In this document: positions 1-64,000 of the stretch, in pieces
Layout: every line of letters starts with the position of its first letter
How positions within the stretch are numbered: the stretch's first letter is position 1
Assembly: GCA_964552475.1 (NCBI GenBank)
Contig: CAZKFZ010000003.1
Span: 24,078 to 88,077 of the forward strand
Origin: an uncultured Candidatus Saccharibacteria bacterium
Lineage (GTDB): Bacteria; Patescibacteriota; Saccharimonadia; CAILAD01; BJGX01
Length of the DNA stretch: 64,000 bases
Direction: 5' to 3'
Position numbers and translations under genes: made by a program
Notes under the pieces: model-generated
What the model was told of the DNA's origin: nothing
The model's database searches: none
Seen by the model: the letters and a program-made list of their open reading frames with translations, nothing else

Positions 1-114
1 TCAAACATATCTTATAGCAGGAATACTGTTTCTAGAAATAACAACAATGATGGTGTTTATAGCGCGCTATATTCAAATTTTTTAACTAAGCATAATTCTA
101 GGTGTATTTAGTTA

Positions 115-486
115 CTACCTGTCTTTCATATGTTTGGCATTTTTTAACGCTATTTCCTGGTTTAATTTAGATAGTTTGTTTTGTAAATCTTCAATTCTAA
201 AAGTTTGCCTAAATACCAAATATATCAAAAATATTATTGCTGTAATTTGCAACACATCATAAAGACTAAGTGGTGTACTCTGAATAAGTTTGCTTTGGTC
301 TAGATAGTTGAATATCTGTTGATTAAACAATATTCCCAAAGTAAGGATTGCCCAGAATATCAATAGTATTACCAACCCCCTAGTACTAATTTTACTTCTC
401 TTGTAGTTGTCATATATTCTAATGATAAATAGTAATAGTATTGGTAGGCATAAGATTATTAAGATATTATATTTAGTAAGCCACAT
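115..486 (-). CDS. small hydrophobic membrane protein, function unknown
   Basis: 123-aa ORF with 3-4 predicted TM helices; no recognisable motif. Confidence 0.35.
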   Translation of the reverse strand: MWLTKYNILIILCLPILLLFIIRIYDNYKRSKISTRGLVILLIFWAILTLGILFNQQIFNYLDQSKLIQSTPLSLYDVLQITAIIFLIYLVFRQTFRIEDLQNKLSKLNQEIALKNAKHMKDR

Positions 487-487
487 A

Positions 488-1189
488 CTATACCTCTCTC
501 AATTTTTGGCGAATTAAGTTTTTTATTATCCTCAAAGCATTAATATTGTTTTGCCCTTTTTTCAATGAATAATCTGTATAAATCGCCTCGATGGGTACTT
601 CGGCAATTTTAAGGTTGTTTTGCTTGGCTCGCCAAACAATCTCCGAACAAAACTCAAAACCATTACTACGGATCTCTATTTGCTCAATTGCTTTACGAGA
701 AAAAGCCTTCAAACCAGATTGAGAATCAGTAACGGCTACCCCAAACAATATCCTAGTAACGGTATTTAATAGCTTGTTGCCAAGTATTCTGTGTGCTGGC
801 ATACCCTTGGTATTTAGTAGTCTGCTACCTATTACTAAGTCGTAATCGTCACCTATTAGCTTTTTAATGACGTTCATTAAGTCTTTGGGTGAGTGTTGGC
901 CGTCGGCATCTATAGAAACCGCGAAGTCGTAGTTGTTTCTTTTTGCATATTCTAGACCAGTTCTGGTTGCTGCGCCGCTACCCATATTTACAAGGTGGCT
1001 AACAATTAAAACTGGTAGGTTTCTAATGTTCTCTTCAGTGTCGTCGGAAGAGCCATCATTTATCAAGAGTATGTCTAGTTTATGCTTTTTGCCAACATTG
1101 GTTTCATTAATAATATTTTGTAATACATTGTGTATTACTTTTCCTTCGTTATATGAAGGTATTATAATAATCCCTTTTCCACTCATCAT
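488..1189 (-). CDS. GT2 glycosyltransferase (dolichyl-phosphate mannose synthase / GtrB / ArnC-like)
   Basis: N-terminal 'IIIPSYNEG' and 'LLINDGSSDDT' GT-A / DXD-type signature; 233 aa; start overlaps the downstream small membrane gene. Confidence 0.75.
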   Translation of the reverse strand: MMSGKGIIIIPSYNEGKVIHNVLQNIINETNVGKKHKLDILLINDGSSDDTEENIRNLPVLIVSHLVNMGSGAATRTGLEYAKRNNYDFAVSIDADGQHSPKDLMNVIKKLIGDDYDLVIGSRLLNTKGMPAHRILGNKLLNTVTRILFGVAVTDSQSGLKAFSRKAIEQIEIRSNGFEFCSEIVWRAKQNNLKIAEVPIEAIYTDYSLKKGQNNINALRIIKNLIRQKLREV

Positions 1190-1542
1190 TTTTGTGCTAT
1201 TAGCATTGCGCCTACAAAAACTACCGCAATACCTATTAAGTTTATTGTTGTTATCTTTTCGTGAAAAAATACACTAGCTATTATTGTTGAAAAAACTAAC
1301 GCTAAGCCTGTCATGCTAGCTTGTACTACAAAGAAGTTATTCTTTGAAAGTGATAGCAAATATACTGCGGTAGCAACTATATAAATTATACCTCCTATCC
1401 AGATGCCGGGATTTGTAATAATATTTGTAATAATATTTTGAACACCGCCAGAGAATAAGGCCTCAGACTTCATTGATTTATTCCAGAATGACTGTGCTGT
1501 CACCAGTAATATAGCGGTTATGGGTATTAGTAAATAATTCAT
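1186..1542 (-). CDS. small 4-TM membrane protein, GtrA/ArnE-like (putative lipid-linked sugar flippase partner of the GT2)
   Basis: 118 aa, four hydrophobic helices; 4-bp overlap with the GT2 gene, matching the known GtrA-GtrB / ArnE-ArnC pairing. Inference from size, topology and context only. Confidence 0.4.
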   Translation of the reverse strand: MNYLLIPITAILLVTAQSFWNKSMKSEALFSGGVQNIITNIITNPGIWIGGIIYIVATAVYLLSLSKNNFFVVQASMTGLALVFSTIIASVFFHEKITTINLIGIAVVFVGAMLIAQK

Positions 1543-1554
1543 GTTTATATTATT

Positions 1555-2640
1555 TCACTGAACTAGCTCGGTGTACAGTTTTAATATCTTATTAGTGTTG
1601 TCCCCGCCAATTTTGTCTACAAAAGTATCGAATTCGCCTTCGATTGCTTTGTGGATCGCTAGCGCTAGTGATTTACTTTTACCATTTTTAAATATCAAAC
1701 ACTTGCCGCTTATAACCTCGGGTAGAGAGCCGGCATTACTAACAATAATATTCTTATTTAGCATACAAGCTTGATATGCGCTGTAGCCAAAGCCCTCTGT
1801 AAGTGAAGGTACTATTACGCAATAGCTAGCTAAGATTAAGCTCTTGAGCTTATCCTGGTTTTGGGACTCTAGAATATTGATTCTTTTACTTAGTTTGTAC
1901 TGCTTAACTAACTCTACGAACCGCTCTCTTTCATCTAAAGGATCGTTTGATAAAACAAAAGTGAATTCAATATCGTTATTAAGTGATTTATCTAACTCTC
2001 TAATCGCATCTAACAGAACAAAAACACCTTTGGTTTTACCGGGGCGACCGTAATATAAAAAAGTTTGCTTATTATATTGGTTTATATTGCTACTGTTTTT
2101 CCAGTAACTAAAATTATTAAAAACTGGATAGATAACTTTTATTTTATCAGCCTTAATATTGCCATTAATCATATCCTTTTTGCTTGCTTTTGAAATTGCA
2201 ATAAATTGGTCGTATTGCTTATGAAAAACCCACCACTCAAAATACTTAAAAGCTTTTGCACGTAACGGGCTATCAACCAACCCCCATTTACTACCTAGAT
2301 ATTCATAGGCCATAAAAACACAGGGTTTGTTGAATTTTTTTGCACCCTTAAGTGCTCTTGGTGCTGCAGTGTATTGGGCTGTCTGTATAATATCCGCCCA
2401 AGTGATATGTTTGTATAAATCCTTTTTATTAGGTATAGGATGGCCAAATAAAGAAACCCATTGACATGAGTAAATTTCGATACCCTTGTATTTGTGAAAA
2501 CCATTTACACCCCCAGAGTTGCTAGTCACAACCCTTACCTCTTTATGGTGTTCTACTAAAGAGACTGCGAGATCTAAAAGAAGTTTTTCACCTCCACCAA
2601 TATGTGGGTAAAAATGTTCGGTTATAAATAATATTCTCAT
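1555..2640 (-). CDS. GT4 (GT-B fold) glycosyltransferase
   Basis: N-term 'MRILFITEHFYPHIGGGEKLL' and C-term 'EGFGYSAYQACMLNKNIIVSNAGSLPEVI' (E-X7-E GT4 motif region). Confidence 0.75.
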   Translation of the reverse strand: MRILFITEHFYPHIGGGEKLLLDLAVSLVEHHKEVRVVTSNSGGVNGFHKYKGIEIYSCQWVSLFGHPIPNKKDLYKHITWADIIQTAQYTAAPRALKGAKKFNKPCVFMAYEYLGSKWGLVDSPLRAKAFKYFEWWVFHKQYDQFIAISKASKKDMINGNIKADKIKVIYPVFNNFSYWKNSSNINQYNKQTFLYYGRPGKTKGVFVLLDAIRELDKSLNNDIEFTFVLSNDPLDERERFVELVKQYKLSKRINILESQNQDKLKSLILASYCVIVPSLTEGFGYSAYQACMLNKNIIVSNAGSLPEVISGKCLIFKNGKSKSLALAIHKAIEGEFDTFVDKIGGDNTNKILKLYTELVQ

Positions 2641-2668
2641 GTCATAAAGTAGTGTATATTAATTAAGT

Positions 2669-3268
2669 ATGAAAATAAAATCTACTCAAGAAGAAGAATA
2701 CGCCAATTACTTAATTAAGGCACAGGATATTGGCTGGAAAAACAAAATCGATGTTCAGATGCCTTATAGAAGAAATTTACAAAAATTGTCTCTAGGTAAA
2801 ACTTTAGATATTGGTTGTGGTATCGGCAGAAATTTGAAAGTACTGCAGGGGGGTAGTGTTGGGATAGATCATAACAAATTCATGATAAAACACCTCAATA
2901 ACCTTGGTTATAAAACCTACACCGCTAGTAGTTTCAAAAAGTCAGAGCTCGCAAAATTGTCCTCTTTCGATTCTTTACTCTTTGCACACATAATTGAACA
3001 TTTAACTTTAGTAGAGTCAGAAAAGATGATAAAGGAATACTTGAAGTATTTAAAAGTGGGTGGTAGAGTTGTTGTAATTTGCCCTCAGAAAAAGGGTTTT
3101 TCTAAAGATACAACTCATATAAAATTTCACACAAGAGAAACTATTACTAGTCTTCTTACAAAACTAGGTTTGAATGTAGTAAAAAAACAGTCTTTTCCTT
3201 TTCCTGAGATTTTCGGGGCGGTATTTGCTCCAAACGAGTACTGGGTAGTTGCTAAAAAAATTAGGTAG
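2669..3268 (+). CDS. class I SAM-dependent methyltransferase
   Basis: '[11 protein letters not shown]' glycine-rich SAM-binding motif I; 199 aa; sits inside the polysaccharide gene cluster. Confidence 0.6.
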
Positions 3269-4121
3269 ATAACTTTTCTAAATACTCGCCGTAACCGCTT
3301 TTCTTAAGTGGTTCGGCAATCTTTTGTAGTTGAGCCTTATCTATAAAACCCTGGTTGAAGGCTACTTCTTCTATACAACCAATCTTGAGGCCAGTGCGTT
3401 TTTCTATAACATGTATGTACTCTGCAGCATCCATCATAGAGGTGAATGTACCTGTATCTAGCCAGGCCGAGCCACGATCCATAATCTGTACTTTTAGCTT
3501 ACCGCGCTTAAGATACTCTTCGTTTACCGTAGTAATCTCTAGCTCTCCTCTGTCGCTAGGTTTAATATTCTTGGCAATCTCAACCACATCGTTGTCGTAA
3601 AAATATAGCCCCACAACTGCAAAGTTACTTTTGGGTTTGGTAGGTTTTTCTTCAATACTTAGGGCTTTGTTTGAACCATCAAACTCCACTACCCCATAAC
3701 GCTCTGGGTCAGACACCTGGTAAGCGAAGATTACGCCGCCGTCTGGGTCTACACATTCGGTTAAACTATCGCTAAAGCCTTGGCCGTGAAAGATGTTGTC
3801 GCCTAGTACTAAAGCTACTTTGTCACTACCAATAAAATCCTCACCAATAATAAAGGCTTGGGCTAAGCCGTCTGGGTTAGGTTGAGCAGCGTACTCGAGG
3901 TTGATGCCTAGGTCGCTACCGTCGCCCAACAACCGCTTAAACCCATCTTGCTCGTGTGGGGTGGTAATAACCAAAATATCGCGTATACCGGCCATCATAA
4001 GAGTGCTAAGGGGGTAATAGATCATTGGCTTATCATAAATAGGCATTAGTTGCTTACTAATACCTTTGGTAATTGGGTATAGGCGTGTGCCAGACCCACC
4101 AGCTAAAATTATTCCTTTAAT
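3261..4121 (-). CDS. rmlA: glucose-1-phosphate thymidylyltransferase RmlA
   Basis: Strong RmlA-like sequence throughout. The listed ORF starts at an internal Met; the in-frame upstream extension encodes the canonical '[18 protein letters not shown]' N-terminus with no ATG/GTG/TTG. Putative ATT start at 4119-4121, preceded by AAAAGGAG at 4130-4137. Confidence 0.8.
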
Positions 4122-4204
4122 AACATTACTCCTTTTAAATACTTGGCTATTATACTATCTGTTGGTTAGTAAGTAAAAAGCCAGGCGGTTAGGCCTGGCT
4201 TGTT

Positions 4205-5047
4205 TTAAATATTTACATACTCTTTTAGGGCATCTCGCCACATACGGCGGTTATAGTGCAGCTCGCGGTCTACGTAGCTACAGTCTAATGCTGTGTAGTG
4301 TGGTCTAGTAGCAATAGCGCTAGTATCTTTACCGGCATAGTACTGCTGGGTAGTTACTGGCGCTACCTTGCAATCTAGGCCAGCGATTTCAAACACCGCT
4401 TCTGCGAGTGTTGCCCAGTTAATAGGTTCTCCTCTATTACAGAAGTGGTAAATACCGCACCTTGGCTTAGTCTGCACTAGATACTTACAAAATTGTGCAA
4501 GATCTATAGCGTAAGTGGGCAAACCCCACTGATCGTTAACAACCGATACTTCATTAAGCTCTTTGCCTAGGCGAAGCATGGTACGAACAAAGTTGTTGCC
4601 GTCGCCATATACCCACGAGGTGCGAACCACGTAGTGGCTATCAACGCCGAGGGCGTATTGCTCACCAGCTTGTTTGGTGGTGCCGTAGACGTTTAGCGGA
4701 TTCACCGCGTCGTCTGGCTTGTAGCCAGTCTTGGCTTTACCATCAAACACGTAGTCGGTACTAATGTAGATGTAGGTGGCTCGATTCTTTGAGCACGCTA
4801 TAGCGATGTTTAGAGAACCATCGGCATTTACTCGCTTCGCGTCGTCGCGATGAGTTTCTGCACCGTCTACATTGGTATAGGCTGCGGCGTTAATTACTAC
4901 ATCGGGCTTGTGAGCGGCAACTATTCCAGCTACTCTCACAGCATCGGTAATATCTACCTGGGTGTGGTCGTAAAAGATCGCCTCAGGCATAACATTTTGT
5001 AATGCCCTACCTAGTTGTCCGTTGGCGCCAAATACGAGTACTGTCAT
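4205..5047 (-). CDS. rmlD: dTDP-4-dehydrorhamnose reductase RmlD
   Basis: 'MTVLVFGANGQLGRAL' Rossmann N-terminus; 280 aa; 4-bp overlap (ATGA) with rmlC. Confidence 0.85.
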   Translation of the reverse strand: MTVLVFGANGQLGRALQNVMPEAIFYDHTQVDITDAVRVAGIVAAHKPDVVINAAAYTNVDGAETHRDDAKRVNADGSLNIAIACSKNRATYIYISTDYVFDGKAKTGYKPDDAVNPLNVYGTTKQAGEQYALGVDSHYVVRTSWVYGDGNNFVRTMLRLGKELNEVSVVNDQWGLPTYAIDLAQFCKYLVQTKPRCGIYHFCNRGEPINWATLAEAVFEIAGLDCKVAPVTTQQYYAGKDTSAIATRPHYTALDCSYVDRELHYNRRMWRDALKEYVNI

Positions 5048-5592
5048 TTGCGTAGCTCACTCAGGTTAGGGTTGTTCTTATCCTTATCAGAAATAATCAT
5101 ACCTTCACCCTTAGCGATCGGCCACTCAATACCTAACTCGGGATCGAGCGGGTTGAGTGCTAACCCTTGCATATTGGGTGACCACTCTAGTTCAAAGTAG
5201 TATAAGTAAACCGAAGGTTCCTTACTGACTGATTGAAAAGAGTTGCCAAGACCCTTTGATACAAATAAACCCTGTCCTCTACGAAGGGTAAAGCCTTGCC
5301 ACTCACCAAAGGTTGGTGAATCAATACGTAGATCGACAATTACCGCATAAACCGTGCCGTTAGCTACAGCCACATATTTGTGGGCGAACTCAGCGTGAAT
5401 GCCTCGCAAAGCACCTTGTACGGTCCATGGTGCGTTTACTTGTGGTCTTTCGCCAAGACTAGGCAAACCAGCCTCAACAAAATCAGACTCACGATAAAAT
5501 TCCATCACCGAGCCACGATCGTCCTCAAAAAGCTTCATGTCTAGAGACCACAAACCCTCAATTTGGGTTGTACTAACTCTTAGATTACCCAT
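5044..5592 (-). CDS. rmlC: dTDP-4-dehydrorhamnose 3,5-epimerase RmlC
   Basis: 182-aa cupin with 'RGIHAEF' (RGLHxQ-type) motif; positioned between rmlB and rmlD. Confidence 0.85.
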   Translation of the reverse strand: MGNLRVSTTQIEGLWSLDMKLFEDDRGSVMEFYRESDFVEAGLPSLGERPQVNAPWTVQGALRGIHAEFAHKYVAVANGTVYAVIVDLRIDSPTFGEWQGFTLRRGQGLFVSKGLGNSFQSVSKEPSVYLYYFELEWSPNMQGLALNPLDPELGIEWPIAKGEGMIISDKDKNNPNLSELRK

Positions 5593-5664
5593 GTTCCCTT
5601 CTCCTCTTTTGGTAAGGTACTAATAGAGTATTATACTTATTTTTTGTTATAAGTCAATATTTTG

Positions 5665-6699
<1,035 letters not shown>

Positions 6700-6798
6700 T
6701 TAATTCAAAATACCCTTACGCTTGGTTAAAATTACTATAAAGTATATAATTAATCATGAAATTATATCTGTGACACAATTTTAATGTAAGGAAAATTA

Positions 6799-8538
6799 AT
6801 GCAAAGACTCACAAGTCTATCGAGGGGTAAGAAAATCTTAGCTACTCTACTTGGTATAGGGATACTATTATTTGTTGTTCTGGCAATTTTGCGAGTTGCT
6901 TATTTTGGCCGAATTTACCCTGGAGTAACAGCCAATGGAGTTTATTTGGGTGGTTTGACAGCTCAAGAGGCAATGCAAGAACTAAATAGTCAAACCTCTA
7001 GTTACTCAACTAAAGCAATCGAGATAATATTACCACAAGAAAAATCTAACCTTAGTGCCGAACAAATTGGAGTTATTTATAACAACTCAGATGCAGTATC
7101 ACAAGCCGTTAATGTAGGTCGTGAAGGTTGGATGGTAGATAGAATGGTCGCTCAATTTGTAAGTTTATTGGGACAGGCTCCAGACATTACAAGTGTAAGT
7201 TATGACACTCAAAAGCTTGGTAATGTATTGGTAGATATTAACTCTAGGGTATCTAAGCCAGTAGAAAACGCAAAATTTAATATTGAGAACGAGGAGATTA
7301 AAACGCAAGAAAGTATAAAAGGCAGACGTGTAGACTTTGCACTCTCACCACAAGCTCTGGCTAATCATTTTGGTAGACTACAAAATAAATTATTTGTTTT
7401 ACCATTGATGAATGCTGAACCCCAGATAAGTTCACAGGCACTACAGAGCCAACAAAACATTATTGCGCCCTTTGCCAAACAGCCACTTACGCTAACGTAT
7501 GGCGATAAAACTTGGTCGGCCGACATCAATACTATTGTAGGATGGTTGTCGCTACCTAGCTCTAATCAGCCAGTAAGAAATGATATCTTAAATAAAAACT
7601 ACTCTATACGAAAAAGTACCAATAATAATATGGTGTTTTATGATAGAAAAGCTGTAGCTGGTTTTGTTGCTTCACTCGCAGGAGATATAAATGTGGAACC
7701 TATAGATGCAACCCTCACCATTAGTGGTGAACGTGCCACGGTTTTTAAACAAAGTCGCGATGGCAAAAATCTAGATGTAGAAAAGTCTACTGATGAAGTT
7801 ATGAAGCAGCTAGGTTCTAGTACACCTACTGGTGTGCCGTTGGTTGTCGCTACTACTAAGGCCGATGTTAGTGATGACAATATTGAAAAACTAGGTATAA
7901 AAGAGCTTATCTCTGAAGGTGTATCGTACTTTCCGGGTTCTTCAGCTAATAGAATCCAAAACATAAGGGTGGGAACTAGCCGTTTTAATGGCATACTTAT
8001 AAAACCTGGTGAAGTGTTTTCGTTTAATAAATACCTAGGGGAGGTAAGTGCAGCCACTGGCTATGCTGAAGGTATTGTAATACTTGAAAATAAAGAAGAA
8101 AAACAATATGGTGGTGGTCTTTGCCAGGTTTCTAGTACGGCATATAGAGCTGCTTTGCTCGCTGGCCTACCAATTATATCGCGCACTAATCATGCCTTTG
8201 CAGTAAGTTATTATACCGAACCTTTTGGTGTGCCTGGTGTAGATGCAACTATTTATCTGCCCAACCCTGATATGCAGTTTAAAAATGATACTGGGCACCA
8301 TATACTTATTCAAACAGTTTTATCGGGAACAACACTTAGGTTTAAGTTTTATGGCACCAAAACAAAAACAGGTGTTATACGCGGACCTTTCTTTCTGAGT
8401 GGTAGCCAAGACCATACCCAACCGTCCCAAACAGTTTTTTATAGAGATGTACTAGACTTGGCCGGCAACGTTACAAAAACTGACACCACCACAACCTATT
8501 ACAAATCTTCGCTTGATTTCCCTCTGGTAGTAAATTAA
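6799..8538 (+). CDS. VanW-family protein with N-terminal membrane anchor
   Basis: N-terminal TM helix; C-terminal 'YGGGLCQVSSTAYRAAL' matches the VanW-domain signature. Confidence 0.7.
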   Translation: MQRLTSLSRGKKILATLLGIGILLFVVLAILRVAYFGRIYPGVTANGVYLGGLTAQEAMQELNSQTSSYSTKAIEIILPQEKSNLSAEQIGVIYNNSDAVSQAVNVGREGWMVDRMVAQFVSLLGQAPDITSVSYDTQKLGNVLVDINSRVSKPVENAKFNIENEEIKTQESIKGRRVDFALSPQALANHFGRLQNKLFVLPLMNAEPQISSQALQSQQNIIAPFAKQPLTLTYGDKTWSADINTIVGWLSLPSSNQPVRNDILNKNYSIRKSTNNNMVFYDRKAVAGFVASLAGDINVEPIDATLTISGERATVFKQSRDGKNLDVEKSTDEVMKQLGSSTPTGVPLVVATTKADVSDDNIEKLGIKELISEGVSYFPGSSANRIQNIRVGTSRFNGILIKPGEVFSFNKYLGEVSAATGYAEGIVILENKEEKQYGGGLCQVSSTAYRAALLAGLPIISRTNHAFAVSYYTEPFGVPGVDATIYLPNPDMQFKNDTGHHILIQTVLSGTTLRFKFYGTKTKTGVIRGPFFLSGSQDHTQPSQTVFYRDVLDLAGNVTKTDTTTTYYKSSLDFPLVVN

Positions 8539-9930
8539 TTATTTACCAATACAAAAATTAGCAAAGACATGGTCTATAACTTCTTGTGTAACATCTTCGC
8601 CGGTTAGTTGATTACATATAGATATAGCATTTTGATACTCAACCAAGATAATGTCTGTAGGGGTTTTGTTCTCTAATTGATTCTTAATAGTCTCTAGTTG
8701 TTTTTTTAGATTAGTAATTAAAACAATTTGTCGTTTAGTGAGAACACTTAAGTTTTCGTTGGTAGTATTTTTGAGTGTAGCTTTATAGATTAAGTCTTTT
8801 AGTTTGTCTAAACCTATGTTTTTTTCTGCTGAGATATTTATGGTTGGGGTGCTTTTTAGGTTTATCGGTAGCTTAGGGCTAGGTTTTTTTAGATCTGATT
8901 TAGTAAACACTACTAGGCTGTTTTGGTGATTAATATCATCTTGTATTTTGTTCTTACTTAAGTAGTTGAGGGTATCTTGTATCTTACCGGGCTCAACCAA
9001 AATAAGTACAAGGTTGTTATTTTTCACTTCTATCTTGGTACGTTCAATACCAATATTCTCTATTTCATCGCGCGAATTGCGAAGCCCCGCGGTGTCGGTG
9101 ACTTGACAGGTAACTCCTTTAATATTTACACTCTCAGTTATTGTATCGCGAGTGGTGCCTGCAGTTTGGGTTACAATTGAGCGATCATAACCTAGTAAGG
9201 CGTTTAGTAGGGTAGATTTGCCAGCATTTGGTAAGCCTACTAAAGCTACTGTAAAGCCATTACGAACTATCGAAAGCCTCTCGCTACCACTAAGTATTTT
9301 GTTGGTTTTGTTAATAATTTTATTTAGAGCATCTAGCTCTTGGGTGGTTGAGTTTTCGTCGATATCTTCTTCAGAAAAATCTAAGCTTGCAGTAGTATGA
9401 GCGGCTAAGTTTAATATTGAATTCTTGATACCTTTTATGTCTTTAGTGAGTTCGCCTGCGAGCTGTTTACTGGCCAGTCGCATCATCTGTTCGTTGCCAC
9501 TAGATATTAGCTCTCCTACCGCTTCGGCCTGTGTCAGATCTAGTTTGCCAGCCAAAAAAGCACGTTTAGTAAACTCTCCTGGTGTAGCCAAAATAGCACC
9601 ACTGCTTAGTAAAAGATCTATGGTTTTTTGGGTGATTACTGGTGATCCGTGAAGATGTAGCTCTACTACATCTTCCCCTGTGTAAGAGTTGGGTGTTGGC
9701 ATATATACCATTAGAGCTTGGTCGAGTTTAGTTTCGCCATCCACTAGCCATCCAAGGTTAAGTTCGCGTGGTTTTAAAGTCACTTTACTGGTTGGTCGCC
9801 AAACATTATTAGCAATATTAAGAGCTTGTGGGCCAGAAAGGCGCACAATACTAATAGCTGCCGCGCCATTGGCGGTAGCAACTGCAACAATAGTAGTTTC
9901 ATTTAGATTTTTTTTCATTTTCGTAAACAC
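8539..9930 (-). CDS. mnmE: tRNA modification GTPase MnmE (TrmE)
   Basis: G-domain 'GLPNAGKSTLLNALLG', 'DTAGLR'; invariant C-terminal 'CIGK' tetrapeptide. Confidence 0.9.
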   Translation of the reverse strand: MFTKMKKNLNETTIVAVATANGAAAISIVRLSGPQALNIANNVWRPTSKVTLKPRELNLGWLVDGETKLDQALMVYMPTPNSYTGEDVVELHLHGSPVITQKTIDLLLSSGAILATPGEFTKRAFLAGKLDLTQAEAVGELISSGNEQMMRLASKQLAGELTKDIKGIKNSILNLAAHTTASLDFSEEDIDENSTTQELDALNKIINKTNKILSGSERLSIVRNGFTVALVGLPNAGKSTLLNALLGYDRSIVTQTAGTTRDTITESVNIKGVTCQVTDTAGLRNSRDEIENIGIERTKIEVKNNNLVLILVEPGKIQDTLNYLSKNKIQDDINHQNSLVVFTKSDLKKPSPKLPINLKSTPTINISAEKNIGLDKLKDLIYKATLKNTTNENLSVLTKRQIVLITNLKKQLETIKNQLENKTPTDIILVEYQNAISICNQLTGEDVTQEVIDHVFANFCIGK

Positions 9931-9982
9931 ATGTCTAGAATTTAATAGCTTGAGCGTAGTATAGAGTTATAAATTCTGATAT

Positions 9983-10423
9983 TTAGGATTTTTTGATAAC
10001 TATAGATCTGTTAGGATCTTCTCCAATACTTTCCGTTACTAGCTCTGGAGTATCGGCAAGTACCATATGGGCTTGTCTTCTCTCGAACGCATTCATAGCT
10101 GGCAGTGTTTTGGGGTGGCCATAGGCTAATACCTCGGCAGCAGCCTCTTCGGCAATTCGCTTAACCTTTTCTATGCGCTCTTTTTTATAGCCCGCTACAT
10201 CGATAGCAACAAACTTACTATCTGGGTATTTACGTCGTCTTAGGGTGTTAAATATATATTGCAGGGCACGTAAGTTATCACCACGTTTACCAATTATTAA
10301 GGCGTGGTCGTCGGTAGTTACCTCTAGCATATTATTAGCTTCGTCGGCCTGGCAAGTTGCGCTTATACCAAGCTTGGCAAGTAATTCTTCTAGTAATGCT
10401 TGAGAATTACTAAGATCTGTCAT
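9983..10423 (-). CDS. jag: Jag/KhpB-like RNA-binding protein (KH + R3H domains)
   Basis: 'IIGKRGDNLRALQYI' KH motif and R3H-like C-terminus; conserved position downstream of yidC. Confidence 0.75.
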   Translation of the reverse strand: MTDLSNSQALLEELLAKLGISATCQADEANNMLEVTTDDHALIIGKRGDNLRALQYIFNTLRRRKYPDSKFVAIDVAGYKKERIEKVKRIAEEAAAEVLAYGHPKTLPAMNAFERRQAHMVLADTPELVTESIGEDPNRSIVIKKS

Positions 10424-11223
10424 TTTTTAGCTTTCTTTTTCTTTGTTTTTTTGGGAGCTTCAATGTTTTTAGATACAATCTTAACTTCTTCCATCTCCTC
10501 TACCTCACCGCGCATTATTATGTACTGTTGGCCAATCGTCATAACATTTGTAACAGTCCAATATAGTGGTAGTGCAGCTGGTAGATTCCAGGCAATAAAG
10601 GTGGTAACGAATGGGAATAAATAATTCATCATAGCTGTAGCTTGAGCTTGAGAATCTTTGGTGTCGGTTTTTTTAGGAGCTATCATTTTTACTTGAATGT
10701 ATTGAGTAATACCAGCCATTAGAGCCAATACGATACTTGGTGCGGCCATATTCACTATTCCAAACAATGTGGGGTTAAAACTACTTGGATTTTGGATAAT
10801 ACTTTGTATGTAAGGTAAGTTTTTTACCGGAGCGTATAGAAGACCGGCAATTGCAGCTGGATCGTGTGTACTTTTTTGAAAAACAAAGTATAAAGCTATT
10901 AGAAAAGGAAACTGTAATAGGGCTGGTAGGCAGGCAGAGAAAGGGCTAATTTCTTTTTCTTTGTATAGCTCCATAAGTAGTTGTGATTCTTTTTGCTTAT
11001 CACCACCGGCTTGTTTTTTTAACTTAGCAATATCTGGTGCCAAGGCTTGCATTTTTTTCTGGCTATGGAGTTGTTTGGCAGTAAGTGGCCATAAAGCCAA
11101 TCTAATAATAATCGTTAGGAGTATTACACTTACACCAAAATCGTGCCCAGGAATAACACCGTATATAAAAAACAGTAGATTCATTAAGGGTTGGACAAAA
11201 ATAGTGGTTAAAATTTCAATCAT
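10420..11223 (-). CDS. yidC: membrane protein insertase YidC (short Gram-positive type)
   Basis: Polytopic, 267 aa, with 'LPLYWTVTN' YidC/Oxa1 motif and Lys-rich tail; synteny with yidD-rnpA-rpmH. Confidence 0.85.
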   Translation of the reverse strand: MIEILTTIFVQPLMNLLFFIYGVIPGHDFGVSVILLTIIIRLALWPLTAKQLHSQKKMQALAPDIAKLKKQAGGDKQKESQLLMELYKEKEISPFSACLPALLQFPFLIALYFVFQKSTHDPAAIAGLLYAPVKNLPYIQSIIQNPSSFNPTLFGIVNMAAPSIVLALMAGITQYIQVKMIAPKKTDTKDSQAQATAMMNYLFPFVTTFIAWNLPAALPLYWTVTNVMTIGQQYIIMRGEVEEMEEVKIVSKNIEAPKKTKKKKAKK

Positions 11224-11483
11224 TATATACTTCCTTGTTTTTTATTGGTTTTAAAACTCATATCAACACTAGGCTCAACCAAAGGATTACACTTAACGAT
11301 TCTTTTAGTGCCAAGCCAAATACCTTTTAAAGATCCGTTATGTTTAATGGCGAGTTTAGTGTATTCACTGCAGCTCGGGTAGTGGCGACAGTAGCCATAG
11401 GGGTATCTAGACTTAAGAAGACCGTGATCGGGCGAAAGTGTTTTTTGATAAGCCGTAATTGATGTAATAAGTATATTTTTCAT
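11223..11483 (-). CDS. yidD: membrane protein insertion efficiency factor YidD
   Basis: 'YPYGYCRHYPSCSEYTKLAI...GTKRIVKCNPL' YidD signature. Confidence 0.8.
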   Translation of the reverse strand: MKNILITSITAYQKTLSPDHGLLKSRYPYGYCRHYPSCSEYTKLAIKHNGSLKGIWLGTKRIVKCNPLVEPSVDMSFKTNKKQGSI

Positions 11484-11493
11484 TATTATTTAA

Positions 11494-11844
11494 CTAATTA
11501 TTACTACCCACTATTTTTAAGCTATTTAAGCCTGTAAGTAGTATAGTTTCAAGTTGTTTTGGGTTTAAGTCTTCAAGGTTACTCTTGGCTGTAATTATTA
11601 TAGTATATCCAGTGTCAATACGTGATAGATTGAGCCGGATAATTTCGTAAATTCTTCTTCTCGCTCTATTTCGTTCTACGGCTTTTTTTGAAACTTTTTT
11701 TGGTACCACTACAGCAAATCTACTAACAGGTGATTTACTTGGCAGTGCCTTAATATACAAACTACTATGGTTGTAGCTTTTACCAAATTTATAAGTCTTA
11801 GAAAAATCAGTAGCTTTACGCAAACGAAAGCCACGAGCGATCAT
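11494..11844 (-). CDS. rnpA: RNase P protein component
   Basis: 116-aa basic protein with RnpA-like 'RNRARRRI' region; sits between yidD and rpmH. Confidence 0.8.
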   Translation of the reverse strand: MIARGFRLRKATDFSKTYKFGKSYNHSSLYIKALPSKSPVSRFAVVVPKKVSKKAVERNRARRRIYEIIRLNLSRIDTGYTIIITAKSNLEDLNPKQLETILLTGLNSLKIVGSNN

Positions 11845-11851
11845 TAAAAAA

Positions 11852-11989
11852 CTACCCCGCTACTCGGGCACGGCCTTTTAGGCGGCGGCGTTTTAATATG
11901 TTTCGGCCAGCCTTAGTAGACATTCTAGAAATAAAGCCATGTACTCGGGCACGGCGACGCTTTTTGGGCTGGTAAGTTTGTTTACTCAT
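11852..11989 (-). CDS. rpmH: 50S ribosomal protein L34
   Basis: Manual minus-strand translation gives [45 protein letters not shown] (45 aa); absent from the ORF track because it is under 60 aa; canonical position next to rnpA and dnaA. Confidence 0.85.
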
Positions 11990-12144
11990 AACTCAATATA
12001 TTACAGCTAATATAAGCTTAAGTCAAGATATCCACCTTATTTATCCACAACCAAACCAGATTGGTAATGTTTTTGGTCTGTGTTCGGTTGTGGAAAACTT
12101 TTTTAGGCAGTAGTATAGTAAGTAATCTAAAGGGTGAGAAATAA
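11990..12144. promoter_or_regulatory. rpmH-dnaA intergenic region with DnaA boxes (dnaA promoter / oriC-associated)
   Basis: Consensus DnaA box TTATCCACA at 12041-12049; reverse-orientation box TGTGGAAAA at 12089-12097; near-box ATATCCACC at 12028-12036. Confidence 0.55.
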
Positions 12145-13536
12145 GTGGATAATAAAAATGTAGAGTTGTGGCAAACAGCTCTAGGTCAGTTAGAATTAAG
12201 TGTTTCTCCAGCTAATTATAATACCTGGATAAAAACACTCGAACTTGGCGGTGTAAAACCTCCTATAGCTACTATTTTCGCACCTAATTTTATGGCTAAA
12301 AACTATGTCGAAAACAAGTTTTACACCAACATATTAGAAGTAATTTCGCAGATTAACCCACAAATTACTCAGTTAAAATTCTCGGTTAGTCAAAATAGTA
12401 ATAACAAAAAAGATAAATACGCCAACAGTATTTTTACTATAAAACCAGAAGATACTAAGAGTATAAAAAACAACAAAAACACCCAAGCTAGTACACCAGT
12501 AAGTTCTATTAAGCCCGCTCAGACTGGAATACAAGCTGGGTACACATTTGAAACTTTTATAGTTGGTTCAAGCAATCGTTTAGCATTCTCAGCTGCCCAA
12601 TTGGTAGTAGAAAAACCTGGAATTGCCTACAACCCACTATTTTTATATGGCCCAGCAGGAGTGGGTAAAACTCATTTAATGTGGGCTATTAGAAACGAAA
12701 TAGCTAAACTTCAACCAAGTATTACCGCACAATACATTACTAGTGAAACATTTACTAATGAATATGTAAACGCTATTCGTCGTGGTGAAGAATTTAGTAA
12801 TAAATACCGAGAAGTAGATTTGTTATTTGTAGATGATATGCAGTTTATTGCTGGAAAAGAAAAAACTCAAGAAGAGTTTTTCCACACTTTTAATGCTTTA
12901 CATCAAAATTCCAAACAAATTGTACTGTGTTCTGATAGACCACCAAAAGAAATACCAACCCTAGAAGAACGATTACGTTCCCGTTTTGAGTGGGGTATGG
13001 TGGCCGATATAAACCCACCAGATTTAGAAACAAGAATAGCAATAGTTTTAAACAAAGCAGCTAGACAAGATATAAAATTAGATGATCAAGTAGCTGAGTA
13101 TATTGCTCAATCTGTAGAAAAAAACATCCGTGAATTAGAAGGCGCACTTACTAAAATAATAGTTCATTGCAAGGCTAATAATACCGATATAACTATTGAG
13201 GTAGCAAAAGAGGTATTTGGTGAAATATCAGGTAAAAAACCACAACTTAGTGCAGATAGCGTAGTAGATAAAACGGCCCGTTTTTACAATCTCAACTCGG
13301 CTGATATTTTAGGTGTTAAGCGCGACAAAGAAATAGTTTTACCTCGCCAAGTAGTGATGTATTTACTAAGAAGTAAATTAAATTTAAGTTATCCAAGAAT
13401 TGCCACACAACTAGGTGGTAAAGATCATACCACTATTATGCACGGTACTAAAAAAATAGAAAAATTATTAAATAGTGATATTGAGTTTAAAAAAGAAATA
13501 GAAGAACTTAATGAATTTATAGATTCAACTAGGTAA
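12145..13536 (+). CDS. dnaA: chromosomal replication initiator DnaA
   Basis: AAA+ Walker A 'GPAGVGKTHL', Walker B 'LLFVDDMQF'; C-terminal 'VVMYLLR...TTIMHG' DNA-binding domain. Confidence 0.92.
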   Translation: MDNKNVELWQTALGQLELSVSPANYNTWIKTLELGGVKPPIATIFAPNFMAKNYVENKFYTNILEVISQINPQITQLKFSVSQNSNNKKDKYANSIFTIKPEDTKSIKNNKNTQASTPVSSIKPAQTGIQAGYTFETFIVGSSNRLAFSAAQLVVEKPGIAYNPLFLYGPAGVGKTHLMWAIRNEIAKLQPSITAQYITSETFTNEYVNAIRRGEEFSNKYREVDLLFVDDMQFIAGKEKTQEEFFHTFNALHQNSKQIVLCSDRPPKEIPTLEERLRSRFEWGMVADINPPDLETRIAIVLNKAARQDIKLDDQVAEYIAQSVEKNIRELEGALTKIIVHCKANNTDITIEVAKEVFGEISGKKPQLSADSVVDKTARFYNLNSADILGVKRDKEIVLPRQVVMYLLRSKLNLSYPRIATQLGGKDHTTIMHGTKKIEKLLNSDIEFKKEIEELNEFIDSTR

Positions 13537-13823
13537 TAATTAAGTATGTGGAAAACTATGTGTATAACTTGTGAAAACTATGTGTATAGAGTGTATAAAT
13601 ATACACAATATCTACACAATTTATTATTAAGGCTACTTCATGGTGGTGGAGAAGTGTTATTTATACAGAGTTTATACCTACGCTACTCACACCTTTGTGC
13701 ACACACTAAACGCTCGATATTTCGCTTGTTTAGAGGGAAAAATATTGGTTATCCTACCTATCCACATAGCCTAATACTATTACTACTAAATAATACGAAT
13801 AAATATGATAAGATAGAAAACAT
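13537..13823. promoter_or_regulatory. dnaA-dnaN intergenic DnaA-box cluster and AT-rich unwinding element (candidate oriC)
   Basis: TGTGGAAAA at 13547-13555; repeated 'GAAAACTATGTGTATA'; TATCCACAT at 13759-13767; strongly AT-rich stretch 13770-13823 immediately before dnaN. Confidence 0.55.
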
Positions 13824-14924
13824 ATGAAACTCTCTGTATTACAAAACAATTTAAACAAAGCACTTAGTGTAACTAGTAGAATTATTCAAAACAATAATAG
13901 TCTTCCTGTACTTAGTAATATACTATTACAAACTAGTGATGGTCGTTTAGAACTTCAAGCTACCAATTTAGAATTAGCAATTTCTTATAAAATAGGTGCC
14001 AAAATAGAAAAATCAGGTAGCCTTAGTGTACCTGCTAGGTTACTAAGTGACCTCATACATAGCCTACCGAATGATAAAATTCAATTAGTTAAAGAAAAAG
14101 ACAATTTAAACATACATACTAGTCAGTTAAACTCTATAATAAATGGAATTTCTGCAACAGAGTTTCCAAAAATACCCAAGGTAAAAACTTTACAACAGTT
14201 TAATGTAGCTACAGAAGACTTTATAAAAGGTTTAGAATATGTACTAACTTCAGTTAGTTTAGATGAGTCCAGACCAGTTCTTACAGGGGTGTATTGTAGA
14301 TTTAAAAATTCGGTCCTTACTTTTGCAGCAACCGATAGTTATAGATTAGCTCAATTTAGTATTACTGGTCTTAAAATTAATGATCTTGAAATTATCATTC
14401 CATATAAAACTATTCAAGAACTTATACGTATTATTAAAGCCGAAGAAGTTAAAGATTTAGAAGTTGGTATTACAAAGACCGAAATAGTGTTTTCTACTAA
14501 AAATTTCACTCTTACATCTCAACTTATAGATGGAAGTTATCCAGATTACTCCAAAATAATACCTAAAAGTTCCGCAACATCTTTAGTAGTAGATAAAGAC
14601 GAACTACTAAGTAGTTTAAAAATCGCAAGTCTATTCTCGCGTGAGAACGCTAACACCATCACTTTATCTGTATCTAAAAATAATCTTACTATTCAATCCC
14701 AAGGTTCTCAGGTAGGTACTAACGAATCCACTATACTAGTGAAATCTAGTGGATCAGATCAAGAGATAAATTTAAACGCTCGATATTTAATAGATACTAT
14801 CTCGGTTATTACTGAAAAAACTATTAATATTTCATTAAACGATAAATTAGATCCATGTATAGTTTCTGGTGGTAATAAAAAATCTCCCAACAATTTCCAT
14901 ATTATTATGCCCTTAAGGAGTTAA
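13824..14924 (+). CDS. dnaN: DNA polymerase III beta sliding clamp
   Basis: 366 aa; conserved position after dnaA; beta-clamp-like three-domain layout. Confidence 0.9.
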   Translation: MKLSVLQNNLNKALSVTSRIIQNNNSLPVLSNILLQTSDGRLELQATNLELAISYKIGAKIEKSGSLSVPARLLSDLIHSLPNDKIQLVKEKDNLNIHTSQLNSIINGISATEFPKIPKVKTLQQFNVATEDFIKGLEYVLTSVSLDESRPVLTGVYCRFKNSVLTFAATDSYRLAQFSITGLKINDLEIIIPYKTIQELIRIIKAEEVKDLEVGITKTEIVFSTKNFTLTSQLIDGSYPDYSKIIPKSSATSLVVDKDELLSSLKIASLFSRENANTITLSVSKNNLTIQSQGSQVGTNESTILVKSSGSDQEINLNARYLIDTISVITEKTINISLNDKLDPCIVSGGNKKSPNNFHIIMPLRS

Positions 14925-14938
14925 GGGGTAGTAATAAG

Positions 14939-15991
14939 ATGATTACTCATCTTAGTTTGAGGCAGTTTAGAAATCACTCTAAACTAGATTTAGATATAAA
15001 CTCTAACTTAATTACAATTACTGGCCCCAACGCATCTGGTAAAACTAACATACTAGAATCCATATATATTAGTTCACTAACAAAGTCCTTTAAGGTGAGT
15101 GATAATAAACTTATACAGCATAATAAAGATTTTTTTACCATCGACCGAATAGATGATGATACTACTATTCATCTAAGATTCATTCAAACCCCACAGAGCC
15201 GTTCTAAATCTTTAAAAATAAAAAACTCACCAAAACCACTATATAGCTTAGTGGGCCGTAACCCAGTTACTCTTTTTGAGCCAAATGATATGTATTTATT
15301 TATAGGTCTACCAAGTGTGCGAAGAAACTACTTAGATAAAATACTCTCACAAGTAGATAAACTATATCTACAAAATTTGCGCAACTATAAAAAAATACTA
15401 CATCACCGTAATAGCTTACTTAAAAGAGCTAAGAAAGAGACTATATCTAATCTATATGATCAACTATTTGTTTTAAATATACAAATAATAGAACCAGGTT
15501 ATTATTTGTCAAAAAAAAGAGCCGAGTTTATAAAAAACATACAAGGTAGTATTAATAACTATTACCATTCTATTAGTGGTGAAAATAAAAAAGTAGTTAC
15601 CAAATTCATAGCCAGTGCCAAATCACCTCAAGAATTACTTAGTAATATAGAATTGGCTCTAAATATAGATATTGCTAGTGGATTTTCTACGGTAGGTCCA
15701 CATAAAGAAGATTTTAATATTGTTATGGATAGTTATAATCTAGCCGATTCAGCATCACGAGGAGAGCTTAGGAGTTTAGTATTAGCATGTAAGCTATCAG
15801 AGTTAGATTATATAGAAAAATCAATTTCTAAGCGTCCTACTCTTCTATTAGACGATGTTCTAAGTGAGTTAGACAACAAGCGCCAAAAATTTTTACTTAA
15901 TAATTTAGATAAGCAACAGACTTTTATTACTACTACACACCTACCTAGTCATTTAGGCCTAGATTTTCAACATATAGAGTTACCATTATGA
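14939..15991 (+). CDS. recF: DNA replication/repair protein RecF
   Basis: Walker A 'ITGPNASGKTNILESI'; SMC-like signature region 'LLLDDVLSELD'. Confidence 0.85.
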   Translation: MITHLSLRQFRNHSKLDLDINSNLITITGPNASGKTNILESIYISSLTKSFKVSDNKLIQHNKDFFTIDRIDDDTTIHLRFIQTPQSRSKSLKIKNSPKPLYSLVGRNPVTLFEPNDMYLFIGLPSVRRNYLDKILSQVDKLYLQNLRNYKKILHHRNSLLKRAKKETISNLYDQLFVLNIQIIEPGYYLSKKRAEFIKNIQGSINNYYHSISGENKKVVTKFIASAKSPQELLSNIELALNIDIASGFSTVGPHKEDFNIVMDSYNLADSASRGELRSLVLACKLSELDYIEKSISKRPTLLLDDVLSELDNKRQKFLLNNLDKQQTFITTTHLPSHLGLDFQHIELPL

Positions 15992-16266
15992 GTTTAGAAC
16001 CAATTAAAAAATCAATACCTAACACAAGGTATATAAAAGAAGAAAATGTTCTTAAACAAATTAAACAAATTGTTTTAGATGTTACAGGTGTAGAGGTGGG
16101 TGTTCGGTCGCCACATAATCATAAAATTGTATTAATAGTAAATAACTCTTCGGCTGCTAGTGAAATAAACCTTAAACAACAAGAATTATTAAATAAGGTT
16201 AATGATTATTTTTTAAAAACAAAAAATATAGTAATAATAGATAAAATAACTATTCAGCAAATATAG
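15988..16266 (+). CDS. small protein downstream of recF (DUF721-like, by position)
   Basis: 92 aa, start overlaps the recF stop; the call rests on position only. Confidence 0.35.
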   Translation: MSLEPIKKSIPNTRYIKEENVLKQIKQIVLDVTGVEVGVRSPHNHKIVLIVNNSSAASEINLKQQELLNKVNDYFLKTKNIVIIDKITIQQI

Positions 16267-16269
16267 AGA

Positions 16270-17073
16270 TTATTTATCTAGAGGTATACCATCGCCACCG
16301 TAGTCATCTAGGTATATTTTAGAATTACTAGGTATTTTATTACTATCTATATATTTAGCCAAAGTAGGGTTATCGGCAGTCAACACATAAGTATTTCTAT
16401 CTATACCAGTACTATTTAGAAAGTCAGTTACAGTCTTTGCTGTGGCTTTTATTTCACTATCAGGATAAGGAGGTGTTAAGCCCATGTAAAACAGATTTTT
16501 TACCACAACTATAGTATTACTTTTACCATTACTATCAACTATTTTGCCACTTTTTATAACATAATTATCTGTGCTATAAGGTAAGAAGTTTAATATTGTT
16601 TTATTAGTTGGAGTCGGGTCAGTATCTTCAAGTTGTTGTTTTTTCTGATCTTCAGTTAAATTAGAGTATGGTATATATTTTGTTTTAAATTGTATCTTAA
16701 TATCTTTCAACTGCTCACCTTTTACTGATGATATTTTATTGATTGTAATTATATAAACATAATTATTTTTTAATGCATTAAAATTAATAACTAAGTCTTT
16801 ATTGTTAATATTAATGCTTCTAACTAAATCTTTTTCAGCATTTATATCACTTAGAGTTACGCTTTTTAAATCTATTTCCTTATTGAAAGTTAATATCATT
16901 TTATTAGCAGATGTTGGAACTAAGTTATTAGTATTAGGGTTAGTACTTTCTAATTTGAATACACTATTAGACTTATTATTTGAGTACAATAAAGCAATAG
17001 CAAAAACTATAAAGGTAATTATTATTATAATAATAATTACAGTGAAATATTTATTTTTTAGTAAATTATTCAT
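16270..17073 (-). CDS. bitopic membrane protein, possible VirB8/PrgL-like T4SS component
   Basis: Short N-terminal tail, single TM ('FTVIIIIIIITFIVFAIALLY') and roughly 230-aa extracytoplasmic domain; lies after the hydrolase gene as prgL does. Inference from topology and synteny only. Confidence 0.35.
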   Translation of the reverse strand: MNNLLKNKYFTVIIIIIIITFIVFAIALLYSNNKSNSVFKLESTNPNTNNLVPTSANKMILTFNKEIDLKSVTLSDINAEKDLVRSININNKDLVINFNALKNNYVYIITINKISSVKGEQLKDIKIQFKTKYIPYSNLTEDQKKQQLEDTDPTPTNKTILNFLPYSTDNYVIKSGKIVDSNGKSNTIVVVKNLFYMGLTPPYPDSEIKATAKTVTDFLNSTGIDRNTYVLTADNPTLAKYIDSNKIPSNSKIYLDDYGGDGIPLDK

Positions 17074-18218
17074 TACTCAACCCTCATAAATCCAGTTAGA
17101 TATCTAGCATTAACACTATGGGTGGATTGTTTTACCTGATCACTTTCGTTACCACCTATAGTAGTGAAGTTACCAGCTCCGTCATATTCGGTTACAATAT
17201 TTACATGACTAGGATAAGGCATTAAACCTTCTTTATAAATAGCCACGTCACCTGGCTGAGGTTCAAAACCCGCCTCACCTTTCGGGTGGTAGAAGTTGTT
17301 TGTTCTAGCATAATCCAGTATTGCTTGGGCCGAGGCTATCGTTCCATTACCACCACCTACGGTTAATGGTTTTCCAGCTTCTCTAAATATATAACTAACA
17401 AAGTATGCACACCAAGGTGGGTTACCACCACCAGTATATTTAGAAATATCTTGTTCACCACTATTCCAAGACTCTAACTCATCTCGAGCAACACTTACAA
17501 CTGAACTATTTTTATTAATAACAGGACTGTCACATTTGCCCTCACCTATATCAGTGTCTGTAGAAGTAGATGGGTTATTTGGACTACCATTATTAGTTAT
17601 TCCTGCGGCTTGTAAATATCTATCAAATTCAGGTGCTTCATTATATCTAAGTACAATATCTTGACCAGCCCCAGCCGCAATATCGTCTATTACACTTTGA
17701 GCATATTGCCTTGGAGTAATTACGTTATTACCAACTATAGTGTCTAATAATGACGGGTCATCAATGGCAGCAGGATAAAAATGGCTAAGTGCAAGTTTAA
17801 AGATATCGTTACCTAAATCTCTAAATTTTTTCTCATACTCTATTTTTGCTACTGCATCTTGTATAGGCCCAGGTGCATCTTTGGCTCTAGCGTAAGGTAT
17901 GGCTGGTGGGTATGCTTGTTTCACACTATTCCAGGTACTATCTATATACTGATATCTTCCGGATGCCGAAGAGCCACCAGCATCAGCAATATAATCTCCA
18001 CTACCAGAACTTTCATTAAAAGCAATTACTTGTAAAAACCTATCTACATCACCACCTGTTGCGGTTGACGAAGATTCACCTACGCAGTCGGTAGGGTCGT
18101 AAAACGGTCTTTTTTCTATCTCTTTTCTTTGTTGGTTGGTAAGTGCAGAAGATTTAAAAGGTACTAGTAAGAAAACTAGTACTAGTATTATTGAAATTTT
18201 TCTAAACATACTTATCAT
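17073..18218 (-). CDS. secreted bifunctional peptidoglycan hydrolase (lysozyme-like + CHAP), PrgK/VirB1-like
   Basis: Start placed at the internal Met of signal peptide 'MISMFRKISIILVLVFLLVPFKSSA'. Central 'SGRYQYIDSTWNSV' resembles the transglycosylase-like 'G-x-YQF...TW' motif. C-terminal CHAP features: 'PPWCAYFVSYIF' Cys and 'PSHVNIV' His. Confidence 0.6.
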   Translation of the reverse strand: MISMFRKISIILVLVFLLVPFKSSALTNQQRKEIEKRPFYDPTDCVGESSSTATGGDVDRFLQVIAFNESSGSGDYIADAGGSSASGRYQYIDSTWNSVKQAYPPAIPYARAKDAPGPIQDAVAKIEYEKKFRDLGNDIFKLALSHFYPAAIDDPSLLDTIVGNNVITPRQYAQSVIDDIAAGAGQDIVLRYNEAPEFDRYLQAAGITNNGSPNNPSTSTDTDIGEGKCDSPVINKNSSVVSVARDELESWNSGEQDISKYTGGGNPPWCAYFVSYIFREAGKPLTVGGGNGTIASAQAILDYARTNNFYHPKGEAGFEPQPGDVAIYKEGLMPYPSHVNIVTEYDGAGNFTTIGGNESDQVKQSTHSVNARYLTGFMRVE

Positions 18219-18220
18219 TG

Positions 18221-21200
18221 TTAATTTCCTGTTACTGACCAGTGCCAGGCCTCTGAAGGTAGGTTTTTTAATCCATATTCTTGGGCATGTTGTACCATCC
18301 AATTAAAACAAGGTGAGCCTCCGAAATTAAACGCCGAACCACCATTACAATTGAAGTCTATTGCTAATCCTTTTTCATGATTCGATGACCCTGGTTCAGC
18401 GGTAGGTGGATTACAGCTACCACCGCTACAATTTTGGTTATACAAATCAACCTGTTCTTCATAAGACCTAAATCCACCTCCACCCATTATTATTCCGGCG
18501 GCCTGTGCATCTTTTAGTAGTTTATTGAGTTGACTAGCTAAAGATACATTTATATCTATTACACCCCCGGCAGGTGCGGCTACGTCACAAACCATTATTT
18601 TATTTGCAGAAACACCGCCAGGACCATAGGTTTGAGCAACACCATTTACTAAGTTTGGACCTGTACTAGTAGTAATGCCGGGTTCATTTGGGCAAGGCGT
18701 TCCACTAGTGTCTGCATCAGCATTTGGTTCACCACCTATCGGTCCTGTTGGGGTTGATGTTTTAGCATAAATACTTTGGTTATCTTCATCACTACTTAGA
18801 GATACCATTTGGTCGAGTAAAGTATTGTAGTAAGTGTACATTCTATATCGTATAGGTAGTTTATTTTCTTCAATATTAAAGTCTTGTGCTTGTTCTAGTA
18901 TTATTTTACAATCATAAAACTTCATAAATTCACCATCTGCGTCATTGTCGGCTCGATCAACCCTATTTACAGGTGTGACATTACCATTTGCATCTTTAAA
19001 AACTCCTCTATGCCATTCCGGGAAGAATACAAACCACTGAACAGCATTAGCATTAGGATACTTTGCCCTAATGCTAGCTTTTAGTGCCTCGTCATTTAGC
19101 TCATTAAATTTCTTTGATTTAAGTTTGAAATATTGTGAGGTTGGTATCTTTTTCTTAAAACACTCATCATAATGTGTGAGTTTTACTCTATCGTTCTCTG
19201 TGCCTGTGGCGCCACTCTTAATATCTTCAATAACCTTTGCATTATCTAACATATCAAAACTATTAAAATCCTGAGGAGGTATACCGGCGGTATCAATTTT
19301 TAGATATTGGTCACCATTAATACTTGCAGCAAAGGCTTTGTTGTGTTGACCAAATCCGTAGTACAGAGCCGAGCTATGTATGTTTGCCAAAGATCTTAAC
19401 GGGTTTAGAACTTCTTTAAATAATGAACTTGCAGTCTTCATTGCAGTTTTTGGTGTAATGGTATTTTGGGCAATAATACTACGTGCTGATCTGATGTTTT
19501 CACTAGCAAATAATCTATAACCTATACCGTTTTCTTTCTCTTCATTACGACGAGTGTTTTCACTATCTAGAGCTACTTGTCTTGCTTCCACTTCAGTTAA
19601 AAATCTACCACCTATCCTCAAGAAATAATCATTCATAAGTTGTCTAAAACCAGCCGCCTGCCTATTGTAGTTGTCTGGTCCCGACTCTAACCCACTTACT
19701 GCTGTGACCGACCCTGTTCGTACATAAGAAGTAATAATTTCTTTTAGACCAAAATCTTCTATACTATTAAAAACACCCTGTGAGTTATTAACAATCGCAA
19801 GCTTTAATAATTGATAACTTGGTTGAATAAGTTCATCACCAAGTAATAACAGTGTCTTATTGTTATCTGTTAAAAAAGTACAGGATAGTAATAATAAATC
19901 TACAGATGGATCATCGGTTAAATCTGTTTGTCTGGCATTATAAGCTCTAGTAGATGTAGCTTCAGGATTTTGTTCTACTCCACGCAGTTCATTATAAACA
20001 TCGAGCTGATACGAAGTACTACTAGACCAATTATCTTGTTGAGCAATAGTTGCATTATTTTCTACATTACTAAGTTGGTCGGCATTGCGAGTATCGGCCA
20101 TTGTTAATACTTTTATAGCACCACGCTCGGTACTAGCTAACCTACTTTCTATTGCTTTTCTTGCATTACTTGCAGCAGCTTCACTACGAGGTGTATTACC
20201 TAGGTCTAAAAAAGCATATGTAAATGGACATATAGTATTTGCAATACCAGCCCTTACTAAGTTTTTTTCTACAGAGCTTGTTTGTGGCGTATACGAATCT
20301 CTTTCGGGAATGTTTAAATACTTACCTACCGATATATCGTAAGGACTAGTGCCGTCAGCCATATCTTCATACATTTTATTTATACCAGCCACTAGATCTT
20401 GTTTATTTTCTTTAAAAGGTATTTTATTGTCAGGGTTAGTATTATTATATGCTGTCACAGCATCTCTATAGTTGTTTTGAAACTCGGTTATTTGACCTTG
20501 ATAAGATGAAAAGTCTATTGTTTCTTCGGTAGTTGGGGTTATTCTACCGATTGTTTTGTTAAAAACATAGCGATTCACCTCATCTCTACTACCTCTAAAT
20601 TCTTCAGTATCTTTTTTGCCAGCATAGTCTAGATGGATATTTGCTAATTGATTTATTTCTCTAGTAACAGGTTGGCGAGCCATCATATTAAATATTGGAT
20701 ATTGTTTTTGGATACAATAGCTAGCAGCTTGGTTAGAACCCAACTGATTTAAAGGTATTACTTCTCTTGTTCTTTTATTAAAAACTTCTTTTGGTACATA
20801 TCTAGTTTTACCTTCAGAATTTATTTTGAGTTGGAGTCTAAGCTCATACACGCAACCAGCATTATCTAAGGTTTGATACCGCGCTTGTCGCCAGTCTATT
20901 TGTGATAACCTATCTAACGTTGTGCCTGGTTCAATAGTTGATGGGTTAGCGGCAACTGCAGTATTTGGGCCTTTATAATCTACCTCTCCAGTATAGGAAA
21001 GGGCTCTTATACTTGCTTCTAAAGCACCTTTACTGAAAGCCTGTGCAACATCTATACCAAACTCACGAATCTTTGAATTTGTTAAGACTGCCTTAACAGC
21101 ATCCCATGGGTTTTGAATAAGATAGACGATAATAAAAATTGGCACCATAGCGATAGCTAGAATACCGAAAGCAATAGCCACAAAAGCCATTTTGTGTTTT

Positions 21201-21679
21201 GATACTTCTTCACCAACTTTTGCTCCAATCTGAGCACCAGCAGTTCCTCCAAGCGCTGCCCCTGCTGCTGCTCCAGCTCCTTTAAGTGCTGTGTTTGATA
21301 ATTGTCCTTCACGCTGAGCTTTTTTTTCTGGCGACTCCTTGTCTATTTTATCTACGGCTTTTAGGGCTTTGTCGGTACCTCCACCACCCTTCCCGCCGGA
21401 GGCGGCTTTATCAATAGCTTTATTCGCTATTTTATTAACCTTTTGACCACCAGTATCATCTTTTTGTATACCACTACCACCCATACCTTCCATACCTTTA
21501 GGTAGTCCTTCGGTTGGGCTCAGTCCAGATCCAGTAATAGCTTTTGGTCCGCCATCTTGTTTACCTTTCTCTTTTGAAAGTGGGCTTACGGGTAAATCGG
21601 ATGCACCAGCAAGGCCACTAGGCTTAGCAGCCTTGTTGTTTGTGTCATCGTCTGGTAATTTTGTTGCGGTTGCAGGCAT
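18221..21679 (-). CDS. giant (1152 aa) membrane-anchored protein with C-terminal M15 (VanY-like) peptidase domain
   Basis: Gly/Ala/Lys-rich disordered N-terminus, one TM helix ('MAFVAIAFGILAIAMVPIFIIVYLI'), about 900-aa extracytoplasmic region. C-terminal 'GGGFRSYEEQ', 'SNHEKGLAIDF' and 'EAWHWS' match the M15 Zn D,D/L,D-peptidase motifs. Confidence 0.6.
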   Translation of the reverse strand: MPATATKLPDDDTNNKAAKPSGLAGASDLPVSPLSKEKGKQDGGPKAITGSGLSPTEGLPKGMEGMGGSGIQKDDTGGQKVNKIANKAIDKAASGGKGGGGTDKALKAVDKIDKESPEKKAQREGQLSNTALKGAGAAAGAALGGTAGAQIGAKVGEEVSKHKMAFVAIAFGILAIAMVPIFIIVYLIQNPWDAVKAVLTNSKIREFGIDVAQAFSKGALEASIRALSYTGEVDYKGPNTAVAANPSTIEPGTTLDRLSQIDWRQARYQTLDNAGCVYELRLQLKINSEGKTRYVPKEVFNKRTREVIPLNQLGSNQAASYCIQKQYPIFNMMARQPVTREINQLANIHLDYAGKKDTEEFRGSRDEVNRYVFNKTIGRITPTTEETIDFSSYQGQITEFQNNYRDAVTAYNNTNPDNKIPFKENKQDLVAGINKMYEDMADGTSPYDISVGKYLNIPERDSYTPQTSSVEKNLVRAGIANTICPFTYAFLDLGNTPRSEAAASNARKAIESRLASTERGAIKVLTMADTRNADQLSNVENNATIAQQDNWSSSTSYQLDVYNELRGVEQNPEATSTRAYNARQTDLTDDPSVDLLLLSCTFLTDNNKTLLLLGDELIQPSYQLLKLAIVNNSQGVFNSIEDFGLKEIITSYVRTGSVTAVSGLESGPDNYNRQAAGFRQLMNDYFLRIGGRFLTEVEARQVALDSENTRRNEEKENGIGYRLFASENIRSARSIIAQNTITPKTAMKTASSLFKEVLNPLRSLANIHSSALYYGFGQHNKAFAASINGDQYLKIDTAGIPPQDFNSFDMLDNAKVIEDIKSGATGTENDRVKLTHYDECFKKKIPTSQYFKLKSKKFNELNDEALKASIRAKYPNANAVQWFVFFPEWHRGVFKDANGNVTPVNRVDRADNDADGEFMKFYDCKIILEQAQDFNIEENKLPIRYRMYTYYNTLLDQMVSLSSDEDNQSIYAKTSTPTGPIGGEPNADADTSGTPCPNEPGITTSTGPNLVNGVAQTYGPGGVSANKIMVCDVAAPAGGVIDINVSLASQLNKLLKDAQAAGIIMGGGGFRSYEEQVDLYNQNCSGGSCNPPTAEPGSSNHEKGLAIDFNCNGGSAFNFGGSPCFNWMVQHAQEYGLKNLPSEAWHWSVTGN

Positions 21680-21739
21680 TTATAATAAAAACTCTTATAC
21701 TTAAAAATTATAGCAGATTTATCTATACAATTACTAAAT

Positions 21740-23605
21740 CTACCCAGTTACTTCTTCTACAGAAATGTCTTTACTATCATTCGCACTCGTTACTGCCATA
21801 CTTTCACTTATTAAGTCTTGTGGGTTGGTAGTAATAAGCTCGGTTTCCGTTGGGCTAGCTATAATATGAAGTATTATGTGGCTTAAACCAGCAAAAAATA
21901 ACCCTTCACCCACAGGGAACTGACTAAGTCTTTTCTTCTCTTCACTAGTAAGCTTGAATGTCTCAGCCACCACATCAACAGCCGCTGGATTTTGTTTAAG
22001 TAAAAGCTGCAAACTAGAGTTGTTTACAATTGCTCGGCCTAATCTAGTACCTAAGAAATCTTCGACATCTTGTGAAATAGTCGTAAGACCCAAGAAATAT
22101 TTTCGAGCACGTTTTGCAATAGAAAACATAAACATAGCTGAGTCTTGGTACTGCATAAGTTGCCATGCCTCATCTATAATAAGTACCCGTTTTTTCTTCT
22201 CAGACTTTACTCTGTTCCAGACATAATTAAGCACAATATACATACCTATGGGCCGCAATTCGTCTTCCAAATCTCGAATATTAAATACTACAAACGGATT
22301 ATTTAGATTTACATTACTTTGCTGAGAAAATATGCCAGAAAAAGTACCCTCGGTAAATCTACGAAGTCGTGCAGCCAGTGCTGGGCCATTTCCACCCATT
22401 TCGTTTAAGTTATTATATAGATCTAACATTACTGGAGGCTCAGCGGTATGAGTAAGTGGGTCGTTAGTAATGCCTTTTTGGGCGTAAGTATTAATGAGCG
22501 CAATGTCTAGATCAGATTCTTCTGTGGGTGAAAGCTCACCCATCATTAGTCTAAGTAGACCATGGAGCATTATGATGTTTGCTCGCAGAGCATTATCGGC
22601 TTCGTCTGAGTCTATAGCTGTAGGGATATCAAAAGGGTTCACATGGCTATCACTAGTTAGACTAAGCTGTAAAAAGCTACCACCTACAGCATCGCATAGT
22701 GTTCTATATTCGTTTTCTGGGTCTATTACAATTATTTCGGTACCAAACATCAAAGAACGCAAAGCTTCAAGTTTTACAGCAAAAGACTTACCAGCACCAG
22801 ACTTGGCAAATACCACCATGTTGGCATTTTCTAAACTAAATCTATCAAATAATACCAAGCCGTTATTGTGACGGTTAATACCATAAAGAATTCCCTCCTC
22901 ATTGCTAAGGTTGGCGGTGGTGAATGGGAAAGTAGTAGAAATTGCGCCGGTGTCCATATTGCGTTTCACACCTAGTAGGTCGCTACCTAGTGGTAGAGTT
23001 GAGGTAAAACCTTGTTCCATCTGTATAGTAGCCGGCTTTGTATATATAAGACTTGTACCCAAAACTGACTCTATTTTTTTTACTAACTCCTCAAGCTCCT
23101 CAAGTGTTGTTCCATAAATCGTTACGTACAAACCAAGCCTAAAAAACCTATCTTCACCTACCTGTAATTTATCACGCAATTCTTCGGCATCACTTAAAGA
23201 TGCTTCAAGAGCTGGGTCTCTAACTTTACCTTTTTCGGCATTTATAGATTGATTAGCTTCTAGTTGACCAACTTTTTTCTTAAGATTATCTAGTACTACC
23301 CTACTCTCAACCGGTTCTATTGCTAGGCTTATATCTATTATTTCGTCCATATTTATAAGAGGACTAAGCCAACCAGTAAATAAGCTCCTAGGATAAGCAT
23401 ATACAAATAATGTTCTGGCAAAGCGCGAGCCGATACGTATATAATTCGCTTCTATTTGTATAGAGCTAGGTGCTATTACGTCACGAAGTGTTACAACACC
23501 CTGGCGATATATTTGTTGAGCTTGTTGTTGAGCATTGGCATTGGCTTGTTGTTGGGGTGTAAGAGTTGGGGTTGTCGGTTGTGCTGGTTTTTTACCAAAT
23601 ATCAT
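21740..23605 (-). CDS. VirB4/TraC/PrgJ-family T4SS ATPase
   Basis: Walker A 'AKSGAGKSF', Walker B 'VLIIDEAWQL'; N-terminal 'RTLFVYAYPRSLFTGWLSPLI' VirB4-domain motif; Q-rich N-terminal tail. Confidence 0.85.
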   Translation of the reverse strand: MIFGKKPAQPTTPTLTPQQQANANAQQQAQQIYRQGVVTLRDVIAPSSIQIEANYIRIGSRFARTLFVYAYPRSLFTGWLSPLINMDEIIDISLAIEPVESRVVLDNLKKKVGQLEANQSINAEKGKVRDPALEASLSDAEELRDKLQVGEDRFFRLGLYVTIYGTTLEELEELVKKIESVLGTSLIYTKPATIQMEQGFTSTLPLGSDLLGVKRNMDTGAISTTFPFTTANLSNEEGILYGINRHNNGLVLFDRFSLENANMVVFAKSGAGKSFAVKLEALRSLMFGTEIIVIDPENEYRTLCDAVGGSFLQLSLTSDSHVNPFDIPTAIDSDEADNALRANIIMLHGLLRLMMGELSPTEESDLDIALINTYAQKGITNDPLTHTAEPPVMLDLYNNLNEMGGNGPALAARLRRFTEGTFSGIFSQQSNVNLNNPFVVFNIRDLEDELRPIGMYIVLNYVWNRVKSEKKKRVLIIDEAWQLMQYQDSAMFMFSIAKRARKYFLGLTTISQDVEDFLGTRLGRAIVNNSSLQLLLKQNPAAVDVVAETFKLTSEEKKRLSQFPVGEGLFFAGLSHIILHIIASPTETELITTNPQDLISESMAVTSANDSKDISVEEVTG

Positions 23606-23606
23606 T

Positions 23607-24488
23607 TTACTTTTGCCCTCCAGCTATATTAGGGGGTTGGGGATTGCTAGGTTGACTTGGTTGTGCGGGATTAGAGTTAGTTTGTCTATTTGCAGCCGAG
23701 TATAGATCGTCTGGGACTGGTTCTTTAGGTTTTTGGCTTGGTATTTTGGCCAGACCATCTTTTCTTAGGACTGCCGGAGTACTCATGTCAGCTATATCAG
23801 TAAGTGATTGGTTTTGGCTTTCTGCTACATTATAGGAGTTGTAAAACAACTCTATAACTTCTTGTGTGTTGAGTATAACTGTCCTTACACCTATCTGCGC
23901 CAAGCCTTGAGCTACCTGGTTAGTCCTCTGCAATAAATCATTCTTGCGTTGTTCGTACTCTCCACTCGTTTGAGTAACCTCAGCCGAGTCACTAGATGCT
24001 CCACGTAATTTAGTGAATATATTCGCTTTAGTTACAACATTTACATAGTATGGAACAACCACGTAAAAGCGTTTTTCCATAATATTTACTTCGTTTAGGA
24101 GACTTTTTATATTGGTAACGTAGTCATCCATTAGATCGGCTAGTAATGGATTAGGTTGATCACTTTGTATTACCTCTAGCTTACTTAGGTAATTATCTAA
24201 ATCTATCTTGCGTGACTGTATTACTATTTGAATAGGAAAATGCAAACCGTTTAGGAAACCCTGAAAAGCAAACTCAATAGCTTCTTTCTCGTCTGGGCTT
24301 TTAAGATCGAAATTAGTTGGAGAACATAGTATTACGGCCCGTAAACTACCATCACGCATCACCACGATACCATCTCTTATTTCTGAAAAAGGCAAATGAC
24401 TTTGAGTGCTCATCTGCTTGTTTTGTTCTTTTTTTGGTGGAGTGACCGAGTTTACGTATTCACGCTGTTGGGGGGTAATCTGTGCCAT
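23607..24488 (-). CDS. hypothetical protein translationally coupled to VirB4 (T4SS-associated)
   Basis: 293 aa, Pro/Gln-rich C-terminus; stop and the VirB4 start are in TAAAATG coupling arrangement. Confidence 0.4.
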   Translation of the reverse strand: MAQITPQQREYVNSVTPPKKEQNKQMSTQSHLPFSEIRDGIVVMRDGSLRAVILCSPTNFDLKSPDEKEAIEFAFQGFLNGLHFPIQIVIQSRKIDLDNYLSKLEVIQSDQPNPLLADLMDDYVTNIKSLLNEVNIMEKRFYVVVPYYVNVVTKANIFTKLRGASSDSAEVTQTSGEYEQRKNDLLQRTNQVAQGLAQIGVRTVILNTQEVIELFYNSYNVAESQNQSLTDIADMSTPAVLRKDGLAKIPSQKPKEPVPDDLYSAANRQTNSNPAQPSQPSNPQPPNIAGGQK

Positions 24489-24573
24489 TTTTGTATATAA
24501 TAACCTATTTTGCTTAAGCTTTATTATAACAGCTTAAGTACTATAATAAAGCCACTTCAAAAACTTGTTATTT

Positions 24574-25416
24574 TTACTGCCGTACTTGCGCACTAGTACC
24601 TGGCGAAAGTTGTTGAGTTTGTTGGTTAGCTCTGGTTGCTACTTGTTGAATAGTAAGACTACTACCTTGCATTGCAACCTGACTAGCAGCTGGGTTTATA
24701 GTTTGTAATTGTTGCGGCACTTGGTTTACAGAAGGTTGACTATTGTTTGGTTTTCGTAAAGCTTGTCGAACTTGGGTGGCTGCATTTTGGCGCGAATCTT
24801 CCTTGGCGTTTTGTAGTAGTTTTTCAACCGTATTAGCTCTTTGACTAGTTTCATCTAAAACATCATCTTTTGGTGTAATTAACCTATGAGCGGTGTCTAT
24901 AGTATTATTAGAGCTTTCTTCTGTACCAACTTGTTGAGGGCCAATAATTCGTTTGGCATAAATAGATGCTTCATTATCTCCTTCGTGTAATTGTACACTT
25001 GGGTCTTTAAAGTTACCACGCGTATCTATAATAGACGCAAGCTGTTTAAGTTGACCAACCGAAACAGATTGATCTTTCTCTAGATTTTCTTTGGGTTTTT
25101 CTACATCTTTTACAATAACCTCTTTTTTATCATCTTTTATCCAGGTGCGAGTTCTAGGTACAACTAAGAATCTAAAAAACGCCACCATATAGTCTTCAAA
25201 AGGTACTCCTTCACGCGACCCAAACCCAAGTAAAAGGAAAAAACCTGTTACCGGAAAAGCAAATATAAGAGCGACTATTATAGAAAAGCTAAATATACGC
25301 CACATTAAAAATCCCCACATCAGCGCAATTATTACGTATATAAATTGCTTTACTGAGAGCGGCCCTAGTATTTTATCTTCGGTCTCTACATTTTGTGGTA
25401 CTTTGTATTCACCCAT
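24574..25416 (-). CDS. VirB3/PrgI-like small membrane protein with Gln-rich C-terminal tail
   Basis: N-terminal hairpin of two TM helices ('FIYVIIALMWGFLMWRIFSFSIIVALIFAFPVTGFFLLLGF'); sits between the VirB6-like and VirB4 genes as prgI does. Confidence 0.4.
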   Translation of the reverse strand: MGEYKVPQNVETEDKILGPLSVKQFIYVIIALMWGFLMWRIFSFSIIVALIFAFPVTGFFLLLGFGSREGVPFEDYMVAFFRFLVVPRTRTWIKDDKKEVIVKDVEKPKENLEKDQSVSVGQLKQLASIIDTRGNFKDPSVQLHEGDNEASIYAKRIIGPQQVGTEESSNNTIDTAHRLITPKDDVLDETSQRANTVEKLLQNAKEDSRQNAATQVRQALRKPNNSQPSVNQVPQQLQTINPAASQVAMQGSSLTIQQVATRANQQTQQLSPGTSAQVRQ

Positions 25417-25460
25417 ATATATTAATTATAACAATCTCATTATTTTAAGCATAATTATTA

Positions 25461-27710
25461 TTATGGTCTCACAACTCTGTTATTATTAAGATTTGCATGA
25501 GCTACACTTTGGTGAACTGTAGGAGATGAGTTAGGATTGAGCCTCTGTTGTTTAGCAACTTCTCCAGCGTGCATTTGGTCGTAAGCAATTCTTTTATGAT
25601 GAATATCCAGAGGAACTCCAGTAGGCGCCGGAGGTGTGGCACTATCGTTTGCAACCTGTCTTGTTGTTGCTTCATATAGGTTAGTATAAGCAATTCGTTC
25701 TCTATCAGCCGGTGTAACGCCTGCTGCTTGACCACCATCGGTTCTTGCTTGTTTTTCTACATCCCATGCAATCACCGATTCTTGGTATGTTCTTCCACCT
25801 GTCTCGTGAGCTATCTTATCAAAATCTGCTCTTTGTTTGGCGTTTAGTGGTGGTAAACCAGCATCAAAACCTTGTTTGCCTTCAACTAACTTGTCTCTGT
25901 ATGCTTTCTGAAGTACTTTCTTGGCAACCTTGGCATCTGGTGTTGATTCACCATTCTTTGTTTGACGCGATAAAGCAATTTGATCATCAACATCCATAAG
26001 GCCAATATCTTTTTTCTTCGCCTCTTCAACTTTGTCATCGGTTCTGAGTTTATTTTGCTTAAAACTTCTTCCTAGCTTCGTATTGCTACCACGAAAAGCC
26101 GCACTAGCACCCTCAAACCCCTTAGATTTTAGCTCAGCAAGCTTGCCTTCTTGACCACTCTTCTTCACAGCACCTTTACCAGCGCCAATTGCAGCTTTAC
26201 CCACTCCTGTATTTGCAACAGCTTTACCTGCTGCTCCCATAATATCACCACTAAGTTTGAGCGTTTTTGGAACCAAAGCAAGTATAAGAACAGGTACAAA
26301 TATAGCAATCAAATTAGTTAAGAAGTTCGCCACAGCACCCTGGAATCCTCCAGAATCAAACAAACCATTTTGTAAAAGATTTACAAATATAGCTCCTATA
26401 GCAAACAAAAGATTTACCAATAAGAACATAATAGATAGCTTTATCATGTACTTCCACCACTGCTTAAAGAACTTCTCGGTGTTTGGTAATACCCAAGCAG
26501 CAAAAGCTATCGGAGCAAACAAAACCAACCCAACTAGTGCTAAGTAACGTAGCATTAAATAGAAGAAAGCAATTATCGCCACTATTAGGCCTATTATTTC
26601 GGCAATTTGTAGCATTACAAACTGCCCAATTGTCTGGAATATACCACCTGCAGAAGGATTGACACCGCAAGTTGGTACAAAAAGGCAAGCAAAAGCTTCG
26701 CCTGGTGTTGGAGGAGCACCACCTGTGCCACCTGGAACATTAAAGCTTTGCAGTAAAAACTGAGGTAGTGTACTACCTAAGATATTTCCCAAATCTAAAA
26801 TAACTTGACATATGAGTAATGAAAACTGCGTAAGTATAATTGCCGCTATTAACTTGGGCAAGGTCTTTTTAATAGTATAGTTATCTAAACCTGGTATTGC
26901 CACAAAATTAGCAATAATGATAAATAGAAATATTAGTATATAAAAAGAATTAGCTAGAGTAATCATGGCGTTTACACCATCCTTTAGCTCTACTTGAACA
27001 CTTGAGGCGCCAGAATTACCAACTAAAACAGGGTTCTCTAATAATCCTGTCATTGTATCAATAGTAGTACCTAGTGCCTCAACTAAAAAGTTCTGTACCG
27101 GACAAACTATAAAAGTTAAAGGGCTATTAAGAGTGTCCTCACAAGCATCTAGAGCTTCTTCTTCGCTAGCTTTAGCATCTAGAGCTTCTAATAGATCATC
27201 TGTGAGAAAACGAGGTGCCGCTCCTGTATATCTTGCTTCAACATCAGTACCCTGAAAATCATCATAATCACCACCATCCCATGGAAAACAATCAGTGGGC
27301 TTAACTACAGAACAAAATGTTTTGTCTGGGTCTGAGTTGTTTTCACCACCTTTAAAAGCTCTATCATAATTACGAAAGTTAGATAGACCTATTTGGTCTC
27401 CCCCACTAGCAAACGGATTAGTCACACTAAAACTTTGCCTAAGCTTGGCTACAATAACTCCATCTACTAAACCAAAAGAAATATAATCACCCGTATTCTC
27501 TACATAAGAAGGGTATCCAGTCACTTCACTCCAATATGGATCGTATTTGTATACCTCATCACCACAATCAAGCTCACCAGATGAATTAAACGAGAAAGTA
27601 TCATCACCACCACAAGCTGCATGAGCTTTGTTGGTAAATATAATCATACTAAAAAAAACAATAACCAACGACAGAATTGGTAAAAGCAAAATACGGGAGA
27701 GCTTTTTCAT
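25461..27710 (-). CDS. VirB6/TrbL/PrgH-like polytopic membrane protein
   Basis: Signal peptide, about 240-aa Cys-containing extracellular domain, 5-6 TM helices, about 280-aa charged C-terminal domain; first gene of the minus-strand T4SS-like operon. Confidence 0.5.
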   Translation of the reverse strand: MKKLSRILLLPILSLVIVFFSMIIFTNKAHAACGGDDTFSFNSSGELDCGDEVYKYDPYWSEVTGYPSYVENTGDYISFGLVDGVIVAKLRQSFSVTNPFASGGDQIGLSNFRNYDRAFKGGENNSDPDKTFCSVVKPTDCFPWDGGDYDDFQGTDVEARYTGAAPRFLTDDLLEALDAKASEEEALDACEDTLNSPLTFIVCPVQNFLVEALGTTIDTMTGLLENPVLVGNSGASSVQVELKDGVNAMITLANSFYILIFLFIIIANFVAIPGLDNYTIKKTLPKLIAAIILTQFSLLICQVILDLGNILGSTLPQFLLQSFNVPGGTGGAPPTPGEAFACLFVPTCGVNPSAGGIFQTIGQFVMLQIAEIIGLIVAIIAFFYLMLRYLALVGLVLFAPIAFAAWVLPNTEKFFKQWWKYMIKLSIMFLLVNLLFAIGAIFVNLLQNGLFDSGGFQGAVANFLTNLIAIFVPVLILALVPKTLKLSGDIMGAAGKAVANTGVGKAAIGAGKGAVKKSGQEGKLAELKSKGFEGASAAFRGSNTKLGRSFKQNKLRTDDKVEEAKKKDIGLMDVDDQIALSRQTKNGESTPDAKVAKKVLQKAYRDKLVEGKQGFDAGLPPLNAKQRADFDKIAHETGGRTYQESVIAWDVEKQARTDGGQAAGVTPADRERIAYTNLYEATTRQVANDSATPPAPTGVPLDIHHKRIAYDQMHAGEVAKQQRLNPNSSPTVHQSVAHANLNNNRVVRP

Positions 27711-27801
27711 AACACTTATGTTACACTAAATAACTTACAAATTATAGACCTTAAAGACAGGCCTTATCGCTTTAAACATAACAAGTGATATAATACATAG
27801 C

Positions 27802-28395
27802 ATGCAATTTATTTACAGACCACTACTTGCTGCCCAGTGTGGAATACTAGACAATCTACCTAATGGATCTAACTTGTGCCAAAACGGTCTATCCCTTAAT
27901 GATGTTATTAGTCTGTTGGCTGGCTATATTGTGACCCTGATAGGTCTTATTTTAGCAGTTGTTATATTATATTGCGCTGTCGAGATTGTTACCTCGGGTG
28001 GTAGCCAAGAGCGAATAAAGTCGGCCAAAAATCGTCTTACCCAAGCTGCCATTAGCTTGGGCTTACTAATATCTTTTAGAGCAATAATTGCGGTCTTTGG
28101 TATAGATGGTGGTAATACCGGTGCGGGCGCCCCAACACTGTTTAATGGCGTAGATGAGTTTAGTCTTGAGGGTGTAGAGAAGTTAATTGCTAATGCTGCA
28201 CAGATACTTATGATGGCAGTAGGCGCATTTTCGGTAATATTTATAGTGGTTGGTGCGGTACAATATATTACTTCGGCTGGCAACGAACAAAGCGTAGCAA
28301 ACGCCAAGAGGACAATTACCTACGCTGTAAGCGGGCTTATACTCGCACTTTCTACGGTCGCAATCATTACGTTTATTAATACTCAGTTTTTTTAA
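27802..28395 (+). CDS. VirB2/TrbC-like pilin-family protein carrying two tandem pilin modules
   Basis: Two internal copies of the module shared with the three downstream paralogs: hydrophobic helix, 'SGGSQERIKSAKNR' / 'SAGNEQSVANAKRT' loop, second hydrophobic helix. Confidence 0.5.
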   Translation: MQFIYRPLLAAQCGILDNLPNGSNLCQNGLSLNDVISLLAGYIVTLIGLILAVVILYCAVEIVTSGGSQERIKSAKNRLTQAAISLGLLISFRAIIAVFGIDGGNTGAGAPTLFNGVDEFSLEGVEKLIANAAQILMMAVGAFSVIFIVVGAVQYITSAGNEQSVANAKRTITYAVSGLILALSTVAIITFINTQFF

Positions 28396-28439
28396 GTAAC
28401 CTTGCCAAAACCTTAGCGTAAGAGTTAATATATTATCAA

Positions 28440-28730
28440 ATGAAGTTACTTAGTATATTATTACTAGCAGATTTTGAAGCTCCTCCTGGACTAGGTGGGC
28501 CAGCAACCTTTGGTGATTTAGTAGGTAAGGTAACAAACACACTACTTCTTATTGCTGGTGCTGTTGCCGTGATAGTAATTGTGGTAGGTGGAATACAATA
28601 CACACTATCGGCTGGTGATGAGAAGCGTACGAAAACTGCCAAAGATACTATTACTAATGCCGTTATTGGCCTAGTAATAGCTATAATGGCCTTTGCGATA
28701 GTAAACTTTGTACTTGGTACGTTTAAATAA
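28440..28730 (+). CDS. VirB2/TrbC-like pilin paralog
   Basis: 'VVGGIQYTLSAGDEKRTKTAKDTITNAVIGLVIAIMAFAIVNFVLG'; two hydrophobic helices with a short charged loop. Confidence 0.5.
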   Translation: MKLLSILLLADFEAPPGLGGPATFGDLVGKVTNTLLLIAGAVAVIVIVVGGIQYTLSAGDEKRTKTAKDTITNAVIGLVIAIMAFAIVNFVLGTFK

Positions 28731-28818
28731 GAAAACTATTGTCACTTGTTGCAAAAAAACTACCTTGCGGTATCATAAGAAGTAAGCTAAAATATCTAGT
28801 AAATGCTTTATAAATAAT

Positions 28819-29196
28819 ATGGAGAATAAAATGACATTATCTAAAAAAACGCAAAGACTAGCAATTGTAACAGGTAGTAGTGTAGTTGCATTGGTCCCAA
28901 CAGTAGCGTTGGCAGCCGACACTACTCAAGATGCTGTAGATGCCGTACAGCCCGCCTCGGCCGCTACTGGCGACCTGCAAAGCAATATTAAAAACATTAT
29001 TAACGCCATGCTCTTAGTTATTGGTATTGTGGCAGTAATAATGCTAATTGTGGGCGGTTTTAGATATGTAATAAGTAATGGCAACGAAAAGGCTGTTACT
29101 GGTGCCAAAGACACTATACTATATGCAATTATTGGTATTGTTGTAGCTCTACTTTCATTTGCTATTGTAAACTTTGTGCTTGGTCAGTTTAGTTAA
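28819..29196 (+). CDS. VirB2/TrbC-like pilin paralog
   Basis: Signal-like N-terminus plus 'IVGGFRYVISNGNEKAVTGAKDTILYAIIGIVVALLSFAIVNFVLG'. Confidence 0.5.
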   Translation: MENKMTLSKKTQRLAIVTGSSVVALVPTVALAADTTQDAVDAVQPASAATGDLQSNIKNIINAMLLVIGIVAVIMLIVGGFRYVISNGNEKAVTGAKDTILYAIIGIVVALLSFAIVNFVLGQFS

Positions 29197-29228
29197 AAAA
29201 TAATTCAAGGGGTGTAAGTTAAACAATT

Positions 29229-29582
29229 ATGAGAACTAAAATTAAAACACTTTCTGCAATAACTACGGGGTATGTAGTTCTTGCGGCTACTAGAGTCTAT
29301 GCAGTTTCTAACCCCGCTCAAACGGGCGCCAACAAAGCTAAAGACCCAAGCCAACCCACCGATTTACTTGCAAATGTTAAGCTTATTACTAATACCCTTC
29401 TGCTTGGAATAGGTGTAATATCTGTCATTATGATAGTTATCGGTGGTATACGTTACGCGACCTCTGGTGGTGACGAAAAAGGCACAAAAGGCGCCAAAGA
29501 CACTATTTTATATGCCGTTATTGGCCTTGTGGTGGCGCTTCTTGCATTTGCTATAGTTAACTTTGTACTAGAAATTTTCTAA
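29229..29582 (+). CDS. VirB2/TrbC-like pilin paralog
   Basis: 'VIGGIRYATSGGDEKGTKGAKDTILYAVIGLVVALLAFAIVNFVL'. Confidence 0.5.
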   Translation: MRTKIKTLSAITTGYVVLAATRVYAVSNPAQTGANKAKDPSQPTDLLANVKLITNTLLLGIGVISVIMIVIGGIRYATSGGDEKGTKGAKDTILYAVIGLVVALLAFAIVNFVLEIF

Positions 29583-29647
29583 TCTAAAGTAACATATTTA
29601 TATATTACTCACTGGTTTAAAACTTCCATTACAGCTAAAATAAACAT

Positions 29648-30970
29648 ATGCGTAATAGATATATTAAGCTATTAGCTTTAATAATTAGTTCTATAGCTCT
29701 ATTTTTTGCTATCTATATAATCACTCAAAGACCATATAGTACTAGCCTTAGCGACTACAAAACTAGTGTACTCTACCCAACCTCGCCAATTACGCTATCT
29801 CTTTGGTTACCTTCCGATGAACAAGGTAACCTTGAGTATGTTGTTGATCAATACCAAAAAGTTCATCCTAATGTGAAGGTTGGTATTGAGTATGTAGATA
29901 TAAATAACTACCAAGCCAAGGTGTTACAAGCAATTTATGAGAATAAATTACCAGATTTATTAGTATTTAGAGATGATAGCTTACCTCTATATAAAAATAG
30001 CCTTCAACCCGCACCAGCCAGTGTATTCACTCCCGATCAATTTAGCTCAACTTTTGCAGATTTTGCCACCAAACAACTTGTGGTTGGCAACAGTATATAT
30101 GGCGCACCCCTAGGTATAGCTACCCTTGGTTTAATTTATAATCAAAACAGGTTTGATCAAGCCAAGATTACTTCACCTCCGACCAATTGGGTAGAGTTTG
30201 ATGCAGTAAATGATAAATTACGACAAAAAACCGACCAAACACTTTATGAGTCTGGTGTAGCTCTCGGTAGCCCAACCGTTCATAGCTACCCAGATATTAT
30301 AAGTGTACTAATGATGCAAAACGGCGCAACAATGACCAACCAACCACCTACCAAAGCAACCTTTGAGTTGCCAGACTCTACCGGCTACTACTCTAGTGCC
30401 AAGGCGCTAGCCTATTATGCAAGTTTTGCCCAACCAACCAAAGCCAACTACTCGTGGAGCGATAGCTTGGGTGATAGTGTAAGTGCGTTTGCCCAAAACA
30501 AAACAGCTACAATTATTGATTACCCTATGGCTGCTAAAACTGTGACCGAGCAAAACCCTACTATGCCCATTAGATTTTCAACCCTACCACAAACTAACTC
30601 CAACAAACCAATAAACTACGGCACATTCTTGATAGGTTCTGTATCAAAAACTACCAAAACACCCAACATTGCATGGGATTTTTGGGGTTTTACTACCACC
30701 AAACAAGCCCAAAGAGACTTTTCTACTAAGAGCTACTGGCCAGCTAGCCGTAAAGATCTTGTAGCTGAACAAACAAACAACAATATACTGAGTCCTTTCG
30801 CTAAACAAATTTCTACCGCACAAGATTGGTATAAAGGGCTTAACCTCGTTACCAACGCAGATTTTCGCGAGATGCTATCAACTTACCTATCTGGCTTAGA
30901 TGCTCAAATAGTTGTAAATAATGCATCCGCTAAAGTTACTACCTCTATAGAGCAAGCCAACTCAAAATAA
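29648..30970 (+). CDS. membrane-anchored extracellular solute-binding-protein-like protein
   Basis: N-terminal TM anchor; 440 aa; overall resemblance to ABC-type sugar-binding proteins. Weak call from composition only. Confidence 0.35.
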   Translation: MRNRYIKLLALIISSIALFFAIYIITQRPYSTSLSDYKTSVLYPTSPITLSLWLPSDEQGNLEYVVDQYQKVHPNVKVGIEYVDINNYQAKVLQAIYENKLPDLLVFRDDSLPLYKNSLQPAPASVFTPDQFSSTFADFATKQLVVGNSIYGAPLGIATLGLIYNQNRFDQAKITSPPTNWVEFDAVNDKLRQKTDQTLYESGVALGSPTVHSYPDIISVLMMQNGATMTNQPPTKATFELPDSTGYYSSAKALAYYASFAQPTKANYSWSDSLGDSVSAFAQNKTATIIDYPMAAKTVTEQNPTMPIRFSTLPQTNSNKPINYGTFLIGSVSKTTKTPNIAWDFWGFTTTKQAQRDFSTKSYWPASRKDLVAEQTNNNILSPFAKQISTAQDWYKGLNLVTNADFREMLSTYLSGLDAQIVVNNASAKVTTSIEQANSK

Positions 30971-30984
30971 CTAGTTTGTAATCT

Positions 30985-31011
30985 AAAAAACCCGGCATTT
31001 GCGGGTTTTTT
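30985..31011. terminator. bidirectional rho-independent terminator
   Basis: AAAAAACCCGGCATTTGCGGGTTTTTT hairpin with flanking A/T runs between convergent genes. Confidence 0.7.
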
Positions 31012-31030
31012 AGATGGTCTTCACTAAGTA

Positions 31031-31465
31031 TTAAACGGGTTTTACTTTTATCTTCTTAACCTTGTCTTCAGGGACAACTTTTGGAATCTCTATAGTTAGT
31101 ACGCCATTATTTAGACCAGCATTAGCTTTATCGGCTACTGTAGAGGTAGGTAAAATAACCGACCTACTAAAACTACCCCAAAAACACTCTTGTACATAGT
31201 AGCTGTCTTTAGAGATAGTAGTAGATTCTTTTCTGTCGCCACGAATAGTAACTACATCTTCTGAGATAGCTACATCGATATCTTCGGGTTTTACACCAGC
31301 GATTGGCGCTTTTATTACAATAGTGTCTTTGGTTTGGTAAACATCAACCGCAAGTTGGCCTTCAAACTCTTCTTCGTTCATCCATTCTTCGTTGGGAGTT
31401 TGCTCTTCTTCTAAAAAGTCGTCTGCAAGAATTTCTTCGTCAACCTGGTTCTTATTTCGTGCCAT
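31031..31465 (-). CDS. Hsp20/alpha-crystallin small heat-shock protein
   Basis: 'GVLTIEIPK' and 'IKAPIAGVKPEDIDV' alpha-crystallin-domain motifs; 144 aa. Confidence 0.85.
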   Translation of the reverse strand: MARNKNQVDEEILADDFLEEEQTPNEEWMNEEEFEGQLAVDVYQTKDTIVIKAPIAGVKPEDIDVAISEDVVTIRGDRKESTTISKDSYYVQECFWGSFSRSVILPTSTVADKANAGLNNGVLTIEIPKVVPEDKVKKIKVKPV

Positions 31466-31557
31466 AAAATTACTCCTTATGTTTGCTCTTTTCTTTCTTG
31501 CTATTTATTATATCCAGGTAGAGTAAAGAGTGCAAGTTAATAGATAGATTTTAGAAA

Positions 31558-32217
31558 ATGATAATAGAAAAACTAGTTAGTATTATTAGTCAAAACGAAT
31601 GTTTGGTTTGTTGCAAGCCTGGCAAAATGGTGTGCACAGATTGTTGGCAGACCGAGTTTAAGTATCGCAAACCGGCTTGTTTTATGTGTAATGCACTTTC
31701 GCCAAACGGCCAAACCTGCCAGCGCTGTCGACGCAAATCTAGTTTAAACGGCGTGATCACTAACTTCCGTATGTCGGGCTACATGCAAGAGCTAATTTAT
31801 CAGCTCAAATATTATGGGTCAAGAGACACAGCTAGGTTTTTGTCTCATCACATTACTATCAATTCCCTACCTACAAAAATCGATACAATTACATATGTAC
31901 CAGCTACAGGTAAAAGTTTGCGACGACGAGGCTATAACCAAGCTCAAATACTTGCAAGAGAAGTCTCAAAACATACAAAAATACCCCTTCAACCCATCCT
32001 GTTAAGACTTCACCATACCGATCAAATTGGATTAGGCAGAATACAACGTTTTGAGTCTGTCAAAGGTAATTTTATACCACGCCGAAATATCACCGGTAAA
32101 AATGTACTAATAGTTGATGATGTTATTACAACAGGTGCCACACTTAATGAGTGCGCAAAAGTATTGAAGGCTAGTGGAGCTAAAAGTATATGGGGCTTAG
32201 CTGTCGCGAAGAAGTGA
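31558..32217 (+). CDS. comFC: ComF-family phosphoribosyltransferase (ComFC-like)
   Basis: N-terminal CxxC...CxxC zinc ribbon; C-terminal PRTase motif 'VLIVDDVITTGATL'. Confidence 0.75.
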   Translation: MIIEKLVSIISQNECLVCCKPGKMVCTDCWQTEFKYRKPACFMCNALSPNGQTCQRCRRKSSLNGVITNFRMSGYMQELIYQLKYYGSRDTARFLSHHITINSLPTKIDTITYVPATGKSLRRRGYNQAQILAREVSKHTKIPLQPILLRLHHTDQIGLGRIQRFESVKGNFIPRRNITGKNVLIVDDVITTGATLNECAKVLKASGAKSIWGLAVAKK

Positions 32218-32286
32218 TTACTTTTATTTACAAACAAAAATAAAAAAGGCAAGAAATTCTTGCCTTAGGTTATTGCAGTTACTATT

Positions 32287-32586
32287 TTATTCTAGCAACT
32301 CCTTCTCACTTAAATACTCTACGGGATCTATGCCTATTTCTGGCAAGAAGCTAAACAAAAAGCCAATAGCCTCATCATAATCTAGATCATTATCTACTAT
32401 GTCGCTAGTAGCCTCCTCGGTCAACACATCCTTACAGGCTTCTAGTAACATACCGACTGTTGGTTCTCCTGGCTCGCTGTCGGCTTGGTGTGGTTCTAGC
32501 TCTGGCATCATTAATCCTTTTTTAGTTAATGTCTCTAGGTTGAATATAGCCATTGCGTAGCAAGAAGTCAATTGCCAACCAACCAC
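32287..32586 (-). CDS. small acidic hypothetical protein
   Basis: ORF only; its 5' end overlaps the NUDIX gene, so the real start is probably internal. Confidence 0.25.
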   Translation of the reverse strand: MVGWQLTSCYAMAIFNLETLTKKGLMMPELEPHQADSEPGEPTVGMLLEACKDVLTEEATSDIVDNDLDYDEAIGFLFSFLPEIGIDPVEYLSEKELLE

Positions 32587-33088
32587 ACTCGGCGTGACTA
32601 GTATTGCCAGTTCTTAATACAGTCTCTACATATTCGCGCAGAGGTATGGTTTCTACCTGAATACTTTCGGTGTCATCTAAAGATTGTTCGTGGTCTGGCT
32701 TGCAACCAACCGCCAAATAGTAGTTGGCATTACCTTCGGCGTATGGCATCCAGGCCATGTTCTCACCAAGAGTAATAATTTTACCTGCTACATAACCAGT
32801 CTCTTCGCGCAGCTCTCTAGCAGCGCTAGTGGTAGAGTCCTCGCCCGGGTCTACAATACCAAAAACCATCTCCCGAAGTACCCGTTCTGGCCCAGGACGA
32901 AAACTAGTAGCAGTAATTACTTGCATGTCGTCGGTTAGAGCAAACACGCCTATCCAGCCGTGCTCTAGGTACCAAATGTCAAAGTCGTGAATTGTTCCAT
33001 TGGGTAATTTAAACGTTTTAGTAAGAAAGGTTTTGTATGCGCCTTTAAAGCTTACTACTTTGAGTTTCTCCCACGGTTTTGCTTTCAC
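32522..33088 (-). CDS. NUDIX hydrolase (ADP-ribose pyrophosphatase-like)
   Basis: Nudix box 'GIVDPGEDSTTSAARELREETGY'. Confidence 0.75.
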   Translation of the reverse strand: MKAKPWEKLKVVSFKGAYKTFLTKTFKLPNGTIHDFDIWYLEHGWIGVFALTDDMQVITATSFRPGPERVLREMVFGIVDPGEDSTTSAARELREETGYVAGKIITLGENMAWMPYAEGNANYYLAVGCKPDHEQSLDDTESIQVETIPLREYVETVLRTGNTSHAECGWLAIDFLLRNGYIQPRDIN

Positions 33089-33134
33089 AGCAATACTCTA
33101 CTATATTTTATGCAATAAATCAACGTTTGTATTA

Positions 33135-33527
33135 TTACTGATTTGGGCCAGCAAATTTTTCTGGCATATTCTCTACTTGGCTATCCACCTCTTCTTCTTT
33201 CAAAATAGTCTCGGGTGGCATATGTGGTGCGGCGTATTGTACTATTCTACCCTTTCGCTCTGTAACAATACCGTGAGTCTCTTTTTCGCCTTCAATATGT
33301 AATACCACTGGTTTACCGCCAGCTTTTTGTGCTGCACGTAGCGCGTAGCCTTCTGCAGCTCTTTTGCCTTCTTTGCTAGAGTCGGTAAGGTATACTTGCC
33401 GGTCTCTTGGGCCTTCATGCCGACTCTCGTTTTTTACTCCAGTTTCACTAGCCGAGCGCAACCCAGACTTGCGAATAGCTGGTAAGTGCTCTGATGAAGT
33501 TCCGTGATGAAATAATTCTGGAGGCAT
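33135..33527 (-). CDS. Tpt1/KptA-like protein, C-terminal (NAD-binding) lobe only
   Basis: 'LFHHGTSSEHLPAIRKSGL' and 'RQVYLT' align with E. coli KptA 'LYHGTASRFLDEIKKQGL' and 'HYVHLS'. The N-terminal RNA-binding lobe with the 'VLRH' catalytic motif is absent. Confidence 0.5.
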   Translation of the reverse strand: MPPELFHHGTSSEHLPAIRKSGLRSASETGVKNESRHEGPRDRQVYLTDSSKEGKRAAEGYALRAAQKAGGKPVVLHIEGEKETHGIVTERKGRIVQYAAPHMPPETILKEEEVDSQVENMPEKFAGPNQ

Positions 33528-33623
33528 AATGCTATTATATCAAATGAAAAAGTTAAACAAACTCACTTGGTAAAAAGCCAACAATCAGGTATAATTACTC
33601 AGTTAGTTACCACAAGCCAATAC

Positions 33624-33718
<95 letters not shown>

Positions 33719-33913
33719 GTTTATGTTTCGCCATTTGGCGAAAGAAAAACAATAGAGAAAAATGTATGATTTGAAGCCGAGCGCGAGGGTGCGGCGTACG
33801 AGGAGCGCAGACCAAAAACTAGATTGTAAATTGTGTTTTTGGCGAGCACCACAGGTAGAAGTCCGTCAGTTGACGGACGCTATCCCGACCGACACTAGTT
33901 TTTAATATATAGC

Positions 33914-34273
33914 ATGTCAGAACCAACTCCACCAACTAATGACGATAGTAGAAGCTATCTACCTACTAAAGATGAGTTTTTACTGCCTTCTTCTCAACGA
34001 GAGCAAGCTATTCACAAAAGAATAGATGAAGAGTTAGAAGCCACAAAACCCGTTTACCAGTATTCAATGTGGTTTGAGAGGCCAGATGGTAGTAAAGTTG
34101 AATTTAGATTTAGTCGCAAGCCCGATGGAAACATGATAGTAGCGTCGTTTGGTGAAGATGGAGTGAGAGAAACTATTATTGCAAATAACCTAGTGGACGA
34201 TGAAGAAGGCATGCAAATTTTTACTGATAATTTTACCAAAGGTCTCAAGTACAAGCAAATAGATAGACCATAA
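33914..34273 (+). CDS. hypothetical protein
   Basis: 119-aa ORF between two tRNA-Ser genes; no motif recognised. Confidence 0.3.
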   Translation: MSEPTPPTNDDSRSYLPTKDEFLLPSSQREQAIHKRIDEELEATKPVYQYSMWFERPDGSKVEFRFSRKPDGNMIVASFGEDGVRETIIANNLVDDEEGMQIFTDNFTKGLKYKQIDRP

Positions 34274-34333
34274 TAGTCTTTAGTGTTGTGTTCTGAAAAA
34301 CTTCAGAGCACAAATCTGTAGACAATAAACCTG

Positions 34334-34422
34334 GAGAGGTGCCCGAGTGGTTGAAGGGAACAGTCTTGAAAACTGTCAGGCTCGCAAGGGTCTCGTGGGT
34401 TCGAATCCCACCCTCTCCGCCA
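34334..34422 (+). tRNA. tRNA-Ser (TGA), CCA encoded
   Basis: Anticodon loop 'CTTGAAA', long variable arm, 'GGTTCGAATCC' T-arm, 3' CCA. Confidence 0.85.
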
Positions 34423-34457
34423 TTTTCTGTGGCTCAGTGTTTGCTGGGCAAAAGAAA

Positions 34458-35114
34458 ATGGTCAAAACTATAATAATTGGAAAATCAGTTGAAAACCAAG
34501 ATATACTAGCACACCTATTTAATGGTGAGCCGAGTAATAGTCAACGGTCTGTTTTAATAATCGCTGGCGTACATGGTAATGAGATAGAAGGAGTATGGTT
34601 AGCAGAGGCAATTTGTAACAACTTACAAACTAATACTACTTCTCAAGACATCAGCGTGATACCAATACTTAATCCTGATGGTGTTAAAGCCAACACTAGG
34701 CACAACCACAATGGTGTAGACCTAAATCGAAATATGGCAACCAAAGACTGGGTTTCAACTCCACTACAACCCAAGTACAAACCCGGTAAAGTCAAAAATA
34801 GTGAGCCAGAGACACAAGCCCTTATTAATTTTGTAGAAGATACCAATCCAAAACTAATCATAAGCCTGCATTCATATAAAACCCCTATGCTCAACATAAA
34901 TGGTGACTGTAAAGCTATTGCTGAGAAAATCGCCTCTGAAGCAAAACTAGACGTAAAAGAATCTATTGGGTATGATACGCCGGGTTGTTTAGGAACATAC
35001 TATGGGCTAGAAAGAAATATACCAGTCATTACCTACGAGCTTTTTCGTGGTGACACAAAAAATAATGTTATTGAACATAATTTAAGCGCTATTATTAACG
35101 CCATTTGTAAATAA
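34458..35114 (+). CDS. M14-family zinc carboxypeptidase-like protein (AstE/AspA / MpaA-like)
   Basis: 'IIAGVHGNEIEG' zinc-ligand motif. Start moved to the ATG at 34458 because the listed ORF start overlaps tRNA-Ser. Confidence 0.55.
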   Translation: MVKTIIIGKSVENQDILAHLFNGEPSNSQRSVLIIAGVHGNEIEGVWLAEAICNNLQTNTTSQDISVIPILNPDGVKANTRHNHNGVDLNRNMATKDWVSTPLQPKYKPGKVKNSEPETQALINFVEDTNPKLIISLHSYKTPMLNINGDCKAIAEKIASEAKLDVKESIGYDTPGCLGTYYGLERNIPVITYELFRGDTKNNVIEHNLSAIINAICK

Positions 35115-35236
35115 CTCTTATCAATCTACTTATCACTATTTATTTGGGTTATTATTTAATCTGTAATACCGAAACTTAAACACACTATTTCACAACATTA
35201 TCTATATAAAGCAATTCCTGTGAAATATACCCACAC

Positions 35237-36145
35237 TTACCTATATTTCACAAACATAAGCTGGTTGAGCCGTTCTGAGTATTCTGTCGCTTTGTTGTTC
35301 TCTCCGGTAATTTTATACAAGCTTATAAGTTCTTTATTAGCATCTATATTACTACTATCTAAGGCTATCCCTTGCTCGGCTTTAGCTATTGCATCGCTAA
35401 TCTCCCCTCTAGCCGAAGCGAGTCGCGACAAGACAAGCCAGTCCCCTACCGTCTTGTCTTTAATAGCCAAAAGTTTAGTTTCGCCGGGCTTATACACTTG
35501 GTTGTTAATAAGATAATATGCAACCTGCCTATCGCTAAGAGTTGATTGTGGTGTGGTGCCTAAAGCCTCAGCTTGGGTACCACCCAACATATAACAACTA
35601 GCAACCGCTGCCTTTGCACTAGCGCTGTCTAGATTTTGCTTAGTAGCTTTTGTGGCGGCTTCGCATCCTGCTGTAGTATTGCCTAAGTTGAAATGGGTGT
35701 TGGCAAGACCCACCAAGCCCTCATCGTTCTCTCCTTCTTTCAGTGAAAGGTTGAAAAAATCCTTGGCTTTTGAGTAGTTTTGGGCTCTAAGCGATAAGTT
35801 GCCCAACGCTACATAATTGGGGTCTACCAACCCATCTTTATAGGTTGTAACAGCTTTGTTTACATCTCCCCTACCCAACCAATATTGCGCCATGGCCTCT
35901 GTTGCGCGAGGATCTTTTAAGCCTATTAAATAAGCTTGGCTTAGCAAACCATATCTTTGGTTGTCGTCTTGTTCTAACTTAGCCTGGTTTAATAATCTAT
36001 CTACTACACTCAGTTTCCAGGCGGTGATATTTGGTGTAAAAAGCGCTATAAGTAAACCAAATAGTAATATAAAACCACCTGCTACTAAGAAAAAATTGAG
36101 CTTATTTTTTGTTGATTTCTTCAATAGATGCCTCAAGAGATGCAA
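35237..36145 (-). CDS. TPR-repeat protein with N-terminal membrane anchor
   Basis: N-terminal TM helix followed by repeated 'A..Y.LG.....A...Y' TPR-like units. Confidence 0.5.
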   Translation of the reverse strand: MHLLRHLLKKSTKNKLNFFLVAGGFILLFGLLIALFTPNITAWKLSVVDRLLNQAKLEQDDNQRYGLLSQAYLIGLKDPRATEAMAQYWLGRGDVNKAVTTYKDGLVDPNYVALGNLSLRAQNYSKAKDFFNLSLKEGENDEGLVGLANTHFNLGNTTAGCEAATKATKQNLDSASAKAAVASCYMLGGTQAEALGTTPQSTLSDRQVAYYLINNQVYKPGETKLLAIKDKTVGDWLVLSRLASARGEISDAIAKAEQGIALDSSNIDANKELISLYKITGENNKATEYSERLNQLMFVKYR

Positions 36146-38534
36146 TTTCGCTAATTGCAGTTTCTAATCTTTGCTTCTCCCCTTTTACAACTTGCTCTGG
36201 AGCGTTGTCTACAAAAGACTTATTGGCTAGTTTTGCCTCACTAAGCCTTACTAGATTTTGCTTGGCAGCCAGCTCTTTTTGAAGTTTAGCTAGCTTGGTA
36301 AGCTCTTCATCTTTTTGCTTTGAAGCTAAGACATTAATAATCTCACCCTCAAAAACCTTCGCCTCTTTGCCAACAGGTTTTAATAATGTATTCGGCCATT
36401 GTTCGTTTATTAAGATTGATTTCTGCCAAGGTAACTCTTGCCAAATGGTTTCGGTAACAAACGGTGCGAAGGGGTGGAGAAGTCTAAGTACAGTATCTAG
36501 GCTATAGGCCAACATCGCGGGGTTGGTAGTTTGTTTAGAATACTCCAAGTACTGGTCGGCTAATTTGTCCCAAAGCAAAGAGTAGACTGATTGACCAGCT
36601 TCTGAGTAACGATACTTTTCTATAGATTGAGTAGTTTTACTGATAGCCTCGTTTATTTGCTCGGCCATCCAGTGATCGGCAGGCGATATCAATTCTGGAG
36701 TTAGTAGGGTAGTAATGTTATCTGTCTTGGTTAGAATATAGCGAGACACATTCCAGAGTTTGTTACAAAAGTTACGATATCCTTTAATTTTATCAGCACT
36801 AATTTTACCGTCATTACCTGGTGTAATACCAATACTCAAGGCTAATCTAAGCGCATCAGTACCATATTCGGCAGTTATCTTCATAGGATCGTCATAATTG
36901 CCCTTGCTCTTTGAAAGTTTTTGTCCTTGTTCATCTGTTACCATACCCCAAAGATAAACATCCTCAAAAGGTACCTTACCAGTTTTGTAAAGACCAAACA
37001 TTATCATTCGAGTTACCCATTTGTGTAAAATGTCTCTAGCAGTAGCCATGAGGGTAGTAGGGTAGAACTGGTCATAGTCGCCTGTGCCCATAAGCGTGGC
37101 GTAGGGCCATTGCCCAGAAGAAAACCAAGTGTCGAAAGTATCGGTCTCGACTCTATAATTACCTTCACCGTAATACTTTCTAGCTTCCTCTTCGGTGAGT
37201 GCTACTAGGTGAGAGCCTTTGCTGGGGTCGGTACTAGTTTTGTAGTAAACAGGTATACGAATACCCCACCAACCCGGTCTAGAAATACACCAGTCGTGCT
37301 CGTTTTGTAACCAGTTAAGGGCAATACTTTTAAATCTTGCAGGATAAAAGTGCACCTTGTCTTGCTCAATTGCCTGTATTACTGGCCTGTTTAGCTCGGT
37401 GACTCGCAAGAACCACTGCTCAGATATTAAAGGCTCTATAACAGTTTTGCATCTGTCGTGCACTGCTACAGCGTGAGTTATCGGAGCTGTCTCTACAAGC
37501 TTTCCGGCCTTATCAAGAGCTTTTACAACCTGAGCTCTGGCATTGTCTACACTCAAGCCATTATATTCGCTAGGTGAGTTAATTAATTTACCTTCAAAAT
37601 CTACTACAGATATTTCTGGTAAATTGTGGCGCTGACCAATATCGTAGTCGGCCATATCATGACCTGGTGTAACTTTTAGCGCACCGGTACCATCTTGAAT
37701 ACTTACGTGGTCATCGGCAATTATCGGAATTTCTCGATTGATTAGAGGTATAGTGGCGGTTTTACCCACTAGTTTGGTGTAGCGCCCATCTTTAGGGTTT
37801 ACAGCAACGGCGCTATCGGCAAAAATTGTCTCTGGTCGAGTGGTGGCAATCTTTATAGAGCCGTAATCAAGTGTATACATGGCATCTTCACGCTCTACTC
37901 GGTCTGTTTCAATATCGGCAAATGCGGCTTGGCAACGTGTGCACCAGTTTACAATACGATTACCTCTATAAATATAGCCATCGTCGTAGAGTTGTTGAAA
38001 GGTTTGGTGCACTACACCAATTACGTCTTTGTCTAGGGTGAACTTAAGCTTACTCCAGTCGGCCGAGAAACCCATGGATTGCATTTGCTCTAAAATAGTG
38101 TGTTGCTGAGCAAGTACAAATTTTTCTACCTGCTGGTAAAACTTCTCTGGGCCAAGATCAAAGCGGGTTTTGCCGTTCTTTTCTAACTCTCGTTCGTAAA
38201 CCACTTGTGTCTCTATACCGGCATGATCTGTACCTGGTAGCCATAGTGTGGGCCGACCTTGCATTCTGGCATAGCGAGTAGCTATATCTTCTACCACATA
38301 CATTAGGTGGCCAGCATGTAGTGAACCATTGGCATTCGGTGGAGGCATAATAATACAAAACGGCTCCTTTGTAGAACTGGTTTTTGCGGCAAAAGCTTTG
38401 TGTTTATCCCAAAGACTATAGATTTTAGCCTCATTATCTGAAGGATTATAGGTTTTAGGTATCTCATTTGAAATCATACCTGTAATTGTAGCATTTTTTA
38501 TCTTATAATTGCGAGATGTTTTATTTGACACCAA
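36102..38534 (-). CDS. valS: valine--tRNA ligase
   Basis: HIGH motif 'PNANGSLHAGH', KMSKS motif 'KLSKSKGN'; C-terminal coiled coil typical of ValRS. Confidence 0.88.
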   Translation of the reverse strand: MVSNKTSRNYKIKNATITGMISNEIPKTYNPSDNEAKIYSLWDKHKAFAAKTSSTKEPFCIIMPPPNANGSLHAGHLMYVVEDIATRYARMQGRPTLWLPGTDHAGIETQVVYERELEKNGKTRFDLGPEKFYQQVEKFVLAQQHTILEQMQSMGFSADWSKLKFTLDKDVIGVVHQTFQQLYDDGYIYRGNRIVNWCTRCQAAFADIETDRVEREDAMYTLDYGSIKIATTRPETIFADSAVAVNPKDGRYTKLVGKTATIPLINREIPIIADDHVSIQDGTGALKVTPGHDMADYDIGQRHNLPEISVVDFEGKLINSPSEYNGLSVDNARAQVVKALDKAGKLVETAPITHAVAVHDRCKTVIEPLISEQWFLRVTELNRPVIQAIEQDKVHFYPARFKSIALNWLQNEHDWCISRPGWWGIRIPVYYKTSTDPSKGSHLVALTEEEARKYYGEGNYRVETDTFDTWFSSGQWPYATLMGTGDYDQFYPTTLMATARDILHKWVTRMIMFGLYKTGKVPFEDVYLWGMVTDEQGQKLSKSKGNYDDPMKITAEYGTDALRLALSIGITPGNDGKISADKIKGYRNFCNKLWNVSRYILTKTDNITTLLTPELISPADHWMAEQINEAISKTTQSIEKYRYSEAGQSVYSLLWDKLADQYLEYSKQTTNPAMLAYSLDTVLRLLHPFAPFVTETIWQELPWQKSILINEQWPNTLLKPVGKEAKVFEGEIINVLASKQKDEELTKLAKLQKELAAKQNLVRLSEAKLANKSFVDNAPEQVVKGEKQRLETAISEIASLEASIEEINKK

Positions 38535-38600
38535 CGCTTATGCTCAGGTAATATATAGATAACTTTTATTAAGATTGAAAACGGGGGAGAGTAAGCAGGA

Positions 38601-39659
38601 GTGGTGATGAAAGACATTTACAGTCCATTAGAAATAGATGAGCAATGGGACCAACGCGCTCCTATGGTAGAAGGTGATGCTTTTGATGCTATGGTTCAAA
38701 TGGCTCCAGACGATGCCAGCGGGGGAGGAGTAGCAACTATGGAGCCAACAGCAAGTAATGCTGTAGAGCAACCAATAGCAACTACCACCGCTCCAGTAGA
38801 ACCCGCCCAAGGTGCCGATGGTATGATGCCAACTCCCGATGTTGCCGCCGTAAACACTCCCGAACAATCCTCAGACACTCTACCACCAGCTTCTGCAGAA
38901 GTGAGCACTGAAGCCACCACACCAACAGTTGCCGAAGCACCACCTACCGACGACCAATCCGTAGCAAGCTTAGAAGGACAACAAGTAGCTACCGAAGAAG
39001 ACCCTACACAGCCACCACAAATTATTCCAGAGCCACAACCATTACCAGAGGTACCAACAGATGCCGAGCCAAGCATTGAAACACCAGAGGCCCCAGCCGG
39101 AGATGCTGCACCAGAGGATGTGCAGCCAGAAGACGCTATGCCGCACACTGTTCCACCTATTGAAGAATATCAACCAGATCCTGGCAATGAACGACCTACA
39201 ACACCAGATGCCGATAAGGCCCCAGCCTCAGAAGGTGATGCCGATTCTACACCGGCACCTGCCGAAGATGTAAAAAAACTAGACCAAGCTGTAGCCGAGC
39301 TACCCACCTCACCCACTAACCTGGTTGTTGAGAAAGAAGATACTGAGGATAAAGATGCTGACGATGATGACAAAGAAGGTGAAAGACTCGTAGCGGGTGT
39401 AGACGACAAGGAAGATGGAGACATAGAAAAAGGTAAAGACAAGAAGCCTGATGCACATCGTAAGCAAGCTGTTGAAGCTTTAGAAAGTAACATTGCCGAT
39501 CTAAAGAGAGAAGTTAAAGAAAAAGAAAAATTAAAAAGAGATCACGAAGACAGAAGAGCCGAGGAAGAACGAAAGATTAGTGATTTGCAGGCCGAGATAG
39601 ATTTCAAAAAGAGCGAAATAGCCGCTTTTGAGAACGCCAAAGCTGCTCTTACTGAATAG
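38601..39659 (+). CDS. acidic Pro/Ala/Glu/Thr-rich low-complexity protein with C-terminal coiled coil
   Basis: 352 aa, strongly acidic, with repetitive 'PAPAEDV', 'PEDVQPEDA' units, then a Lys/Glu-rich coiled coil. The region is visibly more GC-rich than its surroundings. Confidence 0.4.
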   Translation: MVMKDIYSPLEIDEQWDQRAPMVEGDAFDAMVQMAPDDASGGGVATMEPTASNAVEQPIATTTAPVEPAQGADGMMPTPDVAAVNTPEQSSDTLPPASAEVSTEATTPTVAEAPPTDDQSVASLEGQQVATEEDPTQPPQIIPEPQPLPEVPTDAEPSIETPEAPAGDAAPEDVQPEDAMPHTVPPIEEYQPDPGNERPTTPDADKAPASEGDADSTPAPAEDVKKLDQAVAELPTSPTNLVVEKEDTEDKDADDDDKEGERLVAGVDDKEDGDIEKGKDKKPDAHRKQAVEALESNIADLKREVKEKEKLKRDHEDRRAEEERKISDLQAEIDFKKSEIAAFENAKAALTE

Positions 39660-39869
39660 TCAGAATAGTTTTTCTAACATAAAAGCCCGATTCACACATC
39701 GGGTTTTTGTTATATAGATATATCAACATTTGTAACCAACACCTAGTATTATATGTTAATATTTATTGACAAAACTAATATAATTTGTTAGTATTATTAA
39801 TGGCAACCGTACTTCAAACCAGAGGAGGTGATGACTATGAGGACAGCCTAGTGAAAGGGCGTCTTCAAA

Positions 39870-40106
39870 ATGGCAACCAGCCATGTCATCAGCACCGACC
39901 ACATTCACCTAAGCCCCAAGCGGGCTGCACGAGCTTCTGCTAAAAAGGTAGAACAGTACCGTCGTCTTATGGAAGAAGGTAGAGAGTTCCCGCCAGTAGT
40001 TTTGATTGAACTGCCCAACGGCACCTACGATCTACGTGATGGTCGACATCGCTACCTGGCCGCCCAAGCTGCCGGATTTTCTTTTGTTGATGCTGTAGTG
40101 CGATAA
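39870..40106 (+). CDS. small ParB/sulfiredoxin-like nuclease-domain protein
   Basis: 'DLRDGRHRYLAAQAAGF' matches the ParB N-terminal 'DG.HR..A' box; 78 aa. Confidence 0.5.
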   Translation: MATSHVISTDHIHLSPKRAARASAKKVEQYRRLMEEGREFPPVVLIELPNGTYDLRDGRHRYLAAQAAGFSFVDAVVR

Positions 40107-40112
40107 TTTGAA

Positions 40113-40139
40113 AGCCCCCAAACAAATTGTTTGGGGGCT
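40113..40139. terminator. bidirectional rho-independent terminator
   Basis: AGCCCCCAAACAAATTGTTTGGGGGCT hairpin between convergent genes. Confidence 0.7.
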
Positions 40140-40152
40140 GATATTTATATAA

Positions 40153-41184
40153 TTAGTCTTCCAAGCTGGAGTCGACCGTAAGATCGTTGGGCGGTATAAA
40201 CATATCCTTTTTAGCCATTTGCAGCGCCATAGCACCTATCATTGCAGCATTGTCGGTACAAAGTACTGGCGGAACAAAAATCGACTTAGGTAGCACCTGG
40301 CGCATTTGTTGGCGTAACAAATTGTTGCAAGCAACTCCGCCACCCACCACAATGCTAGCTGGTTGAAAGCGTGCATTGGCTTTGAGAGTATTTTGCACCA
40401 AAGCCTCAACAACTACCTTTTGAAAACTAGCAGCGATATCCGCAACAGTTTGTTTGTCTAACTTATAGCTCTTTTTATGATTGAGCTTAGCCGGGTTTGT
40501 ACCAGCAATTTCTTGTACTTGTCTTAGCACAGCTGTCTTTAGCCCAGAAAAGCTAAAGTCTAAACTTTCTTTACCAAGCTTAGCAATTGGAAATTTATAA
40601 GCACTGTCATCGCCATTTTCGGCCGCTTTAGATATTGCTGGCCCGCCTGGGTAGGGTAGTCCTAGTAACTTTGCTACTTTGTCAAAAGCTTCGCCGGCCG
40701 CGTCATCTAGAGTTTCGCCCAGTATTTCGCGCGATAAATCTTCTTTGTAGAGCGAGAGAGTAGTGTGTCCGCCAGATACAGTAAGGGCCAAGAAGGGGAA
40801 CCTAGGTTTATTTTCTGTTAAAAACGCTGCAAAGCCATGCGCCCAAATATGGTTTACACCTATAAGCGGTTTATTCTTGGTGATAGCCAAGGTTTTGGCG
40901 GCGAGTACCCCAATTAGCAGAGAACCAATTAAGCCTGGCCCTTGAGTAACGGCAATAGCATCGATACTACTCCAGCTAGACCTGGCCACACTTAGAGCCT
41001 GCTCTATTACCGGAACAATTACTTCTATATGCGAGCGAGCCGCAACTTCTGGCACTACACCACCATATTTGGCGTGAATATCTACTTGGCTAGAAATAAT
41101 ATTACTTAGTATTTTGTTGTTTTGCACAACTGCTGCGGCAGTTTCGTCACAACTAGATTCAATAGCTAGAATTTTCATTACCAT
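40153..41184 (-). CDS. tsaD: tRNA N6-adenosine threonylcarbamoyltransferase TsaD
   Basis: 'MKILAIESSCDETAAAVV' Kae1/TsaD N-terminus; 'GVNHIWAH' metal-binding motif. Confidence 0.88.
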   Translation of the reverse strand: MVMKILAIESSCDETAAAVVQNNKILSNIISSQVDIHAKYGGVVPEVAARSHIEVIVPVIEQALSVARSSWSSIDAIAVTQGPGLIGSLLIGVLAAKTLAITKNKPLIGVNHIWAHGFAAFLTENKPRFPFLALTVSGGHTTLSLYKEDLSREILGETLDDAAGEAFDKVAKLLGLPYPGGPAISKAAENGDDSAYKFPIAKLGKESLDFSFSGLKTAVLRQVQEIAGTNPAKLNHKKSYKLDKQTVADIAASFQKVVVEALVQNTLKANARFQPASIVVGGGVACNNLLRQQMRQVLPKSIFVPPVLCTDNAAMIGAMALQMAKKDMFIPPNDLTVDSSLED

Positions 41185-41234
41185 ATCTTACCACAGAAAT
41201 TAAAATGCCCCTCGCAGTGAGGGGCAAAGAATAA

Positions 41235-41534
41235 CTATCTGGGCTCTTCAGGTAATGGACGACCATTAGAATCAATACAATGGACAGAGCTCGGGTCGAT
41301 AGACTCATAGCCATCAGACTCATACGAGCTACCTTCACAGAAATCACCATTAGAGTTGGTGTAATCAAAGTGATAACTAGTATTAACACCGGGAGGATCG
41401 GTATTGGTAATTGTGATGCCGTACTTTTCTTCGAGCTGTGAGCGAACTTCTTCTTGCTCGCTAGCACTTGGCGCACAGCCCAACAGTAACAAAATTGAAA
41501 GCATAACAGTTGACAGAAGTACTGGTATTCGCAT
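41235..41534 (-). CDS. putative lipoprotein
   Basis: Internal Met gives 'MRIPVLLSTVMLSILLLLGCAPS', a lipobox signal peptide; a second overlapping ORF (41159-41476) was judged spurious. Confidence 0.4.
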   Translation of the reverse strand: MRIPVLLSTVMLSILLLLGCAPSASEQEEVRSQLEEKYGITITNTDPPGVNTSYHFDYTNSNGDFCEGSSYESDGYESIDPSSVHCIDSNGRPLPEEPR

Positions 41535-41655
41535 CGAGACCACCGTGGTTTCTAATAAGGAGCAATTCGACAGTATTATATACATAAACAAAGAATGTGT
41601 CAATAATAGCCCACAAAAGAAAATCCCCCAGACACAAATGTGTCTGGGGGAACTG

Positions 41656-41728
41656 TGGGCCTGGAGGGAATCGAACCCTCGACCAAGGCATTATGAGTGC
41701 CACGCTCTAACCATTGAGCTACAGGCCC
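41656..41728 (-). tRNA. tRNA with CAT anticodon (elongator Met or lysidine-modified Ile2)
   Basis: Minus-strand GGGCCTGTAGCTCAATGGTTAGAGCGTGGCACTCATAATGCC...GGTTCGATTCCCTCCAGGCCCA; the anticodon stem-loop resembles E. coli ileX; CCA not encoded. Confidence 0.8.
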
Positions 41729-41732
41729 TACG

Positions 41733-41807
41733 TGTCCGAAGAGAGATTTGAACTCTCGACCCCTTCCTTGTAAGGGAAGTGCTCTGGCCCAACTGAGCTA
41801 TTCGGAC
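41733..41807 (-). tRNA. tRNA-Val (TAC)
   Basis: Minus-strand GTCCGAATAGCTCAGTTGGGCCAGAGCACTTCCCTTACAAGGAAG...GAGAGTTCAAATCTCTCTTCGGACA; 4 nt from the neighbouring tRNA. Confidence 0.8.
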
Positions 41808-42049
41808 GGGAGAATAGGGAGGAGCAAATTCCCTATTCGGTGCAGGTTGAAAGCCTACGGGAAGAGCATGGAGCGCCTAGCCTTGATACACAAGACACCT
41901 GCCATAATTGCCAACCATCGGACTCCATGATTAACCCCGTTTGACTGGGTAAAAATTTGCATTACGCATAATTTGTAATACTTGTTTTTACCCCTGCCTA
42001 CGTTGTTTTTCGCGCAGCTCACACGACTATCAAAACAACGCCTGCATCG

Positions 42050-42134
42050 TGCCGGTGGCGGGACTCGAACCCGCACGCTCTGTTAAGAGCACCGGGACCT
42101 AAACCCGGCGCGTCTGCCATTCCGCCACACCGGC
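42050..42134 (-). tRNA. tRNA-Leu (TAG)
   Basis: Minus-strand GCCGGTGTGGCGGAATGGCAGACGCGCCGGGTTTAGGTCCCGG...GCGGGTTCGAGTCCCGCCACCGGCA with long variable arm. Confidence 0.8.
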
Positions 42135-42146
42135 TGGTGTAATTCG

Positions 42147-42219
42147 CGCCCACGGCAGGATTCGAACCTGCGACCATGTCATTAGAAGTGACGTGCTCTA
42201 TCCACTGAGCTACGCGGGC
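42147..42219 (-). tRNA. tRNA-Arg (TCT)
   Basis: Minus-strand GCCCGCGTAGCTCAGTGGATAGAGCACGTCACTTCTAATGAC...GCAGGTTCGAATCCTGCCGTGGGCG. Confidence 0.8.
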
Positions 42220-42228
42220 TGAGTAAAG

Positions 42229-42360
42229 TTAGCTAAATACCGAAGCCAGGCAAAGAATTGAGAAACCGAATGCCCAAAATGCTGCAAAGCCGTGTTCCTC
42301 TCTTACAACGCTAACCACAAACATGACGCCGTAAAAAATAACTAGTGAGACTACGAACAT
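42229..42360 (-). CDS. candidate 43-aa hydrophobic micro-protein inside the tRNA cluster
   Basis: ATG preceded by AAAAGGAGAAC (SD, about 8-nt spacing); translation MFVVSLVIFYGVMFVVSVVREEHGFAAFWAFGFSILCLASVFS; below the ORF-track size cutoff. Confidence 0.3.
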   Translation of the reverse strand: MFVVSLVIFYGVMFVVSVVREEHGFAAFWAFGFSILCLASVFS

Positions 42361-42384
42361 CTATGTTCTCCTTTTGTATGTAAG

Positions 42385-42467
42385 TGCCCGGAGCGGGACT
42401 CGAACCCGCACGGTCTTTCGACCCGGGGGGTTTAAGCCCCCTGCGTCTGCCATTCCGCCACCCGGGC
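42385..42467 (-). tRNA. tRNA-Leu (TAA)
   Basis: Minus-strand GCCCGGGTGGCGGAATGGCAGACGCAGGGGGCTTAAACCCCC...GCGGGTTCGAGTCCCGCTCCGGGCA; closely resembles E. coli leuZ. Confidence 0.8.
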
Positions 42468-42797
42468 CGGTGTTAAATAACTACTATCTCATCGACAGGC
42501 AACCAACCCATCCAGTCGGTAGAGTGGGCGATTACCAACACGGCTTCTACGTCACCTAGAGCCACACAGTTGTTAGTGTGTAGATTGATAGTAAAGTGTG
42601 GGCCGTTATCGAAAATGCGATTTTTCGTGCGTTGACTAGCCGACTCGTGGGGTTTTAGCTCCACGACTCCTCCCTTAAACTTCAGTTGGCTTTTCACCTC
42701 TTCTCCATATTTTGGGGTGCAATAACGCTCACTATAATAACAAATATATTAATATTTGTCAATACTTTTTTAAGATGTAGCACTACAAAATGGTACA

Positions 42798-43760
42798 ATG
42801 TATGTTATGCAATTACCTAGTAACTGGAACAGTTCTATACAAAGTCGTAACGGCCATGTATTACAATCGGCTGAGTGGGCCAACTTTCAAACCTCTATAG
42901 GGCGGCAGCCATATTTTTCTATTAATAAAGACTGGTATTGGATAGCTTACAATCGCCAAGTAACAGGCTTGCACTATCTACTTGCTACCTATAATCCAGC
43001 TATAGAAAAAGATCCAGTCAAAGCATTGGAGTCATTACGTGTACAAGGTGGTGATCTTAAGTGTGATTTTGTGCGAGTTGAACCTACCGGCAATGTAACA
43101 AAACAAGATCTCGAGTCGCTTGGTGCGCACAAACTAGCTGATGTTCAACCCTCACACACGCTCGTGCTAGACCTAACTCGTTCAGAAGAAGATTTGCGAC
43201 ACGATTTGCAATCGGGCCATCGCAATCGTATAAATACTGGCGAAAAAAGGGGAGTGAGGGTATATAAAACAGTTGATCTTAAAACTGTACCGGTATTTCT
43301 AAGGCTAATGCATGATACCGCCGACCACTCCAAAATCACCAATCACCCAGACTGGTATTACGAGAAAATGGCTAAAAACTTAATAGAACAAGGTGTTGCC
43401 TGTTTTTACGTAGCGACTGTTGAAGAAAATCCTGCTAGTGTTTCGTTGGTGTTTGATTGGGGCAATACTCGCTACTATGCACACACCGGAAACGACCAAG
43501 TGTTAAATAGACAATATAAAGCGGCTGTATCTTGTGCGTGGCAAATGATACTAGATGCCAAGGCAGAAGGTAAAAAACATTTCGACTTCTGGGGTATTGC
43601 TCCACCAGAAGAACCAAACCACCCTTGGGCAGGTATTTCGGCTTTCAAACACGGATTTGGCGGTAGTGTGGTAAGTAACATAGGTACATATGATTTAGTT
43701 ATAAACAAATCAAAATACGCCATGTACAATGCATACAGAAAACTTAAAGGTCGCAAATGA
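42798..43760 (+). CDS. FemAB-family peptidoglycan bridge aminoacyltransferase (FemX/MurM-like), paralog 1
   Basis: N-terminal 'LQSAEWANFQ' and C-terminal 'FKHGFGG' FemAB-family motifs; 320 aa. Confidence 0.65.
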   Translation: MYVMQLPSNWNSSIQSRNGHVLQSAEWANFQTSIGRQPYFSINKDWYWIAYNRQVTGLHYLLATYNPAIEKDPVKALESLRVQGGDLKCDFVRVEPTGNVTKQDLESLGAHKLADVQPSHTLVLDLTRSEEDLRHDLQSGHRNRINTGEKRGVRVYKTVDLKTVPVFLRLMHDTADHSKITNHPDWYYEKMAKNLIEQGVACFYVATVEENPASVSLVFDWGNTRYYAHTGNDQVLNRQYKAAVSCAWQMILDAKAEGKKHFDFWGIAPPEEPNHPWAGISAFKHGFGGSVVSNIGTYDLVINKSKYAMYNAYRKLKGRK

Positions 43761-44827
43761 TACGCCAAGCAACATCAGACGAAATTGCCACGTGGGATAA
43801 TCTGGTGCTACAAAACCCAGATGGTGGGCATATCTTGCAGTCTTACGAGTGGAGTAAGTTCAAAAAAACGGTTGGTTGGGAACCAAACTTTTTAGTTTTT
43901 GAGCAGGCAGGATTTTTACTTTACTTTTGTTTGTCTCAAAAATCAGCTAGCTTCTTGGGTAATATCTACTATTGCGCCAAAGGCCCAGGATTATTTGGTG
44001 GTGGCCATGCCAATAAGGTCTCAAAAGGTAGGTTTGAAGAGTTTTGTAATGATATAAAAACGTATATTGAAAGACTAGACTCTAAGGCAATACTCATTAA
44101 ACTCGAGCCCGAGCTGTTTGAAGACGAGATAGATCTTGTAGATTTAGGACTAAAAAAAAGTGGTGCCGATTTGCAGTTTAAGGCAACTATTCTGGTTGAT
44201 CTAAAACCTACCGAAGAAGAAATTATTGCTAGTTTTAAACAAAAGACTCGCTACAACATTAGGTTGGCTGAGCGAAAAGGCGTAAAGGTAGAGAGGCGAG
44301 AGGCTAACTCACAAAATCTTAATATAATGTATGAGCTAATGGTGGCCACCCAAGAAAGAGCTGGATTCTTCTTACGAAAAAAAGACTATTTTATAGGTTA
44401 TTGGAGTGAGTTAGCTAAGGCTGGAATGGGGCAAATATTATTTGCTACTCACGAGGACAAGGTGTTGGCCGGTATTTATATTACACGTTTTGGTGCAAAC
44501 AGCTACTACAAAGACGGAGGGTCGTTTCTTATTAAACGCAACCTAATGGCGCCATACCTTTTGCAATGGGAGGCAATGCGTTGGGCTAAAGAGCAAGGTG
44601 CTACCAAATACGATCTTGTAGCTGTTCCACCCAAAGCGGAGCTAGACAACCCTAGCCATCCACAGTCTGGCCTGTATCAATTCAAGAGAGGTTTTAATGA
44701 AGAAGTTACCGAGTTTGTAGGTTGCTGGGATTTGCCGGTGTCAGACAAGAAGTTTAAAATTTGGCTACGCCAAGAACGTAAATTTATTGGTCTATACAAG
44801 AAGATGACTAAAAATCTTTTCTGGTAA
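43757..44827 (+). CDS. FemAB-family peptidoglycan bridge aminoacyltransferase, paralog 2
   Basis: N-terminal 'ILQSYEWSKFK', 'FKRGFNEE'; 4-bp overlap with paralog 1. Confidence 0.65.
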   Translation: MIRQATSDEIATWDNLVLQNPDGGHILQSYEWSKFKKTVGWEPNFLVFEQAGFLLYFCLSQKSASFLGNIYYCAKGPGLFGGGHANKVSKGRFEEFCNDIKTYIERLDSKAILIKLEPELFEDEIDLVDLGLKKSGADLQFKATILVDLKPTEEEIIASFKQKTRYNIRLAERKGVKVERREANSQNLNIMYELMVATQERAGFFLRKKDYFIGYWSELAKAGMGQILFATHEDKVLAGIYITRFGANSYYKDGGSFLIKRNLMAPYLLQWEAMRWAKEQGATKYDLVAVPPKAELDNPSHPQSGLYQFKRGFNEEVTEFVGCWDLPVSDKKFKIWLRQERKFIGLYKKMTKNLFW

Positions 44828-44831
44828 AACT

Positions 44832-46112
44832 TTAGTAAGGGTTTCTGTAAGGAAAGTTAGTATACTTAGAATTATTGTTTTTGTTGAGAATACCATCGAT
44901 CATTTCATCTAGAGTTTTAAACACATTGGCGGCATGTTTTTCACCATGGTAGCGTCGAAGGGCAAACTGACTTCTGGCGGCATTTTTTTTGGCGTTGGCG
45001 TAAAAAACACTCTGCCAAATATCTGGAATATCACTAGCAAATAGATAAGTGGCATCATCAGACTTATGAGTTATTTCACCGTTTTGGGTATTTGCTAAGT
45101 TTAGTCTCTCGGGTCGCTCAAGTATAACTGTTTCGATTATTTTGCCTGCGTGCGTGCGTAATTTAATAAGTAGCGCCAAATAGGGAATAGGGCTAGAATC
45201 AGAATCTAGGCTAGACCTGTATAACTCGGTGCTCACCACCGAACCGTTGTCGTTACAAGCATCGGTAACTTCTTTTATAAATCTTAGCCTATCTTGGTCT
45301 AGCACAAACTCTACTTCATTTATCCGCTCACCACTCGATCGTCTTGACCCCTTTGGTGTGCTAACTGGCAAGTGATCTTCTCCGGCTTCCGGCAGTCCAT
45401 CTACCCACTCAAAAAAAGCTCGTTTTTGTTCTTCACCAGATAAATTTAGTACCTCATCAATAGTTATAGGGGGGCGTTTTGACTCACGATTTTCTTGGTA
45501 GTTATTATGTTGTTGCTGACCATTATCTTGTGTATTCAAGTCTAGTAGCTCTAGTAGTTTTTGCTGAGCATATCTCGACACCTTAAGTCTCTCTGGTGTA
45601 AGAAGTTCACCAGATTTTGGTCGGTGTACCAAATCACGCAAGCCATTAATCGATAATCTAAAAACGTGGTCGTCGCTACTTTCTTGTGAGTGATGAGGTA
45701 CACTTTCTGTGCTAGTTAGCTGTTTATCTAAGCGTGCTGCAACAATACCTAGAACATATACTCGCTCTAGTTGACTTAGTCCCAGGTGGGGTAGTGAGTG
45801 AACAAACTTGGGGTCATGTACAGCTTCGCTAAGGTCTATATTGTGTCTATCTAAGACATCTCTTACTCTCGAGGCTATTTGAGCGGCTTCAGACTCATTG
45901 ACGTTAATATCCTCAGGACTTTTTAGATATTCATCGGCTTTAATAGCTTCATAAAGAGGTGTTCCTTGTAAATTTTCTGGCAAGTCATCTTCTAAATAAC
46001 CTCTTTTATCCAGGTTCTTTACAGTATCCCCAAGCTTAGGTACTTGGCTAAGGTGTAGGTTTGTTTCTTCATCCTCAAAAGGTGGTCGGTAGGTCTCGTC
46101 ACTAAAATCCAT
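44832..46112 (-). CDS. acidic hypothetical protein
   Basis: 426-aa ORF, no recognisable motif. Confidence 0.35.
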   Translation of the reverse strand: MDFSDETYRPPFEDEETNLHLSQVPKLGDTVKNLDKRGYLEDDLPENLQGTPLYEAIKADEYLKSPEDINVNESEAAQIASRVRDVLDRHNIDLSEAVHDPKFVHSLPHLGLSQLERVYVLGIVAARLDKQLTSTESVPHHSQESSDDHVFRLSINGLRDLVHRPKSGELLTPERLKVSRYAQQKLLELLDLNTQDNGQQQHNNYQENRESKRPPITIDEVLNLSGEEQKRAFFEWVDGLPEAGEDHLPVSTPKGSRRSSGERINEVEFVLDQDRLRFIKEVTDACNDNGSVVSTELYRSSLDSDSSPIPYLALLIKLRTHAGKIIETVILERPERLNLANTQNGEITHKSDDATYLFASDIPDIWQSVFYANAKKNAARSQFALRRYHGEKHAANVFKTLDEMIDGILNKNNNSKYTNFPYRNPY

Positions 46113-46180
46113 ATAGATATTCTAGCATAAGTATAATAGTTATATGTAATTAAAAACCCCGATATTACTATCGGGGTTTA

Positions 46181-46489
46181 TCAATTGGTTTGCCTAGCTC
46201 CTCCAATATAATTTCTACAAAGTGCGCAACTGATATTGTGTATAAGAACGCTATCAATAAATGGTTTGCCATGCTTGAGGGCGTTATCAATACAGACTCG
46301 ATTTACTAAACACTCAGTTGAGTGAAACTCGTCATAGTCTGCTCGATGATCTGCTAAAATAGTCTCATCGAATGGATCTACCATAGTTACTGCTTGGCCT
46401 GGTATCTCGGTAGATTCTGTAGGTACAAGGCGAAACAGGCCATGTAAACGCCCTAAAAAATCTTCGTAAGTTACTACTTTGGCAGGCAA
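46181..46489 (-). CDS. hypothetical protein
   Basis: 102-aa ORF with several Cys/His residues; no motif recognised. Confidence 0.3.
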   Translation of the reverse strand: MPAKVVTYEDFLGRLHGLFRLVPTESTEIPGQAVTMVDPFDETILADHRADYDEFHSTECLVNRVCIDNALKHGKPFIDSVLIHNISCALCRNYIGGARQTN

Positions 46490-46600
46490 AGTATCTCTCT
46501 TTCTATCTTTACTATAAAGTTGGGTGCAATGATGTCAATATTTTACAACAGAACACACAAATATGCAAATAAAATGCCCTAGATAACTCTAGGGCAAATA

Positions 46601-47146
46601 TTATCGTGTAGGTGGCAGCCCGTACTGAGCTAAGCTACTGTTCTTATAGCCTGGCTCATTACTCACCTCGTTTGCAACACCTAGCCATGCTGGCAACTCA
46701 AAGGTAAATATTTCTGGACGTACTTCTTTAAGCCAACTTAGAAGAGAGGTCTCATCTTGGGTATCATCGGTAGCGAGCTCTACTAGCCACTCAGCCTCAA
46801 TAGTGACAAGCCCATCTAGATTGTCATGGTACTTGTCTAGCTCAAGCTTAACCCCACTTGGGTTATAGAATGTCCATCGGGTTTTTCTAAGCCTGTAAGC
46901 CGATAACACTACAAGCTCATCGTAGAGCCACTTTGGAATTTCAACTTCTTCTTCTACTCTAGCAACATCACCATCAGATTTTTTAGTTACTGTATAGTTT
47001 CTGCCTGCACTTCTAATGCGAAACCCACCTTTTCGAGTACTAATATAGTTTTGCTCTATTTCTTGAATACTGGCATTTAGTATCTGACCAAATGTCGTGA
47101 AACCAGGTAAAACCCATTTACGTTCTACCTCGATAGTTTGGGGCAA
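46601..47146 (-). CDS. CYTH-like (triphosphate tunnel metalloenzyme) domain protein
   Basis: N-terminal 'IEVERKWVL' matches the CYTH ExExK signature; 181 aa. Confidence 0.5.
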   Translation of the reverse strand: MPQTIEVERKWVLPGFTTFGQILNASIQEIEQNYISTRKGGFRIRSAGRNYTVTKKSDGDVARVEEEVEIPKWLYDELVVLSAYRLRKTRWTFYNPSGVKLELDKYHDNLDGLVTIEAEWLVELATDDTQDETSLLSWLKEVRPEIFTFELPAWLGVANEVSNEPGYKNSSLAQYGLPPTR

Positions 47147-47260
47147 GACATCTCCTTAAAAGGTAGTAGGCCAACAACAGGTTAGCACGGACCAGTTTTG
47201 GCGTCTAGTCAAAACATTTTAACTAAAAGTAAAACCCCAGAATCTCTCCCGGGGTAAATG

Positions 47261-47926
47261 TTATTTTGATTTAAACTTATCGAGCAACCCAGCCATCCCA
47301 AAATGTAGCTTCTGTTGATATTGGGCATCCTCAAGCGCATGGTGCGTGAAGTCGCCACCCGGAACTATGATCGGTGGCAACTTGTTCTTACTAGTCTTTG
47401 ACCAATCCCACTCGCCAGTTAGCGGCAAGGCAAGCGACTTGAGATCAAACGGGGCTATCCCAAATGGGTTGTCCATACCGGCCTTTGCAAAATACATATC
47501 GACAAAGGCGAAGTCAAACGCTGCGTTGAAGGCTGTGAAAACCACTGGCTTACCATGCTTTTGCATCAATTCACTAAGCCATTCTGCAAATTCCCGCATT
47601 ACCTGCTCAAAGTTCGGCGCCTCTTGAAGCAGTCGTTCACGTGGTAGCCCATGAGTTTCGCAAAACTCCCGTTGGCCTAGCACAAAGTCTTCACTGATCG
47701 GACGAATCTCAGAATAATACGACTCGCCAGTTGGGCTCTGGGCACCGATCGACAGCATTGAGCCATGCCCTGCCTTGCCATCGGCCTCAATATCTACATC
47801 GACGTACAGTTGTGGCGCGGCCAGCACAATCTCGCGCCCGCGTTCGTATAAGCGAGCACGCTCGCCTTCAATGCTGTCATGCACTCCAAATTCTGACGGT
47901 TCATTCATATTACTAGTATAGCTCAT
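47261..47926 (-). CDS. DEDDh-family 3'-5' exonuclease (DnaQ-like); first gene of the GC-rich island
   Basis: Exo I 'VDVDIEADG', Exo II 'FNAAFDFAFVD', Exo III 'HHALEDAQY'; GC content clearly above the window background. Confidence 0.7.
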   Translation of the reverse strand: MSYTSNMNEPSEFGVHDSIEGERARLYERGREIVLAAPQLYVDVDIEADGKAGHGSMLSIGAQSPTGESYYSEIRPISEDFVLGQREFCETHGLPRERLLQEAPNFEQVMREFAEWLSELMQKHGKPVVFTAFNAAFDFAFVDMYFAKAGMDNPFGIAPFDLKSLALPLTGEWDWSKTSKNKLPPIIVPGGDFTHHALEDAQYQQKLHFGMAGLLDKFKSK

Positions 47927-48048
47927 GTTGTCTCCTTATGTAGAGGTCAAGGTGCCTTCTGGGAGCGGTTCCCAACCAAAACTCTTGATTACTCTCAAGA
48001 ACTTTGGTTGGGGGAGCTTTTTTATAGGAGCTCCCAAAACCTATTAAG

Positions 48049-48291
48049 TTAGCACCTGTCTGAGTGTATGAAACAGCCACCAACTGCAGTGTCGCAGCCA
48101 CCAGGGCACTGCCTCCCAGCAGCTACTTCGCGAGCTATATAGTCATTCTCTTCTCGCTTTCGCTGGGCAGCCCGCGCGTAATCTCCGCGCGCTTCGGCAG
48201 CTTGCCACTCATAAGCTTCTGCCCTAAGTCTCGCAGCTCTGGCCTTGCCTTCTAGCTCTGCAGCTCGTGCTTCTGCTTCGTAATCGCGCAA
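48049..48291 (-). CDS. small coiled-coil protein with C-terminal Cys-rich zinc-knuckle motif
   Basis: TTG start; Ala/Arg/Glu-rich helix then 'CPGGCDTAVGGCFIHSDRC'; preceded by island leader motif copy 2. Confidence 0.4.
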   Translation of the reverse strand: MRDYEAEARAAELEGKARAARLRAEAYEWQAAEARGDYARAAQRKREENDYIAREVAAGRQCPGGCDTAVGGCFIHSDRC

Positions 48292-48568
48292 CTCTATTCC
48301 TTTGTCTAGGCACTACCGTGTATTAACGGCCTGGGACACTCCCAGCCAAAATACTCGAATGCTTTCAAGAACTTTGGTTGGGAGGGAGCCGGCTTACAAT
48401 AGCCGACTCCCTCGGTAAGACAGATCTACCAAAAGATCGCGCGCAGAGCGACGAACTCTAGATAGCTAATTAGCGCGAGTACAGCCAAAATGGTGAGGGT
48501 GGTGAGTCGCTGTGTTGTGATGGGCTTCATTGCTTTCTCCTATGATGTGTAGTGAAGGGTAGTTGAGA

Positions 48569-49093
48569 CTAGCAGCTACTGGCATGTACAAAACATCCGC
48601 CAACATCGGTGTCGCAACCGCCCTTACATTTCATGCGCCCACCTATCATCTGTTGGGTAGCTATGCGACGCCTACGCTCGGCTTCATGTGCCTCGGATCG
48701 CTGTCTTGCTTGACGGTTGTTCAGACCCGGATAGAATCCGCTGGGAGCATCAAGCCATTCTACACTCTCATAATCTATCTCTTCTTTAGGTTGATCATCG
48801 TGTTGGAAGGCTTTGCTTGTTGGCATTTTCGTAGGAATGCCCACCTTCTTCTTAGACTCTTGCGTAGTTGTTTGCGTGTTTTGCCACACAACCACTCGTC
48901 TTTTGCATACCGGGCATTTTACTGCCAGAAATTTTTCTCGCGTCACGTAGGTATCGGCTTGATCAACCTCGATCTTACTACCGCATTTTTCGCAGGTTAC
49001 TCGCTTGGGCCATTTCAAATGCTTGGTACCCGTTTCGATGATTCTCAATTTAATCTCCTTGTAGAGGTGCAAACCTGGGAACTTCCCAGCCAA
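48569..49093 (-). CDS. zinc-ribbon protein with the same C-terminal Cys-rich motif
   Basis: 'CEKCGSKIEV...CPVCKRRV' zinc ribbon; C-terminal 'CKGGCDTDVGGCFVHASSC'. The true start is probably the TTG downstream of the conserved 'CACCTCTACAAGGAG' element, not the listed ATG. Confidence 0.4.
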   Translation of the reverse strand: MAGKFPGLHLYKEIKLRIIETGTKHLKWPKRVTCEKCGSKIEVDQADTYVTREKFLAVKCPVCKRRVVVWQNTQTTTQESKKKVGIPTKMPTSKAFQHDDQPKEEIDYESVEWLDAPSGFYPGLNNRQARQRSEAHEAERRRRIATQQMIGGRMKCKGGCDTDVGGCFVHASSC

Positions 49094-49164
49094 AACTCTC
49101 GAATAATCAAGGGCTCTGGTTGTGAGGAGCTTTTAGCAGGAGCTCCTTGAAACCTGTTTAAGGT

Positions 49165-49497
49165 CTATTGCAACTTTCTAATCACTTCTTCTACAGTAAG
49201 TCTCACAATTTCTTCTAGCTGCGCCTTGGTAATAACTCTTCTCTCTTTGGTCGTTTCTTCGGGCTTTGGACCTAGCCAAACATGATCTCGAGTGCTAGTG
49301 CAATTTTTACGACCACTAGTGTTGCATGTGTTACACCAAGTAGGTGGGTAGGTATAGTCTGGATCCATACTTTCGCGTACAGTATACCAACCAGTACGAA
49401 CTTGTTCAGTATGAGTAACTGTGTGGTAAGACATCTGCCTCCTTGTGTAGGTGCGGACTGATTTCGTCGTTTTCGACTCTTCAGGGCGAGTACACAC
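49165..49497 (-). CDS. hypothetical small protein (GC island)
   Basis: 110-aa ORF preceded by the conserved 'CACCTACACAAGGAGG' ribosome-binding element. Confidence 0.35.
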   Translation of the reverse strand: MCTRPEESKTTKSVRTYTRRQMSYHTVTHTEQVRTGWYTVRESMDPDYTYPPTWCNTCNTSGRKNCTSTRDHVWLGPKPEETTKERRVITKAQLEEIVRLTVEEVIRKLQ

Positions 49498-49548
49498 TCG
49501 CCGATCAAGGGGAGGTTTTGAAAGGACCTCCCTGAAACCTTTCTCGAC

Positions 49549-50142
49549 TTAGCCGAGACTTGTCAGGTCTGCGAGCACTTGCTGAAACACCCGTTCGGCC
49601 TTGCGGTCAATATTGGGCTCGGCAGCGATGAAGTTGTGACGTGGGTGGGCGCTCCACACTTTTCGAGTTGACAGTTCGAGTTTCGTGGCCTCCTCGAGCG
49701 ACTCCATGCGGTCGGCGTTGCCCTGCGTGCCGTAGTTCGCAGGATTGCCGGTCGCCAGAGACTCTAGGTGGTAGATAGCGCAGTAGCGTTGCAAGGTCAT
49801 ATCCAGATCTACCCCGTAGGTCTCTGTATACTCCCTTACACCGCCTTCTAGGTAAGCTGCTCCGTCCAGAACACCTCTATCAAGCACTAGAAGTTCTTTG
49901 CCGGTTCGCTCAGCCTCGGCCAACCAGAAGTTTTCTAGCCGTAGTTGAAGCTCGAGAATGGCACCCTGAAAGTGGTGTCGCCAAGTAGGGCTGTACTCAA
50001 TCTCGCGCCCTGGTACCGGGTAGCCACCTGCGAGTAGAATGGTGGCAGACTCAGGCACAAAGGCGGCATTTGGTAGCGCGCTTCGCAAGTGATCTATTAC
50101 ACTGCTTTTTCCAGCACAAGGTCCACCAGTTAGTACCAGCAT
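49549..50142 (-). CDS. P-loop NTPase / small kinase-like protein (AAA_28 / NadR-C-like)
   Basis: N-terminal Walker A 'LVLTGGPCAGKSS'; 197 aa; 'LVLDRG' Walker-B-like. Confidence 0.5.
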   Translation of the reverse strand: MLVLTGGPCAGKSSVIDHLRSALPNAAFVPESATILLAGGYPVPGREIEYSPTWRHHFQGAILELQLRLENFWLAEAERTGKELLVLDRGVLDGAAYLEGGVREYTETYGVDLDMTLQRYCAIYHLESLATGNPANYGTQGNADRMESLEEATKLELSTRKVWSAHPRHNFIAAEPNIDRKAERVFQQVLADLTSLG

Positions 50143-50444
50143 GGGTGTAGGTATGGTTATTCCTCCAGTTGTAGGTGCTACCGTCCGGACTATCCGGCTC
50201 GGCTACCTGGCAGTGATCACATTGTGCCAGGATACCGAGTCGGAAAGCTATAGAGGCTTTATACTTACTACCACCTACGTGCTTAGTATGTGTGTTTAGT
50301 AGCTATGTATCTAGTCAATTTATTTTGAGTTAAGGTTCTTTAACTTTCGCCCTGCGTTTACTGTAGGTGGGCTCATCAGGACTGGTACTCACCAGTCGAG
50401 TTAGTGGGAGCCTTTAGCAGGAGCTCCCTGAAACCTGTCACGTC

Positions 50445-50720
50445 TCAGTTGATGCGACGCTCAGACTTGTTGCGAGAACCTACCGGCACCGTTGCTGAGC
50501 AGTTCGGGCAGATCACCACCGCCAGCTCCTCAGTAACCCGGTACTTTACTCGGTCTTCGTCTCGACCGTGCCCAGGGTCGGGGTCGAAGTAGCGGATGTA
50601 GCTGTGGTTCACCCAGCTAACCAAGTCTACCTTGTGGTCCACTTCAACCACCGATCTGCAGTTATGGCAGGCGTGTTGGCGTCGATCGTGGTGGGCATTC
50701 TGTTGGTGGACTATACGCAT
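50445..50720 (-). CDS. small zinc-ribbon protein (GC island)
   Basis: 'CHNC...CPNC' four-Cys arrangement; His-rich N-terminus; preceded by palindromic leader copy 4. Confidence 0.4.
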   Translation of the reverse strand: MRIVHQQNAHHDRRQHACHNCRSVVEVDHKVDLVSWVNHSYIRYFDPDPGHGRDEDRVKYRVTEELAVVICPNCSATVPVGSRNKSERRIN

Positions 50721-50854
50721 GTTGCTCTCCCTGGTGTCGAGGTGCTACACTCCGCTTGCGCGGGTGCCTAGGAACGGTTCCCAGCCAAAACTCTCGATAG
50801 TTCAAGGGCTTTGGTTGGGAGGGAGTTGGTTTTTAGGCCAACCCCCTCAGGAGG

Positions 50855-51175
50855 TCAGTCGAAGTACCTCTCGTTGCTGCGAAAGCTACTGAAGACTGGG
50901 ATCGAGCACCTACCGCTTCGGTTGCCACACCCCCAGTTGTTGACGTAGAGATATCCTTCCGGCACTTGGCGCCACCCGTCAAAATCATCTTCGGGGTAGC
51001 GCTCCATGTCCTTCCTCATCTCTATTTCCTTCAGCCGCTCTAGCTCTTCTACTGTCTTGGGGAGTGTTTTTGAGTCGTGGACGAAGACCATCCGCTCGCG
51101 CCTTGCTCTTTCGAGAGACACGTAGTGGTTCTCTTTGTTCATCACCCCTGCGGCGATACATCCTGCTGAACCCAT
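50855..51175 (-). CDS. hypothetical small protein (GC island)
   Basis: 106-aa ORF preceded by 'CACCTCGACACCAAGGAGAAAAG'. Confidence 0.35.
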   Translation of the reverse strand: MGSAGCIAAGVMNKENHYVSLERARRERMVFVHDSKTLPKTVEELERLKEIEMRKDMERYPEDDFDGWRQVPEGYLYVNNWGCGNRSGRCSIPVFSSFRSNERYFD

Positions 51176-51339
51176 TTTCTTTTCTCCTTGGTGTCGAGGT
51201 GCGTCTCAAGAGCTTTTCTTGAGCCTGCAGTAGTATACATTAATATCTATAAATAGTCAATATATATAACGACAAAATAAACACTAACAGATATAAATAA
51301 GTTTATATATTGTCGAAATAAAATCGTCATAATACAATA

Positions 51340-52143
51340 TTGTGCTATAATTGCAGTATGGAAACCGATACCCTTAAGGAATTAGGCTTGAGCGAATCAC
51401 AGGCTAAAATGTATTTACTCTTAATGCAGTATGGTAGTCTCACTCCACCCGAGGCAGCCAAACAGGCTGGCGAAACACGTACCACTACCTACTCAATACT
51501 CGAAAGACTTGAGACACTTGGCTTGGCAAATAAAAAGACTGGAGTTAAAAAAGTAACTTATAGCCCCACCAACCCAGCCGCGCTCGAAAAACTTGCTGAA
51601 GCTAAATACCAGCAGTCGGCCGAGCTAAAACAAAAAATAGCCAGTAATATGGCTCGCTATATGACATATTTTTATACCTACCAAGAACAACCAGGGGTAA
51701 GATTTTTCCAAGGTAAAGATGGCATTATTAAGATGTACGAAGACCAGTTGCGTACCAAGAAAAATATCTATTTTTTGCGTTCAGAAAGCGATGTAAATGT
51801 AATGGGTAAAACTATTTATAAGGTCATAGAAAATCGTCACAAGCTGGGTATTAAGGTCTACGGTATTGAGGCTGGTGAAGCTGACAATGTTGAGTTTTCA
51901 CGCCAAAACGACCTTAGGCTAGGCCGAAAGATATCTTTTTACCCTACTGGTATGTATAGTGCGCCGGTTAATTTTTATACCTATGGCACCAAAACCGCTT
52001 TAATATCTTATGGTGAAGAAGTGATAGGTACTATTATAGAGTCGCCCCAGATAGCCCAAGCCTTCCGGCAAATCCACACCATGCTCAAAATAGCCGTAGA
52101 TTCATTAAGTGATCGTCCTAAAAAGGGTAAACTAGAGATATGA
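51340..52143 (+). CDS. TrmB-family HTH transcriptional regulator
   Basis: 'LGLSESQAKMYLLLMQYGSLTPPEAAKQAGETRTTTYSILERL' TrmB-type wHTH; likely real start is the downstream Met (METDTLK...). Confidence 0.55.
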   Translation: MCYNCSMETDTLKELGLSESQAKMYLLLMQYGSLTPPEAAKQAGETRTTTYSILERLETLGLANKKTGVKKVTYSPTNPAALEKLAEAKYQQSAELKQKIASNMARYMTYFYTYQEQPGVRFFQGKDGIIKMYEDQLRTKKNIYFLRSESDVNVMGKTIYKVIENRHKLGIKVYGIEAGEADNVEFSRQNDLRLGRKISFYPTGMYSAPVNFYTYGTKTALISYGEEVIGTIIESPQIAQAFRQIHTMLKIAVDSLSDRPKKGKLEI

Positions 52144-53513
52144 ACGAAAAAAACTTGAAATCAATTTTTAAGGCCTACGACATAAGAGGCTTATCACCTC
52201 AAGAGTTGAGCCCAACAGTTGCAAATGCTATTGGTCAAGCATTTGCAATATATTCTCCCAAAGGAAAAATAGCCGTAGGTCGCGACATGCGAAAAGATTC
52301 TGGAAAGCTCGCAGATGCCCTGGTTGCTGGTTTGGCAAAACAGGGTAGAGAAGTGATAGATTTGGGGCTAATTACCTCTGATATGATCTATTTTGCGGTG
52401 GGTAAATTAAAACTTGCTGGTGGCGCGATGATTACAGCTAGCCACAACCCCGGTCAGTACGACGGAATTAAGCTTACTGGTAAAAATGTTGTGCCAATTG
52501 GTATAGACTCTGGACTACTCAAAATAGAAAAAGAAGTTGCTAGCGGACACTTTAAAAAAATCTGCGATACTGGTTGTAAGACTGGGCAAATTACTAAACA
52601 AGATATTACCCGTCAATGGGTAGAACACGCCCTAGGAACTATTGGCGATACAACTTTATCGCTTTCTATAGCAACCGATACGGGCAATGGCATGGCATCA
52701 ATTGTTTTACCACATCTCAAAACACTTACCCACCTCAGTATAGAAAGTCTGTACACCGAGTTAGATGGCAACTTTCCCAACCACCCCGCCAACCCGCTCG
52801 AGCCTAACAATACTAAATCGTTGCGAAAACTTGTAGAGAAAAACAAATTAGACTGTGGTTTGGCGTTTGATGGCGATGGAGATAGAGCATTTGTAATAGA
52901 TGACCAAGGCAATCTATTGAGTGCTAGTGTACTTGGCGCGATCATTGCCAAGGACATACTAGAGGAAAGCCCCGGCGAGACTATCTTATACAGTGCCACT
53001 ACTTCAGATATTGTGCCAGCCACTATTGAAAGTTTTGGTGGTCACTCGGTACGCACAAGGGTGGGGCACAGTTTTATTAAAGCCGAGATGAAAAAACACC
53101 ATGCTGTTTTTGCTTGTGAACATTCCGGACATTTTTACTTCGCCAACAACTACAATGCCGATAGCGGGCTCATAGCTGCACTAAAAATTCTCGAGATTAT
53201 TACTAAGTATCAAAAACCACTTTCTGAGATAGCCGCACCGTTTGCGAGTATGTTTGTGAATTCAGGCGAGCTCAACTTTACTAGCGATGACCCCAAAGCT
53301 TCTTTAAAATTACTAGAGCGCCATTTCTACAACGGTGAGTCAGACTATCTAGATGGTCTGACTGTGCGTTACCACAACTGGTGGTTTAATGCTCGCCCAA
53401 GCAATACCGAACCTTTCTTACGAGTAAATATAGAGGCCGATTCTGTTGAGATACTTAAAGCCTATCAAAAAGAGATTAACAATATTTTAAAGCCAAAGCC
53501 AAACAAAAAATAG
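52140..53513 (+). CDS. phosphomannomutase/phosphoglucomutase (alpha-D-phosphohexomutase)
   Basis: Active-site loop 'ITASHNPGQYDGIKL'; metal-binding 'FDGDGDR'. Confidence 0.85.
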   Translation: MNEKNLKSIFKAYDIRGLSPQELSPTVANAIGQAFAIYSPKGKIAVGRDMRKDSGKLADALVAGLAKQGREVIDLGLITSDMIYFAVGKLKLAGGAMITASHNPGQYDGIKLTGKNVVPIGIDSGLLKIEKEVASGHFKKICDTGCKTGQITKQDITRQWVEHALGTIGDTTLSLSIATDTGNGMASIVLPHLKTLTHLSIESLYTELDGNFPNHPANPLEPNNTKSLRKLVEKNKLDCGLAFDGDGDRAFVIDDQGNLLSASVLGAIIAKDILEESPGETILYSATTSDIVPATIESFGGHSVRTRVGHSFIKAEMKKHHAVFACEHSGHFYFANNYNADSGLIAALKILEIITKYQKPLSEIAAPFASMFVNSGELNFTSDDPKASLKLLERHFYNGESDYLDGLTVRYHNWWFNARPSNTEPFLRVNIEADSVEILKAYQKEINNILKPKPNKK

Positions 53514-53555
53514 AGCGGTTATTTGTTGAGTGAATTTTTTAAGTATAATTAAGGA

Positions 53556-54410
53556 ATGATAAAAGCTTCAGATACCGACAAGCGTCTCAAAAACTCCATA
53601 TTAGATTTGCTAGAGTATCTGGCTAAGTATAAGACGTCGCTGAGTGATAGCGAAATCCTACATTTATTACCGGTAAGAGCCAGTAGTGCTGGAGTGAGCT
53701 CTCATTTAAGAAATTTAGTAGATGTTGGTAAGGTAAAGAAGCTCAAAGACGGAAGCTTTGGCATAGCCAAGCAAAAGTACCCAAGCCACCACAGACTACC
53801 TGCCAAACCAAGCAGTATTCAATTGTCTAAAAAAACCAAGCGAATTATAAGGTGGGCTAGGTTAGTACCATTTATTCAATCAGTTGCAATTGTTAGTACA
53901 GATACGCTTTCTGTGCAATCTCACGCACAGAACAACCCAAGACTAATATTTATAACTCTGCCCGGAAGAATTTATTTATCCAAGGATATTATAAGAAGGT
54001 TGTTTTATCACAATAAGGATACAAAAACCGACCCAGCAACTCAACAAACAGAATACGCCAATAGTTGCCGTGATATATTCTACTCTACAGCCGGCGTCCG
54101 TTTTAGTGAAAAAATGGGCAGTAGCGATCAAGAAAGGGTGTTGTGGTTTGCTCTTGCTAAGCCCATCTATGGTCAAACTACCTGGCAAACGGTTCTTCAA
54201 AATGACAGATATATTTTTAGTCATTTACCAAACTACCCTTGGGGAGAAAGACAAAATAAGATAAATGTAGGCATGAGTCGCTGGTTAGACAAAATAGACA
54301 ACACCCTCTACCGTAGCTACTTAAAAGAAACCGCATTATTAGGTAAATATCAAGACGCTGACTCATTTTTGCGTATTCGCCCCGATGTGTTTATTGCTAA
54401 AGAAAACTAA
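53556..54410 (+). CDS. hypothetical protein with N-terminal winged-helix-like region
   Basis: 284-aa ORF; no catalytic motif recognised. Confidence 0.35.
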   Translation: MIKASDTDKRLKNSILDLLEYLAKYKTSLSDSEILHLLPVRASSAGVSSHLRNLVDVGKVKKLKDGSFGIAKQKYPSHHRLPAKPSSIQLSKKTKRIIRWARLVPFIQSVAIVSTDTLSVQSHAQNNPRLIFITLPGRIYLSKDIIRRLFYHNKDTKTDPATQQTEYANSCRDIFYSTAGVRFSEKMGSSDQERVLWFALAKPIYGQTTWQTVLQNDRYIFSHLPNYPWGERQNKINVGMSRWLDKIDNTLYRSYLKETALLGKYQDADSFLRIRPDVFIAKEN

Positions 54411-54430
54411 ATAAATATTGTAAAAAAGTA

Positions 54431-54459
54431 TTGACACCAATGTGCTTATGTGATATTAT
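54431..54459 (+). promoter_or_regulatory. sigma70-type promoter with extended -10
   Basis: TTGACA (54431-54436), 17-nt spacer, TGaTATTAT (54451-54459). Confidence 0.6.
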
Positions 54460-54466
54460 GTATATC

Positions 54467-54975
54467 TACCTTGGCGAAAGCCTTGGTGCACCATCTACAG
54501 GTCAACCCCATATAGTTAATATTTGGTAAAGGAGACACACGTGGTCCCACCCGGCTAGTTAGCCTCATCTACGGATGGGGCACGGGATATCCCGAAAACG
54601 CATACCGCCTCACACACATGAAGAGTCCAACCCATCCAATTTAGCTAATATTCGGGGAGCCATGATCCGAATTGAGAGACTTTAGCCCTAGCGTAAGTGT
54701 TACATGAAACACAAAAACTTACCCTAGGGCGCCCCGGTTCTTGAAGCGCTTCGAGAAGTACGCGTTTTCAAGAACAACCTGCGGCGGAGCCGCCGGAGAC
54801 CGTTTGGCCACAACTACATAAATTAGTGGTTCAAACAGGGTGAGCAGTAAAGGTTTGGTAGAGATATTGCACCTACATGGTCGCAAAGACTCACCATCAC
54901 AACCAGAAAACTGTGCCCACAGTGTCTTCGGCGGCCCCCGCCGCCTCCACACCCTCTAGTGAAGAGGGTGTTTTC
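54467..54975 (+). ncRNA. candidate structured non-coding RNA of about 510 nt, identity unresolved
   Basis: Strong promoter upstream, no plus-strand ORF of 60 aa or more, GC-rich internal hairpins (e.g. GGCGGCCCCCGCCGCC), terminal hairpin CACCCTCTAGTGAAGAGGGTG plus T-run at 54949-54974. GC above the local background. Confidence 0.3.
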
Positions 54976-54989
54976 AATTACAAAAGTTC

Positions 54990-55018
54990 TTGACACAGGC
55001 TATTTACACCAGTAGAAT
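54990..55018 (+). promoter_or_regulatory. groESL promoter
   Basis: TTGACA (54990-54995), 17-nt spacer, TAGAAT (55013-55018). Confidence 0.65.
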
Positions 55019-55023
55019 ACTTA

Positions 55024-55050
55024 TTAGCACTCTAAGTATGTGAGTGCTAA
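55024..55050 (+). promoter_or_regulatory. CIRCE element (HrcA operator)
   Basis: Perfect TTAGCACTC-N9-GAGTGCTAA immediately after the -10. Confidence 0.9.
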
Positions 55051-55150
55051 TGCTTAAAGATATTTTGTAGTGCGAGGTTTGGCCGATAACATAGGTTTAT
55101 CGCTATCGCTCGCACAATAAGAACATTAACCAAAATAGGAGAAAAAGCTT

Positions 55151-55420
55151 ATGAACATCAACCCATTAGGCGACCGTGTTGTTTTGCAACAAATAGAGTC
55201 AGAAGAAACCACTAAGTCTGGTATTATATTGCCCGACAGCGCCAAAGAAAAACCCGAACAAGGCAAGGTAGTGGCGGTTGGTAGCGATGTAAAAGAAGTA
55301 AAAGTTGGCGATACTGTGCTCTATAGTAAGTATGGCCCAACTGAAGTAAAAGTAGACGACCAAGACTACATGATAGTAAAAGAAGAAGATGTCTTGGCGA
55401 CAATTAAGGAGAAAAAATAG
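55151..55420 (+). CDS. groES: co-chaperonin GroES
   Basis: 89 aa, '[10 protein letters not shown]...[14 protein letters not shown]' GroES signature. Confidence 0.92.
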
Positions 55421-57061
<1,641 letters not shown>

Positions 57062-57200
57062 TGAAGTATTTCTTCTTGGCGCAATGCAGCGTTGCTAACT
57101 CTAGTGCTCCCTCGGTGTAGGCCCACTACACCTCGGTTCACGCTTCGTTAAGCGCCTTGCCTTGCACTCAAGCGATAAATACTTTTCAAACTTAGTATAA

Positions 57201-57229
57201 AAAAGACCCCTATTAACGGGGTCTTTTTT
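57201..57229 (+). terminator. rho-independent terminator after groEL
   Basis: AAAAGACCCCTATTAACGGGGTCTTTTTT. Confidence 0.75.
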
Positions 57230-57309
57230 ATTACCCAACTATATAGACAAATAGCACATTTACTTGTTACAATTACTTACACTTTTGTACCCAACAGAAC
57301 AGGCGAGAT

Positions 57310-57747
57310 ATGTCGGTAGATCATAAGGTGATGGGGGGATTGGCACGAGATGCAGCCAAAGCTGAAGCTCAGCGAGCCAATACCGGTCTACAACCTGGTT
57401 TAGTAGTTAGAGCTAGAGTAATGGCACCTTTTGTGAAAAAAGGTAGTAATGCCGTCACTCCAGCAATTCTATTGCTACCCTTAGATCGTGGTGGCATATG
57501 GAGAGCAGTAGCTTGTACTTTCAGCCCTAACTATACCAACAACACACCTAGGCCAATGTTAAACGATTGGCAACAGCTGGGTTTACCACGCAGAACTTAT
57601 CTTTGGGCAAGAGGTTTTGCCGAGGTTCATGACTGTGAAATACTCGATCACTACGGTGTGATTACCTCTCGTGATGCTGAATTAGTTGTAAGGGCTTGTA
57701 ACTTGGTAGATTCGCCAGCCCAAAGGCTACGCAGTGCTGTAGCTTAA
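57310..57747 (+). CDS. hypothetical protein
   Basis: 145-aa ORF; moderately GC-rich; followed by terminator variant 1. Confidence 0.3.
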   Translation: MSVDHKVMGGLARDAAKAEAQRANTGLQPGLVVRARVMAPFVKKGSNAVTPAILLLPLDRGGIWRAVACTFSPNYTNNTPRPMLNDWQQLGLPRRTYLWARGFAEVHDCEILDHYGVITSRDAELVVRACNLVDSPAQRLRSAVA

Positions 57748-57843
57748 ATAACCTTACCCTATCTGTCGATGGGGTATTTTATTTGCAAAATAAATATTTT
57801 TTGCTACAATTATTAACCATCCGAACCTTAAAAATGGAGTAAT

Positions 57844-58638
57844 ATGTCTAGCGCCCAAGAACTACTAGACGAAGCAGACCAGTTTTTTCAGGTTGGGAGA
57901 TTTGATAGAGCGATAGATCGCTACACCACATCTCACAAGGCCTTTCAAGAACTTGGCGATGAATACATGGCTAATGTTTGCTTAAACTCACTCGGCTTGT
58001 CTATGGTATACGAAAATCATATCAAAGAAGGTATTGAGGCTCTTATGCGAGCTCGTGAAGCTTGGATAAGACAAAGACGTGTAACCGAGCAGGGCAAAGC
58101 AGAACGTGACCTAGGAACGGCTTATATGCTTGATGGTAGCTATTTTAAAGCCGAATATTGGCTTGTAAAGAGTAGAGATATTCTTGGTTTTAGCAACCAT
58201 ACCGACGAAAGAGGCCTTACCGAGGCAAAGCTCGGTAGAGTATATAGCTTAGACGGCGAGTTCGATCTGGTAGATGCTTGTTTTGATGAAGCATTTAACC
58301 TGATAGCGCAGGCAGGGTCAAATGACGCTATCTGTTTGGCGAATATCGACAACGCCTTTGCTTGTATGGAGAGAATGCAGTGGGGGCACATGCACAACCA
58401 CCTAGAATTAGCCTGGCAGATAGCCGAACAGGCTAAGGATCGGCTGGTTCGACAACGATTGTTGTTGATAGCTTTGAGGGTGCGTTGGCAGATTAATCAG
58501 CGAGATTGGCATTTGGCAAGGAAAATATATACCACTAAGTTTAGTAACGAGCTAGATAGACTTACACCTAATGCTGCCGAAGTATTAAACCGTGAGGTGG
58601 GGGCAAGCGAGATATCTAGCGTATTACTTCTAGCTTAA
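57844..58638 (+). CDS. helical-repeat (TPR-like) hypothetical protein
   Basis: 264 aa; repeated amphipathic helix pairs; followed by terminator variant 2. Confidence 0.35.
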   Translation: MSSAQELLDEADQFFQVGRFDRAIDRYTTSHKAFQELGDEYMANVCLNSLGLSMVYENHIKEGIEALMRAREAWIRQRRVTEQGKAERDLGTAYMLDGSYFKAEYWLVKSRDILGFSNHTDERGLTEAKLGRVYSLDGEFDLVDACFDEAFNLIAQAGSNDAICLANIDNAFACMERMQWGHMHNHLELAWQIAEQAKDRLVRQRLLLIALRVRWQINQRDWHLARKIYTTKFSNELDRLTPNAAEVLNREVGASEISSVLLLA

Positions 58639-59073
58639 AACCAACATTTGTCCCTATCTGTACAACAGATGGGGATTTTTACTTGTGAAACATATGTTTT
58701 AATAAATAATGTCAATAAAATCGTACATAATAATAACCATTTTACAGGTATGAAACAATAATTATCTATAAAAATATCAAAAAACATGACAAAAAGTATT
58801 GACAAAAGTAATAATATTTGATACAATACTTGGCGAACCTTTGAAGAGGGCAAACCGACTTGAAGGTCACACATTGACAAAGCAAGATTCTAAATAGATA
58901 TAAGACGGACATATGTGGCGGTGCTGCATAGACCGGTTTACTAAAATAATAGTTAGACCGGCGTGTGCAGTACCGCAGTACCCAACTAAGAGAAATACAT
59001 AGTAGCTAAATGGCGACTATGCTGATGTGTCGAACCAAGTAAGCACATCTGCCCCAAGGAGGGGTATCAACAC

Positions 59074-60054
59074 ATGTCCACCGAAACGACCACGCCCAAC
59101 ACCGACCGCGCCGAGGAGATCAAGGCCAAGAAGCGCAGCGACGCCGCCAAGAAGGCGGCTGCTACGCGACGCCGCAACGCCGCCAAGAAGGCTGCCGAGC
59201 AGGCCGCCGTCAAAGCCACCACCGCGGTGACGCCAACGGTGCCCAACAAGGCCATCCCCGCCGCCCCCATGGGCAGCGCCAAGGCCGATGAGATCTACAG
59301 CGATCTCGCGGGCATGCTCAAGCGCATGGTCGCCGACACGGCCACCGTTCTGCCGGTTCTCGACGAGAGCAAGCAGAAGTGGCTCGAGGGCATCCTGAGC
59401 GTCGACACCGACAACCAGGCCGCCGTCGTCGGCAAGGCGAGCGACATCCGGGCCGCCCACCGCATCTTCCAAGGAGTCAAGGCGCGCGTTGCGCTCATGG
59501 CTCAGGTCACCGAGGTGGCCACCCACGAGGATGCCGTCTCCATCGAGGTGACGGTGGCAGAGGAGCTGGGCAAGGCTATGGCCGACCCCAACTACCTCGC
59601 CGACCCCCGGCACCGCGAGACCGTCGGCAAGGCGGTGCGCAAGGCGCGCTCGCAGCTCAAGATCATCGCCGATTCGGAAGTTCTTCGTGTCGGTGTGAGC
59701 TGGGCCAACACCTACCTGAACGGTGGGTGGGCGAACGTGCTCAACCAGGGGTGGATGCGGGAGAAGATCGAGGACTACATCGCGATGAGCGATGAGGCCC
59801 TCTACCCTTCCCTGCGCCGAGCTGGTGAGCGCAAGAGCCTCGGCCTGTCGCTGAAGAGCCTGTTTGCCGGAATGGTGAGCCAGCTCAAGGCGCCCGGCGA
59901 GAACAAGATGACCCAGTCCGACAAGGAGTGGGTTGCCGAACTCTCGCCGATGGTCGAGCAGCTCCAGACGGTGATTGACGCGGCTCAGGCCGTGCTCGAC
60001 ATCCAGAAGGAGCGCAAGGCCGCTGCCGAGGCCAAGGCCGCAGTCACCGAGTAG
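59074..60054 (+). CDS. very GC-rich (about 65-70%) foreign-looking gene; Ala/Lys-rich histone-like N-terminus
   Basis: 326 aa; N-terminal 'AKKRSDAAKKAAATRRRNAAKKAAEQAAVKA' AKKA-type repeats; codon usage GC3-dominated, unlike every neighbouring gene; GGAGG SD upstream. Confidence 0.5.
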   Translation: MSTETTTPNTDRAEEIKAKKRSDAAKKAAATRRRNAAKKAAEQAAVKATTAVTPTVPNKAIPAAPMGSAKADEIYSDLAGMLKRMVADTATVLPVLDESKQKWLEGILSVDTDNQAAVVGKASDIRAAHRIFQGVKARVALMAQVTEVATHEDAVSIEVTVAEELGKAMADPNYLADPRHRETVGKAVRKARSQLKIIADSEVLRVGVSWANTYLNGGWANVLNQGWMREKIEDYIAMSDEALYPSLRRAGERKSLGLSLKSLFAGMVSQLKAPGENKMTQSDKEWVAELSPMVEQLQTVIDAAQAVLDIQKERKAAAEAKAAVTE

Positions 60055-60382
60055 TCTTGTCTACTCAACCCGGTTTTAGGAAGCGAAGTGTCCAAAAGCA
60101 CTTCAACCGGGTAAAACTAACGCCGCGATGATCGGCAAAACCTAAAATTTCATCACCTCCCCTCGTGGGGGCCAGTAGCTGGGGTAATTTGAACCCAAAG
60201 ATCCCTTTTGGATCTGCTACTGGCCCCCTGGGGCCCGCAAATAGAGAGAGAATCTTGCTTTGTCTCTTTCCCAGAAGCTTTATAGCTATAAAGCTTGTGA
60301 GGAAGAAACACACCCCATCTAAAACGGGGTGTTTTTGTTTTTTAGTTATTTACTTTGACTACAAGGTACCAAAGGCAGTATA

Positions 60383-60991
60383 ATGCTTATTGAAATTGTA
60401 CCTACCGACACCCAAGGGCTAAAAAAGCCGAAAGGGGTACTCAAAACTATGGAGGTAGCGGGGAGTATAGCGTTTCCGGCCGATCATATTAGAATTACAC
60501 CCAACACGCTGGCAGAGCTAGTGGCTCTCTCTACGGCAGATGTAGCACGAATGATATGGCGAATCCGCCACAATAACGGTGGTTTACTTTATAGAGGAGT
60601 ACGCAATAAAGGTCTTAAATACTGCATTAGGTTGGTTGATCGTTACGATATAGACCAGCCAGAACTTATCCCGCTAAAGGTAGAAAATAGCTGGCGATAT
60701 ATTCTAAGAGTAATTTTTATGCCTCTAGAAAATAGGCTAGCTGACCAGTCGAACGATCCAACAGAGAGAGATCAAACCAAGTGTAATCTACTCATTAGAG
60801 TAATAAACAGAAAATACCCCAACTGGCCAGAAGTTCTTATGAACCACCCAGAGTATGTCGGTCTAAATGAACAATCATTAACCACTATGAGTCATGAATA
60901 TCTTCAGGCTATGCTGAGAGAGCTCAACACTATGAGTGAGCTTGGAGTTAGGTTTCCGACAATTGGAGAATTTGACTCCCCCGCTTGTTAA
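60383..60991 (+). CDS. hypothetical protein
   Basis: 202-aa ORF; no motif recognised. Confidence 0.35.
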   Translation: MLIEIVPTDTQGLKKPKGVLKTMEVAGSIAFPADHIRITPNTLAELVALSTADVARMIWRIRHNNGGLLYRGVRNKGLKYCIRLVDRYDIDQPELIPLKVENSWRYILRVIFMPLENRLADQSNDPTERDQTKCNLLIRVINRKYPNWPEVLMNHPEYVGLNEQSLTTMSHEYLQAMLRELNTMSELGVRFPTIGEFDSPAC

Positions 60992-61020
60992 CGATTCAAG
61001 ATAACCTAAAATTGTTAGCG

Positions 61021-61052
61021 GTCTAAAAAAGCAAACTTAGACCGCTTTTTTA
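61021..61052 (+). terminator. rho-independent terminator
   Basis: GGTCTAAAAAAGCAAACTTAGACC hairpin followed by a T-run. Confidence 0.7.
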
Positions 61053-61071
61053 ATTCTGATATACTAAGGTT

Positions 61072-62133
61072 ATGACTAATAACGCTTATGCTAATCTAGA
61101 TAAGATAGACAGCAAAAATATTTTTGACGTAATAGATGCACAACCCAATCAGTTACGCCAAAACTATGCCGATAGCATGCGCGAAGATATAACTATTGAA
61201 GATGGTGTGGGTATTGAAAATGTAGTGTTTGTAGGTATGGGTGGTTCTGCCCTGGCAGGATCGATTGCACAAAATTGGCTCAGTGCTCGCACTACCGTGC
61301 CATTAGAAGTAGTTAGAGGCGATAAATTGCCTGGCTATGTAAATAACCGAACTTTAGTATTTATTTCTAGCTATTCTGGCAACACAGTAGAAACTTTGGC
61401 TGCACTAGAGCAGGCTTACAAGCTCAACGCTCAAATAATTGCTATGGGTAGGGGAGGAAAACTAGCAAGACTAAGTATTAGTTCGAGTCTAACCTTTTTA
61501 AGATTGCCAGAGGTGAGCCAACCTAGACTAGCGGTATTTGCTTGTCTTAGAGCACTAAGCTGCGTGTTAGACGACATGGACCTAGTAAATGCTACAGATC
61601 TGCGTCGTGAACTGCAAGATGCTGCCGACTATCTAGATACTGCCAAGCTGGGCTGGGGGCTAGATGCTACACAAGACAACCTAGCAAAGCACATTGCCGC
61701 TAAACTAAAAGACAAGCCGGTAATTATCTACACTAGTCCACTTCTAGAAAGCTCAGGTTATAAATGGAAAATAGACATTAATGAGAATGCTAAACAGATG
61801 GCATTTAGTAATACATTTTCAGAGCTCAATCACAATGAAATGCAAGGCTGGGTAGAGAAGATAGATGCCGAGTTTGCAAGCATTTTATTATACTCAGACT
61901 TTGACAGCACTAGCACAAAAGCTAGAATTGTGGTTACCGAGAAAGTTTTAGATAAGTATGGATATCAACCAATTAAGGTAGAGGCAAGCGGCAGTAATCA
62001 TATTCAACAGCTCTTATACTCCATTCTACTTGGTGATTTTGTTAGTGCATACCTTGCAATACTCAATAACGTCGATCCAACGCCGGTTGCTATTGTGGAG
62101 CAATTTAAAAAACAACTTAGACTTCAAACATAA
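61072..62133 (+). CDS. SIS-domain bifunctional phosphoglucose/phosphomannose isomerase-family protein
   Basis: 'VVFVGMGGSALAGSI' SIS phosphosugar-binding motif; 353 aa. Confidence 0.6.
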   Translation: MTNNAYANLDKIDSKNIFDVIDAQPNQLRQNYADSMREDITIEDGVGIENVVFVGMGGSALAGSIAQNWLSARTTVPLEVVRGDKLPGYVNNRTLVFISSYSGNTVETLAALEQAYKLNAQIIAMGRGGKLARLSISSSLTFLRLPEVSQPRLAVFACLRALSCVLDDMDLVNATDLRRELQDAADYLDTAKLGWGLDATQDNLAKHIAAKLKDKPVIIYTSPLLESSGYKWKIDINENAKQMAFSNTFSELNHNEMQGWVEKIDAEFASILLYSDFDSTSTKARIVVTEKVLDKYGYQPIKVEASGSNHIQQLLYSILLGDFVSAYLAILNNVDPTPVAIVEQFKKQLRLQT

Positions 62134-62294
62134 CGTTTTTTACAAAAATACCAACATTACGACTTGTTTGTTAACCTGATATTTACAAATAAAGACTTTA
62201 TTTAGTTGCAATTTATTACAAATTATGATAAAAATAGGGTGCTCGCTACGATTTTGTAGCTTGTACTTTACTACCTATCAAAAGGCATTTTGCG

Positions 62295-62879
62295 ATGACT
62301 CTCAATCCTTCTAGAAAGATAGAGGAAATCTTAATTGTAGTAGATGTGCCCAATATGAATTGGATGCTTCGCAATGTAGTTGGTACAGATAAGCCGAGTA
62401 ATGATCAGCTTATTCAGTACGAGATTCTTAAGAAGTACTTTGAGGCGTTATTTTCCTCTGCCACAGTTACGGCAACGGCATTTATTAATGCTCGTGAAAA
62501 CAATTGGTCTTCAATGCTTGGGTGGGCCAAGGGTCTTAAAGATTCTGGCTGGAACGTATTTGTAAAGCCTAAGCTCGAAAAGACCGATATTGACGAAGCA
62601 ATTATTGAGCACATTCAAATGCATTGCGACAATCCTGCGCTAGATCTAAAGACGGTGGTAGTGGTATCGCACGACACCAAGCGATTTAGTAGCTTGCTAG
62701 AGTCTATCGCTGCTACTGGTGTAAGAGCTATGTATGTAGCCTTTACAGAACTACTAAGTCCCAAGCCTGGCCCTGGCGTAGAGGTGTTGGATATTCGGGA
62801 TATCCCGAATATTACCGCCACGCCCTTGCCAGATGAGCTTAGGTATGAAAAGCTGCCCTTAGAGGGTCGTTACATTTAA
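62295..62879 (+). CDS. NYN/LabA-like domain protein
   Basis: 'ILIVVDVPNMNWM' and 'VVVVSHDTKRFSSLLESIAATGVRAMYVA' resemble NYN (PF01936) core motifs. Confidence 0.45.
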   Translation: MTLNPSRKIEEILIVVDVPNMNWMLRNVVGTDKPSNDQLIQYEILKKYFEALFSSATVTATAFINARENNWSSMLGWAKGLKDSGWNVFVKPKLEKTDIDEAIIEHIQMHCDNPALDLKTVVVVSHDTKRFSSLLESIAATGVRAMYVAFTELLSPKPGPGVEVLDIRDIPNITATPLPDELRYEKLPLEGRYI

Positions 62880-62980
62880 TCAATCCCCCGATTCTAATCT
62901 TTTGGAGTCGGGTTTTTAATTTACTAGAGATAAATACATATACAACATATAATTAACATAGCGTAAAAGAATATATTTCT

Positions 62981-63072
<92 letters not shown>

Positions 63073-63254
63073 ATATAGCTAAGACGTTAGTCTTAGCTAT
63101 ATCTTTATAGATATACATAAGATACTTTAGATTTAATGTAATGAAGCAGTAATATCGTAACAACAACCAACTTATTTAGTTGTATAAGTTACTCAAATAT
63201 GTTATTATAATCGGGCTCTACTTTTCGACATATTACAGCAAAGTGAGGAAATTC

Positions 63255-63758
63255 GTGTCAAAAATAGACGTTCTTTCTACCGGTGGAACATTCGATAAAG
63301 CCTATGGCAGTGGCGCTGGAGTGCGAGACTTCTCTTTCCCAGAAGTTTCGGCTGTTGAAGAAATTGCTACTCGGCTAGGTATTCAAAACATATCAGTGAC
63401 TTATAAGTCAGCAGAGGCAATGGATAGTCTTGATATGACAGAACGTGATCGAAACGATATCGCAGATTGGTGTACCAATGAGTCTCGAGAGCGCTGTGTG
63501 GTGATTCATGGTACAGACACCATGATAGAAACGGCTAGAGTTATTGCCGAGTCGTGTTCACACACCGTTGTGATTCTTACTGGGGCTTTGCAACCTGCTC
63601 GTATGCGCAACACCGATGCCGAGTTTAATCTAGGTGGCGCGCTTATTGCCGCACAAATCTGTCTACCTGGTGTATATATTGTTATGAGTGGTACAATCTT
63701 TAGATGGAATGAATGCCAGAAAAACCCAGTTACTGGACACTTTGAGCCTCTAACATAA
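63255..63758 (+). CDS. L-asparaginase-family N-terminal-domain protein
   Basis: 'LSTGGTFDK' (TGGTI-type) and 'IHGTDTM' asparaginase motifs. Start moved to GTG 63255 (SD GAGG 6 nt upstream). Only about 167 aa, i.e. the N-domain alone. Confidence 0.5.
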   Translation: MSKIDVLSTGGTFDKAYGSGAGVRDFSFPEVSAVEEIATRLGIQNISVTYKSAEAMDSLDMTERDRNDIADWCTNESRERCVVIHGTDTMIETARVIAESCSHTVVILTGALQPARMRNTDAEFNLGGALIAAQICLPGVYIVMSGTIFRWNECQKNPVTGHFEPLT

Positions 63759-63862
63759 CAAAAAGCCCAAACTTTACAATGAGTCGTTATAAACTCTTAA
63801 AAAGTTTGGGCGATTTTTATAACTAGATTTTTAAATCAAATTAGAGCATAATTGAAACTACT

Positions 63863-64000
63863 TATGCAAAACGACGATCAACCGCAAAGCGTAGAATCGA
63901 CTGGCACTACAGAACCAGCTTTTAACCCTAGTATTCCTGGTGTAGACCAACCAGCATCAACCAATGGAGTAGAGTTGGTGGGCAAAACTGCCGATCAAAA
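63863..64000 (+). CDS. 5' end of a hypothetical gene (runs off the window)
   Basis: Open frame from ATG 63863 to the window end. Confidence 0.25.

Follow-up and report, generated by a model that had tools for sequence, protein, structure and literature searches.

A chromosomal type IV secretion locus beside dnaA in Saccharibacteria, probably a non-conjugative conduit between epibiont and host

Introduction

The 64-kb window, by which we mean the whole stretch of Saccharibacteria DNA analysed here, carries near dnaA a gene cluster for a type IV secretion system (T4SS) in which no genes for DNA transfer were seen, and this raises the question of what such an apparatus does if it does not conjugate. 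The T4SS of Saccharibacteria was described in McLean 2020, which notes its likeness to ptx/ptl. Wang 2023 (PMC10633639) showed by Tn-seq that it is essential for growth of Southlakia epibionticum ML1 on its Actinomyces host, and suggested protein export; essentiality for epibiotic growth is known from S. epibionticum ML1 only (PMC10633639). Quinonero-Coronel 2025 (PMC12102498) reported ancestry in monoderm conjugation, the lack of a relaxase, a position near dnaA and arrays of pilins. Few other envelope machines of Saccharibacteria have been shown to be essential for life as an epibiont. A non-conjugative, host-directed role is the published view (PMC10633639, PMC12102498), and a PNAS perspective (PMC11665869) terms the role 'completely unknown'.

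Results

Gene organization of the locus

The coordinates that an initial annotation had given for the T4SS locus matched real ORFs exactly, and its minus-strand order of VirB6-like, VirB3-like, 293-aa, VirB4, giant M15, hydrolase and anchored proteins was confirmed, with nearly all of the gene calls right (Table 1). All ORFs of the locus were intact and their catalytic motifs were kept. The cluster began 2.7 kb from dnaA, estimated earlier at about 3 kb, and was flanked in the window by dnaA-dnaN-recF on one side and by hsp20, tRNAs and valS on the other.

Table 1. Features of the T4SS locus and two neighbouring genes, with positions in the window
Feature	Position	Strand	Evidence
dnaA	12145..13536		
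267-aa bitopic protein	16270..17073	-	N-terminal TM helix, Ig-like beta-sandwich, alpha/beta C-terminal domain (model)
Transglycosylase-like + CHAP cell-wall hydrolase, ~381 aa	17073..18218	-	CHAP 8.2e-10, PHROG matches
1152-aa giant protein with C-terminal M15/VanY	18221..21679	-	VanY 1.4e-12, LdcB/VanXY matches
VirB4 ATPase, 621 aa	21740..23605	-	NF045971, P-loop_TraG, CagE_TrbE_VirB
293-aa soluble protein, detached VirB4 N-terminal domain (TrsD-like)	23607..24488	-	NF045975, NF041427, natural fusion
PrgI/VirB3-like protein, 280 aa	24574..25416	-	PF12666, TraL TIGR02762
Extended VirB6-like polytopic protein, 749 aa	25461..27710	-	TrbL, NF046089 sub-threshold; orthologue matches
Divergent intergenic region between virB6 and pilin genes, 91 bp	27711..27801	.	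Gene coordinates
Tandem double VirB2-like pilin, 197 aa	27802..28395	+	PF18895 8.8e-17, NF045849
VirB2-like pilin, 96 aa	28440..28730	+	PF18895 2e-12, TrbC 3.4e-5
VirB2-like pilin with signal peptide, 125 aa	28819..29196	+	PF18895 1e-10, TrbC 1.7e-5
VirB2-like pilin, 117 aa	29229..29582	+	PF18895 5.6e-10
Solute-binding protein gene	29648..30970		

VirB4 and its separately encoded N-terminal domain

The VirB4 ATPase named in the initial annotation scored 382 bits against NCBIfam NF045971 (CD1110 family; cut-off 325), aligning with profile positions 172–731 of 752, and matched P-loop_TraG (6.6e-26) and CagE_TrbE_VirB (1.4e-4) in Pfam. Both its Walker A (AKSGAGKS) and Walker B (VLIIDE, residues 474–479) motifs were intact, and the protein aligned with residues 222–774 of pCF10 PrgJ (E=1.3e-48). 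Full-length VirB4 proteins of monoderms have an N-terminal domain that is missing here. A distance of 1 nt separated the stop codon of the 293-aa protein gene from the start codon of virB4, and the two genes adjoined in 39/39 full loci of related genomes. The 293-aa protein matched positions 95–233 of the VirB4_plasma profile NF045975 (E=1.1e-6), which corresponds to the N-terminal part of the VirB4 Mbov_0397 of the Mycoplasma ICE (Mbov_0395-0397), and the TrsD model NF041427 (E=5e-4) of the pGO1/pSK41 Trs system, both matches being well below the curated cut-offs; Trs and the Mbov genes belong to conjugative elements. Neither a single-sequence search of the 293-aa protein nor a search with its family profile gave a meaningful match among solved structures. 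Its relatives fell into 2402 clusters, mostly of stand-alone proteins of 200–450 aa. In one natural fusion protein, P0112, residues 11–231 matched the 293-aa protein and residues 322–891 were 51% identical to the window VirB4. Because this fusion joins both parts, the sequence evidence indicated that the 293-aa protein is a TrsD-like VirB4 N-terminal domain that has been split off.

Membrane platform and pilins

The VirB3-like call of the initial annotation was borne out by a PF12666 match of 49.7 bits (5.7e-13; cut-off 27), a TraL TIGR02762 match (2e-3) and two TM helices predicted within the N-terminal 90 residues, which were followed by a Gln-rich C-terminal extension of 185 aa. The 749-aa protein, taken alone, remained below cut-off (TrbL, E=1.7e-3; NF046089, E=3.2e-3), and its family profile matched no solved structure. 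Among its orthologues, 10/29 matched TrbL independently (best 1.4e-5) and one matched TrbL_3, with no other family recurring. In the predicted TM map, a signal/TM segment was followed by an extracytoplasmic domain of ~210 aa that contains Cys, then by five TM segments (245–488) and last by 260 aa that form a hydrophilic C-terminal domain. The earlier VirB6-like assignment is thus weaker but supported, its sub-threshold profile matches being backed by the orthologues and by at least five TM segments.

The divergent VirB2-like pilin array noted earlier comprised four genes with five pilin domains (27802–29582, plus strand), all above the PF18895 T4SS_pilin cut-off (39.6–61.4 bits versus 26.6) and pairwise 16–56% identical. 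The 197-aa protein had two hairpin domains with four TM segments, PF18895 matching in two stretches and each half aligning with the other pilins, and it also passed the Mycoplasma Mbov_0395 pilin-like model NF045849 (42.8 bits versus cut-off 40). The 125-aa pilin had three hydrophobic segments. According to ter Beek et al. (2025), most conjugative plasmids of Gram-positive bacteria encode VirB2-like proteins.

Genes downstream of virB4

The 1152-aa protein began with a Gly/Ala/Lys-rich tail of ~160 aa and a single TM segment (161–192), followed by a mostly helical central region of ~850 aa with no recognised fold. At its C-terminus the M15/VanY zinc peptidase, named in the initial annotation and above cut-off here, had the motifs SNHEKGLAID (1099–1108) and WHW (1145). 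There were 18 homologues. The AF2 model was poor (pLDDT 50), and Foldseek recovered from it only the peptidase domain (Ply500, LysB4, VanXYc).

The hydrolase, called at 378–381 aa in public gene sets and extending to a 409-aa ORF from a TTG at 18302, had an N-terminal signal/TM segment, a transglycosylase-like domain and a C-terminal CHAP domain (Cys298, His366). Of the lysozyme and CHAP domains proposed earlier, CHAP stood, at 39.5 against a cut-off of 26; the lysozyme half was weaker, its evidence consisting of a PHROG match at residues 28–131 (E=9e-5) and an NES...GRYQ motif. The protein also matched a PHROG endolysin (1e-14), and a single-sequence search of the 409-aa ORF against solved structures gave nothing meaningful. 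From its sequence, the hydrolase would fill the VirB1/PrgK role.

The last gene had been labelled VirB8-like. The model of its fast-evolving 267-aa product, of moderate confidence, placed the Ig-like beta-sandwich at about residues 51–132, between the TM helix and a small C-terminal domain, and a single-sequence search against solved structures gave nothing meaningful. The VirB8-like (NTF2-fold) label was therefore rejected on fold, and no VirB8-like bitopic component was found in the T4SS locus.

Conservation across Saccharibacteria

We compared the locus with the best 80 VirB4 relatives from a species-genome collection, nearly all titled Saccharibacteria or Saccharimonadia and a few bearing other candidate-phylum or generic titles; the organism had thus been correctly assigned in the initial annotation. 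Across these genomes, VirB4 identity was 62–98%. Of the 39 full loci, which came from different Saccharibacteria species, 30–39 kept the order pilins / virB6-prgI-293-aa gene-virB4 / variable genes / recF-dnaN-dnaA, virB4 being flanked by recF in 33/39, dnaN in 34/39 and dnaA in 30/39. The order of the core genes and their dnaA-dnaN-recF surroundings were thus conserved, and this synteny ruled out an ordinary integrated conjugative element. Between species, VirB4 was conserved beyond DnaA and DnaN (88 versus 68 and 63%; 77 versus 49 and 48%). This, together with the intact Walker motifs, indicated that the T4SS is under strong selection. A giant single-TM protein followed virB4 in ~50 related loci, in which the order of giant protein, hydrolase and small anchored proteins was kept by position, yet the three downstream genes of the window were too diverged for alignment with most relatives.

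The window genes matched the ML1 tables one by one, and nearly all ML1 counterparts are marked essential. The ML1 cluster (~SEML1_0004-0019) and the 'Patescibacteria clade' T4SS (PMC12102498) have the same position after dnaA-dnaN-recF and likewise no relaxase or coupling protein. Their order is also the same: a small Ig-like anchored protein, a lysozyme/Cys-peptidase hydrolase, a giant protein (~1100 aa) with a DD-peptidase-type domain at its end, VirB4, a ~294-aa protein, PrgI, VirB6 and divergent pilins. ML1 differs in having two VirB6 genes, separated by a non-essential NTF2-like gene, where the window has a single VirB6 gene, six pilins rather than four genes with five domains, and a hydrolase of 644 aa rather than ~381 aa. 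The locus is therefore the already known T4SS cluster beside dnaA, correctly rediscovered in another genome.

Search for DNA-transfer genes

Pfam and NCBIfam scans of the window, covering every ORF of 180 aa or more and several below that length, revealed no relaxase or coupling protein, and no integrase family was present in the 64 kb. Phmmer searches of ORFs from all six frames of the window and the 80 loci, with pCF10 PcfC and PcfG and the coupling protein of Embleya as queries, gave no match, nor did the Embleya replication-relaxation protein as query in the same set. Relaxase, coupling protein and integrase were likewise not found within ±10 kb of virB4 in the 80 related genomes; the absence of relaxase and VirD4 reported in the initial annotation thus holds for the window and for these surroundings.

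Related systems outside Saccharibacteria

In pCF10 (Enterococcus faecalis, MPF_FATA), the order PrgF (VirB2-like)...PrgH (VirB6)-PrgI (VirB3)-PrgJ (VirB4)-PrgK (CHAP hydrolase) parallels that of the window, and PrgJ belongs to the same CD1110 family as the window VirB4. A parallel from prgH to prgL had been drawn earlier; its prgH-prgI-prgJ-prgK part was upheld by the PrgJ match, the PrgI family and the shared order, and the prgL part fell with the VirB8 label. In phmmer searches of the window proteins against pCF10 Prg proteins only VirB4/PrgJ matched, PrgH, PrgI, PrgK, PrgL and PrgF being beyond single-sequence reach; PrgF weakly matched pilins in two related loci. Other components of pCF10, namely its coupling protein PcfC, relaxase PcfG, adhesin PrgB and VirB8-like PrgL and PrgD, were not found in the window. 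Whereas the VirB4 N-terminal domain lies within the PrgJ chain in pCF10, it is a separate gene in the window, where the pilins, unlike those of pCF10, are multiple and divergently transcribed; nothing in pCF10 corresponds to the giant M15 protein.

The nearest plasmid-borne VirB4 (38% identity) belonged to an Embleya system that has the same core and pilin-like genes together with a coupling protein and a replication-relaxation protein. Similar relaxase-less clusters running from pilins to a giant hydrolase were observed on Bacillota megaplasmids typed non-mobilizable, in Pontibacillus sp. ALD_SL1 (NZ_CP062975) and Priestia megaterium (NZ_CP045273). In the Pontibacillus cluster, two T4SS_pilin genes precede those for a TrbL-like protein (779 aa) and a PrgI/TraL-like protein (116 aa), which are followed by a homologue of the 293-aa protein (E=1.6e-32), a VirB4 of 37% identity and a multi-hydrolase of 1050 aa, an order shared with the window, and no coupling protein or relaxase was found within 12 kb of it. 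Unlike the window, the Bacillota clusters have all genes in one direction, belong to free-living hosts and encode a giant protein with NlpC/P60 and M23 domains in place of M15. That pilins are exclusive to Patescibacteria among monoderm systems was ruled out, since pilin-family genes adjoin virB4 in Pontibacillus, Priestia and Embleya.

Discussion

We conclude, with a probability of about 0.85, that the locus is a chromosomal, vertically inherited T4SS of Saccharibacteria, orthologous to ML1 SEML1_0004-0019, that acts as a non-conjugative, contact-dependent conduit between epibiont and host. It adds no new kind of system. To the published description the present analysis adds a clear identity for the 293-aa gene, as a detached VirB4 N-terminal domain evidenced by a natural fusion; the fold-based rejection of the VirB8 label; the observation that genes downstream of virB4 are positionally kept, yet diverge fast and exchange hydrolase domains; and two outside relatives, an actinobacterial conjugative cousin and relaxase-less Bacillota megaplasmid look-alikes, which bear on the origin of the system.

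By homology, a membrane platform of VirB3 (PrgI) and the extended VirB6 carries the VirB4 ATPase, divided into a TrsD-like N-terminal protein and an ATPase body. By analogy with the pCF10 PrgF/PrgH model, this platform may polymerise VirB2-like pilins from the four divergent genes into a tube crossing the wall; a pilus-on-VirB6 model has been proposed for Gram-positive systems (bioRxiv 10.64898/2025.12.18.695078). The transglycosylase-like, CHAP and M15 activities, the last on the giant anchored protein, may open the wall of the epibiont and possibly that of the host. The machine would then be a contact-dependent conduit rather than a conjugation apparatus, because no coupling protein, relaxase or oriT lies nearby and the locus is fixed beside dnaA in many species. 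The non-conjugative, host-directed role suggested in the initial annotation is thus supported as an inference from the missing DNA-transfer genes and agrees with the published view. The most likely function is that of a non-conjugative conduit to the host cell that bears a pilus and either exports or imports.

Export of effectors is a serious candidate, if somewhat short of an even chance: a machine working with no coupling protein, like Bordetella Ptl and Brucella VirB, would inject or release proteins into or onto the host to subdue it or feed on it. The absence of a coupling protein nearby, the precedents for systems without one (PMC12102498, PMC12857230), the suggestion of Wang 2023 and the ptx/ptl likeness in McLean 2020 argue for it, but the locus contains no recognisable candidate effector gene and its neighbours are housekeeping genes. 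Ptl and Brucella VirB, which export protein, and Helicobacter ComB, which imports DNA, work without a VirD4-type coupling protein or relaxase (PMC12102498, PMC11665869); all three are found in diderms, have an outer-membrane core of VirB7/9/10 and are not close in sequence, and their likeness to the window would be functional only.

Uptake through the pilus or channel of host nucleotides, DNA, lipids or other building blocks, in analogy with H. pylori ComB and archaeal Ced, is a tentative possibility. In ML1 the T4SS is essential and ComEC-dependent competence dispensable, and nucleotides and lipids are not self-made (PMC11665869, PMC12857230); the window VirB4 also weakly matches the CedB and CedD importer ATPase models, though this reflects generic P-loop similarity. 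Against this, import by T4SSs is rare, the locus encodes no uptake-specific partner and the solute-binding protein gene beside the pilins is conserved in just 4/39 loci. A more elaborate version, which we consider rather improbable, is that the tube built by the conserved core (split VirB4, VirB3, VirB6 and pilins) imports host cytoplasmic material, and that the three fast-diverging downstream proteins, among them the giant protein with a hydrolase head that can be exchanged, breach the wall of the host rather than that of the epibiont and set host range, the Bacillota clusters implying that this non-conjugative form arose outside Patescibacteria. If it were true, uptake would be the main work of this T4SS.

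True conjugation or DNA export, through a coupling protein and an unrecognised relaxase elsewhere in the genome, is very unlikely. The Embleya system demonstrates that a related core can occur with both partners, and VirD4-like proteins are encoded elsewhere in many Patescibacteria genomes, including that of ML1, where the gene is non-essential (PMC12102498); however, neither coupling protein nor relaxase was found in the window or the 80 loci, and the fixed dnaA-adjacent position with conserved synteny is unlike that of a mobile element. A functionless, decaying remnant of an integrated conjugative element, to which the missing DNA-transfer genes and the somewhat low G+C (0.32) at the 16–18 kb end might point, was rejected as extremely improbable on conservation and synteny, since VirB4 is more conserved than DnaA and DnaN, ORFs and catalytic motifs are intact, dozens of species share the gene order, the ML1 orthologues are essential and low G+C is common to the adjoining dnaN and recF.

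A scan of 15.8–31.6 kb for consensus promoters and terminators returned sites no commoner than in shuffled sequence; the promoters of both arms of the locus are presumably located in the 91-bp region between virB6 and the pilin genes.

Organization of the T4SS locus

The initial annotation had described a T4SS-like locus in the gene order of Gram-positive conjugation systems, and the ORF coordinates that it gave agreed exactly with those of the ORFs found here.

Features of the T4SS locus and its surroundings, with positions in the window
Feature	Position	Strand	Remarks
VanW-like protein with peptidoglycan-binding domains	6799–8538		Cell-wall cross-bridge functions
rnpA, yidC, KH/R3H-domain gene, mnmE	8.5–11.8 kb	−	
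dnaA	12145–13536	+	
93-aa ORF	13546–13827	+	Between dnaA and dnaN; no family match
dnaN, recF, small DciA-like gene	Downstream of dnaA and the 93-aa ORF	+	
T4SS cluster, seven closely spaced ORFs	27710 down to 16270	−	Directly after the dnaA-dnaN-recF group
1152-aa protein	18221–21679	−	
VirB4, 621 aa	21740–23605	−	
293-aa protein	23607–24488	−	
Four pilin ORFs	27802–29582	+	
197-aa pilin	27802–28395	+	
SBP_bac_1 orphan solute-binding protein gene	29648–30970	+	65 bp past the last pilin
Two tandem FemAB-family genes	42798–44827		Cell-wall cross-bridge functions
Four ORFs of 284–426 aa	38601–39659, 44832–46112, 53556–54410, 59074–60054		No family match

VirB4 and its detached N-terminal domain

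The VirB4 protein scored 382 bits against the NCBIfam model "VirB4-like conjugal transfer ATPase, CD1110 family" (curated cut-off, 325) and contained both Walker A and Walker B motifs. Its alignment covered only positions 172–731 of the 752 in this model, and that with PrgJ, the VirB4 of the Enterococcus faecalis conjugation plasmid pCF10, only residues 222–774. The adjacent gene product, which had been called simply a coupled 293-aa protein, matched positions 95–233 of a Mycoplasma-type full-length VirB4 model (1.1e-6) and also the TrsD model (5e-4). An exhaustive HMMER search returned 2402 clusters related to the 293-aa protein, most of them stand-alone proteins of 200–450 aa. P0112, a public-collection homologue of 898 aa, matched the 293-aa protein with residues 11–231 (E = 3e-40) and showed 51% identity with the window VirB4 over residues 322–891. 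On the two model matches, the truncated alignment of the window VirB4, and the fusion in P0112, the 293-aa protein is a detached VirB4 N-terminal domain. The same fusion provides "Rosetta stone" evidence that the adjacent 293-aa gene and virB4 act as one ATPase.

The window VirB4 showed 88% identity with that of the related Saccharibacteria locus L002, compared with 68 and 63% for DnaA and DnaN, and 77% identity with that of L004, compared with 49 and 48%, respectively (best tblastn segments; window positions 12145–14924 were used for DnaA and DnaN). The between-species constraint on VirB4 is unusually strong for a secretion ATPase.

Membrane proteins, pilins, and cell-wall hydrolases

The 280-aa protein scored above the Pfam PrgI cut-off. 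In the 749-aa VirB6-like protein, a signal/TM segment preceded an outside domain of 210 aa, and five TM segments were followed by a hydrophilic tail of 260 aa. The match of this protein to TrbL/VirB6 was sub-threshold when it was searched alone (E = 1.7e-3); among 29 orthologues, 10 matched TrbL independently (best, 1.4e-5) and one matched TrbL_3, and no other family recurred. All four plus-strand genes passed the T4SS_pilin cut-off. The 197-aa pilin held two tandem VirB2-like hairpin domains with four TM segments, its two halves being only 29% identical, so that the four genes encode five hairpin domains in total, with pairwise identities of 16–56%.

The hydrolase gene encodes 378–381 aa in public assemblies, and a longer TTG start is probably unused. 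The hydrolase had a clear CHAP domain, and its N-terminal region contained a NES...GRYQ motif and matched a phage transglycosylase family (9e-5). The 1152-aa protein consisted of a low-complexity N-terminal tail, a TM helix (residues 161–192), a long helical middle of unassigned fold, and, at the C terminus, an M15/VanY peptidase bearing the motif SxHxxGxAxD. In the giant protein encoded after virB4, the size and the single TM helix were constant and the enzymatic end varied: VanY/M15 in the window, PF26571 in the public-collection homologue P0024, and NlpC/P60 with M23 in Pontibacillus (13887–17039 of the plasmid locus L081). The hydrolase head of the giant protein appears to be exchangeable.

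The 267-aa protein had been labeled a VirB8-like bitopic protein. Detectable homologues numbered only six among 5.8 billion proteins. Its structural model (pLDDT 70.5) comprised a TM helix, a beta-sandwich, and a small beta-beta-alpha-beta-alpha-beta domain, and its counterpart by position and fold was the exported Ig-like protein SEML1_0005 of Southlakia epibionticum ML1. The bitopic topology was retained, whereas a VirB8-like identity was rejected on the basis of the modelled fold. In S. epibionticum ML1, two VirB6-like genes flank a non-essential NTF2-like gene with a VirB8-type fold (SEML1_0011–0013), whereas in the window (25461–27801) one VirB6-like gene directly faces the pilins and the NTF2-like gene is absent. 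SEML1_0012 is listed as NTF2-like, matching ECOD domain e4ec6D1, in a table of Wang 2023 (PMC10633639), and Quinonero-Coronel et al. 2025 (PMC12102498) found no VirB8 structural homologue in ML1.

Conservation across Saccharibacteria

Scanning a species-genome collection with the window VirB4 confirmed at least 582 related stretches, the best 80 of which were 62–98% identical and, with few exceptions, bore Saccharibacteria or Saccharimonadia in their titles. Of the 39 loci whose 10-kb flanks were complete, every one had the 293-aa gene and prgI, 37 had virB6, and 27–28 had the pilins; recF, dnaN, and dnaA occurred in 33, 34, and 30 loci, respectively, arranged as in the window. With tblastn, the three genes that follow virB4 could be detected in only 11, 2, and 1 of these loci; at the same position, about 50 loci encoded a giant single-TM protein followed by an anchored hydrolase and one or two small anchored proteins. 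The T4SS locus is chromosomal, is inherited vertically, and is under strong selection. An integrated conjugative element was rejected because recF-dnaN-dnaA synteny was kept across loci and VirB4 was highly conserved.

DNA-transfer genes and relatives outside Patescibacteria

Among the Pfam-scanned ORFs of the window, including all those of at least 180 aa, there was no match to relaxase, coupling-protein, or integrase families; these ORFs were housekeeping genes or had no assignment. Likewise, phmmer searches of six-frame ORFs from the window and 80 related loci gave no match at E ≤ 0.01 with the coupling protein PcfC and relaxase PcfG of pCF10 or the coupling and replication-relaxation proteins of an Embleya linear plasmid (L082, NZ_CP108778). 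The claim that neither a relaxase nor a coupling protein was in view was thus borne out within the 64-kb window by both searches.

The closest plasmid VirB4 proteins showed 36–38% identity, and all were from monoderms. The Embleya plasmid had an unannotated pilin-like ORF (7757–8002) upstream of a VirB6-sized gene. Since the C-terminal half of its annotated "PrgI family" protein (10365–11414) resembles the window 293-aa protein, this protein is a fusion of VirB3 with the VirB4 N-terminal domain. After VirB4 came genes for a coupling protein and a replication-relaxation protein; the plasmid also encodes an NlpC/P60 hydrolase, and the system looks like a conjugative cousin. The 898-kb megaplasmid of Pontibacillus sp. 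ALD_SL1 (L081, NZ_CP062975), typed as non-mobilizable, carried a cluster (7486–17039) with the same gene order as the window: two T4SS_pilin genes, a TrbL-like gene, a PrgI/TraL-like gene, a gene whose product is clearly homologous to the 293-aa protein (E = 1.6e-32), VirB4, and an NlpC/P60 and M23 protein of 1050 aa. Neither a coupling protein nor a relaxase was found within 12 kb of this cluster, which adjoins flagellar genes. Priestia megaterium pFDU301A (L083), also typed as non-mobilizable, had a similar cluster in the same order at approximately 9860–14106. From the lack of both genes within 12 kb in Pontibacillus and the typing of both replicons, a relaxase-less form of the T4SS may exist outside Patescibacteria, in free-living Bacillota. 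VirB2-like PrgF pili have been reported in most Gram-positive conjugative plasmids (ter Beek et al., bioRxiv 10.64898/2025.12.18.695078). Taken together with the Embleya, Pontibacillus, and Priestia clusters, this makes it likely that the ancestral monoderm system already had pilins, as opposed to acquiring them from diderm systems.

Published systems and proposed function

Across Saccharibacteria, McLean et al. 2020 (PMC7427843) reported homologues of VirB4, VirB6, and VirB2, together with an array of small secreted proteins. In S. epibionticum, the SEML1_0006–0019 cluster, including the pilin array, was essential by Tn-seq, resembled Gram-positive conjugative systems, and had no recognisable coupling or relaxase proteins (Wang et al. 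2023, PMC10633639); the gene order and domain content in the tables of that study agree with the window. A survey of Patescibacteria reported shared ancestry with MPF_FATA, the presence of TrsD, PrgI, VirB6, and pilin arrays, a scarcity of VirB8 and relaxases, and a T4SS close to dnaA (Quinonero-Coronel et al. 2025, PMC12102498). A 2025 review (PMC12857230) described these T4SSs as unique among monoderms in essentiality and potential pili. Because this literature already describes the system, both the observation and the interpretation of the initial annotation agree with it almost point for point: the locus was confirmed except for the VirB8 label, and the non-conjugative reading was supported but is not new. 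The T4SS is of biological importance, but the window adds only detail.

Homology shows that the machine has VirB6 and VirB3 as its membrane platform, a VirB4 ATPase in two pieces, several VirB2-like pilins, and three domains that cut peptidoglycan. The pilins may polymerise on the VirB6 base into a wall-crossing tube, and the hydrolases would open the wall of the epibiont and perhaps that of the host. With neither a coupling protein nor a relaxase found in the window, the machine would not conjugate and would act as a contact-dependent conduit linking epibiont and host. The role of the T4SS has been called "completely unknown"; effector delivery and uptake are the proposals made for it (PMC11665869). 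Protein export is the likeliest single role, with a probability of roughly 0.4, and import of host material is somewhat less likely. DNA transfer with distant partners is improbable and a non-functional remnant highly so, and the remaining probability falls to roles other than these four.

Minor features of the window

The SBP_bac_1 gene was kept at its position in only 4 of the 39 related loci and is therefore probably outside the T4SS. L001 (67%), the closest relative, was the only one with a detectable 93-aa ORF. In the composition profile, the cumulative GC skew dropped from approximately 12 kb to a minimum at approximately 50–52 kb, and thus away from dnaA, and then rose; this weak signal may reflect gene orientation.

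Follow-up and report, generated by a model that had tools for sequence, protein, structure and literature searches.

Epibiotic growth of Saccharibacteria requires their T4SS, an apparatus whose function has been called completely unknown (PMC11665869). The most tractable way into this question is through the components that cut the wall. In Southlakia epibionticum ML1, genes SEML1_0005-0011 are all essential by Tn-seq (Wang et al. 2023, Cell; PMC10633639), and the equivalents of the two genes analysed here are annotated as M15B/DD-peptidase-like and as lysozyme plus cysteine protease, respectively (PMC10633639). The peptidase and lysozyme homologues right after virB4 in this species have already been read as a VirB1 substitute (PMC12102498). 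VirB1 proteins of monoderms typically combine SLT and CHAP domains (PMC12102498). PrgK of Enterococcus faecalis pCF10 contains a LytM metallopeptidase, an SLT and a CHAP domain, of which only SLT is active, LytM being degenerate and CHAP regulatory; PrgK is targeted to its T4SS via the VirB8-like PrgL (PMC11323569).

The T4SS locus and its described counterparts

The window, a stretch of 64,000 nucleotides from an uncultured Saccharibacteria bacterium (contig CAZKFZ010000003.1), contains a Gram-positive-type T4SS operon that adjoins recF-dnaN-dnaA. A reading made from sequence only had placed two cell-wall hydrolase genes inside a T4SS-like operon, and Pfam and NCBIfam matches to VirB4 and its neighbours bear this out. 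Specifically, the operon on the (-) strand runs from a VirB6/TrbL-like membrane protein gene (25461-27710; Pfam) through a PrgI/VirB3-like gene (24574-25416; Pfam, with PF12666 and PF19590 seen in the PrgI/VirB6-like genes of relatives), a split VirB4 ATPase (21740..24488), a giant membrane protein and a two-domain hydrolase to an Ig-like protein, with tight or overlapping junctions. VirB4 consists of a TraC-like N-terminal part (23607-24488) and a P-loop part (21740-23605), is split likewise in relatives, and matches the NCBIfam CD1110-type VirB4 with E 4.5e-114, in addition to Pfam matches. The last gene of the operon (16270..17073, (-) strand), whose start overlaps the hydrolase stop, encodes a 267-aa exported or anchored Ig-like (Big_5) protein and corresponds in position to SEML1_0005, which is essential. 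Three VirB2-like T4SS pilin genes form a divergent array on the (+) strand (27802-28395, 28819-29196 and 29229-29582; PF18895, E 9e-17, 1e-10 and 6e-10). The ORFs scanned, which cover part of the window, yielded neither a relaxase nor a coupling protein (T4CP), and a scan of the operon for promoters and terminators returned counts equal to the shuffle expectation.

The gene order is the same as that of S. epibionticum, namely recF, small gene(s), an exported Ig-like protein, a lysozyme/Cys-peptidase protein, a protein of ~1100 aa with a C-terminal DD-peptidase/M15B-like fold, the C-part and then the N-part of VirB4, PrgI and a VirB6-like protein. Both loci are origin-proximal with pilin genes nearby, and gene sizes and fold classes also match. 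In its order, its proximity to dnaA, dnaN and recF and its VirB2-like pilin array, the window fits the origin-proximal T4SS locus of Saccharibacteria (Wang 2023; Quinonero-Coronel 2025). The arrangement itself is therefore not new, having been published for a cultured relative; unlike S. epibionticum, the lineage of the window is an environmental MAG clade. The second gene differs in that SEML1_0006, of 643 aa, combines a cysteine protease with two lysozyme-like domains (one of GH73 type, one of phage-tail-lysozyme type), whereas the protein of the window has 381 aa with one SLT-like domain and CHAP. The giant protein is likened to SEML1_0007, whose central region is likewise unannotated, by synteny, size and C-terminal fold class only. 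No protein named Southlakia, Nanosynbacter or TM7x was among the giant-protein matches listed from an exhaustive and a word-indexed profile search and two cluster look-ups; among its matches, which came from at most 8000 candidates, the word-indexed search added only mid-distance members of the family.

The two genes lie directly downstream of VirB4, as in all relatives examined, which is the location of a VirB1 equivalent. Like the monoderm VirB1s TraG of pIP501, TrsG and the CD419 type, the 381-aa protein has a two-domain architecture, here SLT-like plus CHAP, and an MPF-FATA T4SS association. In those proteins SLT and CHAP share one membrane-anchored chain, whereas here they belong to a protein predicted to be Sec-secreted with a cleavable signal, and the anchor resides on the separate giant protein. 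For the N-terminal domain of the 381-aa protein, moreover, canonical SLT is a more distant relative than Transglycosylase-like PF06737 and phiKZ gp144. The likeness to PrgK comprises a T4SS-operon gene, a membrane anchor in the form of an N-terminal helix, and the triad of LAS-fold metallopeptidase, SLT and CHAP. PrgK carries the three domains in one 871-aa chain, here split over two genes; its metallopeptidase is a degenerate M23/LytM, here an M15B with intact ligands; and it is without the 786-aa central domain, relying on PrgL for targeting. The three activities had been regarded as more than a VirB1-type enzyme needs. This does not hold, as VirB1 equivalents of Gram-positive systems are normally multidomain and the set found in PrgK is distributed here over two polypeptides. 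No new kind of system is present, and it is the comparative work that gives testable handles: a core domain with no detectable fold relative that occurs only in the T4SS context, and a sharply bounded cassette swapped between close relatives.

The giant protein and the two-domain hydrolase

The giant protein gene (18221..21679, (-) strand) encodes a bitopic membrane protein of 1152 aa that contains, from N to C terminus, a tail, one TM helix, a 786-aa central domain, a linker and an M15B head. The tail (residues 1-163; 21191..21679, (-)) is Gly/Ala/Lys-rich (30 Gly, 25 Ala and 24 Lys of 165 residues), poorly conserved (24-56% identity across orthologues) and predicted to be disordered, with pLDDT of 23-38 in the full-length AF2 model; the Lys and His residues flanking the TM helix suggest that it is presumably cytoplasmic. 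The sole TM helix (residues 164-188; 21116..21190, (-)) corresponds to the one hydrophobic segment (~161-192) in a Kyte-Doolittle scan. The linker (residues 976-1040; 18560..18754, (-)) is a low-complexity, Pro/Gly/Thr-rich segment of low pLDDT. Full-length homologues number 18, with 47-91% identity, and the full-length AF2 model, computed from a shallow alignment of 19 sequences, is unusable at a pLDDT of 50.5.

The head (residues 1041-1152; 18224..18559, (-)) is a VanY/M15B zinc peptidase of the LAS fold, as judged by HMM, structure matches and motifs. Pfam VanY PF02557 matches residues 1044-1138 with E 1.4e-12 and 48 bits, above the cutoff of 25, and the giant protein also matches NCBIfam LdcB and VanXY and solved LdcB/DacB structures. 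A head-only profile matches VanY, LdcB, YodJ, VanXY and the phage endopeptidases LysB4 and Ply500 with E of 1e-13 to 6e-5, and matches the VanY and LdcB structures with E of about 1e-13. The solved relatives of the head include both carboxypeptidases and endolysin L-Ala-D-Glu endopeptidases. The zinc-motif region aligns with 'PGTSEHQLGLAVD' of the solved enzymes. The SxHxxGxAxD motif ('SNHEKGLAID', residues 1099-1108; 18356-18385, (-)) and the ExxH motif ('EAWH', residues 1143-1146; 18242-18253, (-)) would provide the zinc and catalytic residues. Because the HMM and PDB alignments of the head end before E1143-A-W-H1146, assignment of the latter motif rests on the motif itself and on knowledge of M15B enzymes, by which we take E1143 to be the catalytic Glu and H1146 the third zinc ligand. 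The substrate-binding Arg1071 (within 18452-18475, (-)), S1099, H1101, G1104, A1106, D1108, E1143 and H1146 are invariant in all 12 aligned VanY-type heads. Thus the membrane-anchored protein with a C-terminal VanY-like M15 domain described from sequence was correctly recognized. LdcB/DacB, VanY, VanXY and the endolysins Ply500 and LysB4 share the fold family and the zinc site of the head (SxHxxGxAxD, with ExxH as its putative second part). They are small enzymes that stand alone or the catalytic domains of endolysins, whereas the M15B domain here forms the C-terminal head of a membrane protein of 1152 aa linked to a T4SS.

The hydrolase gene (17073..18218, (-)) is translationally coupled to the giant-protein gene. 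The mechanical ORF of 409 aa begins at a TTG within the upstream gene. An ATG at 18218, two bases past the giant-protein stop, is preceded eight bases upstream by AGGAA and agrees with the N-termini of homologues; the start is therefore taken as this ATG, giving 381 aa. The N-terminus (residues 1-25; 18144..18218, (-)) reads by eye as a Sec-type signal peptide, with a hydrophobic stretch followed by an SSA/LT site and no lipobox Cys. The SLT/GH23-like (Transglycosylase-like) domain of lysozyme fold (residues about 50-200; 17619..18071, (-)) is identified at the family level. The 381-aa protein alone gives no Pfam match for this domain at E <= 0.01 or even 0.1; among the 26 aligned family members, Transglycosylase-like PF06737 is matched in 22 and SLT in eight, and the 59%-identical orthologue in L002 passes the SLT threshold. 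Consistent with this, a match of the family profile to phiKZ gp144 (3bkh), a lytic transglycosylase, has E 3e-4 and spans the catalytic Glu-Ser and GxxQ motifs, and the domain matches a PHROG transglycosylase (E 2.4e-4). The domain contains the catalytic Glu69 (codon 18012-18014, (-)), followed by Ser70, and the GRYQYIDSTW motif (17931-17960, (-)). The CHAP amidase/peptidase domain (residues 265-357; 17148..17426, (-)) matches PF05257 with E 7e-10 and 39.5-39.7 bits against a cutoff of 26, and a PHROG endolysin with E 9.5e-15. Its catalytic pair is Cys270 (17409-17411, (-)) and His338 (17205-17207, (-)), and a GGNES motif lies in the same region (17139-17156, (-)).

E69, S70, G87, Y89, Q90, C270, H338 and N357 are invariant in 26 of 26 sequences of the hydrolase family. 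The description of a secreted protein joining a lysozyme/transglycosylase-like domain to CHAP is accordingly upheld. We looked for loss of the M15 zinc ligands or of the CHAP Cys/His pair, and found the residues assigned to these roles intact and invariant in the alignments. Since the catalytic sites are intact, point mutants would be meaningful; intact motifs are no guarantee of activity, because in PrgK only SLT is active.

The central domain and exchange of the hydrolase cassette

The central extracytoplasmic domain (residues 190-975; 18755..21112, (-)) is conserved and predicted to be mostly α-helical, with two small β sheets and six Cys. Structure prediction, proposed earlier as a means of identifying what lies in the middle of the protein, succeeded in giving a confident model of this domain (pLDDT 88, pTM 0.90) and did not lead to a fold relative. 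As had been noticed from sequence, this long region contains no recognisable motif: nothing was found in Pfam, NCBIfam, PHROGs or the PDB, the last of which was searched both by sequence and by fold. To the findings made here belongs, then, a domain that is confidently modelled, yet is without a detectable sequence or fold relative in the searches run. An exhaustive profile search of 1.84 billion proteins returned only 45 representatives.

Several candidate likenesses were rejected. The best BFVD match for tape-measure homology of the giant protein has E 0.037, probability 0.08 and TM 0.07, and a PHROG tape-measure match spans the VanY head only; the tape-measure reading is an architectural analogy at most. 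A likeness to the α-pore-forming toxins AhlB and HblL1 (Foldseek, PDB) has probability <= 0.04 and TM ~0.07. Internal duplication of the central domain was discarded after hhalign between thirds gave probabilities < 0.3%. The two β units of the domain are alike in secondary structure.

In all the relatives examined, which range from 90% to about 25% identity, a member of the giant-protein family directly follows VirB4. Conservation is stronger in the central domain than in the head, and this domain, always placed after VirB4 in the relatives examined, is the conserved core of the family, which is a new observation. Also new is the cassette-like replacement, between close relatives, of the C-terminal peptidase head together with the hydrolase genes that follow. 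Specifically, P0007 and P0016 are 95.8% identical in the central domain and have unrelated heads, while P0013 and P0016 have heads 98% identical and central domains just 68.8% identical. At the DNA level, L009 and L010 are 90% identical to about codon 931, then unrelated across the downstream genes. In relatives the recombination breakpoint falls close to where the central domain ends, shortly before the Pro/Gly/Thr-rich linker. Heads in the family are of M15B, another probable LAS, M23, M74-like and PF26571 type, and the second gene encodes SLT-like plus CHAP, Phage_lysozyme2 plus M23, GDSL plus Phage_lysozyme2, or a VanY-containing 813-aa protein. Some members, of 935-943 aa, are headless and occur in complete operons.

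A probable role in crossing the cell wall

The domain identities, intact catalytic residues and conserved operon position established here argue that the two genes are probably the peptidoglycan-remodelling module, a functional VirB1/PrgK equivalent, of a chromosomal, origin-proximal, Gram-positive-type (MPF-FATA-derived) Saccharibacteria T4SS. The giant protein would be inserted in the membrane by its single helix, with the disordered tail predicted on the cytoplasmic side. Its central domain would most likely dock on or scaffold the T4SS and carry the M15B zinc peptidase on a flexible linker, and this head would cut peptide stems or cross-links. The 381-aa protein would be exported by Sec and contribute an SLT/GH23-like domain, which would cleave glycans, and a CHAP amidase/endopeptidase. 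Together, the two proteins may open a local gap in the peptidoglycan through which the channel and the VirB2-like pilus cross the wall. Saccharibacteria make their own peptidoglycan, which counts for this reading. It counts against this reading that M15B enzymes of the LdcB type do not open walls but trim stem peptides. So does the replacement of the hydrolase set at 96% central-domain identity, which one would not expect of enzymes adapted to the wall of the cell itself. The suggestion that the proteins are effectors finds little room: one is anchored in the membrane at its N-terminus and the other has a Sec signal peptide, so T4SS-translocated effectors in the classical sense are unlikely.

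The same cassette exchanges (P0007/P0016, P0013/P0016 and L009/L010), the variety of head and second-gene types among relatives and the need for the T4SS in epibiotic growth would fit a host-directed function, in which the peptidase head and the secreted lysozyme/CHAP protein act on host peptidoglycan at the epibiont-host contact site. The T4SS or pilus would then breach the host wall, or muropeptides and nutrients would be released, and the cassette would be matched to the wall chemistry of the host. The replacement may be neutral, since peptidoglycan hydrolases are well known for being modular and easily interchanged, and we hold this alternative only tentatively. It overlaps with the remodelling module, the target wall being the sole difference. 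It appears highly improbable that the proteins are housekeeping autolysins which serve growth or division of the cell itself and only happen to neighbour T4SS genes. Essentiality in S. epibionticum would fit a division role too, and the genes lie in an origin-proximal housekeeping region beside recF, dnaN and dnaA; against this, even very divergent relatives strictly keep the position directly after VirB4, with coupled junctions, the central domain occurs only in the context of this T4SS, and swapping between close relatives is not expected of housekeeping enzymes. The headless members bear on another matter: since they occur in complete operons, the core protein can do without the head. Together with the stronger conservation of the central domain and the precedent of LytM and CHAP in PrgK, they are consistent with at least one domain being catalytically silent, with a regulatory or structural role, and with the giant protein being primarily a structural T4SS subunit. 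We consider this unlikely, because the canonical catalytic residues of head, SLT-like domain and CHAP are all invariant in this lineage, whereas LytM of PrgK is degenerate.

A bolder extension of the remodelling module, which we rate as doubtful, is that the central domain is a structural T4SS subunit specific to Saccharibacteria and so far unrecognised, which may replace a missing VirB8/VirB10-type scaffold and display an exchangeable peptidase head at the epibiont-host interface. The head, recombining together with the downstream lysozyme/peptidase genes, would form a cassette that determines which host walls can be breached, and hence host range. Should cassette type follow the wall chemistry of the host, the host range of uncultured Patescibacteria would become predictable from their genomes. 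The alternative head shared by P0013, P0016 and P0017 has a non-significant match to a Hedgehog-signal domain (E 0.18); its H-x6-D ... H-x-H motif suggests that it is probably of LAS type.

Operon and gene order near the origin

The genes of the giant protein (1152 aa; 18221-21679, minus strand) and of the secreted hydrolase lie within one tightly packed minus-strand operon. Upstream of them are genes for a VirB6/TrbL-like protein (25461-27710, minus), PrgI/VirB3 (24574-25416, minus) and a split VirB4, made up of a TraC-like N-terminal part (293 aa; 23607-24488, minus) and a P-loop part (621 aa; 21740-23605, minus), which bears out the sequence-only reading that both hydrolases belong to a T4SS-like operon. 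The two VirB4 ORFs (21740-24488, minus) are separated by 1 base; this split is kept in all relatives examined and is thus not a frameshift artefact. The hydrolase gene is followed by that of an exported Ig-like protein (267 aa; 16270-17073, minus). Three VirB2-like pilin genes (27802-29582, plus) are divergent from the operon, and recF, dnaN and dnaA are located directly on its other side. The first pilin has 197 aa, compared with 125 and 117 aa for the others, and contains two stretches matched to the pilin model. The closest loci in species-representative genomes come from MAGs titled Candidatus Saccharibacteria, with 57-90% identity and identical gene order.

The origin-proximal T4SS of Patescibacteria is derived from monoderm MPF-FATA conjugation machinery (PMC12102498) and Southlakia epibionticum depends on it for epibiotic growth (PMC10633639). 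The gene order after recF is the same in S. epibionticum and in the window. Specifically, SEML1_0005, first in listed order after recF, is an exported Ig-like protein (PMC10633639, supplementary tables); SEML1_0006 (643 aa) contains two lysozyme-like domains and a cysteine protease; SEML1_0007 (1113 aa) is annotated only at 951-1105, as Hedgehog/DD-peptidase, and its best Foldseek match is a 'Peptidase M15B domain-containing protein'; SEML1_0008 is VirB4, followed by SEML1_0009, SEML1_0010 (PrgI) and SEML1_0011 (VirB6-like), and SEML1_0005-0011 were all scored essential (PMC10633639). The arrangement is therefore already published, and the window represents a further environmental member. What is new here is a central domain without detectable relative and a recombining hydrolase cassette, neither of which was found in the literature searched; both are relevant to the function of the essential Saccharibacteria T4SS.

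Domains of the giant protein and the hydrolase

The giant protein consists of a Gly/Ala/Lys-rich N-terminal tail (residues 1-163), little conserved and disordered in the model, a sole hydrophobic helix (164-188), a highly conserved central domain (190-975), a Pro/Gly/Thr-rich linker and a VanY/M15B head (1041-1152; Pfam E 1.4e-12, above threshold). The head region is also matched by NCBIfam LdcB and VanXY and by solved LdcB/DacB structures. The SxHxxGxAxD motif (1099-1108), Arg1071 and the ExxH motif (1143-1146) all occur and do not vary across VanY-type heads, in agreement with the earlier proposal of a VanY-like M15 metallopeptidase at the C-terminus. A head-only profile matches VanY, LdcB, YodJ and VanXY as well as the phage L-Ala-D-Glu endopeptidases LysB4 and Ply500; the fold family is thus secure, while the bond cleaved is not fixed by it.

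The central domain was modelled by AlphaFold2 from an alignment of 51 sequences, distant members among them (pLDDT 88.1, pTM 0.90 for residues 190-975), and is mainly helical with two small sheets. No relative was found in BFVD, Pfam, NCBIfam, PHROGs or PDB sequences, consistent with the earlier remark that the long extracytoplasmic region has no recognisable motif. Structure prediction, proposed there as a way to identify the middle domains, thus gave a confident model but no relative by which to name it. Searched exhaustively with a profile, 1.84 billion representative proteins yielded only 45 matches; those with a name come from MAGs of Saccharibacteria, 'bacterium' or Patescibacteria and carry the annotation hypothetical, M15 metallopeptidase or M23 metallopeptidase. 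Within the near family, identity in the central domain is 55-65%; the tail and the linker, and in some cases the head, are diverged or replaced. It is the central domain that forms the conserved core of the giant-protein family. In every context examined, including members only ~25-33% identical to that of the window, the gene follows the split VirB4. Headless versions (~935 aa) occur in complete operons. Such versions, P0080, P0177 and P0180 (L012:7001-9808), have 935-943 aa and end directly after the central domain, and their gene still directly follows VirB4 in a complete operon, with a 490-aa (cut) gene next.

The hydrolase gene (17073-18218, minus) has its start at ATG 18218 and a product of 381 aa, as indicated by homologue N-termini, an AGGAA 8 bases upstream and a 2-base gap after the upstream stop. 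The automatic call (17073-18302, minus; 409 aa) uses an unsupported TTG start with an 82-base overlap with the upstream gene. In the protein, a signal peptide is followed by an N-terminal domain in which Glu69-Ser70 and G87-x-Y89-Q90 are invariant; PF06737 is matched by 22 of the 26 homologues, and phiKZ gp144 by the family profile (E 3e-4). By these matches, the domain is assigned at family level to the Transglycosylase-like/SLT lysozyme superfamily. A CHAP domain with invariant Cys270, His338 and Asn357 lies C-terminal to it. The secreted lysozyme-like and CHAP protein described from sequence alone is thereby recovered, and loss of catalytic residues, looked for in the M15B and CHAP domains, was not found.

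Exchange of hydrolase cassettes

The giant proteins P0007 and P0016 are 95.8% identical over 759 central residues, and their heads are unrelated, one being VanY and the other of H-x6-D...H-x-H type. Conversely, P0013 and P0016 share a head (98% identity) and a centre only 68.8% identical. At the DNA level, the relatives' loci L009 and L010 (L009:6001-11536 and L010:80-5463 compared) are 90% identical from ~codon 166 to ~codon 931, beyond which similarity is undetectable in the head and in the genes downstream. The latter encode SLT-like+CHAP and Big_5 proteins in L009 and Phage_lysozyme2+M23 and an unrelated protein in L010. More distant members have M23, M74-like or PF26571 heads, with GDSL+Phage_lysozyme2 or VanY-containing proteins as downstream partners. 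These alignments indicate that recombination between relatives swaps the head together with the hydrolase genes downstream, and that both behave as exchangeable cassettes. In one distant relative, the place of the hydrolase is taken by a 598-aa protein (L006:12517-14313) with a weak GDSL esterase match and Phage_lysozyme2, speculatively compatible with a de-O-acetylase and lysozyme pair.

Possible functions of the pair

The best-supported reading is that the giant protein and the hydrolase probably form a module that is dedicated to the T4SS and opens peptidoglycan. The giant protein would be inserted N-in/C-out, and its central domain may associate with the T4SS machine, as suggested by strict synteny and by the fact that it is more conserved than the enzyme head; PrgK of pCF10, whose targeting depends on PrgL (PMC11323569), would provide an analogy. 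The tethered LAS peptidase would then act jointly with the secreted glycosidase/CHAP enzyme. The sequence-only reading considered three activities to be more than a VirB1-type enzyme needs. This does not hold, as PrgK contains LytM, SLT and CHAP (PMC11323569) and monoderm VirB1s typically contain SLT and CHAP (PMC12102498). In the window, the PrgK triad is divided between the membrane-anchored giant protein and the Sec-secreted hydrolase. Some domains could possibly be silent or regulatory, for which PrgK is a precedent; in contrast to PrgK's LytM, however, none of the catalytic residues is lost here.

Confinement of both genes to the T4SS context makes a purely housekeeping role unlikely. The suggestion that the proteins are translocated T4SS effectors fits poorly with the membrane anchor and the signal peptide, both of which are compatible with action on the host wall after surface display. 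Adaptation of the hydrolases to variable host walls, itself compatible with a peptidoglycan-opening module, is a tentative proposal: cassette exchange between close relatives fits it, and also fits general interchangeability of muralytic modules. The earlier observation is thus confirmed and its interpretation partly supported.

Elsewhere in the window, a 92-aa ORF (15988-16266, plus) overlaps the recF stop and is without Pfam match; its counterpart by position in the relative's locus L008 has a weak DciA (PF05258) match, and the ORF may be DciA, the helicase operator replacing DnaC/DnaI. Five tRNA genes (Met, Val, Leu-tag, Arg-tct, Leu-taa) lie within 813 bases (41655-42467, minus), and no other Rfam families were found in the window. 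G+C peaks of 0.50-0.53 occur at 48001-50000 and 58001-60000, over a background of ~0.31-0.45. Near the origin, a 579-aa cell-wall-associated protein (6799-8538, plus) contains two PG_binding_4 stretches and VanW (E 4e-42), and its neighbours are a dTDP-rhamnose (rmlABCD-like) gene set (3261-6663) and a gene for a GT4 glycosyltransferase.

Follow-up and report, generated by a model that had tools for sequence, protein, structure and literature searches.

Four adjacent plus-strand genes at positions 27802-29582 of the window (the whole stretch of 64,000 nucleotides that was analysed, from an uncultured Candidatus Saccharibacteria bacterium) encode proteins that are members of the PF18895 (T4SS_pilin) family, and together carry five helix-loop-helix modules of about 70 residues. 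Overall, we consider it rather probable that this array is an operon of five ancient, position-specific VirB2-like module paralogues, whose products would build a heteromeric tube of the neighbouring T4SS.

Layout of the pilin array

The preliminary description of this DNA had reported four consecutive genes ending in the same module, with two modules in tandem in the first gene. The four open reading frames do exist, all of them pass PF18895 far beyond chance, and gene 1 indeed contains two stretches matched by this model (Table 1). At the C-terminal end of each gene, a hydrophobic helix is followed by a polar loop of the S.G(D/N)E....AK type and by a second hydrophobic helix, the loops being net positive and the tails and the linker acidic. 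The loop consensus quoted earlier fits modules 2 to 5 well, but m1 is degenerate (CAVEIV..SGGSQE..AKNRL). Likewise, the ending FAIVNFVLG is found in genes 2 and 3 and nearly so in gene 4 (FAIVNFVLE), but in neither of the two gene 1 modules.

As had been noticed, the N-termini all differ. By inspection, genes 3 and 4 display Sec-like n-h-c regions with AxA-type sites, suggestive of signal peptides, while gene 2 starts with a short stub in which no more than some 10 residues are hydrophobic, and gene 1 with a Cys-containing tail of 30 aa. A signal peptide is absent from gene 1; an upstream alternative start that would provide one was considered and rejected, there being no in-frame ATG, GTG or TTG after the preceding stop. 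For gene 3, the gene callers favour the ATG at 28831, which would give a protein of 121 aa.

Upstream of gene 1, an extended -10-like motif, TGATATAAT, at 27786-27794 ends 7 nt before the ATG, and its position is kept in the related loci L006, L008 and L010; this spacing suggests a leaderless or near-leaderless transcript of gene 1. A generic promoter scan of the locus returned 9 sites against 7.0 +/- 2.6 in shuffled sequences, which is not above chance. Besides, a terminator scan detected none on the plus strand within the array, a result that is compatible with a single operon without being evidence for one.

Table 1. Coordinates of the pilin genes, their modules and the divergent T4SS genes in the window
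Feature	Position	Strand	Length or residues	Remarks
Predicted cell-wall hydrolase, CHAP	17073-18302	-	409 aa	PF05257, 39.5 bits
Predicted cell-wall hydrolase, C-terminal VanY	18221-21679	-	1152 aa	PF02557, 48 bits
VirB4-type ATPase	21740-23605	-	621 aa	P-loop_TraG 91 bits, AAA_10, CagE_TrbE_VirB
TrsD / TraC-like protein	23607-24488	-	293 aa	PF26593 (precomputed)
PrgI / VirB3-like protein	24574-25416	-	280 aa	PF12666, 49.7 bits
VirB6-like polytopic membrane protein, TrbL_3	25461-27710	-	749 aa	PF19590 (precomputed); PF04610 weak
Divergent intergenic region	27711-27801			between VirB6-like gene and pilin gene 1
Pilin gene 1	27802-28395	+	197 aa	matched twice by PF18895
Gene 1 N-tail			aa 1-30	conserved Cys pair C13, C26 (orthologue alignment)
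Gene 1 module m1	27892-28104		aa 31-101	
Gene 1 linker	28105-28170		aa 102-123	22 residues, acidic, Gly/Pro
Gene 1 module m2	28171-28392		aa 124-197	
Pilin gene 2	28440-28730	+	96 aa	one module
Gene 2 module m3	28509-28727		aa 24-96	
Pilin gene 3	28819-29196	+	125 aa	one module
Gene 3 predicted signal peptide			aa 1-32	..VALA/AD, Sec-type, from charge and hydropathy layout; acidic N-tail next
Gene 3 module m4	28975-29193		aa 53-125	
Pilin gene 4	29229-29582	+	117 aa	one module
Gene 4 predicted signal peptide			aa 1-25	..VYA/VS; N-tail next
Gene 4 module m5	29364-29579		aa 46-117	

Family assignment and predicted structure

Against a whole-protein gathering score of 26.6 bits, PF18895 recognizes genes 1 to 4 with 61.4, 47.4, 42.0 and 39.6 bits, respectively (E-values from 9e-17 to 6e-10). 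PF04956 (TrbC/VirB2), the model against which a check had been advised, matches genes 2 to 4 with 24.4, 25.4 and 21.0 bits (E 2e-5 to 4e-4), under its gathering score of 27.9 bits but statistically meaningful, and gives no match for gene 1. When the 109 relatives of gene 4 are considered, all match PF18895 and 62 match PF04956 (E <= 1e-3, best 1.1e-8). The resemblance to PF04956 indicates a similarity at the superfamily level, short of curated membership. By profile comparison, the nearest curated family is NF045849 (Mbov_0395 / MMCAP2_0565 family), which groups pilin-like conjugal transfer proteins from ICEs of Mycoplasma: the products of genes 1 and 2 reach 42.8 and 44.2 bits, above the curated equivalog cut-off of 40 bits, genes 3 and 4 remain below it (35.3 and 31.3 bits), and all 109 relatives of gene 4 match at E <= 1e-3. 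With PF18895 above gathering, PF04956 at the E-values given and a T4SS alongside, the earlier assignment to a VirB2-like pilin family is borne out.

Hydropathy and AF2 both support a helical hairpin with a short polar loop, once in gene 4 and twice in gene 1. The gene 4 model, built on a 109-sequence alignment, contains a hairpin of helices 46-77 and 83-116 with a pLDDT above 90 over the module, and that of gene 1 contains four helices (32-64 and 69-98, then 122-157 and 162-196) at a mean pLDDT of 67. Fold searches did not retrieve the solved conjugative pilins, the model being indistinguishable from any helical hairpin. In the PDB, a profile search by sequence found no sequence relative, the only matches being chance ones to MacB transmembrane helices (E ~0.04).

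The T4SS locus

The T4SS genes run divergently from the pilin array, and the locus lies beside dnaA-dnaN-recF, with dnaA (12145-13536) 4.7 kb off the T4SS locus. The TrsD / TraC-like protein is homologous to the N-terminal domain of VirB4, its NCBIfam matches to TrsD and to the VirB4_plasma N-terminal part being weak. No relaxase or T4CP domain was found in the 30 ORFs scanned outside the array, which comprise nearly all ORFs of at least 250 aa. VirB4 with TrsD, PrgI/VirB3, a VirB6-like protein and VirB2-like pilins are thus clustered near dnaA without a relaxase, as in the loci defined by Quinonero-Coronel et al. Judging from this gene content, the system is a chromosomal, origin-proximal T4SS of the Gram-positive type (MPF_FATA-like). 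It belongs to Candidatus Saccharibacteria (TM7, Patescibacteria).

VirB4 has 253 relatives in the reference genomes, the best 80 of which are essentially all from Saccharibacteria/Saccharimonadia, and wherever the related Saccharibacteria loci extend far enough, the pilin genes are invariably linked to VirB4 and VirB6-like genes. The gene that evolves fastest here is the VirB6-like one and not a pilin gene: its product shows 73-76% aa identity in the nearest relative, with a dN/dS of 0.11, whereas the other locus genes show 86-98% aa identity.

Divergence, conservation and selection

Pairwise, the five modules share 21-63% aa identity and 41-63% codon-aligned DNA identity, in agreement with the claim that the copies are diversified and not identical. 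Since the third codon positions are saturated (27-41% identity), the duplication would be ancient, and the modules are, on these identities, ancient paralogues. The best DNA repeat in the array amounts to 70-73% over 98 nt, and neither near-identical copies nor gene-conversion tracts were found within the array. The repeated duplication and diversification proposed earlier therefore holds as an ancient event, but not as a recent process.

Comparison of the complete arrays of the window's clade shows a five-module set conserved in number and order (15/15), in species whose VirB4 proteins are only 74-98% identical; the copy-number check across relatives that had been suggested hence reveals constancy and no turnover. 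The layout of two modules followed by three single ones (2+1+1+1) is repeated in relatives whose gene 1 is 93%, 62% and 48% identical. Five is also the modal module count among the best 80 loci, with 6-8 modules in other Saccharibacteria clades and about 4 to 8 across the class.

Over 16 species, 72 of the 81 modules have as nearest neighbour their positional counterpart from a different species, and 3 have a paralogue of the same genome. In a neighbour-joining (NJ) module tree, m1 is monophyletic (16/16 loci, full bootstrap) and m2-m4 form pure clades among the nearer relatives only; as the tree is clean for m1 only, the nearest-neighbour test was relied on instead. Past the nearer relatives, the alignment of about 70 aa is too short to resolve the orthology of m2-m5, and best-BLAST-hit orthology over all Saccharibacteria has margins that are too small beyond the window's clade, where the modules follow a gradient from divergent (proximal) to canonical (distal).

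In terms of selection, the dN/dS values, which are rough given a dS of ~1, range from 0.026 to 0.076 for the four pilin genes versus the closest relative and resemble those of PrgI, TrsD, VanY and SBP, all being far below 1. The modules show values of 0.01-0.08 and the N-tails 0.06-0.19, the latter being no higher than for neighbouring non-pilin genes. Versus L008, the N-tails are 39-55% and the modules 68-77% identical, and m4, the most conserved module across species, is 98.6% identical to its L006 counterpart (dN/dS 0.01). These substitution rates show a pilin array under purifying selection.

Fusion and splitting of modules

The two-module gene 1 is a fusion, since close relatives encode its two modules by separate genes; where they are split, m2 begins at an LF.GVD motif, which makes up the linker when the two are fused. 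Along the VirB4 tree, fused and split states alternate, and one locus has a three-module ORF. The TrbL-proximal modules have thus been joined and separated repeatedly. This recurrence suggests that the paralogues sit side by side within a single heteromeric structure, although gene fusion falls short of proving such adjacency.

Proposed assembly and alternative explanations

In the heteromeric tube that we favour, each module would insert in the cytoplasmic membrane as a hairpin, with the N- and C-termini outside and the K/R-rich loop inside. Membrane entry would rely on the Sec signal peptide for genes 3 and 4, and on N-tail translocation for genes 1 and 2. Extraction of the differing paralogues, and their co-assembly into one heteromeric pilus-like tube that would span the cell wall in the direction of the host, may then fall to the VirB4 ATPase and the VirB6-like platform. 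In such a tube, the paralogues would be distinct components that cannot replace one another, such as a base, a shaft and a tip or the members of a mixed ring, and not alternative antigenic versions. As neither a relaxase nor a coupling protein turned up in the scanned ORFs, the system probably acts in the interaction of the epibiont with its host rather than in conjugation. The five modules were also considered as a five-fold ring layer of a conjugative-type pilus, an idea that was not adopted because other clades possess 6-8 modules, so that a strict five-part stoichiometry would not be general.

By cryo-ET, a tube of 8.6-9 nm by 61-70 nm was described from the inner membrane of a Saccharibacterium (Mycosynbacter) at host contact (PMC11880426). 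A bolder version of our proposal, which we put forward tentatively and would not yet bet on, is that the five paralogues (six to eight elsewhere) are obligate subunits, none replaceable by another, of one fixed-length tube identical to this structure (a 'lance' or conduit, ~9 nm by 60-70 nm), that the recurrent fusion of the TrbL-proximal modules records their direct contact, and that the pilins descend from a Mollicutes-type ICE pilin-like protein and not from diderm systems. If true, such a tube would be without precedent both as a heteromeric VirB2-type filament and as a monoderm T4SS pilus.

It is unlikely, but deserves to be weighed, that the modules remain in the cytoplasmic membrane as small two-helix subunits of the translocation channel, arranged around the VirB6-like protein and PrgI without any extracellular filament, an arrangement also to be expected of their pilin-like homologue in the ICEs of wall-less Mycoplasma. 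The match of all 109 relatives to the Mbov_0395 family and the gene 1 protein devoid of signal peptide are in line with such a channel, as is the statement, in PMC10633639 and PMC12857230, that Gram-positive T4SSs are generally without pili. Nevertheless, genes 3 and 4 are organized like classic pilins, a predicted signal peptide preceding the hairpin, similarity to TrbC/VirB2 pilins is detected, a tube of ~9 nm is seen at Saccharibacteria-host contacts (PMC11880426), and five to eight paralogues are many for the lining of a channel. Small membrane proteins of an unrelated kind (holin, bacteriocin immunity or transporter fragments) might resemble pilins by hydrophobic composition only; an unrelated family, such as holins or bacteriocin immunity, had been named in the preliminary description as one outcome that would overturn it. 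Many weak sub-threshold Pfam matches to assorted membrane DUFs and the MacB helices returned from the PDB point that way, but this possibility is effectively refuted by two independent curated pilin models matching above threshold, by the conserved polar loop motif and by the linkage to VirB4 and VirB6-like genes, invariable in loci with sufficient flank.

The paralogues could also serve as alternative major pilins, deployed singly or in mixtures, by which the cell would change its exposed surface to escape immunity or phages or to match different host strains. This has been proposed for the Bartonella and Anaplasma arrays and floated for patescibacterial arrays (PMC12102498), and antigenic or host-range variation was also what the preliminary description had offered. 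Such a repertoire would agree with paralogue differences that are largest in the N-terminal tails, with tails evolving faster than modules and with an array size that varies across the class. It appears quite improbable, however, in view of the fixed number and order in the clade, the predominance of positional orthologues, the lack of near-identical copies or conversion tracts, and pilin dN/dS values as low as those of PrgI, TrsD, VanY and SBP. Moreover, the covalent fusion of two paralogues ill fits a one-at-a-time use, and the pilin series of S. epibionticum is essential and not dispensable, according to PMC10633639. A conserved, ordered, repeatedly fused set under purifying selection rather favours one heteromeric structure over an antigenic repertoire.

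Relation to known systems

Saccharibacteria, like other Patescibacteria, spend their life attached to host bacteria. In the one tractable species, Southlakia epibionticum, the T4SS including its pilin series was found essential for this lifestyle by Wang et al. 2023 (Cell); that T4SS likewise lacks coupling and relaxase proteins (PMC10633639). Quinonero-Coronel et al. 2025 catalogued 441 arrays of 2-11 pilin genes, common in Saccharimonadia, with a mean identity of 25% and a maximum of 54% (PMC12102498), compared to 21-63% here. The array type is therefore already published, and the window provides a further example of it. The array SEML1_0006-0019 of Candidatus Southlakia epibionticum ML1 and the catalogued arrays are alike to ours in organism class, in their tandem, sequence-divergent PF18895/VirB2-like pilin series and in a Gram-positive-type T4SS that lies close to dnaA and has neither a relaxase nor a coupling protein in its vicinity. 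ML1 is described with six pilins (PMC12857230), whereas here five modules occur in four genes. No mention of fused multi-module pilin genes, positional orthology or selection analysis was found in the sections consulted of PMC10633639 and PMC12102498. What is new here is the gene 1 fusion, with its recurrent fused and split states, and NF045849 as the nearest curated family.

Like the NF045849-bearing Mycoplasma ICEs, the present system is a monoderm one of the MPF_FATA type, with a VirB4 that comes with a TrsD-like N-terminal part. In Mycoplasma, the pilin-like protein has just one gene, carried on a mobile, conjugative ICE that also encodes a coupling protein, whereas here five chromosomal paralogues are found without conjugation genes. 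With this family match, the patescibacterial pilins could be given a simpler origin, and its consistency casts doubt on the statement that VirB2 homologues are missing from monoderm (MPF_FATA) T4SSs. With the TrbC/VirB2 pilins (T-pilus VirB2, RP4 TrbC, F-type TraA), the array has in common the two hydrophobic helices, the short polar loop and the location beside VirB3, VirB4 and VirB6 homologues, along with the signal peptide predicted for genes 3 and 4, but it differs by a monoderm host, several paralogues and one tandem fusion.

The VirB2 arrays of Bartonella and Anaplasma phagocytophilum, which were read as antigenic or host-interaction variation (as cited in PMC12102498), are comparable as tandem VirB2-like amplifications in a non-conjugative T4SS locus. 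In contrast to them, copy number, order and sequence are conserved here under purifying selection. Finally, in type IV pili and type II secretion pseudopili, co-encoded paralogous small subunits occupy distinct positions in one filament; fold and assembly machinery being unrelated, these systems may provide a functional analogy, and no more, for the heteromeric tube proposed here.

Four pilin genes with five diversified modules

The four consecutive plus-strand genes previously read as VirB2-like pilins with a common C-terminal module were recovered by ORF listing (see table), and each ends in the same unit of about 70 residues, in which a hydrophobic helix is followed by a polar loop and a second hydrophobic helix. 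The pilin family call proved correct, genes 1 to 4 scoring 61.4, 47.4, 42.0 and 39.6 bits with PF18895 (T4SS_pilin), all above the Pfam gathering score of 26.6; the alternative that they encode unrelated small membrane proteins is effectively excluded. PF18895 matches two stretches within gene 1, confirming its tandem modules (m1 and m2; genes 2, 3 and 4 carry m3, m4 and m5), and a module scan of the window found no further PF18895 modules elsewhere. The loop consensus given in the preliminary description holds for modules 2 to 5, whereas the first module of gene 1 carries a degenerate version; likewise, the 'FAIVNFVLG' ending is found in genes 2 to 4, approximately so in gene 4, but not in gene 1. 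The copies are diversified rather than identical, as had been proposed: module pairs share 21-63% amino-acid identity, third-codon-position identity (27-41%) is saturated, and the sole DNA repeat consists of the 3' ends of genes 2 to 4 (98 nt at 70-73%). The gaps between consecutive genes measure 44, 88 and 32 nt, and gene callers start gene 3 at 28831 on identical public contigs, giving 121 aa.

Coordinates of the pilin array, the T4SS genes and neighbouring features
Feature	Position	Strand	Description	Source
dnaA, dnaN, recF	12145-15991
CHAP hydrolase	17073-18302	-
VanY-domain protein	18221-21679	-	1152 aa, VanY domain at C-terminus
VirB4-type ATPase	21740-23605	-	621 aa
TrsD/TraC-like	23607-24488	-	293 aa, corresponds to VirB4 N-terminal domain
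PrgI/VirB3-like	24574-25416	-
VirB6-like TrbL_3 protein	25461-27710	-
Extended -10-like element	27786-27794	+	TGATATAAT
Pilin gene 1	27802-28395	+	197 aa, two modules (aa 31-101 and 124-197)	ORF listing
Cys codons of gene 1 pair	27838-27840, 27877-27879	+
Pilin gene 2	28440-28730	+	96 aa	ORF listing
Pilin gene 3	28819-29196	+	125 aa	ORF listing
Pilin gene 4	29229-29582	+	117 aa	ORF listing
tRNA-Ser(UGA)	34333-34422
Peptidase_M14 ORF	34347-35114	+	GTG start at 34347	mechanical listing

A type IV secretion locus next to the chromosomal origin

The array is divergent from a Gram-positive-type T4SS encoded on the minus strand, and the presence of dnaA, dnaN and recF indicates that the locus adjoins the chromosomal origin, the T4SS lying some 0.3-12 kb from these genes (window 12145-27710). 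This agrees with the published tendency of patescibacterial T4SS loci to lie near the origin, their proximity to dnaA being noted in PMC12102498. A scan of the large window ORFs detected neither a coupling protein nor a relaxase domain, and the remainder of the window is of housekeeping nature (yidC, mnmE, rhamnose genes, valS, groEL, femAB, tsaD and eight tRNAs). The Peptidase_M14 ORF overlaps the tRNA-Ser(UGA) gene, and its true start is therefore placed further downstream.

VirB4 is effectively split (21740-24488, minus strand): the N-terminal region of Mycoplasma-type VirB4 is matched by the TrsD/TraC-like protein, whose stop codon lies 1 nt from the start of the ATPase. Downstream of VirB4, the large protein has VanY as its C-terminal domain in the window and in the related loci L006 and L008 but carries Peptidase_M23 instead in L010 and L011, so that this T4SS appears to have undergone an exchange of its cell-wall hydrolase module (L010 1-1687 versus window 18221-21679).

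An ordered set under purifying selection

A VirB4-based scan, limited to a single genome for each species, yielded 253 relatives, of which the best 80 were kept; by record title these are essentially all Candidatus Saccharibacteria/Saccharimonadia, the nearest being 98% identical. When an HMM of the module was searched over the 80 loci and iterated, the array was found in nearly every one having enough upstream sequence. Comparison of copy number, as had been suggested, gives five modules in 15/15 complete arrays of the window's clade and 5-8 in other Saccharibacteria clades, five being the modal count overall. The 2+1+1+1 layout divergent from TrbL_3 is kept where the gene 1 orthologue is 93%, 62% and 48% identical. 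The entire array of L018 and L019 (15023-17190, plus strand) shares the strand of VirB4 and is found about 3 kb downstream of it rather than upstream and divergent, and many Nanosyncoccus-like loci carry one further pilin gene in the opposite orientation, some 1.3 kb past the array.

Orthology was evaluated on the 81 modules of 16 clade loci with VirB4 74-98% identical to that of the window. For 72/81 modules the nearest neighbour is a module of another species at the corresponding array position, compared to 6/81 at a different position in another species and only 3/81 within the same genome; for the window modules m1 to m5, the best match is positionally equivalent in 15, 12, 11, 14 and 12 of 15 loci, respectively. 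In an NJ tree of the modules, m1 is monophyletic across 16/16 loci with full bootstrap support, m2 to m4 form pure position-specific clades only among nearer relatives, and m4 and m5 jointly form one clade, finer orthology being beyond an alignment of only 70 residues. As for rates, the pilin genes are 86-93% identical to the closest relative, alongside 91% for PrgI, 92% for TrsD, 90% for VanY and 89% for the adjacent solute-binding protein, and their dN/dS is 0.026-0.076; the N-terminal tails are looser (0.06-0.19, versus 0.01-0.08 for the modules) though still far below 1, all these values being rough because dS is about 1.

On this evidence, the paralogues make up an ancient ordered set maintained by purifying selection rather than a repertoire prone to turnover. 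The idea that the paralogues are variants serving antigenic or host-range variation, raised in the preliminary description, is thus disfavoured and left unsupported, since positional orthology, the fixed five-module layout of the clade and the low rates all speak against it. If any component tracks host range, the VirB6-like TrbL_3 is more likely than the pilins to do so: it evolves faster than any other gene of the T4SS locus (dN/dS 0.11) and is 73-76% identical at the amino-acid level in the nearest relatives versus 86-98% for neighbouring genes. Its length is also variable (749, 765 and 903 aa), and L010 has two copies.

Fusion, splitting and the start of gene 1

Among 16 aligned homologues, the two-module architecture of gene 1 is kept down to about 25-35% identity. 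In the close relatives L014 and L017 (VirB4 87-89% identical by tblastn) and in many others, m1 and m2 are two adjacent genes, and the m2 gene of such split relatives starts almost exactly at a conserved 'LF.GVD' motif, which in the window falls inside the 22-residue acidic Gly/Pro linker of gene 1. On a VirB4 NJ tree the two states alternate, L014 and L017 being split within an otherwise fused group and L024 fused within a split one; a separate large clade including Nanosyncoccus has its own fused forms, always TrbL-proximal. One species has a three-module pilin ORF (L089 2816-3817, minus strand).

The loops of the gene 1 modules have net charges of +3 and +1, while its N-tail, linker and C-terminus are neutral or acidic. 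By the positive-inside rule, the loops are thus predicted inside and the termini outside, which would bring the m1 C-terminus and the m2 N-terminus to the same outer side, a topology compatible with fusion. AF2 models gene 1 as two hairpins with a disordered linker (mean pLDDT 67) and the single-module gene 4 as a confident hairpin (module pLDDT > 90). From the recurrent fusion, as Rosetta-stone-type evidence, we infer that different paralogues are adjacent in one assembly.

Gene 1 orthologues have a conserved CG....C cysteine pair directly before the first helix (window 27802-27891), possibly an extracellular disulphide loop. A full signal peptide precedes it in more distant orthologues (L014, L015, L017, L021 and L024); in the window, L012 and L013 only about 12 residues are left, including a P-x-L-A-like remnant. 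Upstream, the element TGATATAAT ends 7 nt before the gene 1 ATG, no Shine-Dalgarno sequence lies between them, and L006, L008 and L010 have an equivalent (TGTTATAAT or TAGAAT) with the same spacing, which together suggests a leaderless or near-leaderless array transcript.

Family relationships and published systems

Similarity to TrbC/VirB2 (PF04956) was borne out for genes 2 to 4 (21-25 bits, E 2e-5 to 4e-4), albeit entirely below the cut-off of 27.9, and 62/109 relatives of gene 4 match TrbC at E <= 1e-3. The closer named relative is NCBIfam NF045849, the 'Mbov_0395 family pilin-like conjugal transfer protein' of Mycoplasma ICEs, matched by all four pilins and 109/109 relatives tested; genes 1 and 2 pass its cut-off and genes 3 and 4 are just below. 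This match raises the possibility that the pilin-like protein belongs to the MPF_FATA lineage itself, and patescibacterial pilins may have originated within the monoderm lineage. PMC12102498 describes virB2 homologues as missing from monoderm T4SS classes, MPF_FATA among them, leaves co-option from diderm systems possible and does not mention Mycoplasma; the Mycoplasma ICE small proteins CDS13 and CDS15 are described as VirB3-like (PMC12857230). Fold searches and a PDB sequence search were uninformative, a two-helix hairpin matching hundreds of unrelated structures. One close homologue is deposited as 'pilin [Streptomyces caniscabiei]'; its source may be the genome of an epibiont or a contaminant that was entered under the name of the actinobacterial host.

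In the proposed mechanism, the modules would enter the cytoplasmic membrane as hairpins, genes 3 and 4 via signal peptides and genes 1 and 2 via short N-tails, gene 1 having presumably lost the signal peptide its distant orthologues retain. The VirB4 and VirB6-like machinery would then assemble the modules into a single heteromeric, pilus-like tube that crosses the wall in the direction of the host, with the two hydrolases of the locus aiding wall passage. That the modules are instead purely membrane-embedded channel subunits is plausible, because a homologue exists in wall-less Mycoplasma. For the heteromeric tube, a candidate physical counterpart is the tube seen by cryo-ET in the Saccharibacterium Mycosynbacter amalyticus, 8.6-9 nm wide and 61-70 nm long, which starts at the inner membrane and bridges to the host, and which its authors link to no genes (PMC11880426).

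The locus adds one more case to a type already in the literature. The T4SS of S. epibionticum ML1 (SEML1_0006-0019) was described by Wang et al. 2023 (PMC10633639), and a 2025 review credits ML1 with six VirB2-like pilins that are conserved in structure but divergent in sequence, and speculates on a pilus as a conduit (PMC12857230). Quinonero-Coronel et al. 2025 (PMC12102498) screened 3,035 genomes of Patescibacteria with PF04956 and PF18895 and counted 441 VirB2 arrays, each of 2-11 genes and most notably from Saccharimonadia and Microgenomatia, with an average identity of 25% and a maximum of 54%; the variation reading of the preliminary description is raised by these authors too, as an antigenic-variation/host-adaptation analogy with Bartonella and Anaplasma. 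Relative to these accounts as consulted, positional orthology, purifying selection, recurrent proximal-module fusion, signal-peptide loss in gene 1 and the Mycoplasma-ICE link are incremental: without making the locus itself novel, they give the idea of a heteromeric T4SS tube a sharper form.

Follow-up and report, generated by a model that had tools for sequence, protein, structure and literature searches.

Intercistronic RNA structures in a probable small-gene cassette operon of a Saccharibacteria-like genome

In a Saccharibacteria-like (candidate phyla radiation) genome, an island of about 4 kb (~47234-51260, minus strand) carries small genes with repeated leader sequences, and the question is what these leaders are. 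A preliminary description had read them as a co-regulation signal of a horizontally acquired, cassette-like module. We analyzed the island within a window of 64 kb, i.e., the whole stretch of DNA at hand, together with related loci.

Genes and composition of the island

As had been described, GC content is far higher within the island (0.512) than across the remaining window (0.399). GC3 of genes A and B is 0.67-0.69, compared with 0.29-0.39 for flanking genes, and a foreign composition of the island is supported. Its chromosomal slot is fixed, with a divergent TrmB-family regulator on one side and two FemAB genes on the other. The seven genes initially described (a DEDDh exonuclease, an AAA_28 NTPase and five small Cys-rich/Zn-ribbon ORFs) were confirmed, and a 34-aa ORF that had gone unmentioned brings the content to eight ORFs, with one sigma-70-like promoter and one terminator:

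51232-51260, minus strand: array promoter, sigma-70-like, TTGACT-17-TATACT (10/12 matches)
51205-51223, minus strand: 5' UTR hairpin CTCAAGA-aaagc-TCTTGAG, immediately 5' of the first translation-initiation module
50855-51175, minus strand: gene A, 106 aa, GC3 0.67
50445-50720, minus strand: gene B, 91 aa, GC3 0.69, weak Zn-ribbon matches
50143-50340, minus strand: structured leader of the NTPase cassette, including module GCACCTACAACTGGAGG at 50162-50178
49549-50142, minus strand: AAA_28 P-loop NTPase, 197 aa
49165-49434, minus strand: gene D, 89 aa, Cys-rich, GC3 0.33
48569-49048, minus strand: gene E, 159 aa, TTG start at 49048, N-terminal Zn ribbon, C-terminal CxGGCDTxVGGCF motif
48426-48530, minus strand: hydrophobic ORF of 34 aa, with a Shine-Dalgarno sequence of its own
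48049-48291, minus strand: gene F, 80 aa, C-terminal CxGGCDTxVGGCF motif
47261-47926, minus strand: DEDDh exonuclease, 221 aa, PF16473
47234-47255, minus strand: intrinsic terminator, closing the putative operon

The one strong promoter and the one terminator serve all genes, which speaks against a regulon signal in each leader. It should be noted that the array may not be strictly a single transcript, because a promoter-like TTGACT motif lies inside the NTPase leader. Equivalent promoters were found 5' of the arrays at the related loci L135, L156, L162, L163, L167 and L170; in L163 and L167 an equivalent terminator stands behind the final gene of the array. Other arrays also have a hairpin where the 5' UTR hairpin lies here, with another sequence.

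The cassette proteins are near-orphans. Genes E and F do share the C-terminal motif C.GGCDT.VGGCF(V/I)H that had been pointed out; a gene F homolog and a 33-aa ORF analogous to the 34-aa ORF occur in L167, and the NTPase leader is kept in L156, L163, L167 and L170. The exonuclease is similar to DEDDh exonucleases associated with CBASS (cyclic-oligonucleotide anti-phage signalling), the sole lead to a defence or anti-defence role, which is speculative.

RNA structures at the junctions

Every intergenic junction has the same order on the mRNA strand. A hairpin, usually an H-type pseudoknot, stands right behind the stop codon. It is followed by a type III hammerhead ribozyme, of which the window has two, or by a 43-nt palindrome, and a conserved translation-initiation module, GCACCUYGACA..AAGGAG, completes the junction. 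The elements, in transcript order, are:

51184-51202, minus strand: translation-initiation module of gene A, GCACCTCGACACCAAGGAG
50821-50846, minus strand: post-stop hairpin behind gene A, GGGGGTTGG..CCAACTCCC
50766-50821, minus strand: palindrome module copy 4 (74.7 bits), long hairpin 50779-50820 and overlapping short hairpin 50768-50784
50752-50763, minus strand: additional GNRA-loop hairpin CCGC-GCAA-GCGG, between palindrome copy 4 and the gene B initiation module
50727-50745, minus strand: translation-initiation module of gene B
50403-50444, minus strand: post-stop H-type pseudoknot behind gene B, CAGG..GGGAGCt-CCTG-ctaaag-GCTCCC (53.5 bits)
50341-50403, minus strand: HHR-2, type III hammerhead, predicted cleavage C50398/G50397; found by core pattern, no Rfam detection
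49507-49548, minus strand: post-stop pseudoknot behind the NTPase gene, AAAGG..GGGAGGt-CCTTT-caaaa-CCTCCC (56.5 bits)
49456-49510, minus strand: HHR-1, type III hammerhead, predicted cleavage C49503/G49502 (Hammerhead_3, 32.5 bits, E 3.9e-4)
49438-49454, minus strand: translation-initiation module of gene D, GCACCTACACAAGGAGG
49122-49163, minus strand: post-stop pseudoknot behind gene D (46.8 bits)
49073-49126, minus strand: palindrome module copy 3 (63.7 bits)
49054-49070, minus strand: translation-initiation module of gene E
48384-48411, minus strand: post-stop hairpin GGGAGTCGGCT..AGCCGGCTCCC
48329-48384, minus strand: palindrome module copy 2 (62.5 bits)
48298-48313, minus strand: translation-initiation module of gene F, GTGCCTAGACAAAGGA
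48009-48050, minus strand: post-stop pseudoknot behind gene F, ATAGG..GGGAGCt-CCTAT-aaaaaa-GCTCCC (41.6 bits)
47957-48014, minus strand: palindrome module copy 1, near-perfect palindrome (65 bits)
47932-47955, minus strand: translation-initiation module of the exonuclease gene

A second hairpin with a conserved flank, CTGAAACCTGT, had been reported and is indeed present; the flank is the 5' strand of the pseudoknot. In the pseudoknot alignment 89.6% of cells were paired and both sides had changed at 6 of 11 pairs, the stem alternating among CAGG/CCTG, AAAGG/CCTTT and ATAGG/CCTAT; the covariation score was matched by none of 500 shuffles. The covariance model recovered two further copies, in L170. 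The initiation module, said earlier to be near-identical before at least five genes, is exact 5' of A, B and E, whereas D, the NTPase, F and the exonuclease gene have close variants. Counterparts of the GNRA-loop hairpin were found in L156, L162 and L167.

The hammerhead core pattern CTGANGAG..CGAAA occurs twice in the 64 kb (0.08 expected by chance), both times in the island and on the gene strand. Among 11 distinct copies, drawn from the window and from related arrays, C3-A9, G12-A14, A15.1-U16.1 and C17 were present in all, with position 7 free to vary (A, U or C), so that the predicted catalytic cores are complete. Stem I was 100% paired, with both-side changes at five of six pairs, and stem III is short (4-6 pairs). 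One variant scores just 25-32 bits against Rfam Hammerhead_3, whose gathering score is 48.5, and a variant with a long stem II was not detected by this model. The preliminary description had missed the two hammerheads, which take the place of the palindrome at two junctions.

The four palindromes described before are all there, at the coordinates then given, and a window-wide covariance model search found these copies and no others. The palindrome half-site has seven matches in the island and one weak, three-mismatch match elsewhere in the window, with 0.05 expected by chance. The element is bistable: its 3' arm can form the long hairpin together with the 5' arm or, alternatively, the short hairpin together with a segment further downstream, and the predicted energy difference between the conformers ranges from -5.4 to +6.8 kcal/mol. 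The long helix is 85.6% paired, with both-side changes at 7 of 19 pairs and a score matched by none of 500 shuffles; the short hairpin is 96.8% paired. Pairing had been thought to be kept only on a plus-strand transcript, but this is true of one position (A.C on the gene strand, G.U on the plus strand), while two others are G.U on the gene strand only. Over 11 copies the long helix has 22 G.U pairs and 30 mismatches when read on the gene strand, and 16 and 36 when read on the other. For the short hairpin next to it the preference for the gene strand is clear, at 8 G.U and 2 mismatches versus 1 and 9; its 8 G.U cells could not pair on the other strand.

Neither pseudoknot nor palindrome matched an Rfam family. 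In ~660 kb of sequence, including control loci, the covariance models matched the arrays only, which is not the distribution of a generic genome repeat. By their compensatory changes and strand specificity, the repeated leaders are RNA elements of the mRNA itself, located between cistrons, and not a co-regulation signal.

Exchange of cassettes between syntenic arrays

The same modules occur at six syntenic loci, which consist of a TrmB-family regulator, the array and FemAB genes, and across seven arrays a hammerhead or a palindrome sits between the post-stop structure and the initiation module. The helices carry compensatory changes across these loci; since all arrays come from one clade, this covariation reflects a small number of independent events, and copies may have undergone gene conversion. 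Cassette content and gene order differ between genomes at the same locus. Block A (gene A and the downstream junction up to the next initiation module) is 96.7% identical to its copy in L162 and block D 88.4%, whereas the genes flanking the two arrays are only 68-70% identical, and cassettes therefore move horizontally. The breakpoints of exchange fall within the initiation module and where the post-stop structure ends, so that cassettes are reshuffled with junctions at module borders. Thus, the foreign composition, the differing gene sets and the identities of blocks A and D favour the acquired, cassette-like part of the earlier proposal.

Possible processing of the transcript and related systems

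We consider it probable that the island is one polycistronic operon of swappable small-gene cassettes, hypervariable between genomes, and that the intercistronic RNA modules, in their fixed order, process its transcript. The most likely mechanism would be conversion of the polycistronic mRNA into capped monocistronic units. Hammerhead self-cleavage at the predicted sites would split the transcript into single-gene mRNAs; the 3' end of the upstream product may be protected by the pseudoknot and a 2',3'-cyclic phosphate, and the downstream product would begin with a helix just 5' of the ribosome-binding module. At the other junctions the palindrome may be the equivalent of the hammerhead, most plausibly as a candidate site for a double-strand-specific endoribonuclease, and after such a cut the new 5' end could be closed by the short hairpin, formed by the freed 3' arm. 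Homology for cassette swapping might also come from the conserved modules of the junctions.

Besides an RNase III-like site, the palindrome could be a structural switch or a new ribozyme. A translational or structural switch without cleavage, in which alternative pairings gate the downstream ribosome-binding site or couple the translation of neighbours, would fit the almost iso-energetic conformers, the covariation in both pairings, and a shared arm that is purine-rich and Shine-Dalgarno-like with pyrimidine-rich partner segments; moreover, forcing the long hairpin in L156 and L162 leads to predicted pairing between the downstream segment and the initiation module. Such a role is nevertheless doubtful, as the predicted Shine-Dalgarno pairing probability was clearly altered in just 2 of 11 copies, the hammerheads that fill this slot at other junctions lack a switch of this kind, and no ligand or trigger is evident. 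It is also unlikely that the palindrome represents, with or without the pseudoknot, a new self-cleaving ribozyme class that stands in for the hammerhead. Its shared slot in seven arrays, its conserved and covarying structure and the missing Rfam match are consistent with this, but its conserved nucleotides are chiefly in helices, both loops vary, there is no evident conserved unpaired core, and many ribozyme-associated motifs gave no cleavage on testing (PMC6765202).

The readings as integron attC sites, as DNA operators and as generic repeats each failed direct tests. An integron cassette array, or an integrase-less attC cluster, would likewise contain small promoterless ORFs in a single orientation behind one promoter, variable among relatives and separated by imperfect palindromes, whose ends here resemble RYYYAAC / GTTRRRY. 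However, 9 of 11 copies have GCT instead of the near-invariant GTT, the last base is a purine, and the elements (43-49 nt) are below known attC lengths. The one-site-per-cassette rule is not followed either, hammerhead junctions being wholly devoid of a palindrome, and no integrase was found in the flanks of the six syntenic loci. With exchange junctions at RNA-module borders, ~50 nt past the palindrome within the initiation module, with an adjacent hairpin that folds on the mRNA strand alone, and with elements that behave as mRNA-strand structures, an attC origin is very improbable. It is equally hard to believe that the palindromes are operators through which a transcription factor, e.g., the adjoining TrmB-family regulator, co-regulates separate promoters. 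Their symmetry and the conserved regulator gene beside every array would suit such a role, but there are no promoter-like sites from the palindromes to the genes, hammerheads replace palindromes at some junctions, and an operator is disfavoured because compensatory changes, for which it has no need, keep pairing and not sequence (the inner arm in L167b is wholly different).

Processing of the transcript, the reading we prefer, has precedents. The long early transcript of phage T7 has RNase III processing sites between its cistrons. These sites, too, are imperfect hairpins related in sequence, about two helical turns long and with conserved internal mismatches, and hairpins are left at product ends. 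The island palindrome differs in being bistable, with a second covarying pairing, and in having a separate pseudoknot upstream.

Clustered hammerheads flanking genes are already known: those in prophage-like polycistronic transcripts cleave in vitro and, as in the island, several lie on the mRNA strand between variable short genes, with full catalytic cores and predicted processing to single-gene mRNAs (Perreault et al. 2011, PMC3088659). The island hammerheads, in contrast, reside at a fixed, non-prophage chromosomal locus, are all of type III and all below Rfam thresholds, and are embedded in a fixed junction of pseudoknot, ribozyme and initiation module, with a non-hammerhead element as substitute at other junctions. 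New are the Saccharibacteria-like setting, two accompanying motifs without an Rfam entry, and the equivalence of palindrome and hammerhead in one slot. Structured RNAs without self-cleavage, conserved and adjoining hammerheads in variable gene neighbourhoods, have also been reported (PMC6765202); compared with these, the island pseudoknot and palindrome have set places with respect to stop codons, ribozymes and ribosome-binding sites.

Composition, gene content and transcription of the island

The island, a minus-strand array at ~47234-51260, is GC-rich, as the preliminary description had stated: GC content was 0.475-0.54 between 47 and 51 kb versus ~0.40 in the surroundings, and 0.512 in the unit 47234-51232 versus 0.399 in the remainder of the window. 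Third-position GC was 0.67-0.69 in genes A and B (two of the small Cys-rich/Zn-ribbon genes A, B, D, E and F), 0.57 in the NTPase gene and 0.52 in the exonuclease gene, whereas gene D (0.33) resembled the flanking genes (0.29-0.39). Thus, the island is a compositional mosaic. All arrays, including the syntenic ones found in other genomes (loci L135, L156, L162, L163, L167 and L170), exceeded their own flanks in GC by 3 to 13 points.

An exonuclease, an NTPase and five small Cys-rich/Zn-ribbon proteins, all encoded on the minus strand, had been listed for the island. These genes were recovered, but one ORF of 34 aa was missing from the list. The genes other than A, B, D, E and F are as follows:

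49549-50142, minus strand: AAA_28 P-loop NTPase
48426-48530, minus strand: 34-aa hydrophobic ORF, absent from the preliminary description
47261-47926, minus strand: Rv2179c-like DEDDh exonuclease, the terminal gene

A similar small hydrophobic ORF (33 aa) is present in array L167 (4639-4740); both ORFs have their own Shine-Dalgarno sequence and are without an upstream junction module. The cassette proteins are near-orphans: a protein search with gene D gave one match, and an exhaustive search of 1.84 billion representatives with gene E gave six.

All sequence motifs described earlier were found in the island. They comprise the palindrome in four copies, the GGAGCT..AGCTCC hairpin flanked by CTGAAACCTGT, the element GCACCTC(G/T)ACA..AAGGAG, and the C-terminal motif common to the E and F proteins. 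Within the 64-kb window they were effectively confined to the island; for example, half-palindrome matches numbered seven inside it and one, weak (3 mismatches), outside, with 0.05 expected. The motifs were otherwise absent from the remainder of the window and from the control loci, and generic repeats could therefore be rejected.

A consensus scan detected one strong promoter (51260-51232, 10/12 matches) and a terminator (47255-47234) directly after the exonuclease stop codon, and found no promoter-like sites within the leaders. By these signals the island forms a single transcription unit, and its junctions all follow one grammar. On the mRNA, each stop codon is followed by a post-stop hairpin, then by a hammerhead or a palindrome and at some junctions by a further small hairpin; GCACCUYGACA..AAGGAG (the translation-initiation module) and the start codon come last. 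The first gene has a plain hairpin (51223-51205) at the position held elsewhere by the hammerhead or palindrome, so a helix lies directly before every initiation module. Intrinsic termination at the junction hairpins was ruled out because the U tract is missing. In a minus-strand scan of 46400-51500, the only terminator-like sites behind genes were 47255-47234 and 46596-46575, the latter following a CYTH-like gene that is not part of the array. Another match, at 48452-48436, is weak (5 pairs) and falls within the 34-aa ORF, and it was discounted.

Hammerhead ribozymes and post-stop pseudoknots at the junctions

Two junctions contain complete hammerhead cores on the gene strand, which the first reading of the sequence had not noticed. 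These elements were designated HHR-1 (49456..49510) and HHR-2 (50341..50403). The pattern CTGANGAG..CGAAA had two matches in the window (50379-50345 and 49484-49462), both on the minus strand of the island, with 0.08 expected. The core was defined as C3 U4 G5 A6 N7 G8 A9, G12 A13 A14, an A15.1-U16.1 pair and H17 at the cleavage site. It was complete, with C17, in 11/11 distinct copies, position 7 being A, U or C. Three helices surround this core; loops close stems I and II, and stem III is open. Both HHR-1 and HHR-2 are of type III. Cleavage is predicted at C50398/G50397 in HHR-2 and at C49503/G49502 in HHR-1.

Stem I was fully paired (100%), and 5 of its 6 pairs had changed on both sides (e.g., GGCGAG/CUCGCC, GGCAAG/CUUGCC, GGCAGG/CCUGCC, GACUGG/CCAGUC and CUCCGAC/GUCGGAG); its covariation score was 0.776 versus 0.219 in shuffles. 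The four core-adjacent pairs of stem II were present in 10/11 copies, and stem III has 4-6 pairs with compensatory variants (UGAU/AUCA, UAACU/AGUUA and UGACU/AGUCA). By core and helices, the island elements fit the type III hammerhead, and self-cleavage is predicted. Rfam scores stayed below the gathering threshold: HHR-1-type copies gave 25-32.5 bits with Hammerhead_3 versus 48.5 (HHR-1 itself, 32.5 bits), and HHR-2-type copies were unreported even in a 531-nt search. These low scores are explained by a long stem II insert (16 nt in HHR-2) and a short stem III, and not by a core defect. Standard Rfam annotation overlooks such bona fide-looking hammerheads of Saccharibacteria-like genomes.

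The post-stop hairpin is usually part of a larger structure. Its conserved flank pairs with the hairpin loop, which yields an H-type pseudoknot with an A-rich third loop. The pseudoknot stem alternates among CAGG/CCUG, AAAGG/CCUUU and AUAGG/CCUAU; 89.6% of cells were paired, both sides changed at 6 of 11 pairs, and the covariation score was reached by 0 of 500 shuffles. The pseudoknot model recovered the 14 seed copies and two new copies in L170, both of which fit the pseudoknot, with no other match in ~666 kb. Rfam searches of small sub-regions returned no family for the pseudoknot, palindrome or HHR-2, and searches of 5.5 kb and 531 nt gave no match (E up to 10) to twister, twister-sister, pistol, hatchet, HDV-like, hairpin, preQ1 and others.

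The leader of the NTPase cassette (50143-50340, minus strand, ~200 nt) is conserved in L156, L163, L167 and L170 and matched no Rfam family. Among its hairpins are GTTAAAGaacCTTAAC, in competition with stem III of the hammerhead, the long CTCGGTA-CCTGGCA..TGCCAGG-TAGCCGAG, and CCGGATAGTCCGG. The motif AAA(A/T)(G/A)TTTTGACT(A/G) was observed in this leader (~50310-50336, minus strand), past the array terminator (~47200-47222, minus strand) and upstream of exonuclease operons in other lineages (L140, L141, L201 and L204), and may be a common promoter or operator.

The bistable palindrome and its possible function

The palindrome forms a long helix of 19 positions, 85.6% paired and with changes on both sides at 7 of 19 pairs; its covariation score was reached by 0 of 500 shuffles. 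For hammerheads, pseudoknots and palindromes alike, the arrays sampled belong to one clade, and the independent changes are hence few. Two positions of the long helix are recurrently non-paired, and an alternative hairpin competes with it: the 3' arm, CUGGGA, has a second partner in UCCCAG downstream, with which it forms a 7-bp short hairpin that was 96.8% paired. Because covariance-model realignment left the register of the short hairpin unfixed in four copies, a separate short-hairpin alignment was used. All three segments co-vary in L135 (CUCAA/CUGAG/CUCAG) and in the second L167 copy. The recurrent A.C mismatch of the long helix is accounted for by dual duty, since the short hairpin pairs the same C with a G. 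The energy difference between the conformers ranged from -5.4 to +6.8 kcal/mol, and each was favored in about half of the copies.

The preliminary description had placed this pairing on the plus-strand transcript. However, the gene strand had 8 G.U pairs and 2 mismatches in the short hairpin, versus 1 and 9 on the other strand, and 22 and 30 in the long helix, versus 16 and 36; the covariance model scored 55-76 bits on the gene strand and 21-40 bits on the opposite one. The plus-strand reading is therefore unsupported. A plus-strand antisense RNA and REP/MITE-type repeats were also considered, and both were rejected.

Two readings based on DNA function were weighed. If the palindromes were integron attC sites, one would expect the boxes R'' RYYYAAC and R' GTTRRRY, one attC at each cassette 3' end, exchange at G/TT, and IntI and attI nearby. 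Box consensus, junctions and integrase all fail: 9/11 copies have GCT instead of GTT (3' end GCTG(G/A)G), the base past the purines is A or G, and the elements (43-49 nt) are below known attC lengths. In addition, the palindrome is missing from hammerhead junctions, and the block of homology between the window and L162 continues ~50 nt beyond it, to the initiation module. No integrase family was found in the flanks of the syntenic loci, which contain Cpn60/10, PGM, TrmB, FemAB, tRNAs, PDT and TsaD. The second possibility, DNA operators serving the co-regulation that had been proposed for these genes, was abandoned because internal promoters are absent and pairing, not sequence, is conserved; in L167b the inner arm is wholly different, yet pairing is retained. 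Searches of viral sequences with the hammerhead and palindrome patterns, and of phage genomes with the island (blastn), found nothing relevant, so a phage origin is unsupported.

The following model goes beyond what is established, namely the architecture, the complete ribozyme cores, the covariation and strand bias, the specificity for the arrays and the exchange of cassettes. The hammerheads would cleave the polycistronic RNA; other clustered bacterial hammerheads cleave in vitro (PMC3088659). The upstream product would then carry a cyclic phosphate at its end, a few nt past the pseudoknot, which could plausibly shield it from 3'-to-5' decay, and the downstream product would start with a helix, with the initiation module within 2-5 nt. 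Since hammerhead and palindrome occupy the same slot, the palindrome most plausibly serves the same purpose. We prefer the reading that it is a site for a double-strand-specific endoribonuclease. T7-type RNase III processing hairpins are intercistronic duplexes of ~20 bp that contain mismatches; the 19-position long helix might be such a duplex, with the short hairpin as its competitor. Cutting would free the 3' arm, which would then refold as the short hairpin at the new 5' end, a step that would explain the conservation of both pairings. It is also possible that the palindrome is a pure structural or translational switch. That the palindrome, possibly with the pseudoknot, is itself a previously undescribed self-cleaving or processing RNA, functionally interchangeable with hammerheads, we regard as improbable. 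If it were, the array would be an RNA-punctuated gene-cassette system of a candidate-phyla-radiation bacterium, in which the same junction modules process mRNA and mediate cassette exchange.

This locus offers a compact natural design with ribozymes in a fixed grammar. Given the succession of stop codon, pseudoknot, ribozyme and ribosome-binding module, exact cut sites can be predicted and the processing-and-capping hypothesis can be put directly to the test. The locus also yields two covarying motifs absent from Rfam; one of them holds the ribozyme slot, a clue like those from which twister, pistol and hatchet were discovered. Gene-flanking clustered hammerheads, and neighborhood-sharing motifs as possible ribozymes, were already known (PMC3088659, PMC6765202). 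New here are the lineage (in full-text searches, no paper connected hammerheads to Saccharibacteria or Patescibacteria), the fixed grammar of the junctions, the palindrome-hammerhead slot equivalence, cassette exchange at RNA-module borders, and the pseudoknot and bistable palindrome.

Cassette exchange and related loci

The terminal exonuclease has hundreds of homologs (60-80% identity), the named ones from Saccharimonadales/Saccharibacteria and one Daviesbacteria genome, and most of their contexts were without modules. The six syntenic loci were found from the closest exonuclease and NTPase homologs. In each, a divergent TrmB-family regulator stands on one side of the array and two FemAB genes on the other, and the junction grammar is kept. 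In agreement with the cassette-like module previously proposed, the same locus carries differing gene sets across the syntenic genomes.

Gene order in the window and in syntenic arrays
Window: A - B - NTPase - D - E - peptide (34 aa) - F - exonuclease
L162: A - D - two other small genes - exonuclease
L156: two other genes - NTPase - Zn-ribbon gene - exonuclease
L135: B-like - D-like - exonuclease
L163: one other small gene - NTPase - different DEDDh exonuclease
L167: one other small gene - 33-aa peptide - NTPase - F-like - different DEDDh exonuclease

Identity between the window and L162 was 96.7% in the gene A block (with its downstream palindrome module) and 88.4% in the gene D block, whereas it was ~68-77% in the exonuclease, TrmB and FemAB regions. 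In L162, the A and D blocks meet at the Shine-Dalgarno sequence inside the initiation module. The D block stops exactly at the pseudoknot end, beyond which L162 has a hammerhead and the window a palindrome. Thus, cassettes composed of an ORF and its post-stop structure were swapped between diverged genomes and recombined at the conserved modules. These data document, for an episymbiotic lineage, an array of small genes that is hypervariable and exchanged horizontally.

In L163 (6710-7267, 185 aa) and L167 (6168-6707, 179 aa), a different DEDDh exonuclease family ends the array, replacing the Rv2179c-like enzyme, which suggests that exonuclease function is selected for at this position. A search of metagenomes with the exonuclease protein gave 16 loci, none with modules (0/16), and therefore the exonuclease is far more widespread than the RNA modules. 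The modules were also found in none of the distant exonuclease contexts L136-L139, L159, L201 and L204; in L138 (Daviesbacteria, 6202-6882), the homologous exonuclease adjoins an IS200-type Y1 transposase gene. A 16-base palindrome pattern matched 120 loci in a genome collection, and all those examined were chance matches without a partner arm.

The terminal exonuclease matched a PADLOC exonuclease "Effector" profile (1e-32) and PDB 7T2S (3.5e-25). CBASS-associated DEDDh exonucleases are reported to cut 2'-5'-linked dinucleotide intermediates (recent preprint, 10.1101/2025.03.04.641389). Together with the nucleotide-kinase-like NTPase and a downstream CYTH-like protein, these matches hint at metabolism of nucleotides or of RNA signals in a setting of conflict, which we offer as a lead only. 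The array products may act in conflict or host interaction.

The CYTH-like protein (PDB 3typ/2fbl, E ~4e-10) belongs to a second variable block past the terminator (44832-47146, minus strand), together with a protein of 102 aa and one of 426 aa without a family match. This block was found in the window, L163 and L167, and was missing from L135, L156 and L162. A cluster of five tRNA genes (41656-42467, minus strand), conserved in the syntenic loci, adjoins the FemAB genes. Finally, a lone 326-aa gene at 59074-60054 (plus strand) has a GC content of ~0.65 in a 0.40 genome; its upstream GCACATCTGCCCCAAGGAGG resembles the array initiation module and a long nested hairpin lies downstream, and it looks like another horizontally acquired gene.
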